Of a stretch of 64,000 nt of DNA, positions 1-64,000 are shown in pieces; positions within the stretch are counted from its first letter, which is position 1, and every line of letters starts with the position of its first letter. This DNA is from Octopus sinensis (lineage: Eukaryota). The notes under the pieces were generated by a model that was not told the DNA's origin, made no database searches, and saw nothing but the letters and a program-made list of their open reading frames with translations. The position numbers and the translations under genes are program-made. The stretch covers positions 30,380,001-30,444,000 of the forward strand of contig NC_043020.1 of assembly GCF_006345805.1 (NCBI RefSeq), written 5' to 3'.

Positions 1-594
1 GGACTCGCAATGAAAATTCTAGGGATTAAAATTATTGGTTTAACAATTTTATTCATTTATTTAATTATATTAAACATCATAAGGTAGCCGGGGGGAAGGT
101 AGGGGTATAAAGAAAATAAAAAAAACATTTCTAAATTTACAACAAAACTAACACAAAAATCAATCCTTGATATAGAATTTTGATCACAAATGATAAACCT
201 AATTCCCTCATTGAAATATGTTCTTCATAATTAGATTTTTCAATTATTCATTGGTTATTTCTCATTGTGATTGCAATATCTCATTGGAACCAGCCAAATC
301 TAACGAGCTTCCTATTCTCTTATTATATCTATTTTTGTTGTTGTGGTTGTTGTTATTGAGGCTTCTGACTTTTCCTTATAATTTCAAAAATATGTTATTA
401 TATCATTTTTAGACTTTTGTGTTATTAATTATCGGCAAATATTTTCTGATATTCTTGAAAGTTTACCAATTTTTATTTTTTTTCACAGATTCCCTTCCAA
501 TAAAGAAATAGTTTATCTTTCTCAAAATATTTGCAAAATCAATCTATATGGAAATAAAATGCTTAAAATGTTAGACAACGAGTGAGAAGGGGCA

Positions 595-625
<31 letters not shown>

Positions 626-948
626 AGTACAAACACATGCATGCACACACACACACACACACACAAGTACACATACATACACACACACACAGAGTAAGGA
701 TCAAGTTGATTGGAACTGCGCAATAAATTTGGTTCTACTATCAGAACAGAATCACATCATCGGTAATCAGCTGTTATTCTTAAAAATGCTTTTAAATAAT
801 AACTTTAGTTTAGCAGATTAATGCCATGTGTGTATATAAATATATATTATATACCATGTATTTATATATATAAATATCTATTATATATAATATATAAATA
901 TATATTTATATACAGACACGCACACACAAAAATGTGTGCATATATATA

Positions 949-984
<36 letters not shown>

Positions 985-989
985 CAGAC

Positions 990-1020
<31 letters not shown>

Positions 1021-4000
1021 CAGACATGTGTGTGTATGTGTGTGTGTGTTGCAAAAGAAAAGGAAAAGCAGATATTAGATAACAAAGAATTATAGTGTAT
1101 CAAGATTTCCAAGATAGCGGCAGCAGAATGGTAAAATGATATTAATGGCATTAGAGAAAGAAAGAAAAAAAAAGACTCAACATTAAAAAAAAAAAAGACA
1201 GGTATAAAAACAAACATAGAAACAGTGAAAAAAAATGTTAAAAGTATATTTTAAAATATCAGGAAATGGTTTTGATTAATGACAGAAGAAATTGTAATGG
1301 AGAAGAGAGTGGAGTACATAATTTTAGATTTCATTTTAACCCCTTCCTGCTCACACACACACACACACGTATACACACACACACACACACACATGTATAT
1401 GCATATTATGAAAGACATTGCGCATGTGTTTGTTTCTTTTACGTTTGAGAATAACCAGGAATTTGTTGGGAAATCTAATCTTTTACCTTTTGGTTGTTTC
1501 AGTCATTGGATTGCAGCCTTAGAAGGTTTTAGTCAAACAAATTGACCCCAATATTTATTTATTTTGTAAGTCTAGAAATTACTTTATCAGTCTCTTTTGC
1601 TGAACTGCTAAGTTACAGGAATGTAAACAAACCAAAACCAGCTGTCAAGCATTGGTGGTGCGGACAAACACAATACAAAGACAAACCTACATACGTATCT
1701 ATAGCAGGTAAAAGTATATCAGAATAAAAGCATAAACAGGTGAACAGCTGGTATCAGGTCCGATTACAACGTTTATATATTGAAACACTGAGATAAAATG
1801 AGGGCAGAATTGAGTGTTACAGGAGTTTGAATCACAGGAAGTTGATACAGGATCAACTGAAGAATGTTCATAATGGTTAAGGTATCTGCTGGTATTCTCT
1901 CAGAATAGTTATATGCTCAGTCAAAATTACTGGTATTACTGGTCCAAGGTTGGTCATTGTAGGTAGAATCATAGCTTCACCTAATACCAATAATTTTGAC
2001 TTACTGCATAATTGTTCCAGGAGCATAGCAGCATATGACCATTATGCACATTCTTCAGTTGATCTTCTGTGAATTCCTTGGTGATCTCCTCAAAGATTCA
2101 ATTCTAACCTCTGCTTGTGCCAATGTTTAAGAAGATAAATATTCTGATCTGATTCCAGTTGTTTTGCCTGCTCATGTTTTCAGAGTCATTTCACTCAATG
2201 ACACTGAGCACTCAGCTGGAATTTGTTTAGAAGCACAAACTATGATTCTCTGTAGCAGCTGCTGACCATTTTTTACCATCTCTAGGGGCATTTTTGCCTG
2301 GTTTCCTGAAGCTGTTTCCACAGCCATTCTCCTGCATTTGAGATTCTCTTAATTTATAACAATATGACAACTCACTCGACACTTCAATATTTGTTCCTAT
2401 ATATCCATTGGAAGAATTTGAAGCCAATGAGGAAATACATTCTGGTAATATGGGATGAAACATGGTCGTATCTTTATGATCTGGAAATGAAGGTTCAATC
2501 CAAAGAATAGCATCACCTATAACCAGTCTCATGATACAAAATTGTTTATTCCATGATAAAGAAAAGAACCAAATCCTCAGAGTTCTTTATTGATTGTCCA
2601 AGGGGAAAAAATGTAAAGCTGACCTCAGTGAGATTTGAACTCAGAAAGCAGAGAAACAAAACCAACACCTCAAGGCCTACTATTCAGTGCTCTAATGACT
2701 CAACTAATTCGCAGTATATAAGATTTAGCTATTAATTGTCAGTAAATAATTTACAGTGAATTAAGTGAGGAAGCAAAGTAAATTAAATAAATCATTAAAT
2801 AAAAAATAAATAAATAAACTACTTTTATTTTCATTATTAAAAACAGATTATTTTAAAAAAATATTTGAAGAAAAAGAATTAAAATTAAAGAATAATTAAA
2901 AATAATTAAATAGAAATCAAAATAAGGAGAAAAATAAATCACTGTTAAATTGTGTTTGAAATAAAAAGAAAAGCACCCCAAAACTTAATGTATTCAGAAA
3001 TAAATTTTAATTAAAAATTTAATTAAAAGTATTACAAAATATACTTCTTATGCAATTAACGAACATTGGTTTAGCTGAAACAACATCATATCTTATGAGA
3101 AAATTTCCAAAAAAAACAAAACTAAATAAAAACAACCGAATATATTCATAAAACATTCTTAAAAATTATTAAATGGCAAAAATTGATGGAGTATTGGATG
3201 AAATGTCTTGGCATATTTGGTTCTAAACCGTTATGTTGAGGAACTTAAATTCGATGCTTATGAACAGAATTAATCTCAAGAATATGAATTATAAATTAGA
3301 AGTGTGTAATTTGATGATAGAAGTAGAACAGCAGCCTTTAATGAGTGGTTAAGTGACTACGACATTGTCTGTGATCCTCCTGTGATATGTGGAGAGAGAG
3401 AGAGTTGTTAGATTCACAGGAGACACAGGAGACACTTGATGCATTTTGGTGCAATCAGTAAATACAATCACTTAGAATACAACAGATATAAGGTTCACAA
3501 CCCATGGGAAGATGTTTTCTCTCTTTCTCTCCTAGATCAGTGAATGGTAATGCCTTGTATACACATTCACACACACACACACACACACGCATACATTTCA
3601 TTCATTCAATCATCATCATCATTTAATGTCTGTTGTCCATGCCGACATGGGTTGGACAGTTTGACCAGGGTTGGCAAGCTGGAAGGCTGCACCAGGCTCC
3701 AGTCTGTCTTGGCATGGTTTTCTATGGCTGGATGACCTTCCTCATGCCAACCACTCTGAGAATGTAATGGGTGCTTTTACGTAGCACCGGCACGGGTGCC
3801 ATTTGCGTGACACTGGTATCTGTCATGATTGTGATTTTGCTCAGCTTCATGGGTCTTCTTCTCAAGCATGACATAATGCCAAAGGTCATGGCCATTGCCT
3901 CTGTGAGGCCCAACATTCAATATCTATATGAACCATTTCTTTTTATTCATGGAAATTATTTTGCTTTACCTGTGTACTGTGTGTGTGTGCGTGTAAGACT

Positions 4001-4605
4001 GTATATGTGCAAGGGTATGAGTGTACATATGTCAGTGTATGGGCATCTGTGTGTGTGTGTGTGTATACATCCATGTGTGAAGGGGTGTATGTGCATGTGA
4101 AAACGTGCATATGTATGCACACACCACTGCCTGCCTCTAGACATAACTGTCGACATGCACGTGTATACGAATGTATGGGTATGCATCTCTATGCAGACAT
4201 ATATGTGTGTATGTACATATGTATATGTGTAGGCGTGTCTATGTGTGTATGCCTATATGAATATCCATGGAGATGTGTCTACGCATGGTTGTATGTGTGT
4301 GTGTGTAGGTGTGTGTGTAGGTGTGTGTGTAGGTGTAGGTGGGCCTAAGTGTATACTAGTGAATAACTCTGTTGTTGTAGTTATCATTATAGTAGTAGCA
4401 GCAGCAGTAGTAGTAGTAGCTATTGTTGTTGTTGTTGTTAAATATCGGAATTAAATAATAAAACATTATTACAAGTTGACATTTTCTGTCAAATATGTTT
4501 CTGACATTTTGAAAGGGAGGAAAAAACAGAATCAGCAAAAAAATAAACAAACGACTAATCCCCACCCACCCGCCAAAGAAGTATGTGTGTGTGTGCATAT
4601 ATATA

Positions 4606-4660
<55 letters not shown>

Positions 4661-6169
4661 CACACACCACACATATATATAAATATATACGTACATATAT
4701 GTAAACATTTATATATACATATATCTATGTGTGTGCTTGTGTGTCTTTGTGTCTGTTTTTGTCCCCCACCACTGCTTGATAACCTGTGCTGGTTTGTTTA
4801 TGTTCCCTATAACTTAGTGGTGCAGCAAAAGTGACCGATAGAATCAGTACCAGGCTTTGAAAACAAAATGTCCTGGGGTTGAGTCATTCGACTAAAAGTT
4901 CTTCAAGGCAGTGCTCCAGCATGGCCGAAGTCTTATGACTGAAACAAGGAAAAGATGAAAGACAGGCATGAATGTGCATTGCTGTATGTCCACACATTTG
5001 TTTACGTTTGTGCTTTTCTGAAGATCTCACCCTAAAAACAGTCATTTCTCCTGTAAAGAATTTGTCCATTGTCACCTTTGGAACTGTGAAATACAGAACA
5101 CTTGACGTGAAAACCAAGCTGAAATGGCTTACAATCACAAGGGGTTGACTGAATACACGGCTCATCAGAGTCACACACACACAGGAATGCATATATCTTC
5201 ATCATCATTTTAATGCTTACGCTTCCCATGCTTGCATATAGGGCAGACAGAATATCATGGGGCATATTTTCCATGGCTGGATGCCCTTCCAGTCACCAAC
5301 CTTCAACTGTTTCCAAGCAAACCAATGTTTCTACATGGCCAGACATGTTTCGAAGGAAGATTGGAAGTGAACAACAACATTTCTATGATGATGATGATGA
5401 TGATGATGATGCTCAATTATAACCATCACATGATTTAAAGATACACGCACACACAATTTACATGTGTATGTGTGTGTGTCTACATACACACACACACACA
5501 CATGCACACAACACACACATGCACATACACCAATATATGTGTCCATGTGCATGTGTGTTTGCACACATTGTGTCTGCATGCATGTGTGTGTGTGTGTGTG
5601 CATGTTTGCGTGCATGTGTGTATATATATTATATATATATATACATATTCTATTTGTGTACATGTATTTCTGCGACCTCCTCCCCACCAGATATTTGCCA
5701 ACATCAACGACACACGTGAAGCAGCAGTCACGTATTTCTCATCAATTTTATTCAAAAGCATTTTCCAGTTGGTTTTTCCCCATTTTTTTCCCTTCCCAAC
5801 CGATTTTCATCTTCTGTCATCTTAACTCTTGCACACAATACCCTGTATCAAGTGGGGACGGTGGGGGTGGGTGGGGGTGGGGATAATGATAACAACGATG
5901 ATGGTGATTGAAGATGATGATGATGATGATGCTGGTGTATCCCTGCACTGGTGGTGACGGTGGTGGTGATGTTCAGCTCGAGGTTGACATTGATCAACAA
6001 GACATGTGATCAAAGGCATTTCAACCAGGGCCATCCACCCTCTTTCAAGATGATGATGACAACACCAATAACATGGACAATGTTGATGTGGCGTTGATCT
6101 TGTTGATGAAGATAGTGGTGATGGGGATTATAATGGCGATGATGATGACGATGATGATAATGATGCTGG

Positions 6170-6183
6170 TAACATATATATAT

Positions 6184-6235
<52 letters not shown>

Positions 6236-6588
6236 ATATATATATATATATATATATATCCATATATATATATATATATATATATATCCATATATATATA
6301 TATATAATATATTCCATATATAATTATATTATATCCATAATATATATATATATATCCTATATATATATATATTTATCCATAATATATATACATATATATT
6401 ATATATATATATATAAATTAATATATATATATATATATCCATATATATATAAATATCTATATATATATATATATCCATATATATATATATACACACACAC
6501 TATATATAATACACATATATGTACACATATATATACACTATACATATATACACACATATATATATACACATACATATATATGTGTGTG

Positions 6589-6637
<49 letters not shown>

Positions 6638-6700
6638 CATGATGATATATACATACATACATACATATACACACACACACATAAATATATATATAAATCA
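6170..6700. repeat. (TA)n-rich compound microsatellite (one of many in the window)
   Basis: Seen directly in the sequence. Confidence 0.95.
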
Positions 6701-7247
6701 AAAGGATGTGTTATACTACTATCCCAGATATACACCAACAATCCAACATACCTCCATCATCAGCTGCCCCACGGATATCATTATAGTTTCGACACCTGGC
6801 CAGCACCATTCAATCTGGTGGTGTCAACAGCACAAAAATAAGTGTTGTTTGGGAACAAAGAAACCAAAGAAACCACAACTTTCAAACACATCCACCCAAC
6901 GTACAACTGCATTGATAAATAAATTCAATAAGTAAATTACAACCACTCCTTCAATACGTAACACCAACAACTCTATTAAGTCATACAAAATTTATAATCC
7001 CTTCTGTCTTCCGTGGTGCAATATAAACGTAAAAGCTTAATAACCTCATTATTTCAATCAATCAATAAATAGGCAGGATTAAAGACTAACTTTAATGAAA
7101 CTACAACAAAGACATACATAAGCCAGTAAGTTGTAGAAACCATGCCAAAACAGATTTTGGGACTTGATGCAGTTCTTGAATGGATCGGTTCCTGTCCAAC
7201 CCATGTCAGCATGGAACATGGACGTAAAATGATGATATATATATATG

Positions 7248-7294
<47 letters not shown>

Positions 7295-7296
<2 letters not shown>

Positions 7297-7524
7297 TTCT
7301 TTACTACCCACAAGGGGCTAAACACAGAGGGGACAAACAAGGACAGACAAAGGGATAAAGTTGATTACATTGACCCTAGTGTGTAACTGGTCCTTAATTT
7401 ATCGACCTCCAAAGGATGAAAGGCAAAGTCAACCTCGGCGGAATTTGAACTCAGAACATAACGACAGACGAAATACGGCCACACATTTCACCCAGCGTGC
7501 TAACCACTCTGCCAGCTCGCCGCC
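7295..7524 (-). mobile_element. tRNA-derived SINE
   Basis: GGCGGCGAGCTGGCAGAGTGGTTAGCAC (A-box-like) ... GAGTTCAAATTCCGCC (B-box), followed by the TTTGCCTTTCATCCTTT..GGTCGATAAATTAAG body found many times in the window. Confidence 0.8.
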
Positions 7525-9156
7525 TTTATGAAAAGATATATATATATATATATGTGCATGTGGGTGTGTCTTTCCTTGTGTATCTATTTGTCCCCCACCA
7601 GTGCTTGACAACTGGTGTTGGTTTGTTTCCATCCTTGTAACTTAGCAGTTTTGGAAAAGATAGCAACAGAATAAGTATGAGGTTTAAAAACAAGTCCTAG
7701 GGTCGATTTGTTCAGGTAACCCCTTTAACGCAGTACCCCAGATAAAGATGAAAGACAAAAAAAAAACAAAATATGATGCAAAAGAAAAAGAAAACTTTCT
7801 TGAGAGAAAGTAACAAGTGTTGACTTAGAAGAAAAAAACCCCAAAAAACAAAGACAAAATCTTGAGATTTCCTTCATTTATGCAAATTCCGTTTTCAGGA
7901 AAAAGCATCAACAAAATTAGTTCAGGAATTGCAATCATGGAATTCAGCAGACACGGCTATGCACATATGTGCAAGCGTGCAGGCATGCATGCGTGCGTGC
8001 ATGAAATGCGAGAGATGAAGAGGAGAGAATGCACTTGGAAATCTGAAAAGTCCTTCCGTCATTAAATCGCAATCTAATTTGTGAGATGGAATCAAAAATA
8101 AGTTTTCCAAAATTCCTGTTTCTTATGTTCGCTGCAGCATAATTAGAAGTCTCGTTATTGTTTTGTAGCAATAAAATCTGCTAATTAGCAGGGAAAGTAG
8201 TATTATGGTTAGCATAGAAATTAGGTGTACTAAATCAATACGGTGGTGGTGGTGGTGGGGTTGGTGGGAATTGTGATAACTGCGGAGGTGGTGGTAGTGG
8301 TGGTAATGGTGGGAGTGGTAATGGATGTGGCAGTGGTTGAGGTGGTGGTAGTGGTGGCTGTGATGGTGGGAGTAATAAAGAATGTGGTGATGGTGATGAT
8401 GATGGTAGTGATGGTGGTGGTGGTGGTATAGATTTTGATGAAAGTGTTAGACTAGCAATGGTGGTGCTGGTGGTGGTAACGGTAAGGTATTGGTGCTGGC
8501 GATAGTAGTGGTTATTGTTGTTGTTGCTGTTAGCTTGAGGTCAATCCTCATCAAGCAGACCTATGATCAAAGACATTCCAGCCATGACCATACTGTCTTT
8601 TTCCTCTGTCCAAGAAACCCAAGACCACTTTATCCAAAGTGTCCTTTTCCTAACTTGAGTGGTTCAGGATTTAAAGGAAATTCAGCTACTATTTCCAGCA
8701 TGTCGAGCAACCACATAGAGGCTCCCTCTTTGGCTAGAAATGGTATTGGTGGTGGTGGTGGTGGTGGTTGATGGCTAGTTGTGGTGTAGTAGTAGTATCA
8801 GTGGTGATGGTTGCAGTAGTGGCAGTGAGGATGGGTGTGGTGGGGTGGGCATGGTAGCCTTGGTTGTGGTGGTGGTGGTGGTGGTGGTGGTGGTGATGAT
8901 AAAATCGTTGGTGGTGGTGATGGACTTAGCGGTGGTGGTGGGGTTGGTTTTGGTGATAGAATTGTTGTTGTTGTTGCTGCTGTTGGTGGTGGTGGTGGTG
9001 GTAGTGGTGAGGATGGAGTTCATAATGGTGGTGGTGGTGTACTGGCAATATGGCTGCAGAAGTAAGCAGCAGCAGCAGCAGTAGTAATATTAGTAGTTTG
9101 TAAATTGAAGGTGTTAGTAGCAGTAGCAGCAGCAATAGTAGTAGTAGTAGTAGTGA

Positions 9157-9191
<35 letters not shown>

Positions 9192-9310
9192 ATAGTGATA
9201 GTGATAGTGGTGGTGGTGGTGGTGATTGCAGCAGTAGTAATATGAGTAGTTTGCTAATTGGTGATTATGGAACTGTTGTCATTGTCAGTGTTGTTGTTGT
9301 TGTAGTTCGT

Positions 9311-10300
9311 GGTGGAGGCAGTGGAGGTGGTGGTGGTGGAGGCAGTGGAGGTGGTGGTGGTGGAGGCAGTGGAGGTGGTGGTGGTGGAGGCAGTGGAGGT
9401 GGTGGTGGTGGAGGCAGTGGAGGTGGTGGTGGTGGAGGCAGTGGAGGTGGTGGTGGTGGAGGCAGTGGAGGTGGTGGTGGTGGAGGCAGTGGAGGTGGTG
9501 GTGGTGGAGGCAGTGGAGGTGGTGGTGGTGGAGGCAGTGGAGGTGGTGGTGGTGGAGGCAGTGGAGGTGGTGGTGGTGGAGGCAGTGGAGGTGGTGGTGT
9601 GGAGGCGGGAGGTGTGGTTGTGGAGCAGTGGAGGTGTGGTGGTGCTGTGGAGGTGGTGTGGTGGAGGCAGTGGGGATGTGGTGGTGGTGGAGGCAGTGGA
9701 GGTGGTGGTGGTGGAGGCAGTGGTGGTGGTGGTGGTGGAGGCAGTGGAGGTGGTGGTGGTGGAGGCAGTGGAGGTGGTGGTGTGGAGCAGTGGAGGTGGT
9801 GGTGGTTGAGGCAGTGGAGGTGTGGTGGTTGAGGCAGTGGAGGTGGTGTGGTGGAGGCGTGGAGGTGGTGGTGGTTTAGGCAGTGGAGTGTTGTTTGGTG
9901 GTAGGCAGTGGAGGTGTGTGGTGGTTGTCAGTGGAGGTGGGGTGAGGGCAGGAGGTGTGTGGTGGAGGCAGTGGAGGTGGTGGGGAGGCAGTGGAGGTGG
10001 TGGTGGTGGAGGCAATGTGGAGTGGTGTGTGGAGGCAAGATCTGGTGGTGGTAGGGTGTTGAGGCAGAGTGGAGTGGTGTGGTGGAGGCAGTGGCGGTGG
10101 TGGTGTTGAGGCAGGTGGAGGTGGTGGTGGGAGCAGTTGAGTGGGGTGGTGGTGGAGGCAGTGAGGTGGTGGTGGTGGCAGGGCAGTGGTGTGGTGGAGT
10201 CAGTGGAGGTTGGTTGTTTGTGAGGCAAGGGAGGTGGTGGTGGTGGAGGCGTGGAGGTGGTGGTGGTGGAGGCATTGGAGTGGTGGTGTGGGGCAGTGGA
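9311..10300 (+). repeat. 21-bp G-rich minisatellite (GGTGGTGGTGGAGGCAGTGGA)n, perfect to about 9600 and then degenerate, within a larger GGT/AGT-rich tract from about 8240
   Basis: Periodicity visible directly in the sequence. Confidence 0.9.
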
Positions 10301-11008
10301 GGTTGTGGTACAGCTACAAACAGTAGCAGCAACATCAGCAGCAGCAGCATTAGTATGTTGTTAATCTCCATCTGTGAACCAAAAACCCATCAATGGCTGT
10401 CGCTGCCATTTCTTATTTTTACCCTTTTATTCTCGGCAACTTTCCCCATCGAATCCCTCCATTGTTAAAAAGTGCAAGCATGGCCGTGCGGTAAAAGAAG
10501 CTCGTTTGGCAACCACGTGGTCTTCGCGTTCATCATCCCACTGAGTGGTCCCCCTTGGCAGTGTCTTATCTACTAAAACCCCAGGCCATCCAAGCCTTGC
10601 CATCATGTGTGTGTTGTTGTGTGTGTGTGGTGTGTATTGTGTGTGTGTGTGCCGGCGCGCTGTGGTGTCCCCTACTGTTTGACCACTGTTGTTTGTTTGT
10701 TTACATCCCCAAAACTTAGCTGTTTGGCCAACGAGATTGATAAAGTTACCAAACTTAAAGACAAAAACAAAGACGTATTGGGGTCGGATGTGTTTTTGCC
10801 AAAAAATCCCTTTCAAGGCTCTGCCCCAGCATGGCCACACTCCATATAAAAATAAGCAACCCCATCATTAAAATCTCAAAGCTTCAAGATAACCTGATTC
10901 ATTCAAAACCATTAAGAAGCTTTAGATTTGACAGAATAATCGAATTCTAAGGGTCAAGGAAAGGGATCGCAACATAAAACTATGAAGAAAGGCATTAATC
11001 TCTCTCTC

Positions 11009-11363
11009 TCTATATAAAGCTGAAGTTGTCTGTGTATGGCCAGTTTGGTAGCCTTCAACTAACACTATCTCCTCCGAGACCCTGCAGCACAAAGGTTGGC
11101 TCTTCCTTCTGTAGAAGAAAATAATTCAAATTGGACTATGTTAACACAAAAATTATTTACATCAAAAAGGTGCTTTTTTACTATGAAAATCCCTATTTTT
11201 TTACGATTCTTTAACTGCTGTGTCGCCATTTTTCAGTGTATTTCAACCAGAAAATGTTCACCTTAAAGAGAATAACAAGCTACATAATGCAAAATTTTTA
11301 CTTTCAAAAATTCCAATTCTAAGGGTCGAACAAAACCCGAGCAACGCCGGGTGATACTGCTAG
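11009..11363 (+). mobile_element. Non-autonomous Helitron
   Basis: 5' TCTATATAAAGC start; 3' CCCGAGCAACGCCGGG hairpin followed by ...CTGCTAG, the same terminus as the Helitron at 63417. Confidence 0.75.
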
Positions 11364-11445
11364 CTAGTTTAATATATTTTAAAAATGAAAGCAGAGATGT
11401 TCTAAGTAACTTTAGTATTAAAAGACTGTAAATACTCCTCAGAAA

Positions 11446-11545
11446 NNNNNNNNNNNNNNNNNNNNNNNNNNNNNNNNNNNNNNNNNNNNNNNNNNNNNNN
11501 NNNNNNNNNNNNNNNNNNNNNNNNNNNNNNNNNNNNNNNNNNNNN
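11446..11545. other. Assembly gap (100 N)
   Basis: Run of N; adjacency across the gap is not guaranteed. Confidence 1.
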
Positions 11546-11673
11546 ATAACGATTTTATATAGTATGTGTATGTATATATGCACGCATGAATATATGTACA
11601 TATGAATGTATATGCAATATATATATAATATATTACATGTATATATATGTATGTATATATGTATATATGGATG

Positions 11674-11704
<31 letters not shown>

Positions 11705-11722
11705 ATATATATATATGTATGT

Positions 11723-11763
<41 letters not shown>

Positions 11764-11792
11764 TATGTAGTATGTATATATATATATATATC

Positions 11793-11826
<34 letters not shown>

Positions 11827-12091
11827 ACATATTACAGTATATATATACACACATATAAAAGTGTAGAAGAGAGAGGTGTAGAGAGATGGGGAGGAACAGT
11901 TCTTTTCAACACAATTTACAATAATTCATTTGTTGCCGTCCTCTCTTTAATTTCGCCTAATTTTTTTTTAAAATTTTACGTCTTTTTTCCTTTTTTTATT
12001 TTTTTCCTTTTTTTATTTTTTGCAAAATATTTTTTCTTTATAATTTTTTACAAGTTATATTTTTTCTCCTTATCATCATCATCATCGTCAC

Positions 12092-12142
<51 letters not shown>

Positions 12143-12576
12143 CATTATTATTATTATTAACACATCACTTCATCAATAACAATGGATACTCTTGTTTTTG
12201 ATGTTTCTGACGATGATGATGATGATGATGATGAGTTTTTTCTTTCTTTTTTTTCTGTTTCTATTGTTTTTGTATTTTTGTTCAGAATTATTTCTTTGTA
12301 TTTCGATTTCTTGTTATTGTTTTGGCTGTCGTTGTTGTAGTAAGTATTGTTGTCTTATTGTTATTATTTTTGTTATTTTCGTAACTGTCGCCGCCGCCGC
12401 CGCCGCCGCCGCCGCCCTCCGTCATCGTCGTCGTCGCAGTCTTTGTTGTTGTTGTTGTTGTTGAAATATCGATAATCGATACAATATCACTTTCCATCTT
12501 TTACTGAATTTCTGTTTGTAATTATTCGTTTGTCATTGAACAATACTGATTGAATAGAAATTCTCTTTCGCAAATA

Positions 12577-12925
12577 CTTCTTCTTCTTCTTCTTCTTAGT
12601 TTTCCTCCTCCTCCGCCTCCTCTTCCTTCTTCTCCTCCTCCTCCTTCTCCTTCTCCCTCTTCTTCTTCCTCTTTTTCTTCTTATTCTTCTTCTTCTCCCT
12701 CTTCTTCTTCTTCTTCTTTTCCTTCTCCCTCTTCTTCTTCTTCTTCTTCTTCTTCTCCCTCTTCTTCTTCTTCTTCTTCTTCTCCCTCTTCTTCTTCTTC
12801 TTCTTCTTCTCTTCCCCTCTTCTTCTTCTTCTTTTCCTTCTCCCTCTTCTTCTTCTTCTTCTTCTTCTTCTCCCTCTTCTTCTTCTTCTTCTTCTTCTTC
12901 TTCTTCTTCTTCTTCTTCTCCTCCT
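12577..12925 (+). repeat. (CTT/CCT)n polypyrimidine tract
   Basis: Seen directly in the sequence; source of the poly-E/R and poly-S/F ORFs. Confidence 0.95.
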
Positions 12926-14136
12926 GTATTACGGTGCCATGTTACGCTGTTGGCCCTTAACTCCTGGTTGAAGTCGTAGAGGCACCGCCGTGGCGTACGG
13001 ATTGTCTTGAGAGCCTTATATATATACATATATATCAGACGGAGCCCATTTCTCTTCAGATCTGACCACAGTCGATTTCTTCGAGAAAGAAAAGGATCGC
13101 TTTAAAAGAAAAACAATTATTTGCGACAAAAGGTCATCTTTATATCCAGCTAAACGTGGACGTCTTCTTAGCACACCAAATGCCCCGGTGTTATCCTTGG
13201 GAGGTCCTCTCAGATGCGTGGTGCATAAAAGTACAGATATATCACAGCAGACGAAACTCGCTGATTATGGGCGTCGGAATTGTGTGATCACGTGAACAAG
13301 ACGCCCCCCCCTCGTTAACTTGGGTATAAAGATTCCCTTTTGCTCCCAATACTGCCCCCGTCGCGAATAATTATTTCTAAGTCTGCTCTGCTGGCTATTT
13401 TCGACATGAGTGACAGAAACGACACTTGGCTGTTATGCGGTCATCGGATGTCTCCTACTGAAGAAGTCCAGTAGACTGAAAATGCAGAACGCTACAAAAG
13501 GCCAATGACAGCAGCTTAGATACGGGATGTGGTGACTGGTAGTACGAGGTGCAGAGGGCGTGGTATGGACGCGCTTCCCTTATGCAACATGTATGCCAGA
13601 CTTGTTCGTTGAAGTCTTGGCAAACACAGACTGCAACTGGCTGCAGAACAGAAGACCCCCAGTTCTGTAATCTGGCGAGTGGCGACTCCATTGAGGAAAG
13701 ACACGAACGAAGGGAATAGAATTGATAATTTCCTGTCCATAGCTCAACTAAATACATAGATTAAGATTTTAGCCAGGCGATAGCAAAGAGGGTGGCGTTT
13801 GTCATCTTCGTTATGTATCACCGCCTGACCCTTTTCCATTTGCAGAGAAGGGCGGCCACTTGAGGAAGATGAAGGTGGAGTGATGAGGTTGGCGAGGCTG
13901 AATGGGTCGAACGGGCTTTTCTAAGCAGGAGGAAAAGCACTGAAGTGGCCGGGCAAAAGGCTTTGTGGTATATCTTACGACTCTTTACGCTCTGGGTTCA
14001 AACCTCGTCGACGTTAACTCTGCCTTTCATTCCGCCGCAAAACGATAAAATCAAAGACCTGTCAAGTGCCGAGGATCGAACTAACGCCCACACTGCTGAC
14101 GGTTGGCCGTTGAATCACCATCATCATCGTCGTCGT

Positions 14137-14168
<32 letters not shown>

Positions 14169-14629
14169 GTAGTAGTAGTAGTACTGCTGCTGCTGCTTCT
14201 GCTGTTACTCTCGGCATCTTGCACGGCTTTCACTGGCGAATTCTGGTAAATTATGCGATATGAGAGTCACGTGAGCGATGACGTTTCGATAAGGGTTGAG
14301 AGGCGAAGTCTTCAGAGGAATCTAATTCAATACGACAGAACGAACAGAAAACTGGTTGATGTTGGAAATTCTTCAATGCAGTGCTTCGGCATGGCCGCAA
14401 TACAATAATTGAAACAGGCATAAGTAAAAGAATAAGGGAATACATGCTAGAAGTTTATTGTGATCACAATGGAACACACTGGAGCCTTTTAGATAACAAT
14501 AAGCGGTGTTAAATGGAGGTTATACGAATATCTTGAGCGTGTCTGGCATCCATTCATTTTATTAGCAAATAACCGTTTACTCGTTGCCTGTGGTTATAAT
14601 ATAAGACTTCGAATAGGGCAGCGAACAAG

Positions 14630-15200
14630 GCGGTGAGCTGGCAGAACCGTCAGCACGCCAGGCGAAATGCTTAGCGGTATTTCGTCTGCGTTACGTTGTG
14701 AGTTCAAATTCCGCCGAGGTCGGCTTTGCCTTTCATCCTTTCGGGGTCGATAAATTAAGTACCAGTTACGCACTGGGGTCGATGTAATCGACTTAATACC
14801 TATGTCTGTCCTTGTTTGTCCCCTCTATGTTTAGCCCTTTGTGGGTAATAAAGAAATAGGTATTTCGTCTGCCGCTACGTTCTGCGTTCAAATCCCGCCG
14901 AGGTCGACTTTGCTTTTCATTCTTTCGGGGTCGATTAAATAAATACCAGTTACGCACTGGGGTCGATGTAATCGACTTAATCCCTTTGTCTGTCCTTGTT
15001 TGTCCCTTCTGTGTGTAGCCCTTTGTGGGCAGTAAAGAAATAAGTATTTCGTCTGTTTTTGCGTTCTGAGTTCAAATTCTGCCGAGGTCGACTTTGCCTT
15101 TCATCCTTTCGAGGTCGATAAATTAAGTACCAGTTACGTACTAGGGTCGATCTAATCGACTGGTCCCCTTCCCAAAAATTTCAGGCCTTGTGCCTCGAGC
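14630..15200 (+). mobile_element. Head-to-tail trimer of the same SINE body (period about 183 bp)
   Basis: One full head is followed by two more GTATTTCGTCTG...GTTCAAAT..GCCGAGGTCG units starting near 14861 and 15044. Confidence 0.8.
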
Positions 15201-16781
15201 AGAAAAGAACATACGACTTCGAATCTATGTGTGCGTGTGTGAGGAGGGAAGGGTCTTCCTTAGATCAGAGACCGGTGAACGGTCGATGCAACGATGAGAC
15301 CGGGGTCCACGAAGCAGAGGTGGCGGCAATTAGGGTCCAACGACGACGAAAGAACGCAGACACAGAAATATACGGAGAACTCCTTTAATATACACTACTG
15401 TGCGTGTGTGTGCGCGCGCTAAGAAACGGAGACGTAAACAAACTTACACCGGCTGACAAGCGGAGGTGAGGACAAACACAAAGACACACACACGAATACA
15501 ATATATTCGCGCGAGTGTGTGCGTGTATAAAGATACGTGTGTGTGTGTTTGTGTGTGCAACGAAAGAAAGTAGACAGACAGAGAGAGAGAGAGATAGAGA
15601 GTGAGAGAAAGATATAGATAGATAGATAGAAAAAGAGAGAGAGGGGGATAGATAGATGTAGAGAGTGGCATTTATGATTTTAACGCATGTTTGTAAATGC
15701 ACGTTGGTTAACTCTTCGGCTTTACTGTGCAGAGTCGCCTCCCCTGCTGGAAGCGTGTCTCGCCTTCGCGCAAATGGCTTTCCTTCCTCAGGTCTGCTCT
15801 GATCGAGAAGAAATAAGATTTAAAAGTCTTTTTTAATCGTGCCTAGCTGCTCTTTTTTTTTAGATACTGAGTAACTGTGCTCCAGCATGGCCGCAGTCAA
15901 ATGACTGAAACAAATAAAAGAATAAATCAAGTGTGTCCTTGTTTTTAACATAATAGTGAGATTTGAGATTTGGCTGCTGTTTCTTTTACGTTGAATGACT
16001 ACATAAAGAAATGAGTCATTAAGTCTGCGTCTGCGCGAACCTGTGATTACATAGCAACAGCAACCACAACCACAACAATATTGAGTGCCAGTGGACAGAA
16101 TTGTTAGCAAACCGGACGAAATGCTTATTGGCACCGCCATCAATTTTCTCGTCTTCATGCTCTGAGTTCAAATTCGTCGAAGTCGTCTTTGCCTTTCATC
16201 CTTTTCAGGAGACTGAAAGAAACCCGTTGTGTATATATATATATATATTTGCATGTGTGTCCTTGTGTCGATGTTTGTCCTCTCAATGCTGCTTGACAAC
16301 CAATGTTGGTGTGTTTATGTCCCTGTAACTTAGCAGTTTGGCAAAAGAGACTGATAGAATACTAGGCTTACAAAGAATAAGTAACTGAGGTCGATTTCTT
16401 TGACTAAAAGCCCCTTGAGATGGTGCTCCAGCATGGCCACAGCTAAATGATTGAAACATGCAAAAGAATAGATAAATATGTTTTCTATAAATTGCACCAA
16501 CATTGAATAAAAGGATACATGCCCTTTCTTTCAGGGGGTAGCATGCAACATGAAGGGCAATTTAGCTGCTGTTTTTAGCAGAATGAGTAACCACAGAAAG
16601 GCACCATTGGTGTATTGTATGGGTGGCTTCTTCAGTCAAAATCTAAACTTTAATTTAAAACAAGTTTGAAAAAAAACAACACCAAGACATATTTTTAAAA
16701 GAGATAATTTTATTTTTGATACTTGATAAATATAATTTGTAAATTCATAACAGTAATTACATATATATGTTTATATAAGAT

Positions 16782-16825
<44 letters not shown>

Positions 16826-17672
16826 TCTTCATCTAGGAAAAACACACCTCAGACAAGTTTCACTGACTACAGTAGCCTCTGCACAAAATAATAATAATAA
16901 ATTATTATGATTATTAGTATTAATAATAATATGTATATATTCATATGGATATTGCTATGTAAGTATGCGTGTGTGTATATATTTCTCAAAGATATTCTAT
17001 ATATATAAATGTGTGTGTATGTGAGTATATGCATGTAATGGTTTCTGATGTTTCCAGCTTCAATAAAACAGATGTGTACGAAGATGTGTGTGGATGTGTG
17101 TGTGTGGGGGGGAGTGAATTCATGTCTGAAGACACAGACAACACAACAGCATAGGTGAGTGTCCAATGTGGATCTCCGCTGCCCTCGCTACATTCCCTGT
17201 GTACCTTCACATGTAGGGAATCCATGGAAGTGCTGGGAGACCATCTTCACAGTCATGTGTCATACCCCAAATGACTAAAAAAAAACAAAAACTAAAAGGT
17301 TGTCTGCACACACACATCATCATCATCATCATCATCATTTAGTGTTCACTTTCATTTTGCTTGCATCGGGCAGAGAATATTTGGTCAGGCAGACTTTCTA
17401 CGGCACGGACAAATTCCACCTGAGCCTTGCAAGCATTATATATAATTATATACAGATATTTATATATATCATCATCATCATCATCTCCATTTCAGTGTAA
17501 CGAACAAGAAGGGTGGAAATCAGGAAGCAGCAAAATAAACCTCATACCTGTACTCAGGTGTGTATACACACACACACACACTCATTCCTCTTGCTACCTG
17601 TCGCTGCCACTTAAAAAATCTAACCTGCTACAATGCTACATCGATGTCACAGTTACCTACAACACCAGCTTC

Positions 17673-17974
17673 GCCCCTACAAGCTCCATACCTATCCATC
17701 TATTGCTACCCAAGCCTTAAGCTCAGCCCTTGTGTTGCGTTCTGTCCCCAAAGGCACAGCACCTACCAACAGGCCCCTACAAGCTCCATACCTATCGATC
17801 TATTGCTACCCAAGCCTTAAGCTCAGCCCTTGTGTTGCGTTCTGTCCCCAAAGGCACAGCACCTACCAACAGGCCCCTACAAGCTCCATACCTATCGATC
17901 TATTGCTACCCAAGCCTTAAGCTCAGCCCTTGTGTTGCGTTCTGTCCCCAAAGGCACAGCACCTACCAACAGGC
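17673..17974 (+). repeat. 100-bp tandem repeat, 3 near-identical copies
   Basis: GCCCCTACAAGCTCCATACC... recurs at 17673, 17773 and 17873. Confidence 0.95.
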
Positions 17975-18436
17975 TCCGTCCTACTTGTCCTAATCTGCTC
18001 CCTGTCTCTCTCGGACACAGATTTACAAACGTGGGACTTAGAAATGAATCATTTCAATGTCTTAAAGGAGGTCAAAGGTCAGTGTCCTGTCTTCCTCCTC
18101 ATTAGATTGGGGATAATGATGGGGCGGGGGGGGGGAAGCAAAATTATATAAATATATCGTGTATCTATATATTTGTGTCTACGTGCATACACACACACAC
18201 ACACCTACACAATCATCATTTACCATCCATGGGATGGATGGTTTGACATGATCCAATGTGTCCAAGGACAGCATCAAGCTCCTCTGTCCGCATTTGCTGG
18301 CAGTGAAACTGACCATTTACACATCTATTTCACTTATATCGTCTGTCTGTGCACAGATATTTTCTGTTGAAATGGATATAAAATATACATTTATACAGAT
18401 TTATGTATTATATATCAATTTAAATATATATAATTA

Positions 18437-18480
<44 letters not shown>

Positions 18481-18703
18481 ACGTATCCAATTTCCAATAT
18501 ATATATATATATATACCCTTACACATACACATAAACATAATCTAAAGGAAAATATATAAAGTATATAAAAATATATATGATATATTTTTTTACATTAGTA
18601 ATCTACAATATACATACATGTGTGTGTGTGTGTGTGTGTGATACATGTGAGCCAGAGATAATTTGTCCGAAACGAAATCATACAAATTACAAAAGACCTC
18701 TGT

Positions 18704-18743
<40 letters not shown>

Positions 18744-18894
18744 AGATAGATAGACAGACAAACCTAAAGTCTGTACCTGTTTAAGGCAACGGACCAATCA
18801 GCTGTGAAGACGCACGTCACATGCAAGGCTGCCACCTGGTGTTTCTGCTCCCTCAACTTATGCGAAAGTTCACAGACGAACATGTGTACAAAGT

Positions 18895-18928
<34 letters not shown>

Positions 18929-19819
18929 TGCTGTGAAACATGGGAGACAAAAAGAGACAGCTTTCAACTTTGTTGCTCACACCATATTGTGTGTGTGTGT
19001 GTGTGTTTTTACCCTCATCATTCAATGAGGACATTTCCATGCTTGCATGGGTCATGCAAGTTTTGTTGAGGGAGATTTTCCATGGCTGGATACTGTCCCT
19101 ATCACCAACCTCAAACCCTCATTTGTTTCCAAGCAAAGTAATATTCCCCGTGGCCAGACATTTTCGTCACAGAAGACTATAAACAAACAACATGTTCCTT
19201 TATAGCCATCCCATAATGTCAAGACAAGGGCACACACACACACACACACACACGTATGTATGTATTTAAAAAACGAAGTAGATCTCATATATTGAGGAGA
19301 GTATTATAGGCAGAAAGATAAAACCTGTTCTGTGAAAAACAGAACTATTTTAACACCCAAAACAGTTTTCACATCACAAGACAATTCTATACACAATATT
19401 AACGAATACTGAAAAAGTGTGAGCTGGATGAAGACTCGCTGGCAGAGATGTTGATTGTTGTTTGTGTGTGTGACATGTAACAACTTGAAATGGTCAACAC
19501 AAGAGAACGGTTGAGCGCTTGGCTGTTTGATTTCTTTTGCATTTAAACCAGACACGTCTGGGACAAACATTCTTTCTGTTCTATGTTCAAGCTGGCCAGA
19601 TCCCACCTCTCACATCTACCCTACAATGTCATTCTAAAAATATACAGCCACATCACTGAAATCTCAAAGCCACAAGATAATCTAGGATTAATTTTTTTAA
19701 ATGTGAATAAACAAGGATTACATTTGACAAAGGAATCTAAATGCTAAAGGGTTTAAAAACTGAAGTCAACTGACGCCAGCGAAGAGTCGTTTATCCAAAA
19801 GGTCTGTAGTAATAAGGGG

Positions 19820-19990
19820 AGTATAAAACAAGGCACCGTCCTTGGACCTTTTAGGATTTCTCATCAGATAACACCAAAGTGATGCTGAACATTAAAACAA
19901 ATGCAAAACATAGACACAAGCTCTCCAACATGACCTACAAGCCACGTCTGCATGAGCAAATAATTATAAAGACCCTTTAATGGCCACCAG
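19820..19990 (+). mobile_element. Highly decayed LINE (CR1/L2-like) reverse-transcriptase relic
   Basis: Scattered motifs KQGTVLGP, DNTKV (DDTK-like) and LQHDLQA..*AN in the expected order. Confidence 0.55.
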
Positions 19991-21205
19991 CTAGAGTCTG
20001 CTAGAGTCAGCACTCTGGCCACCAGCAAAAAGAAACTTTATCTTGATCATAAATATAATTAATCTCAACTCATCCACCCCTACTGAATCCTGGTGGCCTA
20101 ACATTTACCGTGATATGACCCCTTTATCTCAACACCCCCACTAACTTATGTAGTCCTCTGTAGAGGGCATTTTCAGAAAAACAAACAACGATGTTTAACC
20201 CACCAGAAATTGTTTGTCTTAAGTTGGCAAAACTCCCATTTGCAACATTGCTCTCTCTCTCTCTTTCACAAGACTGACCTCACTATTCCTGTGTATGAGT
20301 ATTACAAATAAAAAAGAAGAAAAAACTGCAACTGTCTGTTGAGCCAGTGTGGCAGAGGTGGCTCATCAAATGAGCAGGATGATCTCAAGCTCAAATTCAC
20401 AGCCCCCACATGGGGCCATGGTTGGGTGGAGAGAAGATGCTGGGATCTTCGTCCTGCAGAGGGACTGAACATACGTAATCCTATCCAATCCATGTATATA
20501 TATTGTAAATGCTTTTGATGTATGGAATGAGACATCCCTTAACTGAAAAACAGGTCAAGGTGAGCAATAGGAAGGTCATCTACCTGTGAAACGGTGCTTC
20601 AATAACGTATTCATGTGTGTGTGTGTGTGTGTGTGTGTGCATGTGTGTGTACATGTATACGTATAAATGGAAAGATCTGGCGGTTCTTGTTTGAAATTCT
20701 ACCAAACAGGAAACAACAGCCTAAAGTAATGGAAAGAGCAGTTTTGTGGACATCAGGAATCCAGAGTTTGGCATTGAAGAGCCAACTGTTATTATTCTGC
20801 AGTGGTTCCACCACCACAACCACCAGTGAAAAGAAGCGAGGACTTAAAAGCATAACAAAGGTTACCTCTGAGGGAGAGGGGGAGCAATTAAGGGCTACCG
20901 TGAAGCACTTTCTTTCCAATATCTGAGACTAAACTTCTGGGAAAACAACAAATGAACCAGGCCTGAAGGGTTTTAACAGAAACCCAACAGACATTGGCAA
21001 TGATAAGAATGAAACAGAATGGTCAGCACTGGAGATGGTGCTCCAGCATGGCCTCACGTGTAGCAATGAGAACAAAAAACAAAAGAAAACTTAGGCTCAA
21101 CTTTAGGCTTTGTAAATAAGTTGGAGCTCGCTTCAAGCACAGCTATGTTTAGACACACAAGTTTTGCATACATTAAGTAGGAAATGAAGAATTCACACAC
21201 ACACA

Positions 21206-21243
<38 letters not shown>

Positions 21244-21960
21244 CATTACAACATGTTTTGGCATAGTTTTTAATTAACAAATTCACTCACAAGGCATTGG
21301 TCCACCTGAGTCCATAGTAGAAGACACTTTGCCCAAGGGCTTGCCCAGTGGGATTGAACCAGGAACAATGTGGCTGTTAAGTGAATTTCTTAACCACACA
21401 GCCATGCTTATATATCTGTATATACACACATACTCACAATTATGCATGGACACATATACATATGTATATACTATATATTGTATTTATATATATAAGACTC
21501 TGCATGTGTGTGTGGAGAGAGAGACAGAGTGTGTGTGTGTGTGTGTGTATAGATTGGTAGATAGGAAGATAGATAAGCAGATAAATATATAGACAGACAG
21601 ACAGATTAAGTATGTAGACATATGTCTTTATAAAATAAAGAAAAATAGATATATGGCTATATTTGTAATATATTGTATTCTATATATATATGAATATATA
21701 TATTTATGCGTGTATGTGTGTGTAATGTGGCGGTAGAAGTGTATTTTAGCTGAGCAATATACAAGGATACTATCAATGCGTATACAAACTCTCTCTCACA
21801 CACACACACACATTTGTATGTGTGTGTGCATGTTCATATGTATACGCCACATTAAATTTGCGCTTGAAACGTAAGTGTATGCATGTATGTTTTTATATAT
21901 ATATATATTCATTTGATTGTCTCTGTAAGTGTATAAATATATATGTATTCGTATATATAT

Positions 21961-21992
<32 letters not shown>

Positions 21993-22063
21993 TCATACAT
22001 ACATATATATACACGGGTTATATAAAAGTCTCTAAATTTACACTACATGAGTATAAGTGAATA

Positions 22064-23491
22064 TCAAAAGATATTTTCCGTATCCAACGCCCTCAACAAC
22101 TCTGTGCCATTAAGCAGACGATCGCCCGACCAGACTGGAGCATTCACTTCACAGTCAGTCTGCGTGAGGCGTGGGAGCCACTTGGAGGCTGCAGCCAAGT
22201 CTGTGGTGAATGTATACGGCCTCATTAAATTCTGGTGTTTAGGAATTTTGGCTCTGAATTTCAGATTGTTGTTCTGCATCGCAGAAACGTCTGCTGGTGA
22301 CATAGGAAGAGATTCAGTGGCCATGCTGTTGCTGCCATTCCTTTGCAGGGATAGTTTATCGCCATTGGAAACCAGAAGATGATCGTCATTATCATTGTAC
22401 TCAAAGTGGTCGCCTGTTTTTGCGTCACGAGGGGAGTCAGTGGCACAGCTATTGACGGAGAATGTTCTTTTAGCAACAACTTGCCAAACATTCTCCTCCT
22501 CATTGCTGTCATTAGTAGTAGTAGTAGTGTTAGTAGTAGTAGTAGTAGTGGTGGTCGGTGATGGTGGTGGTGTGCCTTCATGTGAATTTGAAACCCTATT
22601 CAGCTGTCCAGCAGGAATGAGATCAACCCCGAACAGTGTTCGGATATCAAAGGATGAACTTGATGACCTGGCATCAGGCAAGGCATTAGAAAGGCCAGTC
22701 GTGTTGTTGACTGCGCTGGTGCCCTCAGCTAAATTTGAACCCTTGGTCATCGTGTTTGACAGTGCCTGATCGTTTTGTCCTCCAGGGAGGTGATCCACAC
22801 CAAACAGTGCTCGGCAGTCATCAAAGAGAAATGATGACATACGACGAGTACTACTACTACTGCTACTATTACTACTACTACTGGTGGCAGCGACCCTGGT
22901 GGGATTCTCAACAGAATGAGATACATCAAAGCTGGGGTTCCCTTTTGCTTGGGGAAGCCTCTCACCATACAGGGCTTGGATGTCATTGGAGGAGTCTGAT
23001 TGTAGAGAATTAGGCAAGAGGCAGCCCCCGACCGTGGGGATAAGAGTGCTCTTAACTGGATTTGAAACTCTGGTGGCAGCATTCAGTTCTCTCTGATCCA
23101 GCTGACCAACTCCAACAAGGTCTTCACCAAACAGCGCTCGCTTATCGTAGGGTGGGCTCGGACTCCCTTGTACCATGGGAGAAGTAATGTTGGTTGTGGT
23201 GCCCTTCATAGAATTTGAAACTCTGATGTTGTTGTTGCTGCACGAACTGGTGGTAATGACAGAACTGGGACCAGTTAATGTAGGGGACGTGACTGTTGTG
23301 TTGAGGGCCCACCACCATGCCCAATCCTGCTCTTCAGGTTGATTGGTTGACATGGAAGAACCATTGTTGTTGCCATGGGGATTCGCTGCTGTGATGGCCG
23401 TGTTGACACTGATTGGGTTCTGGGTGGTTTGTCTTCTGCCTGTGAAAAACGAGTTGTCCAATTTGGGGAGGGATTCTGCTGGAGTTTGTGT
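22064..23491 (-). CDS. HIF1A: HIF-alpha terminal exon with C-TAD (1428 nt, 475 codons plus stop)
   Basis: Acceptor ttctctcttctttctcttctaacag|ACA CAA; ends KWLPRLTQTDCEVNAPVWSGDRLLNGTELLRALDTENIF*, containing the CEVNAP FIH asparagine-hydroxylation motif. Confidence 0.93.
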   Translation of the reverse strand, partial: TQTPAESLPKLDNSFFTGRRQTTQNPISVNTAITAANPHGNNNGSSMSTNQPEEQDWAWWWALNTTVTSPTLTGPSSVITTSSCSNNNIRVSNSMKGTTTNITSPMVQGSPSPPYDKRALFGEDLVGVGQLDQRELNAATRVSNPVKSTLIPTVGGCLLPNSLQSDSSNDIQALYGERLPQAKGNPSFDVSHSVENPTRVAATSSSSNSSSSSSTRRMSSFLFDDCRALFGVDHLPGGQNDQALSNTMTKGSNLAEGTSAVNNTTGLSNALPDARSSSSSFDIRTLFGVDLIPAGQLNRVSNSHEGTPPPSPTTTTTTTTNTTTTTNDSNEEENVWQVVAKRTFSVNSCATDSPRDAKTGDHFEYNDNDDHLLVSNGDKLSLQRNGSNSMATESLPMSPADVSAMQNNNLKFRAKIPKHQNLMRPYTFTTDLAAASKWLPRLTQTDCEVNAPVWSGDRLLNGTELLRALDTENIF

Positions 23492-24626
23492 CTGTTAGAA
23501 GAGAAAGAAGAGAGAATTACATAACAGAGATACATAAACACATATCACACAGACAGAGAGGGTGTTTGGGTTAAGTTTGACGATTATTGGTGAAGAGTCA
23601 AAGGTGTTGGAGAGCATATATATAGATGGAAGGATGGATGGATATGACAGGCTTCTTATAGTTTCCCTCTACCAAATCCACTTATAAAGTCACAAGGCTT
23701 TGGTTAGCCTGAGGTAGAAGAACTTGCCCAAGGTACCATGCAGTGGGACTGAACCCAGAACCGTGTGGTTGGAAAGCAAGCTTCATACTGCACAGCCAAG
23801 CCTGTATCTGTCTCATCTAACACCAACCGTTGGGCTGGATTCATTGTAACATGACATCAGTACGACTGAGATTGTCTCCTCAACTCAATATTGTCTCTAC
23901 TCATCCATGAAACACTTTACGGGATGCAGTCAATGCTTTTTATACTTGGTGGTACAGAGAAGAGAGAATGATTCTTCATGATCAAAAACGAAGGGGAGAT
24001 GGAGAGAGAGAGAGCCAACCCCCATCCTCATTGATATCCAGCACTGTACCCTTGTGTAACAATGTGTGTAGGTCAGCAAGTGGACCCACCCAACATCGAG
24101 ACAGTCAGGTTGTTGTTGCTGGAAAACTAATTTGCAATCAGTGTGGAATGACATTAAATGAAAATGATAGTTTCCAATGCTTGCAAGGGTCAAACGGAAT
24201 TTGGTGACCCGATGACCTTTCTGTTGTCAACCCTCACCTGTTCCTGAGCAAAGTAATACTCTCCCCCGAAGCAAGACGGGTTTTCCTGGAAGGTCAGAAA
24301 CAGACATCACCATTTGAATGTCAATGCGGCTTCTATACAACAGTTGTGCAACGTCAAGACAAAGAGACAACACCACACACACGTACACACAAGCATGCAC
24401 ATACGGACGCATTCACAAACGGACTTGCATGAAAGCATGTTAATGTGCAACGGTGTTCAATGGACGACTTACCGGCAGATAAGGTATTCCCATATGTTGG
24501 TTGACAAAGTAACCATTGTTACGGTCTTCTCCACTGACCAGAAGGTTCCGCAAAACACTGTCCTTGTTGTTGTTGTTGGATCCTGCAATTATTGTTGAAT
24601 AAAGGATTAAACAAAACACACACATT

Positions 24627-24687
<61 letters not shown>

Positions 24688-26013
24688 GTTATAATTTTAA
24701 AAAATGATGTTAAGCAAGAAACTCTTCGTCCAAAATCAGAGACATTTTCAAGAGTGTTGATCATCATCATCATCCTCATCATCGTTTAACGTCCGCTTTC
24801 CATGCTGGTATGGGTTGGACGGTTAGACTGGGGTCCGGGAAGCCAGGAAACTGCACCAGGCTCCAGTCTGATCTGGCATCTACAGCTGGATGCTCTTCCT
24901 AATGCCAACCACCCTTAGAGTGTAGTGGGTGCTTTTTATGTGCCACTGGCACAGGAGCCAATCAGACAGGCCTGGCATTGATCCCGTTTGGATGGTACAT
25001 TTTATACAGAAAGTTATTACATCAGAGTTGCTTGCAAGTGGCAGCCTTTTTCTCTGACAAAATACTTTGATATAAAGACACATACTCACCATATTCACTG
25101 ATCAGTTGTCGTGTCTGTGCTGTATTCCAACTAAATCCTTGCTGGACAGTACCACCGCCACCATCACCTCTTCCTTGAAATTGGGTGTCTTCTGGCATGA
25201 TTATCGACTCGAGTCTGCGGACTTTCCCTGGGGTTGGACCTTTAAGTTTTGTAGTGACTGGTTGGATTGGTAGCTCCTTGCCAATCTGCAGAAGAGTTTG
25301 ATTAGGGTTTGGTATCAGCACTTGGGGACTTGCTGTCTCTAGTAATTGTGAAATTTCTTTTTCTGACAGTGAAATCCCTGGGGTCCCCTCAAAAGCGGAA
25401 ATGTATTTCTGTAATTTTTCTGGTGGCAATTTAGAGGTGGGTGGTGACAAATTTGGAGCTATAGGGGGTTCCGTTAGTGACCCTTCCTTGTTGAGAGCAA
25501 ATATTTGCTGAAGCTCCTCTGCTTTTCGAGTTGGGTTGTAGTTCATATTCGACTTCATTGTCCTCAGCTGCTCTGTGAGTAACACTTGTTGCTGTAAGGG
25601 TGGTTCTGGTGAACTCCCATTGAGGACAACCTTGCTCAAGAGCCTTTCACCACCTCCTTGGAGGTTAGGGTTAGGGTTAACTAACATCGCTGGTGACGGG
25701 GATTTTTGTAGTGATGGGCTGTTGTTGAAAGGAGGTGTTTGCATAAACCCTTTGTCCAGACAGGCTTCTGTTTTGTTTGCAAGACTCAAGATGTCTTTAG
25801 AATACAGCCTGAAGAAGAAGAAGAGTGTAAGACAAGAGTAAAAATGATGACAAAACCAAGAGAATTTATTTTCACGGGGGTCTTGGACCCTTTACGTGCG
25901 AGTATGGTAGTAAAAATATCACAGTCCCATATAAGTGAGCAATGTCACAAGAGATGTGAGAAAGGTCATACAACACTTGTGTCATAGAGAGAGTCAGCAA
26001 CTGGTCTACATTG

Positions 26014-26083
<70 letters not shown>

Positions 26084-27134
26084 CCTTAGTTTCCAATGCT
26101 CCTCGTGGTCTCTGTATTTGGAGACTGAGAACCAGCTGACATTCAGAAAATGTCTCAATCATCTCAGATGACTGCTCAAGAAACATCACGTGATGCTCAT
26201 CTCACAATACCTCAATAACATATTCACCTAACCCATGCTAGCATGGAAAAACAGATGTAAAACAAATTCATACATATAACTGCATTGCATAATGTACATA
26301 TTAATAAATGAAAGTTATTAAAAGGCCATGATTAAATAAATCTATCTTCACCTCTCATAGCTTCAGACTTTATACTTTATATCCTCGTCACTGAATATTT
26401 TATCAGATTTTCTGGATTTTCAGTTACCTCGACACTCAACATTATACTTCTTTGTAATCATTTATGCAGACAGATAACCGAATCTGTAGGAGGAGCTTAC
26501 TGTGATAGCTGCAAGATTCTCTGAATCTACCTCACACACACACAGCAGTGGTTGTGTTGCTAACAACCGATGCGTGAACAACTGAACAAAACTCAAATAT
26601 CTGCTGACACTTCAAAGAAAAACCAGCTTCACCTTTCAGATTCTTTGTTCAGCTTCAGGTTAACCCTGAACAGGCAGGCCTAGGATCAAAGGTGCTCCAG
26701 TTGTGACTGTCCAGTCTAGATTGACACTTGTCCTTCTTTACTTAAGAAAGGGTGGATGAAGTTCGAAGCACATGTCTGCTATTTCTAGTGGATCAAGTGA
26801 TTCTCCAGACGCTCTCTCATTAACTTGCCCCCCCCCTCCACTGACTTTTACTAATCACAAATGGAAATAACAATTAGAAAGAGAGAAAGAAAGAGATGTG
26901 AAAATAAAACCAGAGTTAAGAGAAGATTCCTCCCCACACAAAGACTTACATATCTCCAATGTCTGGGCTCAGCAACAAACTCCCTTCATTTGGTGAGGAC
27001 AGGGTGGCCTGAAGAATGTCGTATTCCGTCTCTTCTATGCTGAAATCCTTTTGTTATCATCAAGTATTTGAAAGAAATAGGAATAGTAAAGAATTTAAAT
27101 GTTGTATATATACATTATGTAGCGGCGCCGCCGC

Positions 27135-27168
<34 letters not shown>

Positions 27169-27558
27169 ATCATCATCATCATCATATATATATATATAAA
27201 TAAAGTTTTAAAAAAGCAGATAAACAAAAGGAATGACATAACAGTCTTATCTTTACAGCTGTTTCGGATGAACCATGACTAGGGTCATAGCCACGTATAT
27301 TATGTAATAAAGTTCATAATTTCATGGTGTCGACCTGTTCACTGACAAAATTCCGTGCTGCACGGAATTTTGTCAGTGAACAAGTCGCGGTTTCAAAACG
27401 ATGAAAATAATTTGACAAATTAAATTTAAATGTTGAAGTGAATCGAACGGTTTTTGTGTGTTTCTTAAATGGCTTATAAACACCTTTCACGCTGCAATTG
27501 TTTTCGTTCCAGCACACGATCTCAGATCAAATTACTTGCTATGCAAGTACATCTCCGT

Positions 27559-27593
<35 letters not shown>

Positions 27594-28208
27594 CATATAA
27601 ACCTATGTAATTTGCACACCTGTGTAATTTACGCAGGTGATTTTCAGGATAAAAATTGTTAAAAAAAGCTTTTACTCATGTAAAATTTGTACCCAAAAGT
27701 TTTCAGAATTGCTGATAAAGCCAGGGGAAAAATGTTTTCAATTTCGTTGTATTTAGCATAATTTCACTTACTTATGATTAGATTTTATTAAATTTTCATT
27801 AAATAAAAATAATTTCTGTTTAACAGGTTTCACATTAAAAGTTACTGAATTAGAAAGTGTTTTGTGTTGCCTTCCATATTAAATAAAGTCTGCTTCGCTC
27901 CTTTGGTATAGCCTCCCCCTCCCTCAATGATGTCAGTCCGCTTTACTCACTCGCCATACCCTCCCCTTCCCTCAACGTCAGCGTTCCAATAAGAATGAGT
28001 AAACAAGAAATCTGACGCTGCTCGGTGTCTGTGTGTGTATGAGACTGTGTGTGTGTGTACATGTAAGTGTATGAGACTGTGTGTTTAAGTGTGTGTGTGT
28101 GTGTAAGTGTATGAGACTGTGTGTGTGTGTGTGTCTCCACATAACCGTGAGATTAACAGGAAATAACCGAAGTATTATTATACAAATTGTAAGCAGACAA
28201 TGGCTGTA

Positions 28209-28273
<65 letters not shown>

Positions 28274-31200
28274 GTATATATATATATGTCTATCATGTGT
28301 GTGTGTGTATATATTTCTATATACACATGTATACATGTATATGTATATATGTCTATCATGTGTGTGTGTGTGTGCTTCCCTTTCTCTCTCACAATCAGTC
28401 ACAGAGACATGCATACACAGGAAAAGTTGTTCAGGATTATCAACAAAAAACGAAGCTGATAAATACACACAGGTGTTGCTAATTAAATTTAATTACCAAT
28501 AAACAACACCTTCGATGACACTTTACTCAATCGAGTAAAGGCAGGACTGCAATCAGAAAACCACTACTTTTAAAAACAAATGTCACAAAGCATTTAGAGT
28601 AAAAACCTACAGAATTGGTCCCTCGAGCAGTGGAAGAATGTTATTTTCTTGGACGAATCATCCTTTACCTTATTTCCAACCACCTGCCTTCTTCCAACTG
28701 TTAAACATGGAGAAGGATCTGTGATGATCTGGTGTGTGTGGGGGGGGGCTATATCTTGGAAATCCGCTGGCCCAATGGTTTCCCTTCAAGGCAGAATTAA
28801 TAGTCAAGACTATTTAAGCATTTTATCTGATCAAATGCATCTTATGGTTGCTGAACTGTTTCCGGAGGGGAATGCAATCTTTCAGGATGATAGTGCACCA
28901 ATTCACACAGCTAAAATTGTTACTGAATGGCACAAGGAACATTCTAGTGAAGTTGAACATCTACTCTGGCCAGCACAGTCCCCAGATCTCAATATTATTT
29001 GAACATTTATGGTGCATTTTAGAAAAACAAGTAAGGAGATGATATCCTCCACCATCTTCGCTACAAGAACTGGAGACTGTTTTAGCTGAAGAATGGACAA
29101 GAATTCCTTTGGAAACAATTCAAACTTTGTACGACTTCATACTTTGTAGAATTCAAGCTGTAATTACTGCCAAAGGCGGTTCTACCCTATATTAAAATAA
29201 ATTTGTTTGAAATTTTAAGGTATATGAAAATATAAGCATACATAAATGGGCCAAAACCCAACCGTTTGGCTCAGAATTTCAATCTACAAATGAAATATAT
29301 ACATACTTGTAACTGAGGAGACAAATCTGGAACTGGTAAACACTTTGGTTTGTTATCACATATCTCTGTCATACTGACTTCGTTCATATATGCCTCGTCA
29401 GCATCAAGTGTTGGGACCTTGAATGCTGTTTCTGTGGAACGGAAAGAAAAGGCAGATGAGAGATAGGAAAATTGTGATGGAGAAGCAATGAGTGTGTGTG
29501 TGTGTGTGTGTGCAATAGATATAACCCCACCACCAGGTCAACCAAAGCCTCATGAATTAATATGATAGATAGAAACTGAAAGGAGCTCATTGTGTGTGTG
29601 TGTGTTTTTACATTTGCAGTTTATGAAAATCCCCAGCTTCAAGAAGTGTTCTTCCATTTCTGACACCAAATTGTCTGCTCACTCTTCACACTTTCAGAAA
29701 TGTGGAAATAAGAGACCCTTCCCCCCTCTGCTTACATACATACATATACAGATATATATATAAATATGTACTTACCAAAACTGGAAGGTACTGACAGATC
29801 TATACACACATCACCTGCGCTTGGTGCCCGAAATGTCAAATCGTCAAATGCATTCATACCTGGAATATATACAGTGAGTTAGACGAAAAGTGTTGGTGGC
29901 TGTAGATATCATCATCATCATCATCATATTTATTTCGCTTAGGCATAGTGAGACTAACAGCCTGGTGTTAGAACGTTACAACTCAATATACATAGGCTCC
30001 AGAATAAAGCATTAGTCAGGTGCAGAGAGGGTAAAATGAAATAAAACGACTGGCAAAAGAATAAGGAATTATGTAATGAATGGCATTGGCTTACAGCTGT
30101 TTCTGCTGTGAGATGCAGTGAACTCAGAGCAGAGTGCACTGCATAATTTCTTGTTCCCTTGTCATTTATTTAATCAGGTGTATGAGTATGGGTGTGTAAA
30201 TCCAATGAAGAAAATAAAGAACAACACAGGAGAAGCAAGGTTTAAAGGAAAGAGAAAATTGCTTAACGTTTTGGATGTTGACCCTTCATCAGAAGTTAGA
30301 GAGGAGCAGGGGGGGGTGAGAAAGAGAAATATCAAATTGAGAAAGAAAAGAAGATAAGGAAGCCACAGGGGAAAAATGACTGACACACACACATATACAC
30401 ACTGTCTGATCAATAAGTATCCAGACTGTTGCCATAGTAACGAAGTTAAAGCTCGCAGAGTGGAGCCACTTGGCATAGATTGACCTTCAACTCTGCAGTG
30501 CATGCGCACTAAGCTTTAACTTTCAGACTCACTTCCGCTGTTTACAGCAGTGCTTGGAAGGAAGGTGTGTAGTGTGTGATCGTTACATTGACCATCACAG
30601 AGAAAACTGAGCAGAGAATCTCTTGTGCAACTGGAACTTGGGAGTCTTTTCGGTCAGCTGAAAGCAGTTTTGGCACAAACTTGGCGGACACATGTCTCAT
30701 AACCAAATCTTCAGTGATAATGGACTGCACTGAACCGTAACTAATCTGCACATCCTCTCATAACTCATGGATGGTGATTCCATGATTTCCCCTCACATCT
30801 GCAATGTTTTTCTCAGTGATTGTAGAGCAACGTGAAATGATTTTGCTCAAGAATACAAGACACCACATGGCCTGGGAATTGAAACCACCACTCCCCTCAT
30901 CGTGAGACTAACATCCTAACCACCAGGCCAGGCACCCTTATACTATAATAATAACAATAAATGATACTCACAGTCAGCTGTCGATGAAGTGTCCCCTTGT
31001 TCCTCAAGGAGCAGCGTTGTGGTTGGAGAAACCAAGTCATCAATCAACATATTGGTAACATTGGTGCTGCCGGGTCCACCACTGCCATCAGAACCCGTGA
31101 CTGCAGGGTCATGAGGAGAAGTGGTGTTGTTACCATTGTTGTTCGCTTCACTGAGGAGCGATGTTGGTATTGTTGCTATGTTTGTGCTATTTTTGTTGAT

Positions 31201-34200
31201 GTAGAGGTTTTCATCCATGTCCTTTGTCCGGGGTGCAAAGATCTTCTCCGTGTTCAGCAGAGGACCAGGACTGCTGTAGTGGTTACACTGGCTCTGCCCT
31301 GGCTGGCAGCTCTGGCCGAGGTTATTGAGTCTTCTGTTGTCACAGGTCTCATTGCTAGCAATACCAACCGATTGCGGAGAACGATGCTGCGACTCCTCAG
31401 TCGATGCCACGACGACAGTGTCACAAACATCACCATCATCATCGCGAATAAGAGCAGGTGGGGCAGCAGTGAAGTCAGGAGATGCTAATGCGTACCCGAG
31501 TGAATGAGGGCTGAACACTTGGCTCTCTTGAGATGCTGTCTTCATAAACTCAACTGTCTTTGTTGTCATTCGCTTTTTCTTCTTGGAGATTCCTGGCAAC
31601 AGTGCTGACCCGCTCATCCTTGTCGGATCATTGTCCTTCAGATCATCTTTCATCATCTTCTTTATCTTCCTCTCTCTATTAGACTCTGCCTTTTGCTTGG
31701 AGGCTGACATTTCCAATATCGTCATTTCACTGTCTTCCTCATAGTTGCCATTTACTTGATTTCTATAATCTCTGATGCCAATGTCAAACCTCTTATCTCT
31801 ATCATCCACCTTCATTTCAATTGTATTCTCGTCCTCTTCATTCTCTTCTACTCTGCCATCAATCATCTTTACAGGAACTGTTCTCTCTCCGTTTTCGGAA
31901 ACCTCTATACTGCTGTAATTTGTTCCAGTATCAAAATCATTGGCCATTATGACCTCTGCCATCACAACTTCATTGCTATACCCCCTCTCCATCCTCCGGC
32001 TCTCGTCCATTTCTCTTTCACCTGGCTCTTTCACTTGACTATCATCAATAATGCAATCATCATCTGTCTCATCGACATCCATTTCGGCTCCGATGCCATT
32101 GTCAAAGACATTCACCACAACACCGTCTTCATGTTTCGCTCCTCTTTTCCTCCACTTCAACTTGCTGCTGTCTTCTTCATCCTTGTATTCATCAGAGACA
32201 GCACCATCTTTACAGCTTATGATGCCATTTTCTTCCTTCACCAATGCCTTCTCACCTCTGTAACCACTGCTCTCCATATTACTGTTGTTGTGACTCCCTC
32301 TCTCCTCCTCTTCATTGTTTGTTGCCTTTCTCTTGAACTTTTTTGTGTTTCTTTGCTCCGCTTGTTGCTCTCTGTCTTCCTTCTTACCACCAAAACCATG
32401 TCCAATGCTGTGTTTGTCCTTGTGGCTATAAAACCTGCTGTCACATGACTTTGGACATGCCTCACGCTGACTGACCAGGTCACCAAGCTTGGAGAGGACA
32501 AACTTGTGAGAAGAGGACGAGCTTGATGAAAGGGTTGGAGTCAATTTAGATATTTTGCAGGTTAACGATGACAAGGGTCTACCGTCCTTGCCCCTCTTGG
32601 TATCGTCATGACCACCACCATTGAGGTTATCCACATTTTCTTTCTTACACTTCACCAACAACTGGCTTTCAGCTTCTGAAGTTGCGACCTTTGGAGCAAC
32701 AAGAAGAGAGTACGACTGAGTACGATCCATGGATATTTTCTTTGTTGCAGAAGTCGATGATAATGATGTGACACTGTGGTCCTTTGTATGTTTGCTGTTG
32801 TTTGTGTGGAGGAAATCTTCCATTTGTGGATGTGAAGAAGACTGTTTTGCTGATGGGGTTTGTGGCTGGGGTTGAGGAGACAATGGCTGCTGTACTAGGG
32901 AGAGGATCTCATGCTGGTTTTCAATCTCACTGAAAAAGAGAAACCGAAAGAAAAAGAAATTCAACAATTACAGTTTGATGAAGAAAACAGCAAAATGTGA
33001 AAATATTTTCAAAATTCCATAAAAAAATATAAAAAAGACTAAGAAAGATGAGAAGAAAGACAAAAAAAAACAGAATGGGGAATGAAGAAAACAGAGAGAA
33101 AAAAGTGAAAGAGAGATGAAGAGATTTGAAGAAAGTCAGTGAAAAAGAAAGAAAAGAGAAGCAGAGGAAAAGGAAACAAGAAAGTGACAGACAGACAGAC
33201 ACAAGTGGAGACATAAGGAGAGAAGAAGGAAAAGGGGACAAGAGAAGGTAACTGAAACGGAGAAATACCATACCTAAGGACACTGTGGACGCAGACAACA
33301 TAGAGTGGTTTCTGTGTCCGGTTGTCATAAATGACAGTTGCTTGAGTGGTCAGCCAGACATGACCACCCTGCTTGGCCAGAAATCTGTATTGTCCAGTGG
33401 TGATCTGTCCTTTTGTCATTACTGAAATGGAAACAAAATACTGAATGTATAGATACACATATACCCCCACCCTGTAATGTGTACCCCCAGCATTACATCT
33501 TCACATCTACCTCTCACTTCTCTCTCTCCAACCATTTTAACTCCTCTACTGCAAGACACCTCTTCACGCAATACACATAAGATACATGGCTACATTGTTG
33601 TTATCATCAATGTTAAAGATATGCTGTGTGATTGGTCATTCTGGAATTTGCTGGAAAATTATATGGAGACAAAATGGATGAGTTCCTTTGGAGCGTTGGG
33701 CCTCACAGAGGCAAAGTGGGTGAGTTCCTTTTGAGCGTTGGGCCTCACAGAGGCAAAGTGGGTGAGTTCCTTTAGAGCGTTGGGTCTCACAGAGGCAAAG
33801 TGGGTGAGTTCCTCTCGAGCGTTGGGCCTCACAGAGGCAAAGTGGGTGAGTTCCTTTTGAGCGTTGGGCAATGACCAAGACCTTTGGCATTATGTCGTGC
33901 TTGAGAAGAACCATTAAACCAAGAAAAATTGCAGTTGTATTAGATACTGGTCTCATGCAAATTGGCACCCATGCCACATAAACACACTCCGGTGTCACGC
34001 AAAACCACCCATTACACTCTCAGAGTGGTTGGCGTTAGGAAGGGCATCCAGCTATAGAAAACCATGCCAAATCGGACTGGAGTCTGGTGCAGCCTTCCAG
34101 CGTGCCAGCCCAGTCAAACCATCCAACCCATGCCAGAATGGACAAAGAACATTAAATGATGATGATGATGATGATTATATATATATATATATATATATAA

Positions 34201-37200
34201 AACAACAATAAAATCAAACTAGTGCATTTAATACATGTGTTTCAGATCATTATGCAAGAGAAAAAAAACAGAATTCATCTCTTACGTAACATCTTCAGTC
34301 AAAACATTTCAAAATATATTTCATTATATTCTATACAACTCCAAGCTAACCAGTCCTTACACCATCGACACAGATCAAGGATTTCTTGCAGTTTATTGAA
34401 CTGGATCTGAGTTGAAAAATTCTGGTAAAGTGCATCACTTCTAAGCATAATACAATATATACACCCTCATATACACACACATTATACTCACTGAAATCAT
34501 CTAAACTGGTACTTACACTCCTTAAACGCTTGGCCAACCATCTCAGCATCCAATCCATGATAATATTCATATATGGAATGTCCAATGATGTCTTCAGAAG
34601 AATAGCCAACCAATTCTTTGATTCTGTGAGCACAAAGAGAGAGAAAGAGAAGATATAGTGTACATACACACACACATATACGTATATATATATTGTTAAT
34701 GTTTGTTTTTATATTTAGTTATAATAAAAAGCAATTTTACTTTAATATGATGGGTTATTCTAGACTTTCGTAGAGGACAAATTTATTATTCTTAAAAATG
34801 AGAATGTTGTTGTTAGTAACTGCGAAGTTTTGGCCAGTTAAGCCATCATCAGACTTCAAAGTCACTGTCAATAATATTCCCGTTTAATAATAAATAAATA
34901 AATACACACACACACATATATAAATGCACACACACACACACACGTATGCATATAGTAATTAGTTATACTGATTTTCTGCCACAAATTCCTTTTGGAAAAG
35001 TGGATCTCGAAGCACATAAAGCTATTATTAATAGCATGTAAATACTGGGCTTAAAAAACCCTTTGAATGGAAGAAATCAAAGGCTAGTAAACAGAGGCAG
35101 GCTTCGACTTTTTGTAGCAACAGGGTTTTTAGCCCAAATATTTCCATGTTATTATTTATAGCCTTATGTGTTTCAAGATCTACTGTTCCAAAGAAGAATA
35201 ATTTCACATTCTTTCAGAAGTTTAAAAATTCTTATGATCTCAACATAGGTACAGGTATGTAAGAAGTTTGCTTCCCAACCACATGGTTCTGGGTTCAGTC
35301 CCATTGCATGGCACCAGTCTTCTACTATAACCTAGGGTCAACCAAAGCCTTGTGAGTGGATTTGGTAAACGGAAACTGAAAGAAGCCCATCATATATATT
35401 ATTTGTGTGTGTGTGTGTGTTTGTCCCTCACCACTGCTTGACAACCAGTGTTGGTATGTTTACATCCCTGTAATTAAGCGGTTTGGCAAAAGAGACCAAT
35501 AGAATAAGTACAAGGCTTTTAAAAAAAAATGAGTAACAAGGTTGATTTGTTTAATTAAACATCTATGAGGCAGTGCTCCAACATGGCCGTAGTCTAACAA
35601 ATGAAACAAGTAAAAATGAAAAGCTATATAAATATATAAAAATATATACTCACTTTTCATCCCATATAGTGAACCTCATATCCATGCTGTGTTGGCTGAG
35701 GAAAGTCTGGGAACCAAGTGGTACCTCAATATTAGAAGGATGAGGAATCGGTTCACCGAAAGCCACAAAGTAAGCAGCACCTGGCCTTGGCTTTCCGCTC
35801 TCGGCACTGCTGTTATCAGAGCTGTTGCCACTGACGTGCCTGCTACGGTTTGCAGGTGTGGCACACGGGGACAATGTTTTAGCAGTGTCATCACTGGAGT
35901 CACCCGATTTAGCCTCGTCATCATTATCCTGTTTCTGCTTCAGGTTGTCACGGAAACGACACACATGATGACTTCCAGTATCCCCACCCTCGCCATCTGC
36001 ATGTTCAGCCATCTTATTACTATCATCATCATTTTTATTATTATTATTATTCTCATTAGTTGGAGGATGTTGATGAAGCGGAAGCTTAAGGAGATGCGAA
36101 AGACTGTCGCCTGCAGCCTGGGCTTCACCTGTAAAGCTTCCATTCTCTGCTTCTTCTTTGATTGTTACAGGTGACGTTGCTAATGACGATGACTGTTGAT
36201 GATGTAATGAAGATGAGGTGTGGTGAAGGTGTTGGTGGGGGCTGTGTTTGTTTGGATGATGTACATGATGAAGGGAACTTCCTCTTCCTCCTCTGCTGCT
36301 GTCACCTTTGTCAGCAACGAGTTTCTCCGCCTTTATCTCCTGTCCACTGTACTCCTCGTCATCATTTGCTTCGGACTTAAATTCCTTCTTCTCGATGACA
36401 ACAACATCATCATCATCATCATCCTCACCATCACTATCATTGTCAGCATCAGTGCTGGCTGCTACATGCTTCGCTAGTTTCTTCTGGAGAGAGGCTTTGT
36501 CTAAAGGTGAAGAGGATGAACATGGTAAACACAAAGTGGATGATGATGTAGAGGAGGAGGATGATGATGCAGGAGACGTAGCTGATGAGGATTGGAAGAT
36601 GTTGGTATCTCCAGTAGGGCACAAAAGTTGACCACTGAACTTGATGACCTGCAAAAACAAGCAACAAAAATGAGAGAACAATAACATGTAGGTACAAAAG
36701 CATCCATACAGAAGTATGGATGCTTATGTCCAGACTCTCACAGATATTGCAGAGATAATTTGCAACAATTAAAGATAATTCAATTTACAAAAGGGTTAGA
36801 ATTAATTCTTATACTCAGGACAGAGAGAGGTTACTAAAGTTGCATGAAATTGCATGCCAAACGTAGTTAGAAACAAAGCATGATTTTTAGCGCATCTTCT
36901 GGTGCAATTGCATGAAATTTATTTGGCTTTTCAGTATCACAAGTACTGTATAAATATCACAGACAGACAGACAGACATTTGTTGAATGAATAACTTTTAA
37001 CAATTAATGATGATTCTCTTCACAGAAGGGTTAAATGTGATCTTTATGCCGCTCTTGGGACACAGAGTTTCATGTGGTTGCATTGTCGGATGTGCTCAGG
37101 AAGAGAATGAATTTTGGCTGCATCAACATTCATCAGAGACAAGACTAATCAACACACAACGGCCTAAGCAGCCTTTAATCAAGACCACTTAAGTATGGCC

Positions 37201-38479
37201 CTTGACTGTCCTGTGTCCTGTACAAATAAGATTTTCCTGTTAACTGCAATAAATTGCTTTTAATTCTACAATACACAAAATATTTTAACAATATTTTAAT
37301 ATAATTCCTAATAATATTTAATGACAAAAATATAATAGGATCTTTTAAACATCAAATGGTTGTGAGAGACCACCGAAGTAAAATAGAAATCTGAGAGGTC
37401 CAGAGGGAAGAAATGGTTGAGAACCACTGGTTTAGAATAAAGTCACCCTGCCCCCTCATACACACACCCAGAGTTCATAATAGTCTTGCAAAAGCTGAAT
37501 GGCAACCTCCTCACGAGGGCTGGTGGTGTGCAAAAAGAAAAAAAAGCACCCACCAGGCAGACACTGGAGTGCTTGACAAATAATCTGGACAAATCCCTTA
37601 CCATGAAACTCTAAACCTTTGAGTATCTCCTGTAGTATTACTCTTCATTAATCAGGTGATGACACCAACACCACCACTGCTGCTACCACCACCAACGCCA
37701 CCACCACCACCACCACCACCACCACCACCACCACCACTTTAACAGTTTTTAGTGATGTACATTCTGTTGCAAACATCTGGGATAGGTTCCTCATCTGAGA
37801 ATAACTCCCTCCAACAGCCCTAGAAAGGCCCTTACAGCTTTGACTAAGCCATAAAAAAAACCCTTCCAATATGCAGTGCTGCAGAGTGGGGGAGGGATTG
37901 GTGTAAGGAAGAGGAGTAGTGACACACACACACACACACACAATGACAGCAGCAAAAACTACAAAGGGACCCTACCTTATACAAAGGGACCCTACCTTAT
38001 ACAAAGGGACCCTACCTTATATGATGCAGATTTCAGGTTGATGTTGCGCCCCTTTGCTGTCAATGTAGACTTCACACGAAGTGAGAACACTTGCCGCGGG
38101 GAAGGCCAAGTGTCAACTCCAGCTGTACGATGGGCCCGGGATGGACCCAGCTCACTTCGTAGTTGTTCGTGGTCACATGGGTGAATGTACTCGTAGATAT
38201 TTTGTCCAAGAAGGTCAATCTGTGAAGCATAAAGGTCAGATTTAGAAAGTCATTGAGATATATCGAGAGAGAACTAGATACTGTATACACACCCACACAC
38301 ATAAGCGTAGTTGTCACGAACTCTCATAAAACGTGGAATCGTATTACATTGAAAGCAAACTTCTGAACCACACAGCTATGTATACATTCAAATATATAGG
38401 TATACGTACTATATATATATCTATCTATATATATATATATATATAGGTATATATATATATATATTATATATATATATAT

Positions 38480-38560
<81 letters not shown>

Positions 38561-39921
38561 AAAAGAGAGAGAGAGAGAGAGAAGCCCTGAATGTCAGCCA
38601 TTAACTCAACCAGATTATCATTGGTGTGTTTCTAAAGAGCAAGGAAATGAGGAAGTGGGGGGCGTGTGAAAGCGCTCACCTGCTGGATACCTAAGTATTT
38701 GCCAACATGCTCGGACACATCAACAATTTCCCCATCACGTGACAGGATAATGACAAACCCATCCAGGGCCCTCGCATACAGCTGGGCCACAACAGCCTCG
38801 TCCAGGCTGTCATCATCCACGCTGCTGCTGCTCGGACTGTGATTTTCTGTTCTGGTTGGCTGATCATTGTCTTCAGCTGTTCTTGGGCTGTTCTTTGGTG
38901 AAAATGACCGACTCTCGCTGATGGCCTCTGCCTCAGTCTGGTCATCATTGGTGATGCTTCGGTTGTTATCAAAGTTGAAGTTCTCTGCTTGGTCAGTCTG
39001 CCGTGTGTCTTGCACTAAACAACCAAAAGGGACAAAAAAGATTAAGTAGAATTAAAACAGATTTCATATGTTGGATATTATCCAAAATAATCTTAAAAAT
39101 AATTAATAATCAAAGTCTTAAAGTGGTGTGAAAGTGTTGCTGTCTTGTAGCAGACGCTCTATAGCTGGGTGCCTTTCCTGTTGCCCACCCTCACCTCTTT
39201 CCAAGCAGGGTAATATTTTCCCAAGGCCAGAAATGCTTTTCACAGAACACTTGAAACAAACATCTCTTTTATGATGATGATGTGCATTTACAACCATCAC
39301 ATGATGTCAAGACAAGGGAACACACACACACACACACACACATGATGGGCTTCTTTCAGTTTCCATCTATCAATCTCCTCACAACGTTTTGGTCGACCTG
39401 AGGCACTACAGAAAACTACTTGCTCAAGGTGTCATGGTGTCAATTTGAGAAACTGCTGCAGTGTTCTTAGCTAATTAAGAATAGCTAATTAAGAATAGCT
39501 AATTAAAACTAGCTTACTTTATGCCTTTGTTTATAGCATCACCACTTGACATTTTTAGAGAGTTATGTTCTGTTGCAAACATTGGTGCCAAGTCTCTGGT
39601 CTGAGGGTGACTTCCATTCTGCCTCTTAAATGCCATCAAATACTGTATCCCTCTTTTTTTCCCCCCCACCCCACATACACACAATGATGATGAACCCTAA
39701 TACAAACACAAAAACACAAAACAAACTTATTACCGCTCAGTCGTATTTCGTGTTGCTTCATTAAGCACAGTGTCAGCCTCATGATGGACGCCTTGTCCAG
39801 CTGACGTGTCTTCCCTTTGGCCAAAGGAAGTGTGTCGGCAAGCTCTGTGAATATGTGGGTCTCCTGGTTACGCCGTTGTCGAGCTGCATCACGGGACTTT
39901 TCTCTCCGTTTCTCTGAATTC
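22064..39921 (-). CDS. HIF1A: Hypoxia-inducible factor alpha (bHLH-PAS-ODD-CTAD), 13 coding exons reconstructed; first coding exon not securely identified
   Basis: Exon translations give the HIF-type bHLH (NSEKRREKSRDAARQRR...LDKASIMRL), PAS-A (ALDGFVIILSRDG; YIHPCDH; KGRNINLKSASYK), PAS-B ([48 protein letters not shown]), NODD-like LTFRAPSAGD and C-TAD LPRLTQTDCEVNAP...LLRALD. All introns are GT-AG with matching phases. The symbol denotes the HIF-alpha family; orthology versus paralogy is not established. Confidence 0.95.
24473..24582 (-). CDS. HIF1A: HIF-alpha exon with SVLRNLLVSGED motif (110 nt, phase 1 to 0)
   Basis: Acceptor ttgcag|GA TCC; SNNNNKDSVLRNLLVSGEDRNNGYFVNQHMGIPYLP; donor CCG|gtaagt. 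Needed to bridge phase 1 to the phase-0 terminal exon. Confidence 0.8.
25090..25808 (-). CDS. HIF1A: HIF-alpha exon, Pro/Gln/Ser-rich (719 nt, phase 2 to 1)
   Basis: Acceptor cttcttcttcag|G CTG; 239 open codons (ORF 25022-25789); donor G|gtgagt. Confidence 0.85.
26950..27047 (-). CDS. HIF1A: HIF-alpha exon at the expected C-terminal ODD position (98 nt, phase 0 to 2)
   Basis: DFSIEETEYDILQATLSSPNEGSLLLSPDIGD; donor AT|gtaagt joins in frame to G CTG TAT of the next exon. The acceptor (aacaaaag|) is weak, and a competing tttcag 8 nt downstream would shift the frame. Confidence 0.7.
28520..29222 (+). mobile_element. Tc1-family transposase fragment (catalytic domain), intronic
   Basis: WKNVIF-DESSF, TVKHGEGSVMIW, FQDDSAPIHTA, WPAQSPDLNII-EHLW and TAKGGSTLY motifs, with frameshifts. 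Confidence 0.9.
29307..29431 (-). CDS. HIF1A: HIF-alpha exon (125 nt, phase 1 to 0)
   Basis: Strong acceptor ttttctttccgttccacag. The only open frame is the phase-matching one (TAFKVPTLDADEAYMNEVSMTEICDNKPKCLPVPDLSPQLQ); donor CAA|gtatgt. Confidence 0.8.
29776..29859 (-). CDS. HIF1A: HIF-alpha exon: N-terminal ODD-like motif (84 nt, phase 1 to 1)
   Basis: Acceptor attccag|GT ATG; MNAFDDLTFRAPSAGDVCIDLSVPSSF resembles the human Pro402 motif LTLLAPAAGDTIISL; donor G|gtaagt. Confidence 0.9.
30620..30830 (-). mobile_element. Mariner transposase fragment, intronic
   Basis: VQISYGSVQSIITEDLVMRHVSAKFVPKLL matches the mariner HTH region and the WVP-equivalent motif. Confidence 0.75.
30972..32929 (-). 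CDS. HIF1A: HIF-alpha exon: very long post-PAS exon (1958 nt, phase 2 to 1)
   Basis: Acceptor tttttcag|T GAG ATT GAA; starts EIENQHEILSLVQQ (typical post-PAC HIF sequence); 652 open codons including KIFAPRTKDMD; donor T|gtgagt. Confidence 0.88.
33274..33421 (-). CDS. HIF1A: HIF-alpha exon: PAS-B/PAC (148 nt, phase 1 to 2)
   Basis: Acceptor catttcag|TA [54 protein letters not shown]; donor AG|gtatgg. Confidence 0.96.
33677..33868 (+). repeat. 42-bp tandem repeat, about 4.5 copies
   Basis: GAGCGTTGGG recurs at 33691, 33733, 33775, 33817 and 33859. Confidence 0.92.
33680..34170 (+). mobile_element. Abundant LINE-3'-end-derived interspersed repeat with (GAT)n tail; related copies near 3617-3915(-), 24778-24990(-), 40330-40460(+), 43975-44320(-), 48228-48460(-) and 57590-57830(+)
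   Basis: Shared blocks such as GGAAGGGCATCCAGCT(G/A)TAGAAA and CCAACCCATGCCAG...TTAAA(T/C)GATGATGATG recur at these loci. The 5' part translates like a LINE ORF2 C-terminus (LGLTEA...LWHYVVLEK). Confidence 0.75.
34517..34623 (-). CDS. HIF1A: HIF-alpha exon: PAS-B (107 nt, phase 2 to 1)
   Basis: Acceptor ctcacag|A ATC AAA; IKELVGYSSEDIIGHSIYEYYHGLDAEMVGQAFKE; donor T|gtaagt. Confidence 0.95.
35654..36648 (-). CDS. HIF1A: HIF-alpha exon: end of PAS-A, long acidic/His/Ser-rich insertion, start of PAS-B (995 nt, phase 0 to 2)
   Basis: Acceptor ttgcag|GTC ATC AAG; VIKFSGQL...[39 protein letters not shown]; donor AA|gtgagt. Confidence 0.93.
37961..38020. repeat. 20-bp perfect tandem repeat x3 spanning an exon-intron junction
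   Basis: (ACAAAGGGACCCTACCTTAT)3. Confidence 0.95.
38016..38219 (-). CDS. HIF1A: HIF-alpha exon: PAS-A (204 nt, phase 0 to 0)
   Basis: Acceptor ttcacag|ATT GAC; encodes IDLLGQNIYEYIHPCDHEQLRSEL...FSLRVKSTLTAKGRNINLKSASYK; donor AAG|gtaggg. Absent from the supplied ORF track in this frame. Confidence 0.95.
38680..39014 (-). CDS. HIF1A: HIF-alpha exon: linker and start of PAS-A (335 nt, phase 1 to 0)
   Basis: Acceptor gtttag|TG CAA GAC; ends ...LYARALDGFVIILSRDGEIVDVSEHVGKYLGIQQ; donor CAG|gtgagc. Overlaps ORF 38632-39015. Confidence 0.94.
39734..39921 (-). CDS. HIF1A: HIF-alpha exon: bHLH domain (188 nt, phase 2 to 1)
   Basis: Acceptor ttgacag|G AAT TCA GAG AAA CGG; encodes NSEKRREKSRDAARQRRNQETHIFTELADTLPLAKGKTRQLDKASIMRLTLCLMKQHEIRLS; donor G|gtaata. 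Confidence 0.96.
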
Positions 39922-40600
39922 CTGTCAAGAGAAATTATACATATATTTTTGTTATCAAAGTGTACAGAGTGTCTTTCTGTGAAGGTGTGTCTGTTAATAC
40001 GTGCAGGTGTGGCAACGTGGTTAAGGAGTTTGCTTTCTAATCACATGGCCTCGAGTTCAGTCCCCCCTTGGGGCAAGTATCTTCTATTATAGCTTCAGGT
40101 TGACCAAAGCCTTGTGAATGTATTTGGTAAACAGAAACTGAATGAAGCTTGTTGTGCATGTATGTGTACTTGTATATGCAGGTGTGTCTATATGCATATA
40201 TGTGTGTGTGTGTGTATGTGTGTACATATGTCTATGTTTGTGTCTCTTCGCTTTGACTTTGTGAAATAATTGTAAACAAGCATCACTTTCACATAAGTGG
40301 TGTGGCTTATTTCCACTCTTCCCTAAAACCCTGTCCAGCCAAAGGGAAATATTCCCTTCCTCAGAAACAGGTTGAGGGTTGGTGACAGGAAGGGCATCCA
40401 GCTGTAGAGAATCTGCTTTAATGAATTCCACCTGACCCATGCAAGCATGACAAACTGGACATGAAAACAAGGATTATGTGGCTGTGTGGTAAGAAGTTGG
40501 TTTTCCGACCACATGGTTCTGAGTTCAGTATCACAATGGGGCACCTTAGGCAAGTGTCTTCTAACCCAAGTGAATTTGGTAGGTGGAAACTGAAAGAAGT

Positions 40601-40639
<39 letters not shown>

Positions 40640-40683
40640 TATATATATACACACACAATTGTCATTAATTGTCATTGAAGGTG

Positions 40684-40845
40684 CAGGGTAGCACCTACGT
40701 TGCTAGAAATAAGAGTTAAAAAACAGTCTGGAGATCTCGTTTGCAGTGGGGCAATTATCTCTTGTTATTGCATAGACACGTGCTTTTTTTTTTGTGGTTC
40801 TAAGGGTCTTTAACTCTTATTTCTAGCAATGTAGTTACTACCCTG
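40684..40845. mobile_element. MITE-like element with 37-bp terminal inverted repeats
   Basis: CAGGGTAGCACCTACGTTGCTAGAAATAAGAGTTAAA matches the reverse complement of 40809-40845 with 3 mismatches. No target-site duplication seen. Confidence 0.6.
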
Positions 40846-41525
40846 AACTCTCAATCACAATTAGTGACAAAAAAATTTTTTTTTTTGGTTTTATGTTGCA
40901 TTATGGCCACCTTTGTTATTTAAAAGATATAGATGTACGTACAACCATTGATTATCTCTATTGCTCAACATTTGGCTTACAGCTGTTTCCAGCAGTCACT
41001 ATCGATTCATTATTGATTGGTTTAACCAATTGGTCCATTGATCAGTTGAGGAAAATTGAACAACTTAAAAAAGTTAATGCTACTTCCGTTAGAGCCATTT
41101 CTGGTTTTATCCCTCGCTAATAACTATATATGTGTGTGTTTATGAATCTGACCCCGTCATCACTTGACAGCCAGTGGTAGTCTGTTTGCATCCCTGTAAC
41201 CTAGCAGTTTAGCAAAAGAGATTGATAGAATAGGTACCAGGCTTAAAAGTAAAAAATGTACCAGGGTCAGTTGGTTCCATTAAACCCTTCAACACAGTGC
41301 TCCAGTATGGCCACAGTCTAAGGACAAAAACAACACACACACACACACACACAGACAGAGCGGAAACCAACAATTGTTTTGATCATTTGGTCATGAACTA
41401 CTTTAGATAACAGCAGCTTGCTGATAACATTAAGCAGAGAAATATAACAATATCCTGAGTGTGTTTGAGAGCCACTAATTTTAGTAACAATAACAGTATG
41501 ATAATATCTGATTACAATAAGCAGC

Positions 41526-41582
<57 letters not shown>

Positions 41583-42185
41583 TCACACATTTATATATAA
41601 ATACATATATACATGTATGTGTATACATATATACATCTATACACACACACACACACACATAAACTTTTAAATACAGGGTAAAAATTAAATATTAACTTTT
41701 TACCAGTGGTCAGTGTGAGTAAAAATTTTCCATTTGTTAAAATAAGAATAGATTTTTTTGTGGTTTGGGATTTAACTCCCATTTCTAGCATGATGGAAAA
41801 CCACTTAGTGGCTTTCCCTTCGTGTATAATTTTTATACACACATATAATATACATACATATGTATGTACATGTATTTATATATGTGTGTGTGTGTGTAGA
41901 GTAAGATAAGAGGGTAACGTCATTAGTCGGAGGGGTTGGGAAGGTAAGAGAGGAGGGTGAAATAAAAACAAAAACAAGACAAAACACAATAAAAAGTAGG
42001 AAGAGGTGTTAGGGAGAGGTGAGAGGAGAAGGTCTGACTTTCTCTAATTGATTTATGGATAGAAAAGTTACAAAATTAGAAATATTAAATTTCTAAATCT
42101 CTTGTAGAGACATGTACGGTGGTGGGGCGATAGAATGGTTGTATACTGTCAATCTAACGTGAACATGACAGTAGGGGGTTACACC

Positions 42186-42542
42186 ACCGCTGTTTAGCCC
42201 TAGGAAGCATCGATGCCTCCTGATGGCTTCGACACATTTTTCCTGTGTCCTTATATGCATTTATGAAGGGGAGACAAACACCCCCGGCAGCCAGGCCTGC
42301 ATTTAGAGACACGCATGTTTCAGGATCATTTTCCATTGCGAATCGGGGCAGATATCCGCAGCTGACGGGCGTCTGCTACTCTAGACAGATGAAGGACAAT
42401 GATCCTGAAACATGCGTGTCTCTAGATGCAGGCCTGGCTGCTGGGGGTGTTTGTCTCCCCTTCGTAAATGTATATAAGGACACAGGAAAAATGTGTCAAA
42501 GCCATCAGGAGGCGTCGATGCTTCCTAGGGCTAAACAGCGGT
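42186..42542. repeat. Long inverted repeat (145-bp arms, 67-bp spacer), foldback/MITE-like
   Basis: 42186-42330 is the reverse complement of 42398-42542 with 6 mismatches, all transitions. Confidence 0.9.
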
Positions 42543-42657
42543 AAAGTTACAAAAGTTCATGGACAAAAAAGATTAAGGATATATAAAAGTAGAAAAATAC
42601 ACAGACTGACAGATAGGCAGGAAGACAGGTCGATATATATATATGTATATATATATA

Positions 42658-42714
<57 letters not shown>

Positions 42715-43204
42715 TGGTGTATTCACATAGTGATTTCAAACTTTGGCACAAGGCCAGCAATTTGGGGGAGGGGATAAGTCACAATGATCCTGAAAGGATG
42801 AAAGGTGAAGTCAACCTTGGTGGAGTTTGAACCCAGAATGTAAAGATGGACGAAATGCCACTAAGCATTTTGCCCAGTGGGCTAAAAACGGTTCCACCAT
42901 TTCACTCAGATATTGAATGGTTCTCTAAAGGAATAAATTGAATAAAGAATGGATTTCCTGAGGGAAATTAAACAAACATGATGATCTGAAATTTGACTCT
43001 GCACAGAGATAAAGTGATTGAGAGAGCAGGGACAAACGGTTTGTTTAAAGTCCATGTACGCATCTCATCCAACTTGCAAATTTTTCATTTTCCATACACA
43101 AAATAAAAAGATTTCTCATCCCTTTTTTTCGTTAAAAACACAACCATGGATTGACAGAAGCAAAAGAAAGGGGCAAATGTGTACATCTACACACTATTAC
43201 TACT

Positions 43205-43405
43205 ACTATGGCAATCCCTCAAGGTCGAGGATGATGGTCTTCGCGCAAATTTATTGGTGAGTCCACAGGTGACTGATAAGACCAGTTCTTGCTCGAAAAG
43301 ATCGGTCACAGTGCGGACATCTAGTGCCGGAAGGGAGAGTCGCACGTGGTTGTTGTTGGCGCTCCTTCCGTCATCGTCTTTTCTCCTCCAGCTCTGCAGA
43401 CATTT
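43205..43405 (-). mobile_element. RTE-clade LINE 3' end fragment
   Basis: AELEEKRR*RKERQQQPRATLPSGTRCPHCDRSFRARTGLISHLWTHQ* is the C-terminal C2H2 finger of RTE ORF2, with one internal stop. A short 3' UTR and TAG-repeat tail follow. Confidence 0.8.
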
Positions 43406-44563
43406 TCGACTCACACACACACACACATGTACTGGTTATTGATGGAGAAACAAATAAAACATTATTTCATGTCTTTATGTAGAGTTTGGGTGCAGCTTGG
43501 AACAGATTACCCCTAATTTATATGTATTTCATCTGATTACACCTTTAACAAACAATTTAGTTAATGAACAGCCGCTTCACAACAGATTATGTTCTCATAC
43601 AGAGACCCCACCACGGCTTTGAGGAATTAGCAACATCCCATGTTGTGTGTGAATTTTCTATTCATTAGGGTATTGGTGTCAAGAAGACCCAAAGGTGTCA
43701 GGTAATGCTGCGTAAGTGTTATGGACGGACTCTAGTTTTAAGCTCCAGGTTCGGTGATTCAGTCCGAATGAGGAGTCCAAATATAAACTTTATGTTCAGT
43801 TGATGTGTTTCATTCATTTTACGGATGATTAAATATAAATCGCACGAGTACAGACATGGTGTAGGTTCAGACCCAGAGTGTACCACTTTGGGCAAATGTC
43901 TTCTATTAGTCCCGAGTCAACCAAAGCCTTGTTAATGGAAACTGAAAGAAGCTCATTATGTATTATGATCATCATTGAACGTCCATTGGCCATGCTGGCA
44001 TGGGTTGGACGGTTTGACCAGGGCTGGCAAGTTGGAAGGCTGCACCCCACTGCAGCCTGTTTTGGCATGGTTTAGCTGGATGCCCTTCCCAATAACAACC
44101 ACTCCGAGAGTGTAAGGGGTGGTTTTATGTGCCACTGGCACGGTGCCATTTGCGTGACACCGGCATCTGTCACGACTGCAGTTTTATTTGGCTTGATGGG
44201 TCTTCTTCTCAAACACAGCATCATGCCAAATGGACTTGGTCATTGCCTCCATGAGGCCCAACGCTCATAACCTGGCATAATGCCAAATGGCCCTTGTGAG
44301 GCCCAACGCTTGAAAGGTGCTTTTACGTGTGTGTGTATGTGTGTGCGTGTTTTTGTGTTTGTCCCCTACCACTGCTTGACAACGGGTGGTTGTTTGTGTT
44401 GCAGTAACTTAGTGGTTTAGCAACAGGCTTAAAATGTAAGTGCTGCGGTTGATTCGTTCGACTAAAACCTTCCAGGGCGATGCGCCCAGGCATGGCCGCA
44501 GCCCAATGACAGAAACAAGTAAAAGCTAAAAGGATGATTTGTGTGTGTGTGTGTGTGTGTGTG

Positions 44564-44621
<58 letters not shown>

Positions 44622-45461
44622 GATTGGCTTCTGCACAGTTTCTCCGTCTACGAAATTTCATTGAGAAATAAGTTTGTTGAATCTGAGGTCTGTGGTAGAA
44701 GACAAACACTTGTCTGACATGTCACGGCTCAGTGGGATCGAAACCGGAGCAAGCGATTGTGAAGCGAACTTTATAACTACTTAGCCGTGCCTGCGCCCAG
44801 CACAGAAATGCTATTATGAAATATATCCGAGTGTTTATAATGATTGTAGCTATGTACTTCAAACTACGACCATGGTGATACAAACTGTATCGGAGAGGGG
44901 GAGAGAGAGCGAGAGAAAGAGAGAGATGGAGAGAGAGAGAGAGGGAGAGAGAAAGAGAGAGATGGAGAGAGAGAGAAGGAGGTGAAAGAGGAGATGCCTT
45001 TCAACTGTAATCTAGTCGAAAACATAGATAACCAGACTCTATAGCGAAAGGAAACAGTATGCAACTTCTATATATATAACCTTGACACAATTCTTGACAT
45101 AGATAAAGAAACGAAACAAAGAGTGTTTTTATATACAACCTTAGAAAGAAAAAAAACAGAGAGAAAGTGAGGGAAAACAGGAAACGAAATTAACAGCCGA
45201 CTTTTATATACAACTTACAAAGGTTTCATATCATTCTATCTATCTGTCTATCTATCTATCTATCTCTCATGAACACTTAGATGGATGGTTAGAAAGCTAT
45301 AGAGATGTATAGGAAGAAAAGGCGTGTGTGTTGTTCATAGAGGATTGCTATACAGATATATATTTATAGGGAAAATTGAGGGGCAGATGGCAAAACAAGG
45401 AAAAGTAGGATATGAGAGAGGAGCGCGGAAAGGAGAGGCAACTAAATGAAAGGCATCGACT

Positions 45462-45497
<36 letters not shown>

Positions 45498-45688
45498 AAT
45501 ATAGGAATTATAAGTTAGGCGGAGACATTCATACAAAGATGTGTATAAAGATAGATATACAAAAACTGTTAAGCAACAGAAATCTCAGAGTAGACTGATA
45601 TAAAGATGGATATATCGTTGATCAGATCTAAAACAGATGTTTCAATATTAAAAAGATGCAAATAGGTAGATAGATAGACAGACTGATG

Positions 45689-45793
<105 letters not shown>

Positions 45794-45853
45794 GTAGATA
45801 GATAGATAAATAGATAGATAGATAGATAGGTAGGTAGGTAGGTAGGTAGATAG

Positions 45854-45988
45854 ATTAGAGGGAAAAGGACAACAAAACTAAGGCAGGGCGAGTATCTGAA
45901 GCCATTTACAATATTTAATTGGAGTAAATAGTGTAAACGATTTGAGATATCCGCCCTGCCTTGGTTTTGTTGCCCTTTTCCCTCTAAT
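45854..45988. mobile_element. MITE-like element, inverted arms of about 57 bp, TA-flanked
   Basis: ATTAGAGGGAAAAGGACAACAAAACTAAGGCAGGGCG... pairs with ...CGCCCTGCCTTGGTTTTGTTGCCCTTTTCCCTCTAAT. Confidence 0.7.
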
Positions 45989-46132
45989 ATAAATCTGCTG
46001 ACTCGAAAGCCTAATACGGATCCCTAGCTCCGGCCTCAGCTGTGAACTTGGAACCTAACGGATGACCAATTATAGCCCTGACACGGTGTACCTGTTTGTT
46101 TAGATCATCAGTGAACTAAACCCTTCATATGA

Positions 46133-46149
46133 CAGATAGATAGATAGAT

Positions 46150-46182
<33 letters not shown>

Positions 46183-46184
46183 AG

Positions 46185-46226
<42 letters not shown>

Positions 46227-46248
46227 CGGATAGATAGATAGGTAGACT

Positions 46249-46310
<62 letters not shown>

Positions 46311-46327
46311 CGGATAGATAGATAGAC

Positions 46328-46362
<35 letters not shown>

Positions 46363-46372
46363 CAGATAGACG

Positions 46373-46443
<71 letters not shown>

Positions 46444-46480
46444 GGATAGATAGATAGGTAGATAGATAGACAGACAGACT
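46133..46480 (+). repeat. (GATA)n tetranucleotide array; a second array lies at about 45665-45852
   Basis: Seen directly in the sequence. Confidence 0.95.
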
Positions 46481-49400
46481 GGTAATAAAATAAATTTTAT
46501 GCGCCAACATAATTTTTAAAAAAAGTAATGGCTAATGCAGGGAGAATTTTAAGGAACTGGTTGGAAATAATGATGTAGTGAAACACAGAGAGCGATAGAC
46601 AAGTTATTTTATTTTATTAAAGACCATTAAAAAAGCCGCAAATAGAAATATGTAATGTGGAGAGATAGAGAGTTAATCAGACAAGTGCGTGTCAATATAT
46701 TTAATTCAAGAAGCCTTAAAAAATTAACTTGAAGTAACTGGTGGGAGACAGAGTGGCAAGGAGCAGTTAAAGACGGGGAAAAAATTCAGTTTATTTAATA
46801 AAAGGAAACAGAAAATGCTAACCAGAAATAATTATGAGAGAGAGAGAGAGTTAAGTTATTTTAATGGAGAAGGGCATTAAAAGAAAAAAAACTCGAAATA
46901 TGTGCTGACACAGATTGATAGACAAGCAAGTATGTGTCTTTTTAGTCGACGCAGGAAAGGATTAAAAATAATTTTGAAATAATTACGTGATAAGACAGAT
47001 TGACTGACAGACACACAGACTGAAGAGCAGTGGTTAGGGTTAGCATTAACAAATTTAATACACTCCACGTATGAGGTTAACAAGAAAAATAAATATTCAG
47101 ACCGAGTGAAATTTATTGTAAAGTTCCCGGCCAACACGGACTTTAAAAACCTTTCGGGGAAAACACGTCGTTTAGTAAATTCGACCCTTTTCTCGGTATC
47201 GAACCAACAAATGTTTTTGTTATTCTTAAACTCGCTAACCCTTTTGATGACAGTCCCTGGTTCTCTGGTGCAAACTTCTCCTGTTTTTAAGTAATCACAT
47301 ATATTAAAACCTTCCGTCAAAACTTCGTTTATGATTTAGTTTTAATTAACACCGTAATATAAAACTATTTTATTAACTAACACCGAAATGATAAAGTTGT
47401 TTAATTAAATTTTTCATTATTTAAAAAATTAGTAACTGAAACAAAATGTTTAAGTTTCGTTTTTTTTGGATTTGGTTTGCAAGATTCTTTACCGTTGAGT
47501 GTCTTATATTATAAGGCACAAAAAGAAACTGACTCTCCCCAGACAACATTAAGATTAATCCATAATTCCGTAAAATTTTGGCCCAGAGTCAGCAATCTCA
47601 AAGGGAAGGGGTAAGTCGATTAGATCGGTCACAATGCTTAGCTGGCACTTTATTCTACCGACCCCGAAAGCATGAAAGGCAAAGCTGGTGTTAACCTCAG
47701 CTGAGTTTGAACTCAGAACGTCAAAAACCGGAAGAAATGCTGCCAAGCAAATTCCGTGCGACTCGCTGACGGATCAGTCAGCTCAGCACCGCCTTAATCT
47801 GGTTTAAAGCAGCGAGGGTAGGGCAGAAATGAATAACACTAGTGTTACGTAGAAGCAGAAAGCGAGAGGGATTAACCAAATTAATATTAACATATTTAAT
47901 GCAGTAAACATTGAAATGTTGATTAGCAATAATTACGGGTGAGACTGACAAGAAACAAAGTGTTTATTTCACGAAGGAGAAACATTAGCGTAAAAATAAA
48001 CGGGGAACAGTTATTTAATGAGAGAGAGAGAGAGGAGAACGAACAGATAGTCAGGCCAGACATGTTAGTATTAAAATATTGCGAGGAGTGTATTTAAAAA
48101 GCAAACAAGAAAAGAGGATGATTGGAAAAACAATGAGTCATTGACAAATATTTCGAATCGTTTGGTTGAGAACAGGAGACAATTGCTGGGAGGTCTTGGG
48201 TGAGAACAGATCTCCTCCTCCCCCTCATCATTTAACGTCCGTTGTCCATGCTGGCATGGGTTGGACGGTTTGACTGAGGACTGGCAAGGCTGGAAGGCTG
48301 CACCAGACTCCACTCTGATTTGGCAAAGTTACTACGGCTGGATGCCCTTCCTAATGCCAACCACTCCAAGAGTGTAATTTTTTTATGTGCCACCGACATG
48401 GGTGCCATCCGCATGACACTGGTATCTGTCACAACTGCGATTTTACTTGGCTTGACGAGTCTTCCTCTTTCTAAAATTAAATTCCCCAGAACAATTCGAT
48501 TTTTCTCCATTAATAAACATACATGTATTTTGGTGTTTTGGTATTTGTGACCCCAAAAGACCCAAATTTTTTTTCTATTGAGATAACACTTACTGAAAGA
48601 CAATCTCTGCTTAGCTAATTACCCTTCAAAACCAACCGTTCACATCTGTTCCATTGGATCGGCCTCAAAGTCCTGTCAGCTTGTATCACTTTTGGCCAAT
48701 CAATCTGTCTGGCTGTCCCCAAAAAGGGTTAAAGTCTTCTCTCCTCACGACTTCAGGAGGAACAATGAAGTCAATATTTTGCTGAAGAAATTTAACAGGA
48801 CCAAAATAAATCTGGAGTTGTTTCCTACTCTTCAAGAAACTCAAATTTTTTCTATCATAGGCAGAAGGCCTGGGATTTGGGAAGAGAGGTTTAGTCAGAT
48901 AAAACCCCAGTGCTCAACGGGTTTTATCCACCCAGAAAGGACGAAAGGTAAAATAGAACTCAGTGGAATTTGAACTCAGAATGTAAAGCAGGAAGAAATG
49001 GCATTAAGCATTTTCTTTGACATGCAAATGGTTCCGTCAGTTCATCACCTTTCAAACAATCATAATAATAATGGTTTCAAATTTTGGCACAAGGCCAGCA
49101 ATACTGGGTAAAGGGGTTGATGACATCAGCCCCACAATTTGACTGGTATTTATTTTATTGACCCCTCCCAAAAGAATGAAAGACAAAGTCAACCCCAGCC
49201 TCTTTTGAACCCAGAATATAAAGTAGGAAGAAAGGCCGCTGAGTGTTTTGTTGGCAATGGTAAGGACCCTGCAAGCTCACCACCTTTAAGAATCAGAATA
49301 TTAGTCACTTACTAATGTTGGTTTTTATTGACTAAGTCATTTCTTGTTAGTTTTTTTTTTATATTTCAGATATTAAATATGTTAACACTAACATACCTAT

Positions 49401-49590
49401 TTGTCTGTCTGTCTGTCTATCTATCTACCTACCTACCTACCTACCTACCTACCGATCTATCTATCTATCTATCTATCATTCTATATCTATCTATCTATCA
49501 TTCTATATCTATCTATCTATCTATCTATCTATCATTCTATATCTATCTATCTATCTATCTATCTTTTTTATTTATTTCCCCATTTAAGTA

Positions 49591-49704
49591 CAGTAGTCAC
49601 CCGGTATTTGCGAGTGTTACATTCCTAGACCACCTGCAAATAGTGAAAAACCACAAACATTGGACATGGTCCATAAAAATGCCTATAAATGTCAAAATAT
49701 GATG

Positions 49705-49749
<45 letters not shown>

Positions 49750-49989
49750 TATGTTGATAGAAATGTTAAGATAACAAAAGAATGAAAGAGACCTCGATAT
49801 TATGTAAATAGAGGAATTTATCTGTAAATGCAATATGTGACAATTATTCGGTAGCCATGATAAAACTCTGAGTTTCGGATGTTGGGGCGGAAACCCATGC
49901 TGCCATCTCTTCAGTTATCTGACCATTTTTTCGATAGCCAAATAATTGTCACATATTATATTTACACACACACATATATATACACACAC

Positions 49990-50022
<33 letters not shown>

Positions 50023-52687
50023 ATATAATTTAATAAAAATTAAAGTAAAATGTAAAGTTACTCACCAATAATGAATATTATTGATGTAAGACGATGATGA
50101 TTAATGACTGCACAGCAAAGAAGATTTAAAGCTCTTCAGGTGTTTTAGGGGATGTCGTATCTTCATGCAAGGCTTTCATGGTGGGCTTAAGGAACACTGT
50201 GATGGGAAGTTGTTGTTGTTGTTGTTTCTTCATGGTGGTGAGGAGAGTTTTATGTCTGCATGGCAGCATCAATGGCATTTTTCAAATGGAGAGACCAAAC
50301 CATATAGGGATCCCCTGCTTCTGCCTTCCCTTGCAATTCCTTTGCTGTCCTTCAAAGGTCAGACAGACGTTTGATTGCCAGGCCCACCTCATCTGTCACT
50401 TCCTCCTCCTCCACTTCGCTGGAAGGCTTCGTTAACTCCAACAGACTCAGGGTTTCCGAGTGGGAATCGATGAGGTCTTTGACCTCATCTCGTGTGATGT
50501 TGTCAAAACCTTCACCACCAAGTACTTTTACTAGTTCCATCGCATTGTTGACAGCCTCATGATGAATATCTTCAGGTGAGAAGCCTTTGTAGTCCTGGAC
50601 ACACTCTGGCCATATTTTCTTCCAGCATGCGACGAAAGTTTCTTTGTACGTCTTTAAGAGCAGCGTAGGTGACTGACAGGCAGGCTGCGATCGTGAAGTT
50701 ACACCAGTACTACTTCTCGTCTGAATCCATTGCATCCACAAGGTGTTGGAGAGTTCTGAGTGCAAAGTGCCTTGAAGGCACGGATCACGCCTTGATCCAT
50801 AGGCTGGATGAGGGAGGTGGTGTTGGCAGGGAGGAACTCAAATTGGACTCCCTTGTGATCCAAATCCAAAGAGTAACTACCAGTATTATCCATAACAAGC
50901 AACACCTTGAATTTCATACATACGTTCTGGAGGTATTCCCTGACTTGAGGGATGAAGCATTGGTGGAACCAATTCAAAGTTAGACTTTTGGTAATCCAGG
51001 CCTTGGGGTTGTGCATTCAGTGGACAGGCAGCAGGTTTTTCTTATTTTTGAAGGCCCTCGGATTCGCAAACTTGTAGATAAATCCTGGTTTCATCATGAA
51101 GCCAGCAGGATTGCCACACATAATTACCGTCACTCTGTCCTTCTGTGCCTTAAATCCTGGGGCTCTGGCTTCATCCTTCATGATGAACATTCAGGAAGGC
51201 ATCTTCTTCTACAAGAAGCTAGTCCCGTCCATATTGAAGACCTGTTCCAGCTTGTGTCCCTTGTCCTCGATGATCTGCCTAAAGGCCTCCAGGGATTTCT
51301 CAGCGTCTTCTTTGTCAGCCTATTTTAAACCATTTCAGGAAACAGTCAAACCATCCTTTGCTGGTTTGAAAATCTTTGGGCTCCGCTGCTGTCAATGATC
51401 TTGGTTGTGGTTCTTCAGTGCTTTCTACTCCATCTTCTCTGTCGATCTGCAGGTATAATTTCAGCGCTTTCTCACGAATGATGTTACCACTCAAGGGGAT
51501 GTTCTTCTTCTTGCAGTCACTGATCTACAGTAGCAAGGCAGATTCCATCCTGAGAAGGTGCTTATTTCTCACTATCATTATCTTTTTGGCACTTTCACAG
51601 AAACTTACTGCTATGGTAGTCCTATTTGCCAACTCATTCTCATTTATGTAGCGTATAGTACTTTCTTTGACAACATAACAGCGACCTACTGCAGAATAAC
51701 TTTTACCTTCCCAGAACATATCCAGCAGTTGTCGCTTCTCATGGAACGTCATAACCTTTTTCTGGCACTTAGGTTCACTGTCAGAAGTCTTAGAAGATGT
51801 AGGGCGTTTGGGCGGCATCTTAGGGCCTTAATAATACACTGCAAAAAACACAGCACTCCACAAAATACTTGAAATAGCTACTGGGTGCAGTTTTCCCCAA
51901 AAAAACCTACAAAATCTTCCTTTCCTCTAATATGCACATAACACCGATGGGAGATTGAGCAGCGATTAAAAATAATCATAGTTTTGAAACATTTAGTTTG
52001 TATCACCACTAGATACAGTAATCTATACTACAATAAAAGAGAGAGAGAGACCAGTAATTAACCTAATTTCATAGAGGCTATATTGGCTCACAACCCTAAA
52101 AGCTCTCCTGTTGAAATAAACAATGTGTATGATCAAATGTGATGATTTTTAAAAAGTGCTGCTATAAAATTAACGTTCAGTGTTCAGTCTTGTGTTGTCT
52201 ATATCTTTGATCTGTCATCGTTCGCCCAAGTAATACTGGTGCGAAACACTGCATACACACACACACATTCACTACACTGAGAGGTAGTTGTTGTTGAGAG
52301 ACAAATACAGCGAGAGAGGGAGAGAGAGAAATATAGATAGATGATGCTACACTAATTAGCAAGCTTTAATTGAAAACAGGAATAAGAGATATAAGATACA
52401 GTGTACTTGTATCTAAAACAATCAAGCGATGTGATGCGCAGCTTTTCTAATCAGAGGGAGCTTCAAGTGCAAAGGGCACCCAATAAGCTGGGAAATACGG
52501 TATATTGTTTTTAATAATTTTGCCTTAAAAAGTATGAAAATATATAAATTGCCACGGAAAATGAAATAAAAAATCACGGACGATATTTACAATTCCGCAA
52601 ATATTTGGTGGTTTCCACGAATAATTATTAGTTTTGCAAATAACCAGGATTGCAAATGCCAAACCGTGAATAAGCAGAGGGACATTG
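49591..52687 (-). mobile_element. Degenerate Tigger/pogo (TIGD-like) DNA transposon; frameshifted transposase at about 50130-51818
   Basis: CENP-B-type N-terminus (MPPKRPTSSK...QKKVMTFHEKRQLLDM) and DDE_1 motifs (NPKAWIT...WFHQCFIPQV...VLLVMDN; FLPANTTSLIQPMDQGVIRAFKA) are spread over several frames. Degenerate TIR-like ends (TA|CAGTAGTCACCCGGTATTTGCG; reverse complement TA|CAATGTCCCTCTGCTTATTCACGG). Confidence 0.9.
49859..49919 (-). ncRNA. Candidate minimal hammerhead ribozyme
   Basis: Helix I GAUAA/UUAUC, core CUGAAGA, extended helix II (GAUG/CAUC, UGGG/CCCA), GAAA, palindromic helix III ACUC-A-GAGU, GUU triplet. Confidence 0.5.
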
Positions 52688-54079
52688 TATTCCTAATTAA
52701 TTTTCAAATACATCCTGGATTAACAGTAAATTAGGAACTTTTCTATTTGAGTCAAAAAGCATGATTTAAAAAAAAACAATTGCTACACAAACAAGTGCAA
52801 GTATGGCAGTGTGGTAAGAAGCTTGCTCCCAAACTGTATGATTCTGGGTTCAGTCCCATGACATGGTACCTTGGGCAAGTGTCTTCTGTTACCGCACCAA
52901 GCCAACCGAAGCCTTGGGAGCAGATTTGGTAGAAGGAGACTGAAACATGTCTATCAAATAGAACTTTACCAAGTCCTGGGATTGTTTTGTTTGACTAAAA
53001 ACCCTCAAAGGTGGTGCCCCAGTATGGCCACAGTCTAATGACCAAAGCTAATTAAAAGATAGCAGACAAAAAATGATGGAAATTACATTTGTTGGTTGGA
53101 GAAATAACTTATTGAAAAAAAGAGACGGACCTTTAAAAATTGGAATTTTTGCTAATTTTAGCCAATTACAAGTCTACAATTTTTGACATAACGGAAACCA
53201 CAATCACTCTGTGTTTCCCATTAATTTTCTTTAAATTCCTTTTATTTATAAATAGAGAGAAAAAAAAAGATAAAAACTTTAAATGATGAATACTTTTCTT
53301 TTTTTTTTGCATTTTCTATCTGATGCTTCCCAAACAATTGCCAATGCAGAGCAAACACAATTTTCGGCTAAAATTTGTAAAAAAAATTTGATCTTTGAAA
53401 TGTTCAGAAGAGTTTTATTGTAAATTTGTCCATAAAACAAACCTGATTTTTGTAATTTGTATGCAAAACTATGCGTGTTTGGAAGATATTTTTGAAAATT
53501 AGGCTGTGACTCAAACAGGGAAAGTTCCCTGACATAGTTATTGAGATGTTATTTAATGCCTGTTTTTTCCATGAATGGAAGGGTCAGACGGAATTTGAGG
53601 AGGCAGATTTTCTACAGCTGGATGCCTTTGCTGTTGCTGACCTTCACTGGTTTCTAAGCAAAGTAATATTTCCCCCACCCACCCCCACCCCATGGCCAGA
53701 AAACATTTTTCATAAAAGCCTAGAAACAACCTAACTTGTTTGATGGTGATGGTCATTTAAAATCATCATGCAATGGCTACACAAGGGTACACACAAACAC
53801 GTGTATGACAGGCTTCTTTCAGTTTCCATCTGCTAAATTCACTCACAAAGTTTTGGTTGGCCAGAGGATGTAACAGAGACATTTACCCAAAGTACCACAC
53901 AGTGGGGCTGAACCTTAAACCCTGTGGTTGGGAAGCAAACTTCTTAACCATGCAGCCACGCCTAGACTCATATGCAATCTAACCACCACCTAAACTATAA
54001 CTCATTACAAAACCCTGAAGAGATCCACTGAGGAAATATTCTCCCCTCATCCAGGAGCATCTAACAGAAAACTGCTCAA

Positions 54080-54330
54080 AACATTGCCATGCAGTCCCTC
54101 ACCAACAAACTCTAGATTCTGGCCCACAAACCCACTGTGTCCTCTCTCAGCCTTTTCTACCACTACTACAATGGCGTTTGCTCCTTGGAGCTCACTGGTC
54201 TCAAACAACTGCATCTCAAGTTACTCATACTATGTCCCCACCACCAATTAAGCCCCTGCACTAACCACAAACACTCTTCCTTTTGCTAACAGAATATCTT
54301 CCTCTGGAAGTCTGTCCCCTGCAGGACTTA
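54080..54330 (+). mobile_element. Decayed LINE (L2/CR1-like) ORF2 C-terminal relic
   Basis: SLSLFYHYYNGVCSLEL resembles the SLSLFYRYY..CS.EL motif of these elements. Confidence 0.45.
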
Positions 54331-55056
54331 CAAGCAGAGGGCCACTTGTGACTGTTCGAGAGGAATGGTAACCATGTCAATTGGTCTCATTCACTTCAGA
54401 GGCCCCAAGAAAGCAACCACATCGCTTCAGTATCAGTCCCACTACACGACACCTCAGCTAAGTATCTGTTGTAATCCTCACTCAACCAAAGAAGCCCATC
54501 ACATACATATACATACATACATATATATAGAAACATATATACATATATATACACACATACATATGATGGGCTTCTAGTTACTGGATTAAGGTCAAATGTC
54601 AATTGAGAGGCTATAAATCTTTGCCAAGAAGCTGTTTGTTATTTTAATAACCACTCATTGGCCAATGTAACACTAACCAAGCATTCTGATTGGCTGTCAT
54701 CTTTATCTCATGCCCATAACACCAAAGATTCTTTGAAAACCCCCATGGTCAGGATAATGTCCAAAATGAACCAGGACCACTTGATTCGAGCATGAAGATG
54801 ATTTAGATCTCATATAGAAACAGTTGTTGGAGCTGAAGGTGGCTTTATTGAATAACATTATAGAAAAGAAGGTTGATTTTTATCCTCATAGGATATCCTG
54901 TTTGAGTCATAGCATTGTTTGATAAATAAAGTTATTTGTTATTCTATATGTTTTTTATAAACATAAATCTGTCCTCAAATATCTTATGCACTCTGTATAT
55001 ATATATGTATACCATCATCATCATTTTACATGACACAAGCACTGACAGGATCACCA

Positions 55057-55092
<36 letters not shown>

Positions 55093-56421
55093 TTCTTCTT
55101 TTGACACATTATGCAAGCAAGATCTTTTGTTTCAAAACCTCAGAAACAAATCCAGCTATGAGGAAGGTTGGCAACAGGAAGAGCATCCAGTGGTAGAAAG
55201 TCTGCTAACATTTTCCATTTGACTCACGAAGCATTGAAAAGTAGATGTTAAAATGAAGATGAATATATAAGTATGCATGTGTGTGTGTGTGTATATACTG
55301 CATGTGTGTGTGCATGCTCGTGAGTCTGTTTGCAATTGTGTTCTATAAAAGTCGCAGCTAATGGCAGTGGTGTTGCTATAATCACGTCTATCAACAAACT
55401 GTTGTCTGCTCGCTTTGTGCCTTCAAAGAGGTGTGCAATGTCTCAGCAATATACTAACACATGCTGGCAAGGAAAAACAGATGTAAATCAAACAAACACA
55501 GAGGTAGAGACCCTGTTAGATATACGCTTATAGTCTATGTAGAAGAGATTGTCAGTGTCACAGAGTGTGGTTGGTATGAGATGTGGATAAAAGCAAATAT
55601 ACAGTTTTAAACCCTTTTAAAGGTGTGGAGGGTGGAGCCTACCTTTCATTAATGTGTTATTTTAGGTCAGTGTGTGTGTGTGTGTGTGTGCGAGGGATGG
55701 GAGTGACGACTGAAAAGGAAGGGGTGTAACTGTTTAATAACTTTAAATTGGTTTTAACCAATTAATATTCAGATTACTTCGTCAAATGTAATGCTTATTT
55801 GCTCAGTATTGTTTTGAATTAATTATGCCTTATTTTGAGGCTTTGAGATTTCAATGATGTGATTGTTTATTTTTAGAATGACATTGTAGGGTAGGAAGAA
55901 ATGTTGGATTTGGCCAGTTTGAACATAAAACAGGCAGAATATTTCAGCTGGATATGGCTGGTTTAAGGGCTAAAGGGTCACGTTTGTCCAATGTTATGGT
56001 GAAGGAAGAATTTTTTAGGGACTAGCAGATAATCTGCCCTCCAGGCAAAATTTCTGCTATTTGCTACAGAAGTTTTTCTAATTTCAGCACAAGGGAGCCA
56101 CCAGCTTTGAGGGAAGGGGCATAGTTGAGTACATGGAACCCAGTATTCAACAGGTACTTATTTGACCCCGAGAGGATGAAAGACAAAGTCCACCATGGCA
56201 GAATTTGAACTCAGAGAATATGAAGCCTAAAGAAATGTTGTTGAGCATTTTGCCTAGTTTCAGGTCCTGCCATTACTGCCCTTCACTTATTAATATTTAC
56301 ACATTTGATCCTTCCAGATTCTGTAATTCCTTTGCCATGTTACATATAATTTATCTTTGCATTTGTCTAACAGCACTTCTAACTCAATCAATATATTCTG
56401 TATTTCTTCTTCCAGCCCCTT

Positions 56422-57618
56422 CGCCCCAATTGGCTCCTCTGCTGGTGGCACTTAAAAAGCACCATCTGAACATAGCCAAACCCAGCGCCACCTTAACTCG
56501 CCCCAATTGGCTCCTCTGCTGGTGGCACTTAAAAAGCACCATCTGAACATAGCCAAACCCAGCGCCACCTTAACTCGCCCCAATTGGCTCCTCTGCTGGT
56601 GGCACTTAAAAAGCACCATCTGAACATAGCCAAACCCAGCGCCACCTTAACTCGCCCCATTGGCTCCTCTGCTGGTGGCACTTAAAAAGCACCATCTGAA
56701 CATAGCCAAACCCAGCGCCACCTTAACTCGCCCCATTGGCTCCTCTGCTGGTGGCACTAAAAAGCACCATCTGAACATAGCCAAACCCAGCGCCACCTTA
56801 ACTCGCCCCAATTGGCTCCTCTGCTGGTGGCACTTAAAAAGCACCATCTGAACATAGCCAAACCCAGCGCCACCTTAACTCGCCCCAATTGGCTCCTCTG
56901 CTGGTGGCACGTAAAAAGCACCATCTGAACATAGCCAAACCCAGCGCCACCTTAACTCGCCCCAATTGGCTCCTCTGCTGGTGGCACTTAAAAAGCACCA
57001 TCTGAACATAGCCAAACCCAGCGCCACCTTAACTCGCCCCAATTGGCTCCTCTGCTGGTGGCACTTAAAAAGCACCATCTGAACATAGCCAAACCCAGCG
57101 CCACCTTAACTCGCCCCAATTGGCTCCCTGCTGGTGGCACGTAAAAAGCACCATCTGAACATAGCCAAACCCAGCGCCACCTTAACTCGCCCCAATTGGC
57201 TCCCTGCTGGTGGCACTTAAAAAGCACCATCTGACATAGCCAAACCCAGCGCCACCTTAACTCGCCCCAATTGGCTCCTCTGCTGGTGGCACTTAAAAAG
57301 CACCATCTGAACATAGCCAAACCCAGCGCCACCTTAACTCGCCCCAATTGGCTCCTCTGCTGGTGGCACGTAAAAAGCACCATCTGAACATAGCCAAACC
57401 CAGCGCCACCTTAACTCGCCCCAATTGGCTCCTCTGCTGGTGGCACTTAAAAAGCACCATCTGAACATAGCCAAACCCAGCGCCACCTTAACTCGCCCCA
57501 ATTGGCTCCTCTGCTGGTGGCACTTAAAAAGCACCATCTGAACATAGCCAAACCCAGCGCCACCTTAACTCGCCCCAATTGGCTCCTCTGCTGGTGGCAC
57601 GTAAAAAGCACCATCTGA
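56422..57618 (+). repeat. 77-bp tandem minisatellite, about 15.5 copies
   Basis: Unit CGCCCCAATTGGCTCCTCTGCTGGTGGCAC(T/G)TAAAAAGCACCATCTGAACATAGCCAAACCCAGCGCCACCTTAACT, with no unique spacers. Confidence 0.97.
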
Positions 57619-58650
57619 TTGTGGCTGATGCCAGCCCCATCTGGTCCCTGTGCCAGTGGAATGTAAACAGCACACACTACACTCATGGAGTGGTTGGTGT
57701 TAGGAAGGGCATCCAGCTGTAGAAACTGCCAGATCAGACTGGAGCCTGGTGCAGCCTCCTGGCTTCCCAGACCCCAGTCGAACCGTCCAACCCATGCCAG
57801 CATGGAAAATGGATGTTAAACGATGATGATGACATATATGAACACATATTTACTCATATATAAACTCACAGAAAGAGAGAGAAAGATAGACACTAAGACA
57901 GAGACAGATGGATTGAGGAATAGAGAGACAGACGGAAACAGACAGACGGACATAAGGATGAGAGATACTTAACCCAAAAGTTACGATGAAACATTTAGAC
58001 AAAAGATTGAAATAAGAAGGCAATTGACGGATGCTTGTGTACGTATTATCTAACATATGTTGACCAATGCAGTGTAAGTGGAATTTGGTAGACGGAAATT
58101 GTACGGAAGCCCAATGTCCATCACGCCCGCGCGCACATATCGGGGCGCAATGGGGGTGGGGGGTTTATACTGCTGTAAGGCAGTACATCGAGTTGCGTCC
58201 CTTATATCCAAGTGCCATTCGATACGGACCAGACTTGTGTACTAAATACTTCCTTCGGCCGATAAAATTTGACAAAAGGAACCAGTGGAAAGGCGGTGCA
58301 CCAGCATGACCGCAGACTAAATAACCGAAACCAGTAAAGGAGGATGTGTGTGTTTGTCTGGCGGGTGAAGGTGCGCGTGTTTGTGGTACGAGTTTGCCGG
58401 AAGAGTACGAAGACTTACGGGAAAAGCCGTAGTTTGTTGACGCAATTTTAACAAATATTTTTATTTGTTTTTTGTATTTTTTTAAATCTGCAAAAAGGGA
58501 AATCGTAAAATCTATTTGACGTTTAACTTGTATTGAGTACTTTCAGGAATCACTATCTTCAAATTGTATGTGTGTATATATATATATATATTATATATAT
58601 ATATACACACACACATTTATACATTGTATATATATCTATACATTATATAT

Positions 58651-58706
<56 letters not shown>

Positions 58707-58734
58707 TTTATACATTGTATATATATCTATACAT

Positions 58735-58770
<36 letters not shown>

Positions 58771-58796
58771 TTTATACATTGTATATATATCTATAC

Positions 58797-58875
<79 letters not shown>

Positions 58876-60106
58876 CATACATAATACACATATTTCTACA
58901 TTTATATATATTTACATCCCTAACTCTAGCCCTACATTATATACACACACGCACATATAGATACATATACACACATTTAAAGATAAATATATATATATAG
59001 ATAGATAAATAGATAGATAGATATAGATAGATACGTATACATAAAAGATTGCTGAGTTTTTCCCAAAGCTAACTGTAATCGAATTTACAAAATTTGAGTG
59101 GAATCGAAACTGAATTAACTTTGCCAAACTCCCTCCACTTTGAAAAGTGTTCAGGACTTTATTTCATTAGAAGTAAACCTCGTTCATACGAACAACAAAC
59201 ACGCTTTATACGGCCTTTTTGGTTTATAAATATATTTATATATAAATGTTGCATAGAATCTGTATATATACACACGATTTATAAAATCAGATAGGTTATG
59301 TGGTTATCCTGTATATGTGTGTGTATAATTATATACACTCACACGATATTAATGACAATGTGATTATGTGGCTGTGGTGGCTTCCCGGGCCATCGTCGGA
59401 TGAGCAGGTCAGAGCAGGTCCCCGATCACAGACCATCCAACCTGACCCTGTTTCTTTCCTTCCTCCAGACTTTCTATTCAGGACTTCTATCCAATATGTC
59501 CTACTTAGTTTTTTTTTTTTGTTTGTTTTTAAGATGATGTAATTTGCTAATAGGAGAGCTTTCGCTGCTATTTCCTGCACATCCAGCGACCACGTTGAGG
59601 TTTGTCCGCTGGATCGACGCACAAAATCCACAAACACCACAATATATAAATATGGAAAGTTTTTCGGGGGTGGGGGGCACGGGCGGAAGTCTTGCCATGA
59701 ATATATAAATTGGATGTGATTTCAGTGTTTGTTATTGATGGTGTTGTTTTAGCCTTGAACGAGCAGACCTATGATCAAACCTATTCCGGCCAAGACCATC
59801 CCGTCGATTTTTTTTCCCCGTGGACAGGGAAAGTAAAACCACAACTGACCAATGACTCGTTTTCTGAGATCAGATGAAGATTTAGCTGTTATTTCTAGCA
59901 TCATGAGTGACTGCATAGAAGTTCCTTTCAAATTTGTGCGTGTGTGCTACATAAGGTTAACCCTGGCTTCTCTCAGCCATCAAGGTTAAGGCCAGGCTGG
60001 AGCACCGAATCGGGTATGTGTGTGCGCGTGAGTGTTAGGAAATTAATTATTATTTAATAAATTCAACACATTATAACGTCAACATAAACACATCATTATA
60101 AAGAAC

Positions 60107-60149
<43 letters not shown>

Positions 60150-61623
60150 TATATGTATATATATGTATGTATATGTGTGGATATATACATGCAAAAACAT
60201 GTATTTAAAGGCACAGAATAAGCAGCAATATATATACACATATGTATATATATATATACACATATATACATACATTGTATACACATTATATGCACCCTGT
60301 ATATACATGCACCCAAAAACTCGGGTATATTTCACAATAATTACAAAATAACTGCATATATAAATTCTACACACTTTCTTATCCTTCTATTCAAACATTA
60401 TATACACCTTATGCTCCTCTATATACACACCGCAAACACATGCCTATATAGACAGATATATACGTACCGTCTAGGTTTAGCTTTCTTGTCCATGTTTGCG
60501 AGTGTGAGGGAGAAAGCATAAGACTTTAAGACGAAGGGGCAGTTTTGGAAACGTTGCTATTACTCTATCTACTTACTTTCCTCCCACCGCCACCAAAAGG
60601 CGCCTTTCCTGCTTTTTCCCCTTTCAAACTTTTTTAGTCTTTCTTCTGCATTTTGTTAGAGTAGCAGGAGGAGGAGAAATTCTACACGTTTCTCTCTTAG
60701 TCTATTAATTTCACTCCCTATGTTTTTACTCTTAGTCTCAATAGTTACTCTCTTAATCTTTCACTCTCCTACTTTTACTCCTCCCCAATTTTTTCTCTCT
60801 CACACTCGATGTTTTTGCTTTCATATTTTTAACTCACTCTCTCTCTTCTTTTACTTTATCTATCATAGTTTCACTCCTCCCCAAAACAATTGCTCTCTCT
60901 CTCTCTCCTCCTCCTTCTTCATTATAACTCTATTATTTTGTCTATTCTTTCCGTCACCTCCCCCTCTCTTTGTTAACACTGCCTTATTTTCTCATACTCT
61001 CAGAGTTGTAGTGACAGGAGATAAATACGTTTGTTCTTTCTCTCTCTCTCTCTTCTTGTCTGCTTTCCCTCCTTATTCTCCTCCTCCTCCTTTGTTCATT
61101 CTCCTCCGTCGAAGGAAGTCGTATCACGTCCCCCTCCCCCCTCCCCCCGTCTCTCTCTCTCTAAGTTTTGAGACTTTAACTTCATAAGAAACAAATTCCG
61201 AATTAGTTATTGAGCACTCTCGCCGAATAAATACCTCGATTAGGACGAATTAAGGTGGCCTTCATGAGATTCAATCTGTATCAAGTTACTACATAAATAA
61301 CACACACACATATATATATGCATATATGTGTGCGTTGACTGCAGCATCAGAACACTTTAGCTCTTGTTTCTAGCATTGTAGGTGTCCTAACACGCTCTGT
61401 CTGATTTAATGACAATTATAGTTTTCCTTTTCGGTGATACGTTACTAAACAGGTGCCCAATTTAATTCTATATTTACTAGAATAATCACAGAAATTCGAA
61501 ACAAGGTGGAAAAAAACTGTGCCCGAATACCAGAGGTAGAGTAATATGCTTTATTAAAAAGCAGCAGAAATATCACAAAAAGCTGTTACTCAGAGTTTTA
61601 CGTTCCCGTTCGTTGGACAAAAC

Positions 61624-61669
61624 AAAACTGTCCGACGAACGGGAACGCGAAACTCTGAGTAACAGCTTT
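61624..61669 (+). ncRNA. Candidate minimal hammerhead ribozyme with variant core CCGACGA
   Basis: Helix I AAAACUGU/ACAGCUUU (1 mismatch), core CCGACGA, helix II ACG-GGAA-CGC, GAAA, palindromic helix III ACUC-U-GAGU, GUA triplet at 61659-61661. Confidence 0.5.
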
Positions 61670-62449
61670 TGGTTTGTTTCAGACATTGTACTGAAGTCCT
61701 AACGGAGCCTTCAAGATTTTAGTCGAACAAATCGACCCCCAACACTTATATTTTAAGCCTGTTTGTTACTTATTCTATCGGTATCTTTTACCGAAACGTT
61801 AAGTTACGGGGACGTAAACAAACACACACTGGTTGTCAAGCGGTGGTGTGGGACAAGCTCAAACACAAAGACACATACTTAAATAGGCGTGTGAGTGTGT
61901 GTGCGCGAAGGGATTCTTTCAGTTTCCATCTGTCAAATACCAAATCCACTCACAAGGCCTTGGTCTGTTCGGGGCTTCAGTAGAAGACGCTTGTCTAACG
62001 TGCCGTGCTGTGCGACTGAACCCATGACTACTTGGTCGGGAAGCAAGCTTTTTAACAACGCGGCCATGTCTGCGCCTATGTACACACACACAAAAACACA
62101 CACACACACACACGCACACACGTACGTACGTAAACACATTGAAACACCGTGTAATCAACTTAATGCCAAATGAGTAACGACTCTCGGTTACGACTTCCCA
62201 CTTGATGGATCAAACTAAACAACTCAGTCTCACAGCGTATAAATACATGAGTATTCCGCAAACACTTGTTTCGCACAGACGGAATCAGTGTGACACACGA
62301 TGACATGGTTGGACCGTCGAATCACAAGTATAAATCCAGCTAAGTTTCCGTCAGATTTTCAATCTCGGGATCATCCTAATTCCGAAAAGGTATAATATGG
62401 CAATGCAGAGCAAATGTAGCCTGAGATACAGGGCTCCCAGACAGACACT

Positions 62450-62542
<93 letters not shown>

Positions 62543-62671
62543 GTAGGTCCCGGGTTGATTCGGGGTTAACCACAGTAAATAAGGTACTCAATACATAGCA
62601 GAGTAAAATTAATTTATTATATAGAAGGAGCTTCTACAGGACTAGAACTGTTTCATTCAAGAGAAATCATC

Positions 62672-62729
62672 AGGAAGCTTCCTGATGATTTCTCTTGAAT
62701 GAAACAGTTCTAGTCCTGTAGAAGCTCCT
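62672..62729 (+). ncRNA. Candidate type I hammerhead ribozyme (Penelope-like element type), with an identical mirror copy on the - strand at 62626-62683
   Basis: Helix I AGCUUC/GAAGCU, core CUGAUGA, helix II (U)UUC-UCUU-GAA(U), GAAA, helix III ACAG/CUGU with loop UUCUAGUC, cleavage triplet GUA at 62718-62720. The base of helix II is a U-U mismatch. Confidence 0.7.
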
Positions 62730-62737
62730 TCTATATA

Positions 62738-62800
<63 letters not shown>

Positions 62801-62850
62801 TATAATATATGATTATATATAGATATATATGGAGAGAGAGAGAGAGTGTG

Positions 62851-62897
<47 letters not shown>

Positions 62898-63416
62898 TAT
62901 ATAAATGTGTGTGTGTGTGTATCTTTTATCTTTTACCTGTTTTGGTCATTTGACTGCGGCCATGCTAGAGCACCGCTTTGAATTTTTAGTCAAGGAAATC
63001 GACCCAATACTTATTCTTTAAGCCTGGCACTTATTATATCGCTCTTTTTTGCCGAACTGCTAATTTACGAGGATGTAAATACACTAACATCGGTTGTCAA
63101 GTGGTGATGAGGGGAGACAAACATAGATACACGCATATATACGACGGGCTTCTTTTAGTTTCCGTCTACCAAATCCACTCAAAGGTTTTGGTCGGCCTGA
63201 GACAATATTAGAAGAGCCTCTCCCAAGGTGACACACAGTGGGACTGAACGCGGTACCATGTGGTTGGTAAGCAAGCTTCTTACCACACAGCCACTCCTGT
63301 ACCTATGTGTGTGTGTAATTAGTATCAATTCTTAATATAATGAGCATTAAATACTTAATCAGAAATAATTATGTACTGATGAAATTACATTATCCCAATG
63401 ACTAATATTATTATTA

Positions 63417-64000
63417 CTAGCAGAATTGCCCGGCGTTGCTCGGGGCTGAATTGCTTGAAAGTACTGTTAATGATTGCACTGAATTATGATGATTATTCAG
63501 GCAAATATTGAAATAAGCTTACGGTGGGAGATAAGGACTTAACGCCAAACGTGTGCCATTGCATTGTTTTGGGGGAACCAAATTTCTGATGAGCATTATA
63601 GGGGCACTAACCTTAAGTTTGAGAACGTGTGGTGGTAGTCCGGGGTGCTCAAAGGAATTGAGTACCTCTATTGGATAGTTGATGACGTCCTCTGTGTCAG
63701 GAGTTGTATCGATAACTGATATACATCGACTTCCCCCCAGGAATGAGTTTTAGCATTTCATCATTAATATGGTGAACAGTTTTATTTCCTCGGGGCCGTA
63801 TAGCCTTTTTGCCAATCCAATCCCTATTCTGATAATTAGCTTGTAAATCTGGGAACACTGCATCTCTGAGATCAGAAGGCGTCTTAACAATGGTACAAAT
63901 GGAATCGATGGCAATATTACATTTTCATCCCCTGGTATTTTTGCCTTCGCCAAAGTGCAAGGAGAGTGTGAGGAAATGCTGGTGATGTGATATTACGTCG
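63417..64000 (-). mobile_element. Helitron 3' portion with a degenerate PIF1-type helicase fragment; runs off the window end
   Basis: Minus-strand translation gives AVFPDLQANYQNRDWIGKKAI...HINDEML and YPIEVLNSFEHPGLPPHVLKLKVSAPIMLIRNLVPPKQCNGTRL. The 3' end has the hairpin CCCGAGCAACGCCGGG followed by CTAG|T. Confidence 0.9.

Follow-up and report, generated by a model that had tools for sequence, protein, structure and literature searches.

Octopus sinensis very probably possesses, as a real, translated, single-copy gene, an octopod orthologue of HIF-alpha that encodes a protein of 2174 amino acids (aa). HIF-alpha is among the best studied of transcription factors, and its size, as sampled across molluscs and vertebrates, is remarkably uniform, i.e., approximately 700 to 860 aa. 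An earlier note on this DNA had claimed a giant form produced by about 2.6-fold growth, and indeed the octopus protein is 2.6 times the length of human HIF1A (826 aa) and about 2.7 times the median of the approximately 130 HIF-alphas that were compared. Among these, the octopus protein, at 2174 to 2318 aa depending on species, is the longest found, with the next longest being 1738 aa. This nearly threefold excess over the usual size exists because long, probably unstructured stretches sit within otherwise conserved exons. The approximately 1,350 to 1,400 extra residues, that is, are found within exons 3, 5 (there in the PAS-A loop), 8 and 14.

The window, i.e., the whole 64,000-nucleotide stretch of contig NC_043020.1 that was analysed, contains the gene on its minus strand, to which all of the features below belong. 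Rebuilding the gene gives rise to 13 exons (2 through 14) at 39921-22064 that sum to 6499 nt, which reproduces exactly the claim of 13 phase-consistent exons of that total, free of internal stops even in exons of 995, 1958 and 1428 nt. The first exon (60468..60493; 26 nt) lies 20.5 kb upstream of exon 2, beyond the range of the earlier note, and was located via a motif search using the N-terminus of the Octopus bimaculoides protein. Beginning with an ATG at 60493, it encodes MDKKAKPR plus 2 bases, is followed by the donor GTACGT, and joins with exon 2 in phase 2 as MDKKAKPRRNSEKRREK. The complete coding sequence is thus one of 14 exons and 6525 nt. All introns are of the GT...AG type, phases are consistent, and the sole stop across exons 1 to 14 is the terminal one. 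This exact 2174-aa model is absent from a collection of 15 billion proteins. The long open frames exceed chance: given the window's stop-codon frequency of 0.047, an open frame of 652 codons has a probability of ~3e-14 per position, or ~4e-9 over the whole window, and the longest frame observed is 674 codons versus 425 in 100 block shuffles.

That the protein is a HIF-alpha, as had also been claimed, is upheld by its Pfam domains and by its ranking against structures in the PDB. Exon 2 (39734..39921; 188 nt) encodes the bHLH DNA-binding and dimerisation domain (PF23171, bHLH_HIF1A; E 5e-18, 65.6 bits versus a cut-off of 27). Exon 3 (38680..39014; 335 nt) supplies a lineage-specific linker of ~63 aa and then the start of PAS-A, the core of which is found in exon 4 (38016..38219; 204 nt; Pfam PAS, E 1.4e-9), which aligns to the HIF-1alpha entries 9ofu and 4zpr. 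Exon 5 (35654..36648; 995 nt) continues with a PAS-A strand and, beyond a loop insert, completes the strands of PAS-A and enters PAS-B. The first part of PAS-B proper follows in exon 6 (34517..34623; 107 nt) and the second, PAS-B/PAC part in exon 7 (33274..33421; 148 nt), these two exons jointly matching PAS_3 (E 1.5e-17). At the other end of the protein is a CTAD (22177-22082; PF08778, HIF-1a_CTAD; E 8.2e-13, 48.1 bits versus a cut-off of 25), including the FIH-target asparagine, with the segment ...TQTDCEVNAPVWSGDRLLNGTELLRALD aligning to the CEVNAP of vertebrates.

The best relatives in the PDB are HIF-1alpha (5.5e-90) and HIF-2alpha (5.6e-88), aligned in three blocks, versus weaker matches to NPAS3 (6e-42), BMAL1 (7e-26) and AHR (1e-16). 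Both PAS domains, by Pfam as well as PDB search, are nearest to HIF rather than to SIM, NPAS, AHR or CLOCK, and the top database matches are all HIF-1alpha or Sima. In a neighbour-joining tree built from 497 gap-free columns, the O. sinensis and O. bimaculoides proteins fall within molluscan HIF-alpha together with P0013, a 756-aa HIF-alpha that is their closest non-octopus relative, with annelid, nemertean, arthropod and vertebrate HIF-alphas all falling outside. Going by its conserved motifs, the protein most likely acts as other HIF-alphas do. That is, it would pair with ARNT and bind hypoxia-response elements, with oxygen exerting control by two routes: prolyl hydroxylation leading to VHL-mediated degradation, and asparaginyl hydroxylation blocking the coactivator. 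The working parts that appear to be retained towards these ends are the bHLH, PAS-A and PAS-B/PAC domains, one NODD-type motif (LTFRAPSAGD), and the CTAD with its FIH-target asparagine.

Between PAS-B and the CTAD, long exons and short, conserved ones are found. Exon 8 (30972..32929; 1958 nt) encodes the end of PAS-B, an octopod-only region, a conserved pre-NODD motif (NTEKIFAPRTKDMDENLYI; 31254-31198), and ~60 aa more. Exon 9 (29776..29859; 84 nt) carries the NODD-like prolyl-hydroxylation motif, exon 10 (29307..29431; 125 nt) a conserved acidic region past that motif, and exon 11 (26950..27047; 98 nt) is conserved as well. Exon 12 (25090..25808; 719 nt) is rich in P, L and Q, and occupies the position of the CODD in other HIF-alphas. 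It is followed by exon 13 (24473..24582; 110 nt), with a conserved motif, KDSVLRNLLVSGEDRNNGY, that is common to P0013 and other molluscs, and then by exon 14 (22064..23491; 1428 nt including the stop), in which an insert of ~425 aa precedes the CTAD.

The inserts may be viewed as having arisen on the octopod branch within five pre-existing exons and in four places: the linker between bHLH and PAS-A, a surface loop of PAS-A, the stretch from PAS-B to the NODD, and the stretch from the exon 13 motif to the CTAD. The first of these, in exon 3 (39012-38812; aa 73-139), coincides with query residues 67-143 that are omitted from the PDB alignment, and in O. bimaculoides the bHLH and PAS-A are 105 apart, versus a median spacing of 39. 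The second, of ~265 aa in exon 5 (36615-35824; aa 263-526), is seen as a gap in that same alignment, across which the query moves from residue 260 to 527 but the HIF-1alpha chain only from 211 to 214. The PAS-A loop measures 305 and 332 in the two octopuses, as against other HIF-alphas, where its length has a median of 41 and reaches 63 at most; the loop thus tolerates this insert while fold-forming residues remain conserved. The third, the octopod-only region of exon 8, is ~545 aa (32862-31228; aa 691-1235). The fourth, in exon 14, runs from 23491 to 22214 (aa 1700-2125), and the distance from NODD to CTAD is 815 and 909 in the octopuses versus a median of 357.

The exon skeleton into which this sequence was placed is an ancestral one. 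Introns 1 through 7 share both alignment column and phase with those of a bird HIF1A (Ammospiza) and an abalone HIF-alpha (Haliotis cracherodii), and the PAS-B exons of 107 and 148 nt are identical in size in octopus, bird and abalone. The intron downstream of exon 9, i.e., after the NODD, is found in the bird too, and the C-terminal series of intron phases is that of the abalone minus one intron. Two propositions of the earlier note are thereby borne out, namely, that intron positions around PAS-B match those of vertebrate HIF1A and that expansion was exon-internal, upon an ancestral skeleton.

The orthologue in O. bimaculoides (XP_014772617.1; UniProt A0A0L8HG05; LOC106870896) is a predicted model of 2318 aa that databases name only 'uncharacterized protein' rather than HIF-alpha. 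Its locus is colinear with that of the window, introns and flanks included, with the same 14 exons and with 87% aa identity. The nine short exons show no difference in length, the length differences of the five long ones are all divisible by 3, and the four insert sites and the motifs recur. In-frame indels, 50 in number, make the O. bimaculoides protein the longer by 144 aa; they include a 43-aa block of exon 12 which the window's gene lacks. Exons 2 and 9 display 100% aa identity between the two species. Exon 8 has likewise stayed open in a third octopod, for 649 codons, and there retains both of its splice sites. Stops in related species, which the earlier note had recognized as potentially damaging to its reading, thus are found neither in O. 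bimaculoides nor in exon 8 of the third octopod.

The comparison between the two octopuses supports the view that the inserts are held by purifying selection, seemingly about threefold weaker than that acting on the domains. All 47 of 47 exon indels are multiples of 3 (exon 5, 8/8; exon 8, 18/18; exon 14, 12/12), versus 23 of 95 in introns. Pairwise dN/dS by Nei-Gojobori, approximate as the alignments are rich in low-complexity sequence, is 0.39 (CI 0.32-0.51) for inserts overall versus 0.12 for conserved modules. By segment it is 0.32 in exon 5, 0.35 in exon 8, 0.37 in exon 12 and 0.45 in exon 14, as compared with 0 for exon 2, 0.04 for exon 4, 0.07 for exon 10 and 0.06 for exon 11. With the third octopod, exon 8 gives 0.36, with 15 of 15 indels in frame. 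The insert of exon 3 differs, with a dN/dS of 0.79 and a CI which includes 1, and is compatible with neutrality. The suggestion that the new regions are under selection, for which the earlier note had proposed dN/dS as a check, accordingly stands for four of the five segments, with exon 3 the exception.

As to what the inserts consist of, a HMMER search with exon 8 against 1.84 billion representatives matched two octopod proteins only, and no homologue of the inserts was detected outside of octopods. Their composition is polar and of low hydrophobicity. AlphaFold, applied to exon 8 alone, returned a mean pLDDT of 38 with one helix, though as this was run upon a three-sequence alignment such a low value is weak evidence for disorder. 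The extra residues, on these predictions, are probably disordered. Many length changes adjoin homopolymer runs of S, D, N, G or H, suggesting replication slippage as a contributor to insert growth. Within the inserts are found, nevertheless, near-invariant islands of 20 to 50 aa that are common to the three species. One such island in exon 8, MDRTQSYSLLVAPKVATSEAESQLLVKCKKE (32638..32730), contains an LLVAP element and has hardly changed among three octopods that are 75 to 83% identical overall. Exon 14, in addition, holds four copies, ~55 aa apart, of a short motif, D-x-[RQ]-[AT]-L-[FY]-G-x-[DR]-[LH]...G[QN], as found by regex scan (22598..23149; copies at 23149-23096, 22987-22934, 22822-22769 and 22651-22598). 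O. bimaculoides retains the complete set; in the third octopod copy four is retained and copy three has diverged. Apart from this repeated short motif, a self-BLAST of exon 14 revealed no longer stretch that is duplicated internally.

It is possible, though on balance unlikely, that these inserts are simply tolerated filler, the result of slippage and drift in already disordered regions and kept in frame only for the sake of the downstream CTAD. Consistent with such filler are the many indels that adjoin homopolymers, the in-frame nature of indels (explicable solely by a need to preserve the CTAD's frame), the polar composition, the lack of homologues elsewhere or of a predicted fold, and a constraint that is about threefold weaker than that of domains and, in exon 3, perhaps nil. 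Keeping frame, however, would not in itself make amino-acid changes scarce, and dN/dS is clearly below 1 in four of five segments as well as in the second, third-octopod comparison. The islands and the four-fold motif, too, fit better with linkers that are studded with docking or regulatory motifs than with inert filler. Linkers carrying short motifs of this sort is consequently the reading that is preferred here, to judge from patterns of sequence conservation.

A stronger form of that reading, and one that is rather doubtful, would have the inserts be a functional innovation which rewires HIF-alpha degradation, localisation or coactivator coupling, with the PAS-A loop perhaps modulating dimerisation with ARNT. 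Octopods, following loss of the CODD in cephalopods, would then have gained ~1,400 residues of new regulatory sequence, with candidate elements being the LLVAP island of exon 8, basic, NLS-like blocks, and the four-fold D-x-R-A-L-F-G motif before the CTAD.

Alternatively, the long exons could hide exitrons, such that the main mRNA yields a HIF-alpha of conventional length, with the giant frame confined to a minor or nuclear-retained isoform. The sole full-length relative is indeed a predicted model, and the nearest non-octopus relative has a cDNA for only 756 aa. Nonetheless, in-frame indels (47/47 and 15/15), dN/dS of ~0.35 to 0.4, and ORFs of ~650 codons in three species amount to a coding constraint that is not expected of introns which are always removed, meaning that at least one translated isoform must include these regions, and it is at the exon ends that canonical splice sites are conserved. 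We thus regard exitrons, as an account of the main product, as quite improbable. Most improbable of all is that the gene is a divergent paralogue with a new role, the hypoxia response being run by a conventional HIF-alpha elsewhere in the genome: the octopus branch in the tree is long and the CODD is missing, but P0013 has the same derived LxxRAPSAGDVCI motif, the same N-terminus and likewise no CODD, so that these features predate the expansion; intron positions are all ancestral; and the HIF1A primers of octopus physiologists target this very gene. Protein database searches found no second octopus HIF-alpha, though their sensitivity was limited, as two of three, a core-only search among them, missed even the known O. 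bimaculoides protein, which makes absence of matches weak evidence. A search with exon 14 only, in which low-complexity words probably swamped candidates, similarly returned one 275-aa fragment and missed the known orthologue.

Returning to the single-copy orthologue, its oxygen-sensing motifs depart from the familiar arrangement. The NODD-like motif of exon 9 (DDLTFRAPSAGDVCIDL, including LTFRAPSAGD; 29845-29795) aligns with the LTHLAPTSGD and LTLLAPAAGD of molluscs and vertebrates, but reads LxxRAP where the canonical form is LxxLAP. As RAP is the normal form within the molluscan CODD (MRAPYIPM), this site too may be a substrate for prolyl hydroxylation. For the CODD itself, regex searches (LAPY and AP[YF][IV]) of the whole minus strand found nothing relevant, alignment shows the M[RL]APYIPM motif of other molluscs and vertebrates to be missing from exon 12, and phmmer comparison of the ODD region with PDB peptides produced no match at E up to 10. 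The only IAP, within a 'PPIAPNL' of exon 12, is not accepted as a degenerate CODD, since O. bimaculoides has serine in place of that proline (IAS). Given both the altered LxxLAP and the lack of a detected CODD, oxygen-dependent degradation of HIF-alpha in octopuses may differ from the canonical.

Expression of the orthologue in O. maya has been measured by qPCR (PMC11255218), and the HIF1A primers employed map to exon 7 (33413-33302), with an amplicon of 112 bp, as published. The octopus 'HIF1A' of such assays, that is, encodes a protein that is far from the textbook form, with one recognisable prolyl-hydroxylation site rather than two, which bears on how data on cephalopod hypoxia and temperature stress are read. 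The literature searched contained neither citations of the O. bimaculoides accessions nor any description of a giant cephalopod HIF-alpha. No long-standing question is opened here; the orthologous model has already been available in public databases, without a name, for a while. What the gene does offer is a natural example of recent growth of probably disordered sequence, in one lineage, with no detectable homologue, and apparently already under purifying selection.

Among known HIF-alphas, that closest to the octopus proteins is P0013, to which they are sister with 100% bootstrap support. It was found as intronless, cDNA-like contigs in three runs (Logan SRR29271470, SRR8281686 and SRR8281664), its host probably being a non-octopod cephalopod. 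P0013 has in common with octopus the motifs MD..KPRRNSEKRREK, EI[EQ]N..EILS.VQQ, NTEKIFAP[RK]TKDM, LT.RAPSAGDVCI and K[DE]SVLRNLLV.GED as well as the CTAD, and it too is without a CODD. Its length nevertheless is ordinary, with ~36 aa versus the ~550 of octopus exon 8, ~25 aa in place of the ~425 of exon 14, and no PAS-A loop insert.

The HIF-alphas of Magallana gigas (697 aa) and Haliotis (713-751 aa) possess the same domain order, with core identity of 45 to 50%, and in the bHLH-PAS half of the Haliotis gene intron positions are as in octopus. HIF-alphas of this type, though, carry two hydroxylation motifs, LAP..GD and MRAPYIPM, and other molluscan HIF-alphas are 697 to 861 aa with 15 exons. 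The oyster protein is without the FIH-target asparagine which octopus retains (PMC6488082).

Insect Sima/HIF-alphas are also long, enlarged by non-domain sequence after PAS-B, with spacing from PAS-B to NODD of up to 273. Drosophila Sima is ~1500 aa, Calliphora vicina isoform X2 is 1738 aa, and Apis forms are 1208 to 1376 aa, such that insect HIF-alphas are 440 to 1,000 aa shorter than those of octopus, and their PAS-A loop is not enlarged. Insect and octopus expansions share no sequence similarity and, as judged from this, are independent. Vertebrate HIF-1alpha (4ZPR, 9OFU), lastly, aligns with octopus across bHLH, PAS-A and PAS-B at the E value given above; it differs in possessing both NODD and CODD and in a PAS-A loop of only ~20 residues, but has in common with the octopus protein the CEVNAP of its CTAD.

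The window's minus-strand gene is a HIF-alpha orthologue with an octopod-specific, exon-internal expansion of probably disordered sequence under moderate purifying selection. Stop-to-stop frames on that strand include long open segments with recognisable HIF-alpha sequence. Splice sites were read base by base and the joined exons then translated, with the Octopus bimaculoides protein serving as guide to the small exons 1, 9, 10, 11 and 13. Exons 2 to 14, running from 39921 to 22064 (minus strand), are 188, 335, 204, 995, 107, 148, 1958, 84, 125, 98, 719, 110 and 1428 nt long and sum to exactly the 6499 nt that an earlier note had given for 13 exons. Also as that note had it, the frame is open and phase-consistent. 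Every intron is GT-AG, phases agree, and the single stop is the terminal one. Exon 1 (60493-60468, minus strand; 26 nt, MDKKAKPR-) lies upstream of the range then considered, and its inclusion results in a coding sequence of 6525 nt and a predicted protein of 2174 aa. Intron 1 (39922-60467), at 20,546 nt (20.5 kb), is about twice as long as its 10,592-nt O. bimaculoides counterpart, to which it aligns in blocks of 77-90% identity.

Pfam domains occur in the order bHLH_HIF1A (5e-18), PAS (1.4e-9), PAS_3 (1.5e-17) and HIF-1a_CTAD (8e-13), and the long portions of exons 5, 8 and 12 gave no Pfam hit. In a comparison with solved structures, residues 1-699 score about 1e-89 against HIF-1alpha (9ofu, 4zpr), about 1e-88 against HIF-2alpha, 6e-42 against NPAS3 and about 1e-23 to 1e-26 against BMAL1 and CLOCK. 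The HIF-1alpha match consists of three blocks (query 6-66, 144-260 and 527-682), thus placing about 63 extra aa in the linker between bHLH and PAS-A and, in a PAS-A loop, an insert of about 265 aa across which the HIF-1alpha chain moves on by only two or three residues. The protein clusters within molluscan HIF-alphas in a neighbour-joining tree (497 gap-free columns), and its C-terminal transactivation domain (CTAD) keeps the asparagine context CEVNAP.

The exons of a bird HIF1A and of an abalone HIF-alpha were mapped exactly, and introns were compared by aligning the proteins together. In this alignment, octopus introns 1 to 7 are identical in column and phase to those of both, and the match to vertebrate intron positions that the earlier note had given is therefore correct. 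The bird HIF1A has one additional PAS-A intron. Both PAS-B exons keep their sizes, 107 and 148 nt, in octopus, bird and abalone. The intron following the N-terminal prolyl-hydroxylation motif region (NODD) is common to octopus and bird, and the octopus C-terminal phase series (1,1,0,2,1,0) is that of abalone minus one intron. With introns so shared, growth has been within exons, as had been proposed, and is located in exons 3, 5, 8 and 14 of an ancestral skeleton; exon 12 has roughly the length of its counterpart in other HIF-alphas. Segments delimited by conserved anchors were measured in roughly 110-125 proteins. The PAS-A loop is 305/332 in octopus (median elsewhere 41, maximum 63), PAS-B to NODD is 670/690 (64 and 273), and NODD to CTAD is 815/909 (357 and 405).

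Might the long exons instead be spliced out of the transcript? Colinearity between the O. bimaculoides locus and the window begins upstream of exon 1 and extends to 10 kb beyond the stop, and both have the identical set of 14 exons, nine short ones equal in length and five long ones differing by 9, 81, 60, 168 and 114 nt. The largest single length difference is a 43-aa block, NNSCNRNNSPGLSL…QQAPIPS, present in O. bimaculoides exon 12 (31558-32444 of that locus), absent from the window, where the aligned nucleotides show a 135-nt gap. Between the two loci, each of the 47 exon indels has a length divisible by three, versus 23 of 95 short intron indels. Pairwise Nei-Gojobori dN/dS is 0-0.08 for structured exons, 0.12 (CI 0.06-0.18) for pooled conserved modules and 0.39 (CI 0.32-0.51) for pooled inserts, so that selection on the latter, as the earlier note suggested, is found and is moderately purifying. 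Individual inserts range from 0.30 to 0.45, except for the exon 3 linker, at 0.79 (CI including 1). A third, more distant octopod is represented by genomic Logan contigs alone. There exon 8 has both splice sites and, rather than the stops that would have spoken against the reading, a 649-codon uninterrupted frame, with dN/dS of 0.36, dS of 0.39 and 15 of 15 indels in frame. In-frame indels, low dN/dS and open frames together argue that the long exons are not always spliced out; at least one translated isoform, judging from these sequence comparisons, must include their inserts. The only expression datum comes from O. maya: HIF1A qPCR primers published for that species fall in exon 7 and give the 112-bp amplicon as published.

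That the exon 8 insert is a captured domain or transposon protein is ruled out, as a HMMER search of 1.84 billion representative proteins matched two octopod sequences only. Chance is not the source of the 652-codon open frame (probability about 4e-9 across the window; longest frame 674 codons observed versus 425 in 100 block shuffles).

Transposon remnants and repeats do occur in the window. Intron 10 holds a Tc1/mariner-type remnant (28649-29002, plus strand; DDE_3 transposase family, PF13358, E 1.3e-7). Two minus-strand frames have no Pfam match at E up to 0.01: '…VMRHVSAKFVPKLLSADRKDSQV…' in intron 8 (30545-30757), which resembles the N-terminus of a mariner-type transposase, and a 137-aa frame (…WKKIWPECVQDYKGFSPEDIHHEAV…) in intron 1 (50352-50765), which resembles a piece of some protein derived from a transposon. 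Tandem arrays are found in intron 1 (56421-57618; 77-nt unit, 15.6 copies, 98% matches, or alternatively a 459-nt period) and intron 6 (33666-33869; 42-nt unit, 4.9 copies, 93% matches). At 9309-10309, 43 copies of the G-rich 24-nt repeat GTGGTGGAGGCAGTGGAGGTGGTG account for a local GC of 0.51, a GC skew of 0.69 and long spurious frames on both strands. Further repeats are (AT)n at 6174-6695, (CTT)n at 12577-12919, (AGAT)n at 46134-46478, a 184-nt repeat at 14676-15161 and a 100-nt repeat at 17673-17974.

The top database relative is XP_014772617.1 of O. bimaculoides (2318 aa), annotated only as "uncharacterized protein LOC106870896". An orthologous model is already public, without the HIF-alpha name, and literature searches found no paper on a giant octopus HIF-alpha. 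Protein homology searches with exon 14 and with an insert-free core missed this orthologue despite long identical stretches, and negatives from that search therefore do not equate with absence. Stripped of inserts, the query best matches P0013, a 756-aa HIF-alpha whose 2.5-3.0-kb contigs, found in three sequencing runs, hold the coding sequence free of introns and are hence cDNA-like. P0013 is sister to the octopus HIF-alphas (100% bootstrap) and, as it has derived motifs in common with them, probably comes from a non-octopod cephalopod. Remaining molluscan HIF-alphas retrieved are 697-861 aa, and the longest retrieved outside octopus is blowfly Sima (1738 aa).

The NODD motif aligns well across species (octopus LTFRAPSAGD, P0013 LTNRAPSAGD, others LxxLAPxxGD). 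The C-terminal equivalent (CODD), M[RL]APYIPM..DF, is found in abalone, oyster, Solemya, a chiton and vertebrates; motif search and alignment found no counterpart of M[RL]APYIPM in the octopus proteins or P0013, and the sole candidate octopus proline was rejected as not conserved. Since the motif is missing also from P0013, its loss seems, from alignment of divergent sequence, to predate insert expansion. CODD absence along with LxxRAP at NODD points to a cephalopod-wide change in oxygen-dependent degradation.

The inserts are high in S, D, E, K, T and N, low in hydrophobic residues, and not purely of low complexity (entropy 3.5-4.1 bits). AlphaFold, with an alignment of only three sequences, gives exon 8 a mean pLDDT of 38 and one charged helix, which hints that it may be disordered. 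Of the 50 indels that separate the two octopus proteins, many adjoin runs of S, D, N, G or H, consistent with a contribution of replication slippage to length change. The exon 8 insert is not uniform, having near-invariant islands in a three-species alignment, i.e., MDRTQSYSLLVAPKVATSEAESQLLVKCKKE, the HKFVLSKLGDLVSQREA block, the basic stretches KKFKRK and SKKKKR, VIMANDFD..IEVSENG, and SPHSLGY..ASPDF. One 31-aa island (32638-32730, minus strand), almost invariant across three octopods, contains SLLVAP, which resembles the LxxLAP hydroxylation motif without matching it; it may represent a new regulatory site. In exon 14, the motif D-x-[RQ]-[AT]-L-[FY]-G-x-[DR]-[LH]...G[QN] occurs four times at intervals of about 55 aa (22598-23149, minus strand), and every copy is conserved in O. 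bimaculoides. This repeated motif, homology being unproven, bears a loose likeness to vertebrate 'SLFQAVGIG' and molluscan 'NPGLFGRTESVF'.

Follow-up and report, generated by a model that had tools for sequence, protein, structure and literature searches.

The locus analysed here raises the question of whether an octopus has lost from its HIF-alpha gene the CODD, the proline motif by which nearly all other animals tag HIF for oxygen-dependent destruction, and of what oxygen control would then be left. Within the HIF system, the CODD is considered to be the older degron and the preferred one (PMC6235002, PMC5007464). A sequence-only reading of the window, by which we mean the whole 64 kb stretch of Octopus sinensis DNA that was analysed, had proposed that the CODD is missing, that the NODD proline and the CTAD asparagine motif are kept, and that degradation may rely on a single proline.

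The window carries the octopus orthologue of HIF-alpha

The HIF-alpha gene is complete in the window, where it runs on the minus strand from 60493 to 22064, and its product is unusually large, about 2,170 residues (~2,174 aa predicted). The splice model was based on consensus sites, intron phases and the RefSeq model of the sister species, O. bimaculoides; a homologue search found no transcript of the window species itself. The exon plan is the 15-exon molluscan set with exons 11 and 12 replaced by one 98-nt exon, and the intron phases (2,1,0,0,2,1,2,1,1,0,2,1,0) are those of Patella and Solemya, minus the one missing intron.

All features described here lie on the minus strand. The coding part of exon 1 (60468..60493) reads MDKKAKPR plus 2 nt, followed by the donor GTACGT; this N-terminus matches the MDKKTKPR of the O. 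bimaculoides orthologue, and the coding length of 26 nt equals that of Solemya exon 1. Exon 2 (39734..39921; RNSEKRREKSRDAARQRR...) carries a bHLH of the HIF type (Pfam PF23171 bHLH_HIF1A, 64.9 bits versus a cut-off of 27). PAS-A starts in exon 3 (38680..39014) and also occupies exon 4 (38016..38219), exon 6 (34517..34623) holds PAS-B, and exon 7 (33274..33421) holds PAS-B/PAC, all three domains being recognised by Pfam (PF00989 69.1 bits, PF08447 82.0 bits, PF14598 64.8 bits). Exon 5 (35654..36648), the PAS-A/PAS-B linker, is expanded by low-complexity sequence to 995 nt, versus 206-215 nt in Patella and Solemya. Exon 8 (30972..32929), whose 3' end is the conserved TEKIFAPRTKDM block, is expanded as well, measuring 1,958 nt versus 164-170 nt in other molluscs. 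Downstream lie exon 9 (29776..29859), exon 10 (29307..29431; ETAFKVPTLDADEAYMNEV...SPQLQ, phase 1 to 0), the 98-nt exon (26950..27047), exon 13 (25090..25808; (M)LYSKDILSL...), which starts in phase 2 as does the molluscan '(G)LFGRTESVF' exon, exon 14 with the SVLRNLLVSGEDRNNGY block (24473..24582), and exon 15 (22064..23491), which is expanded to 1,428 nt and ends in the CTAD. Overall, the Pfam domains matched were bHLH_HIF1A, PAS, PAS_3, PAS_11 and HIF-1a_CTAD. The position of the protein inside the molluscs in an NJ tree and the thirteen matching intron phases establish its orthology with molluscan HIF-alpha: the window gene is the octopus orthologue of HIF-alpha.

The CODD is missing at the level of the gene

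When the exons and intron phases of Patella and Solemya were mapped, the molluscan CODD proved to sit on an exon of its own, of 113-119 nt and phase 0 to 2. Searched in the six frames of the 64 kb, the regular expression [RKL]AP[YF]IP gave 0 matches, and no instance was found of LAPY, RAPY, APYIP or the relaxed AP[YFWHM][IVLM] with HIF context. A purpose-built CODD HMM, trained on about 100 homologues, detected no CODD in the window, its top match being the NODD exon itself (E 0.057). Moreover, PF11413, the Pfam model of the CODD, gave no match even at E<=10; the positive controls, oyster and abalone, scored 27-32 bits. Note that the sole run of Ns in the window (11446-11545) lies outside the gene, which is free of assembly gaps. 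These searches bear out the earlier claim that the CODD is missing, and the three peptides on which that claim was built were all found where it had placed them, on the minus strand.

The same reading had named the two introns flanking the 98-nt exon as places where a CODD exon could hide. Neither the intron that follows exon 10 (27048..29306), which holds microsatellites and a Tc1/mariner DDE fragment, nor the gap-free intron that precedes exon 13 (25809..26949) has CODD coding potential, as judged by the six-frame regular expressions and the CODD HMM. Since one 98-nt exon replaces exons 11 and 12, the CODD is absent from the gene, and not merely skipped in one isoform. This absence is no chance effect: of the 120 best homologues of HIF-alpha, 107 match the CODD motif, and truncated sequences or splice isoforms account for most of the remaining 13. 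Nearly all full-length HIF-alphas in the sample, with those of sea urchin, insects and vertebrates among them, have the CODD. Our literature search found no published description of cephalopod HIF degrons; octopus genomes are listed among those surveyed in PMC9618697.

A 98-nt exon occupies the slot of exons 11 and 12

The 98-nt exon (DFSIEETEYDILQATLSSPNEGSLLLSPDIGD) has phase 0 to 2, as has the molluscan CODD exon, and both these phases and the exon order support the proposal that it lies at the expected position. Since there is no alanine-proline pair in it, the CODD hydroxylation motif is missing there. In-frame stop codons lie directly upstream of its acceptor, and the exon is 94% identical to that of O. 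bimaculoides. When it was compared with exons 11 and 12 of four molluscs and of P0001, a transcript-derived relative described below, the local alignments were no better than shuffles (p 0.08-0.78), and two MAFFT runs placed the exon differently. Similarity cannot tell, then, whether it corresponds to exon 11, to exon 12 or to a fusion of both. Only the phases and the residues next to the junction (LSPDIGD/M-LY versus LSPDFNP/G-LF) favour an exon 12 origin of its 3' end. An exon 11 HMM found no relic of exon 11 in the introns.

Two candidates for a decayed CODD were rejected. By its order and phase, the exon with TLDADEAYMNEV is exon 10, which precedes the slot of the CODD exon, and this segment is therefore not a CODD remnant. 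The MIQKDVF of P0001 might have been what is left of MLQRAPF, but P0261, a second transcript-derived sequence, does not share it.

The NODD-type site and the CTAD are retained

As had been proposed, the NODD-type proline site is kept: LTFRAPSAGDVCIDL lies at 29795-29839 inside exon 9 (CMNAFDDLTFRAPSAGDVCIDLSVPSSF), with the codon of the candidate hydroxy-acceptor, Pro1333, at 29822-29824. Exon 9 equals the NODD exon of Patella and Solemya in size and in phase (1 to 1) and is 100% identical to that of O. bimaculoides. Across the cephalopod-lineage sequences the site has the consensus LT[FNH]RAPSAGDVCI, and 15/23 positions of the exon 9 region are invariant among the four of them. The NODD-type site is probably functional, since the C-terminal 1,500 residues contain only five conserved islands and this site is among them; 65% of the positions of this island are invariant, versus <=36% elsewhere.

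The window site reads LTFRAPSAGD versus the canonical LxxLAPxAGD, so that Pro, Ala and AGD are kept and Leu is replaced by Arg at -2, a departure on which the sequence-only reading was silent. Arg or Lys at -2 is usual in protostome CODDs and is also present in the NODDs of Pomacea and Bradybaena. In binding to human PHD2, the LxxLAP region weighs more for the NODD than for the CODD (PMC5007464).

The CTAD is present with the motif DCEVNAP (PF08778, HIF-1a_CTAD, 47.1 bits versus a cut-off of 25). The CEVNAP asparagine motif, which had also been described as kept, was located in exon 15 at 22136-22153, with the codon of the predicted FIH target, Asn2149, at 22142-22144. Strong conservation persists for the NODD-type motif, the CTAD with its FIH-target asparagine and the bHLH-PAS core.

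The loss is shared by relatives

The O. bimaculoides protein XP_014772617.1, which came from an exhaustive HMMER search with P0001 over 1.84 billion representatives, is collinear with the window gene over all exons, 87% identical, and has identical splice junctions; its locus (L006) has no CODD in six frames. The P0001 transcript contigs come from three sequencing runs and their CDS is uninterrupted. Both P0001 and P0261 are without the CODD and with the NODD and the CTAD, so that the architecture is repeated in an independent gene model and in the transcripts of two relatives. Note that P0001 and P0261 are assigned to the cephalopod lineage by phylogeny only: in the NJ tree the two of them, the octopus and O. 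bimaculoides form one clade in 300/300 bootstraps, inside the molluscs. Since the CODD is absent in O. bimaculoides and in P0001 and P0261, which are sister to octopus, its loss predates their common ancestor and is old and clade-wide. Two word-indexed homologue searches returned no octopus proteins, though some exist, and only genomic ORF fragments of other octopods; a further one gave a single match, P0211.

Alternative explanations

It is very unlikely that a CODD exists and was missed, either because one of the two introns holds an unannotated or alternatively spliced exon or because an assembly collapse hides it. The molluscan CODD exon, at 113-119 nt, is easily missed, two N-gaps interrupt the corresponding intron as assembled in O. 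bimaculoides, and the two Octopus species are too alike for conservation to reveal hidden exons: their introns are 85-100% identical, and footprinting against O. bimaculoides is uninformative because introns are conserved as much as exons. However, the gap-free window gene was negative with regular expressions, HMM and Pfam in all frames of the 64 kb, and the extra O. bimaculoides sequence beside one gap has no coding potential, being an AT-rich inverted-repeat element. The uninterrupted P0001 and P0261 transcripts keep the flanks of the expected CODD site, yet not the motif, and skipping an exon of 113-119 nt would break the reading frame. It is also very unlikely that the canonical oxygen switch is carried by another HIF-alpha paralogue, one located elsewhere in the genome and equipped with a normal CODD, the giant copy being a diverged duplicate. 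Some gastropods do have a pair of HIF-alpha genes (P0018 and P0112 in Nucella, P0027 and P0034 in Babylonia), one of the Nucella copies is without the CODD, and the word-indexed searches are silent on a paralogue, having missed octopus proteins that exist. Against this, the giant octopus protein and the clusters of P0001 and P0261 were the only identifiable lineage members in the 1.84 billion-representative search, which is a weak argument, and in the window gene all ancestral intron phases and the other conserved blocks are preserved, as one would expect of the orthologue.

PHD substrate recognition tolerates much variation around the Ala-Pro pair, and a non-canonical proline could have taken over the role of the CODD in octopods. 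One candidate is LLVAPKV at residue 747 (full-length numbering), in the exon 8 insertion, where O. bimaculoides and the more distant octopod ORF P0122 share SYSLLVAPKVATSE. Since this insertion is octopod-specific and missing from P0001 and P0261, and LLVAPKV has no likeness to either ODD beyond Ala-Pro and no HMM score, we regard such a takeover as improbable; a second candidate, the PPIAPNLSPP of exon 13, is not kept in O. bimaculoides, where the sequence is IAS. Finally, control by prolyl hydroxylation may have been lost altogether, with the NODD-like block kept by some other constraint, for instance a binding partner, and with regulation through FIH and the CTAD, transcription or other degrons in the large insertions. 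We know of no demonstration that NODD-type sites are hydroxylated in any invertebrate; here the preferred site is missing, and the one that is left has no Leu at -2. TaPHD and human PHD2 both prefer the CODD, and PHD evolution conserves CODD-selective residues (PMC6235002, PMC5007464). However, RAPSAGDVCI is invariant across very divergent sequences amid an otherwise unalignable region, its AP-x-AGD core is identical to that hydroxylated in vertebrates, and Arg at -2 is the standard residue of the protostome CODD. An EGLN1-like gene is also expressed in a squid, the transcript having been reported from Euprymna (PMC5385879). For these reasons we consider a complete loss of control by prolyl hydroxylation unlikely.

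A possible NODD-only oxygen switch

Our preferred explanation, which we hold to be probable, is that the CODD is absent from the gene, that the NODD-type site, the CTAD and the bHLH-PAS core are kept, and that oxygen control possibly runs through the NODD only. If oxygen still destroys HIF-alpha, PHD/EGLN would have to hydroxylate the single NODD-type proline and VHL would have to read it once hydroxylated, while transactivation would still be under FIH control by way of the CTAD. Degradation of octopus HIF-alpha through a single proline is what we infer from this architecture. In vertebrates, PHDs act less well on the NODD and already fail to hydroxylate it at milder hypoxia (PMC5007464, PMC6235002). 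By extrapolation from vertebrates, a NODD-only HIF-alpha would be predicted to become stable at oxygen tensions above those that stabilise a two-site protein. The suggestion of a more stable or differently tuned HIF with intact FIH control thus draws on vertebrate enzymology (PMC5007464, PMC6235002). It is possible, and we put it forward tentatively, that cephalopods as a clade have transferred the HIF oxygen switch to one NODD-type proline only, which bears the Arg-Ala-Pro signature of the protostome CODD.

If this is true, cephalopods would be the only animal group in this survey to have discarded the preferred ancestral CODD, and the 'secondary' NODD site would have become their sole oxygen sensor. 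Such a rewiring would imply that the specificity of EGLN/VHL co-adapted and that the oxygen set-point shifted, in animals whose aerobic demand is very high. Cephalopods are active and haemocyanin-reliant, and some inhabit oxygen-minimum zones, so that an altered HIF set-point would be physiologically relevant. Moreover, the contribution of each proline to oxygen sensing is still debated in vertebrates, and a lineage with a NODD-type site only would be a natural experiment on the share of each. Surveys of the HIF pathway that are based on annotation or on PF11413 will miss or misjudge cephalopod HIF-alpha.

Comparison with known HIF-alphas

The HIF-alphas of Magallana gigas, Haliotis rufescens, Patella caerulea and Solemya velum have the same 15-exon plan and intron phases, and share with the octopus protein the bHLH-PAS-PAC core, the TDKIFAPKTKDM block, the NODD-type exon, the SVLLNLLLTGEDRNHGY block and the CTAD. 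These molluscan proteins measure 700-800 aa, and their DxxMRAPYIPM is encoded by an exon 12 dedicated to it; in contrast, the octopus gene has its one CODD-less 98-nt exon for exons 11 and 12, its NODD has Arg for Leu at -2, and its exons 5, 8, 13 and 15 add about 1,400 residues. The orthologue XP_014772617.1, where the CODD is missing likewise, has 2,318 versus about 2,174 aa, and its public name is not HIF-alpha but 'uncharacterized protein LOC106870896'.

With vertebrate HIF-1alpha and HIF-2alpha, the octopus protein shares the NODD core (DALTLLAPAAGDTIISL aligned against DDLTFRAPSAGDVCIDL) and the CTAD (DCEVNAP...LLQGEELLRALD). These vertebrate proteins have two degrons (Pro402 and Pro564 in human HIF-1alpha), of which the CODD is the preferred PHD substrate (PMC5007464), whereas the octopus one is without the CODD. 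The two-degron type is also that of most bilaterian HIF-alphas. Two insect proteins, Leptinotarsa isoform X3 (P0070) and Ischnura isoform X2 (P0023), also have the NODD and the CTAD without the CODD; as they are named as isoforms, the insect genes may carry it, whereas the octopus locus itself has no CODD coding sequence. Vertebrate HIF-3alpha and Trichoplax HIF-alpha resemble the octopus protein in having a single prolyl site. This site is of the CODD type in Trichoplax (PMC6235002) and in HIF-3alpha (LAPYISM, P0115), and the NODD-type octopus protein is thus the reverse of both.

A HIF-alpha gene in Octopus sinensis

The window gene is a HIF-alpha, a family membership established by domains, phylogeny and intron structure. 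Its model, built with a related protein as the tblastn guide and splice sites read directly, has 15 exons running from 60493 to 22064 on the minus strand and encodes about 2,174 residues. The N-terminal third of the protein carries the Pfam domains bHLH_HIF1A, PAS, PAS_3 and PAS_11, and its C-terminus matches HIF-1a_CTAD (47.1 bits). The three peptides quoted in the sequence-only reading were found exactly where it had placed them, all on the minus strand: the NODD-type peptide LTFRAPSAGDVCIDL (29795-29839), the exon peptide DFSIEETEYDILQATLSSPNEGSLLLSPDIGD (26950-27047) and CEVNAP (22136-22153).

Octopus HIF-alpha is roughly threefold larger than normal. It has about 2,174 residues here and 2,318 in O. 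bimaculoides, whereas other molluscs and the transcript-derived relatives P0001 and P0261 have 700-830. The extra length consists of low-complexity expansions within exons 5, 8, 13 and 15 (35654-36648, 30972-32929, 25090-25808 and 22064-23491, minus strand), with no new exons. The last exon also holds four spaced copies of D-x-[RQ]-[AT]-L-[FY]-G-[EV]-[DR]...G-x-Q (23120-23137, 22958-22975, 22793-22810 and 22622-22639, minus strand), conserved in O. bimaculoides. This motif, which may represent a short linear motif that has been multiplied, resembles the DFNPGLFGRTESVF block that opens exon 13 in other molluscs; in octopus, the block at that original place is degenerate.

Intron 1 contains frame-broken pogo/Tigger-like transposase ORFs (50702-51827, minus strand; Pfam DDE_1, 65 bits, and a weak CENP-B_N) and a 77-bp minisatellite (56421-57618; 15.6 copies, 98% identity, with a higher-order period of 459 bp). 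Downstream of the gene lies a low-complexity tract (8000-10400) with strong strand skew (GC skew 0.69 over 8-10 kb), whose translation gives long Pro/Thr/His-like repeats.

The CODD is absent from the locus

Several independent tests establish that the CODD is truly absent from the window locus, bearing out the apparent loss noted from the sequence alone. Regular expressions for LAPY, RAPY, APYIP and relaxed forms with HIF context gave no match in six frames over the whole 64 kb. An HMM of the CODD region, made from about 100 homologues and searched without any filters against all stop-free stretches of at least 8 residues, had no match in the window, its best score being the NODD exon itself (E 0.057). 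The curated CODD model, Pfam PF11413, found nothing on the window protein at E<=10; the positive controls, abalone and oyster, scored 31.7 and 27.0 bits. The only N-run of the window, a 100-N assembly gap at 11446-11545, lies downstream of the gene. Of the 120 best homologues, 107 match [RKL]AP[YF]I[PST], which makes the absence here meaningful. Most of the remaining 13 are isoforms or truncated models; P0050, also among these 13, carries the variant KAPYINM. Thus, with the CODD looked for and not found, the window protein is not a canonical two-degron HIF-alpha.

The exon slot where the CODD belongs was defined by fetching the genomic loci of Patella caerulea and Solemya velum and mapping their exons exactly. 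Both genes consist of 15 exons, whose start phases are 0,2,1,0,0,2,1,2,1,1,0,0,2,1,0. Exon 9 (87-99 nt) encodes the NODD, exon 10 FKEEP, exon 11 (phase 0 to 0) SPxDY...MDKFFSxMD, and exon 12 (113-119 nt, phase 0 to 2) is a dedicated CODD exon ending in ...LSPDFNP; exon 13 starts with (G)LFGRTESVF. The window matches every phase, with one exception: exon 10 and exon 13, the latter starting with (M)LYSKDILSL, are separated by just one exon of 98 nt (26950-27047, phase 0 to 2). The 98-nt exon cannot extend to take in the lost motif, as its acceptor is directly preceded by in-frame stops. The phases and the match at the junction (LSPDIGD|M-LY in the window vs LSPDFNP|G-LF in the molluscs) suggest exon 12 as the source of its 3' end at least. 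Alignments of the 98-nt exon with exons 11 and 12 were no better than shuffled controls, and two multiple alignments place it differently; it may derive from exon 12 or from exon 11 by truncation, or from both by a deletion-fusion. Whichever applies, the RAPYIPM segment is gone.

The loss is shared across the clade

An exhaustive HMMER search recovered XP_014772617.1 of Octopus bimaculoides (2,318 residues), named in RefSeq only "uncharacterized protein LOC106870896"; annotation-based surveys of the HIF pathway would therefore score octopus as lacking HIF-alpha. It is collinear with the window model over all exons, 87% identical, and has the junctions SSF|ETAFK, PQLQ|DFSIEE and DIGD-M-LYSK in common with it. 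No CODD was found in six frames of its locus (L006). The O. bimaculoides intron after the 98-nt exon has two N-gaps (L006 20996-21338 and 22320-22496), where the window is continuous. Beside one gap lies a small AT-rich element (L006 21339-21570), missing from the window, that has terminal inverted repeats and lacks coding potential.

Intron 27048-29306 of the window holds a Tc1/mariner-type transposase fragment with internal stops (about 28600-28990, plus strand; Pfam DDE_3, 33 bits). The O. bimaculoides intron has nothing that corresponds to 28540-28957, which is therefore a lineage-specific insertion; 27125-27944, with a perfect hairpin near 27340-27380, is also unaligned.

P0001 (756 residues, contigs from three sequencing runs) and P0261 (834 residues) are uninterrupted transcript-derived coding sequences. 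Both have LT[N/H]RAPSAGDVCISL and the CTAD, and neither has a CODD, so that the NODD retention without CODD first read in the window recurs in O. bimaculoides and in both relatives. Both preserve DEWELKNVFPDYKIEP|FCKNEMIF, which corresponds to the 3' half of exon 12 and the beginning of exon 13, so the motif was not lost through exon skipping. In P0123, an isoform of P0001, the nine residues FCKNEMIFS are missing precisely where exons 12 and 13 are inferred to join, which fits an intron at the ancestral position and suggests an alternative acceptor 27 nt downstream. In a neighbour-joining tree of 567 columns, both octopus proteins, P0001 and P0261 form one clade (300/300 bootstraps) nested in molluscs. 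Read most simply, these sequences point to the hydroxylation motif having been lost once, before the lineages split, with about 40 further residues deleted later in octopods.

The retained NODD-type site

Beyond the PAC, alignment of the four cephalopod-lineage proteins is possible in five islands only: the post-PAC block, TEKIFAPRTKDM (63% of positions invariant), the NODD-type block (15/23), SVLRNLLVSGEDRNNGY (54%) and the CTAD (76%); elsewhere at most 36% are invariant and most is unalignable. Between the window and O. bimaculoides, exon 9 (NODD) is 100% identical, exon 8 76% and exon 13 65%. The pattern indicates purifying selection on the NODD-type motif, and the proline and the CTAD asparagine, reported as retained from the sequence alone, are both present and conserved. 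Shortly upstream of the NODD, at the end of exon 8 (about 31180-31275, minus strand), a block with an Ala-Pro pair, NTEKIFAPRTKDM, is conserved from chitons to octopus.

Unlike LxxLAP, the octopus site has Arg at -2. This is probably compatible with the enzyme, since protostome CODDs as a rule have Arg/Lys there (MRAPYIPM, MKAPYIPM), as do the Pomacea and Bradybaena NODDs. The squid Euprymna is reported to express an EGLN1-like transcript (PMC5385879). The NODD-type DLTHLAPTAGDVCVPL is found in most of the 120 best homologues, among them most protostome, echinoderm and amphioxus HIF-alphas, and judged from these sequences is far more widespread than a vertebrate-centred view suggests.

If oxygen-dependent degradation is kept, EGLN would hydroxylate Pro1333, followed by VHL capture. 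FIH would still hydroxylate Asn2149. The main rival is that prolyl control was lost altogether and the NODD-type block is conserved for another reason, which we consider rather improbable. A CODD exon missed in the introns is unlikely, the possibility having been raised by the sequence-only reading and none having appeared in the six-frame expressions or the HMM over the window. It is likewise unlikely that a substitute proline serves in place of the CODD, or that a second HIF-alpha paralogue exists.

Relation to known systems

At the sequence level the finding is solid and holds clade-wide, and it can serve as a natural test of each degron's role; the physiological meaning of a NODD-only HIF-alpha is conjecture. 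In vertebrates the CODD is the favoured PHD substrate (PMC5007464), and NODD hydroxylation already fails when hypoxia is milder. The CODD is preferred by the Trichoplax enzyme too, and is thought the older of the two sites (PMC6235002). Given this preference and the vertebrate data, from which we extrapolate, a NODD-only protein would be expected to be stabilised at milder hypoxia, barring co-adaptation of the cephalopod enzyme. Our full-text literature searches turned up no description of cephalopod HIF degrons. Some insect HIF-alphas, labelled isoforms, are NODD-only like the octopus protein, and their names suggest alternative products of one gene. HIF-3alpha and Trichoplax HIF-alpha also have a single degron, but of the CODD type; octopus, with the NODD type, has the reverse arrangement.
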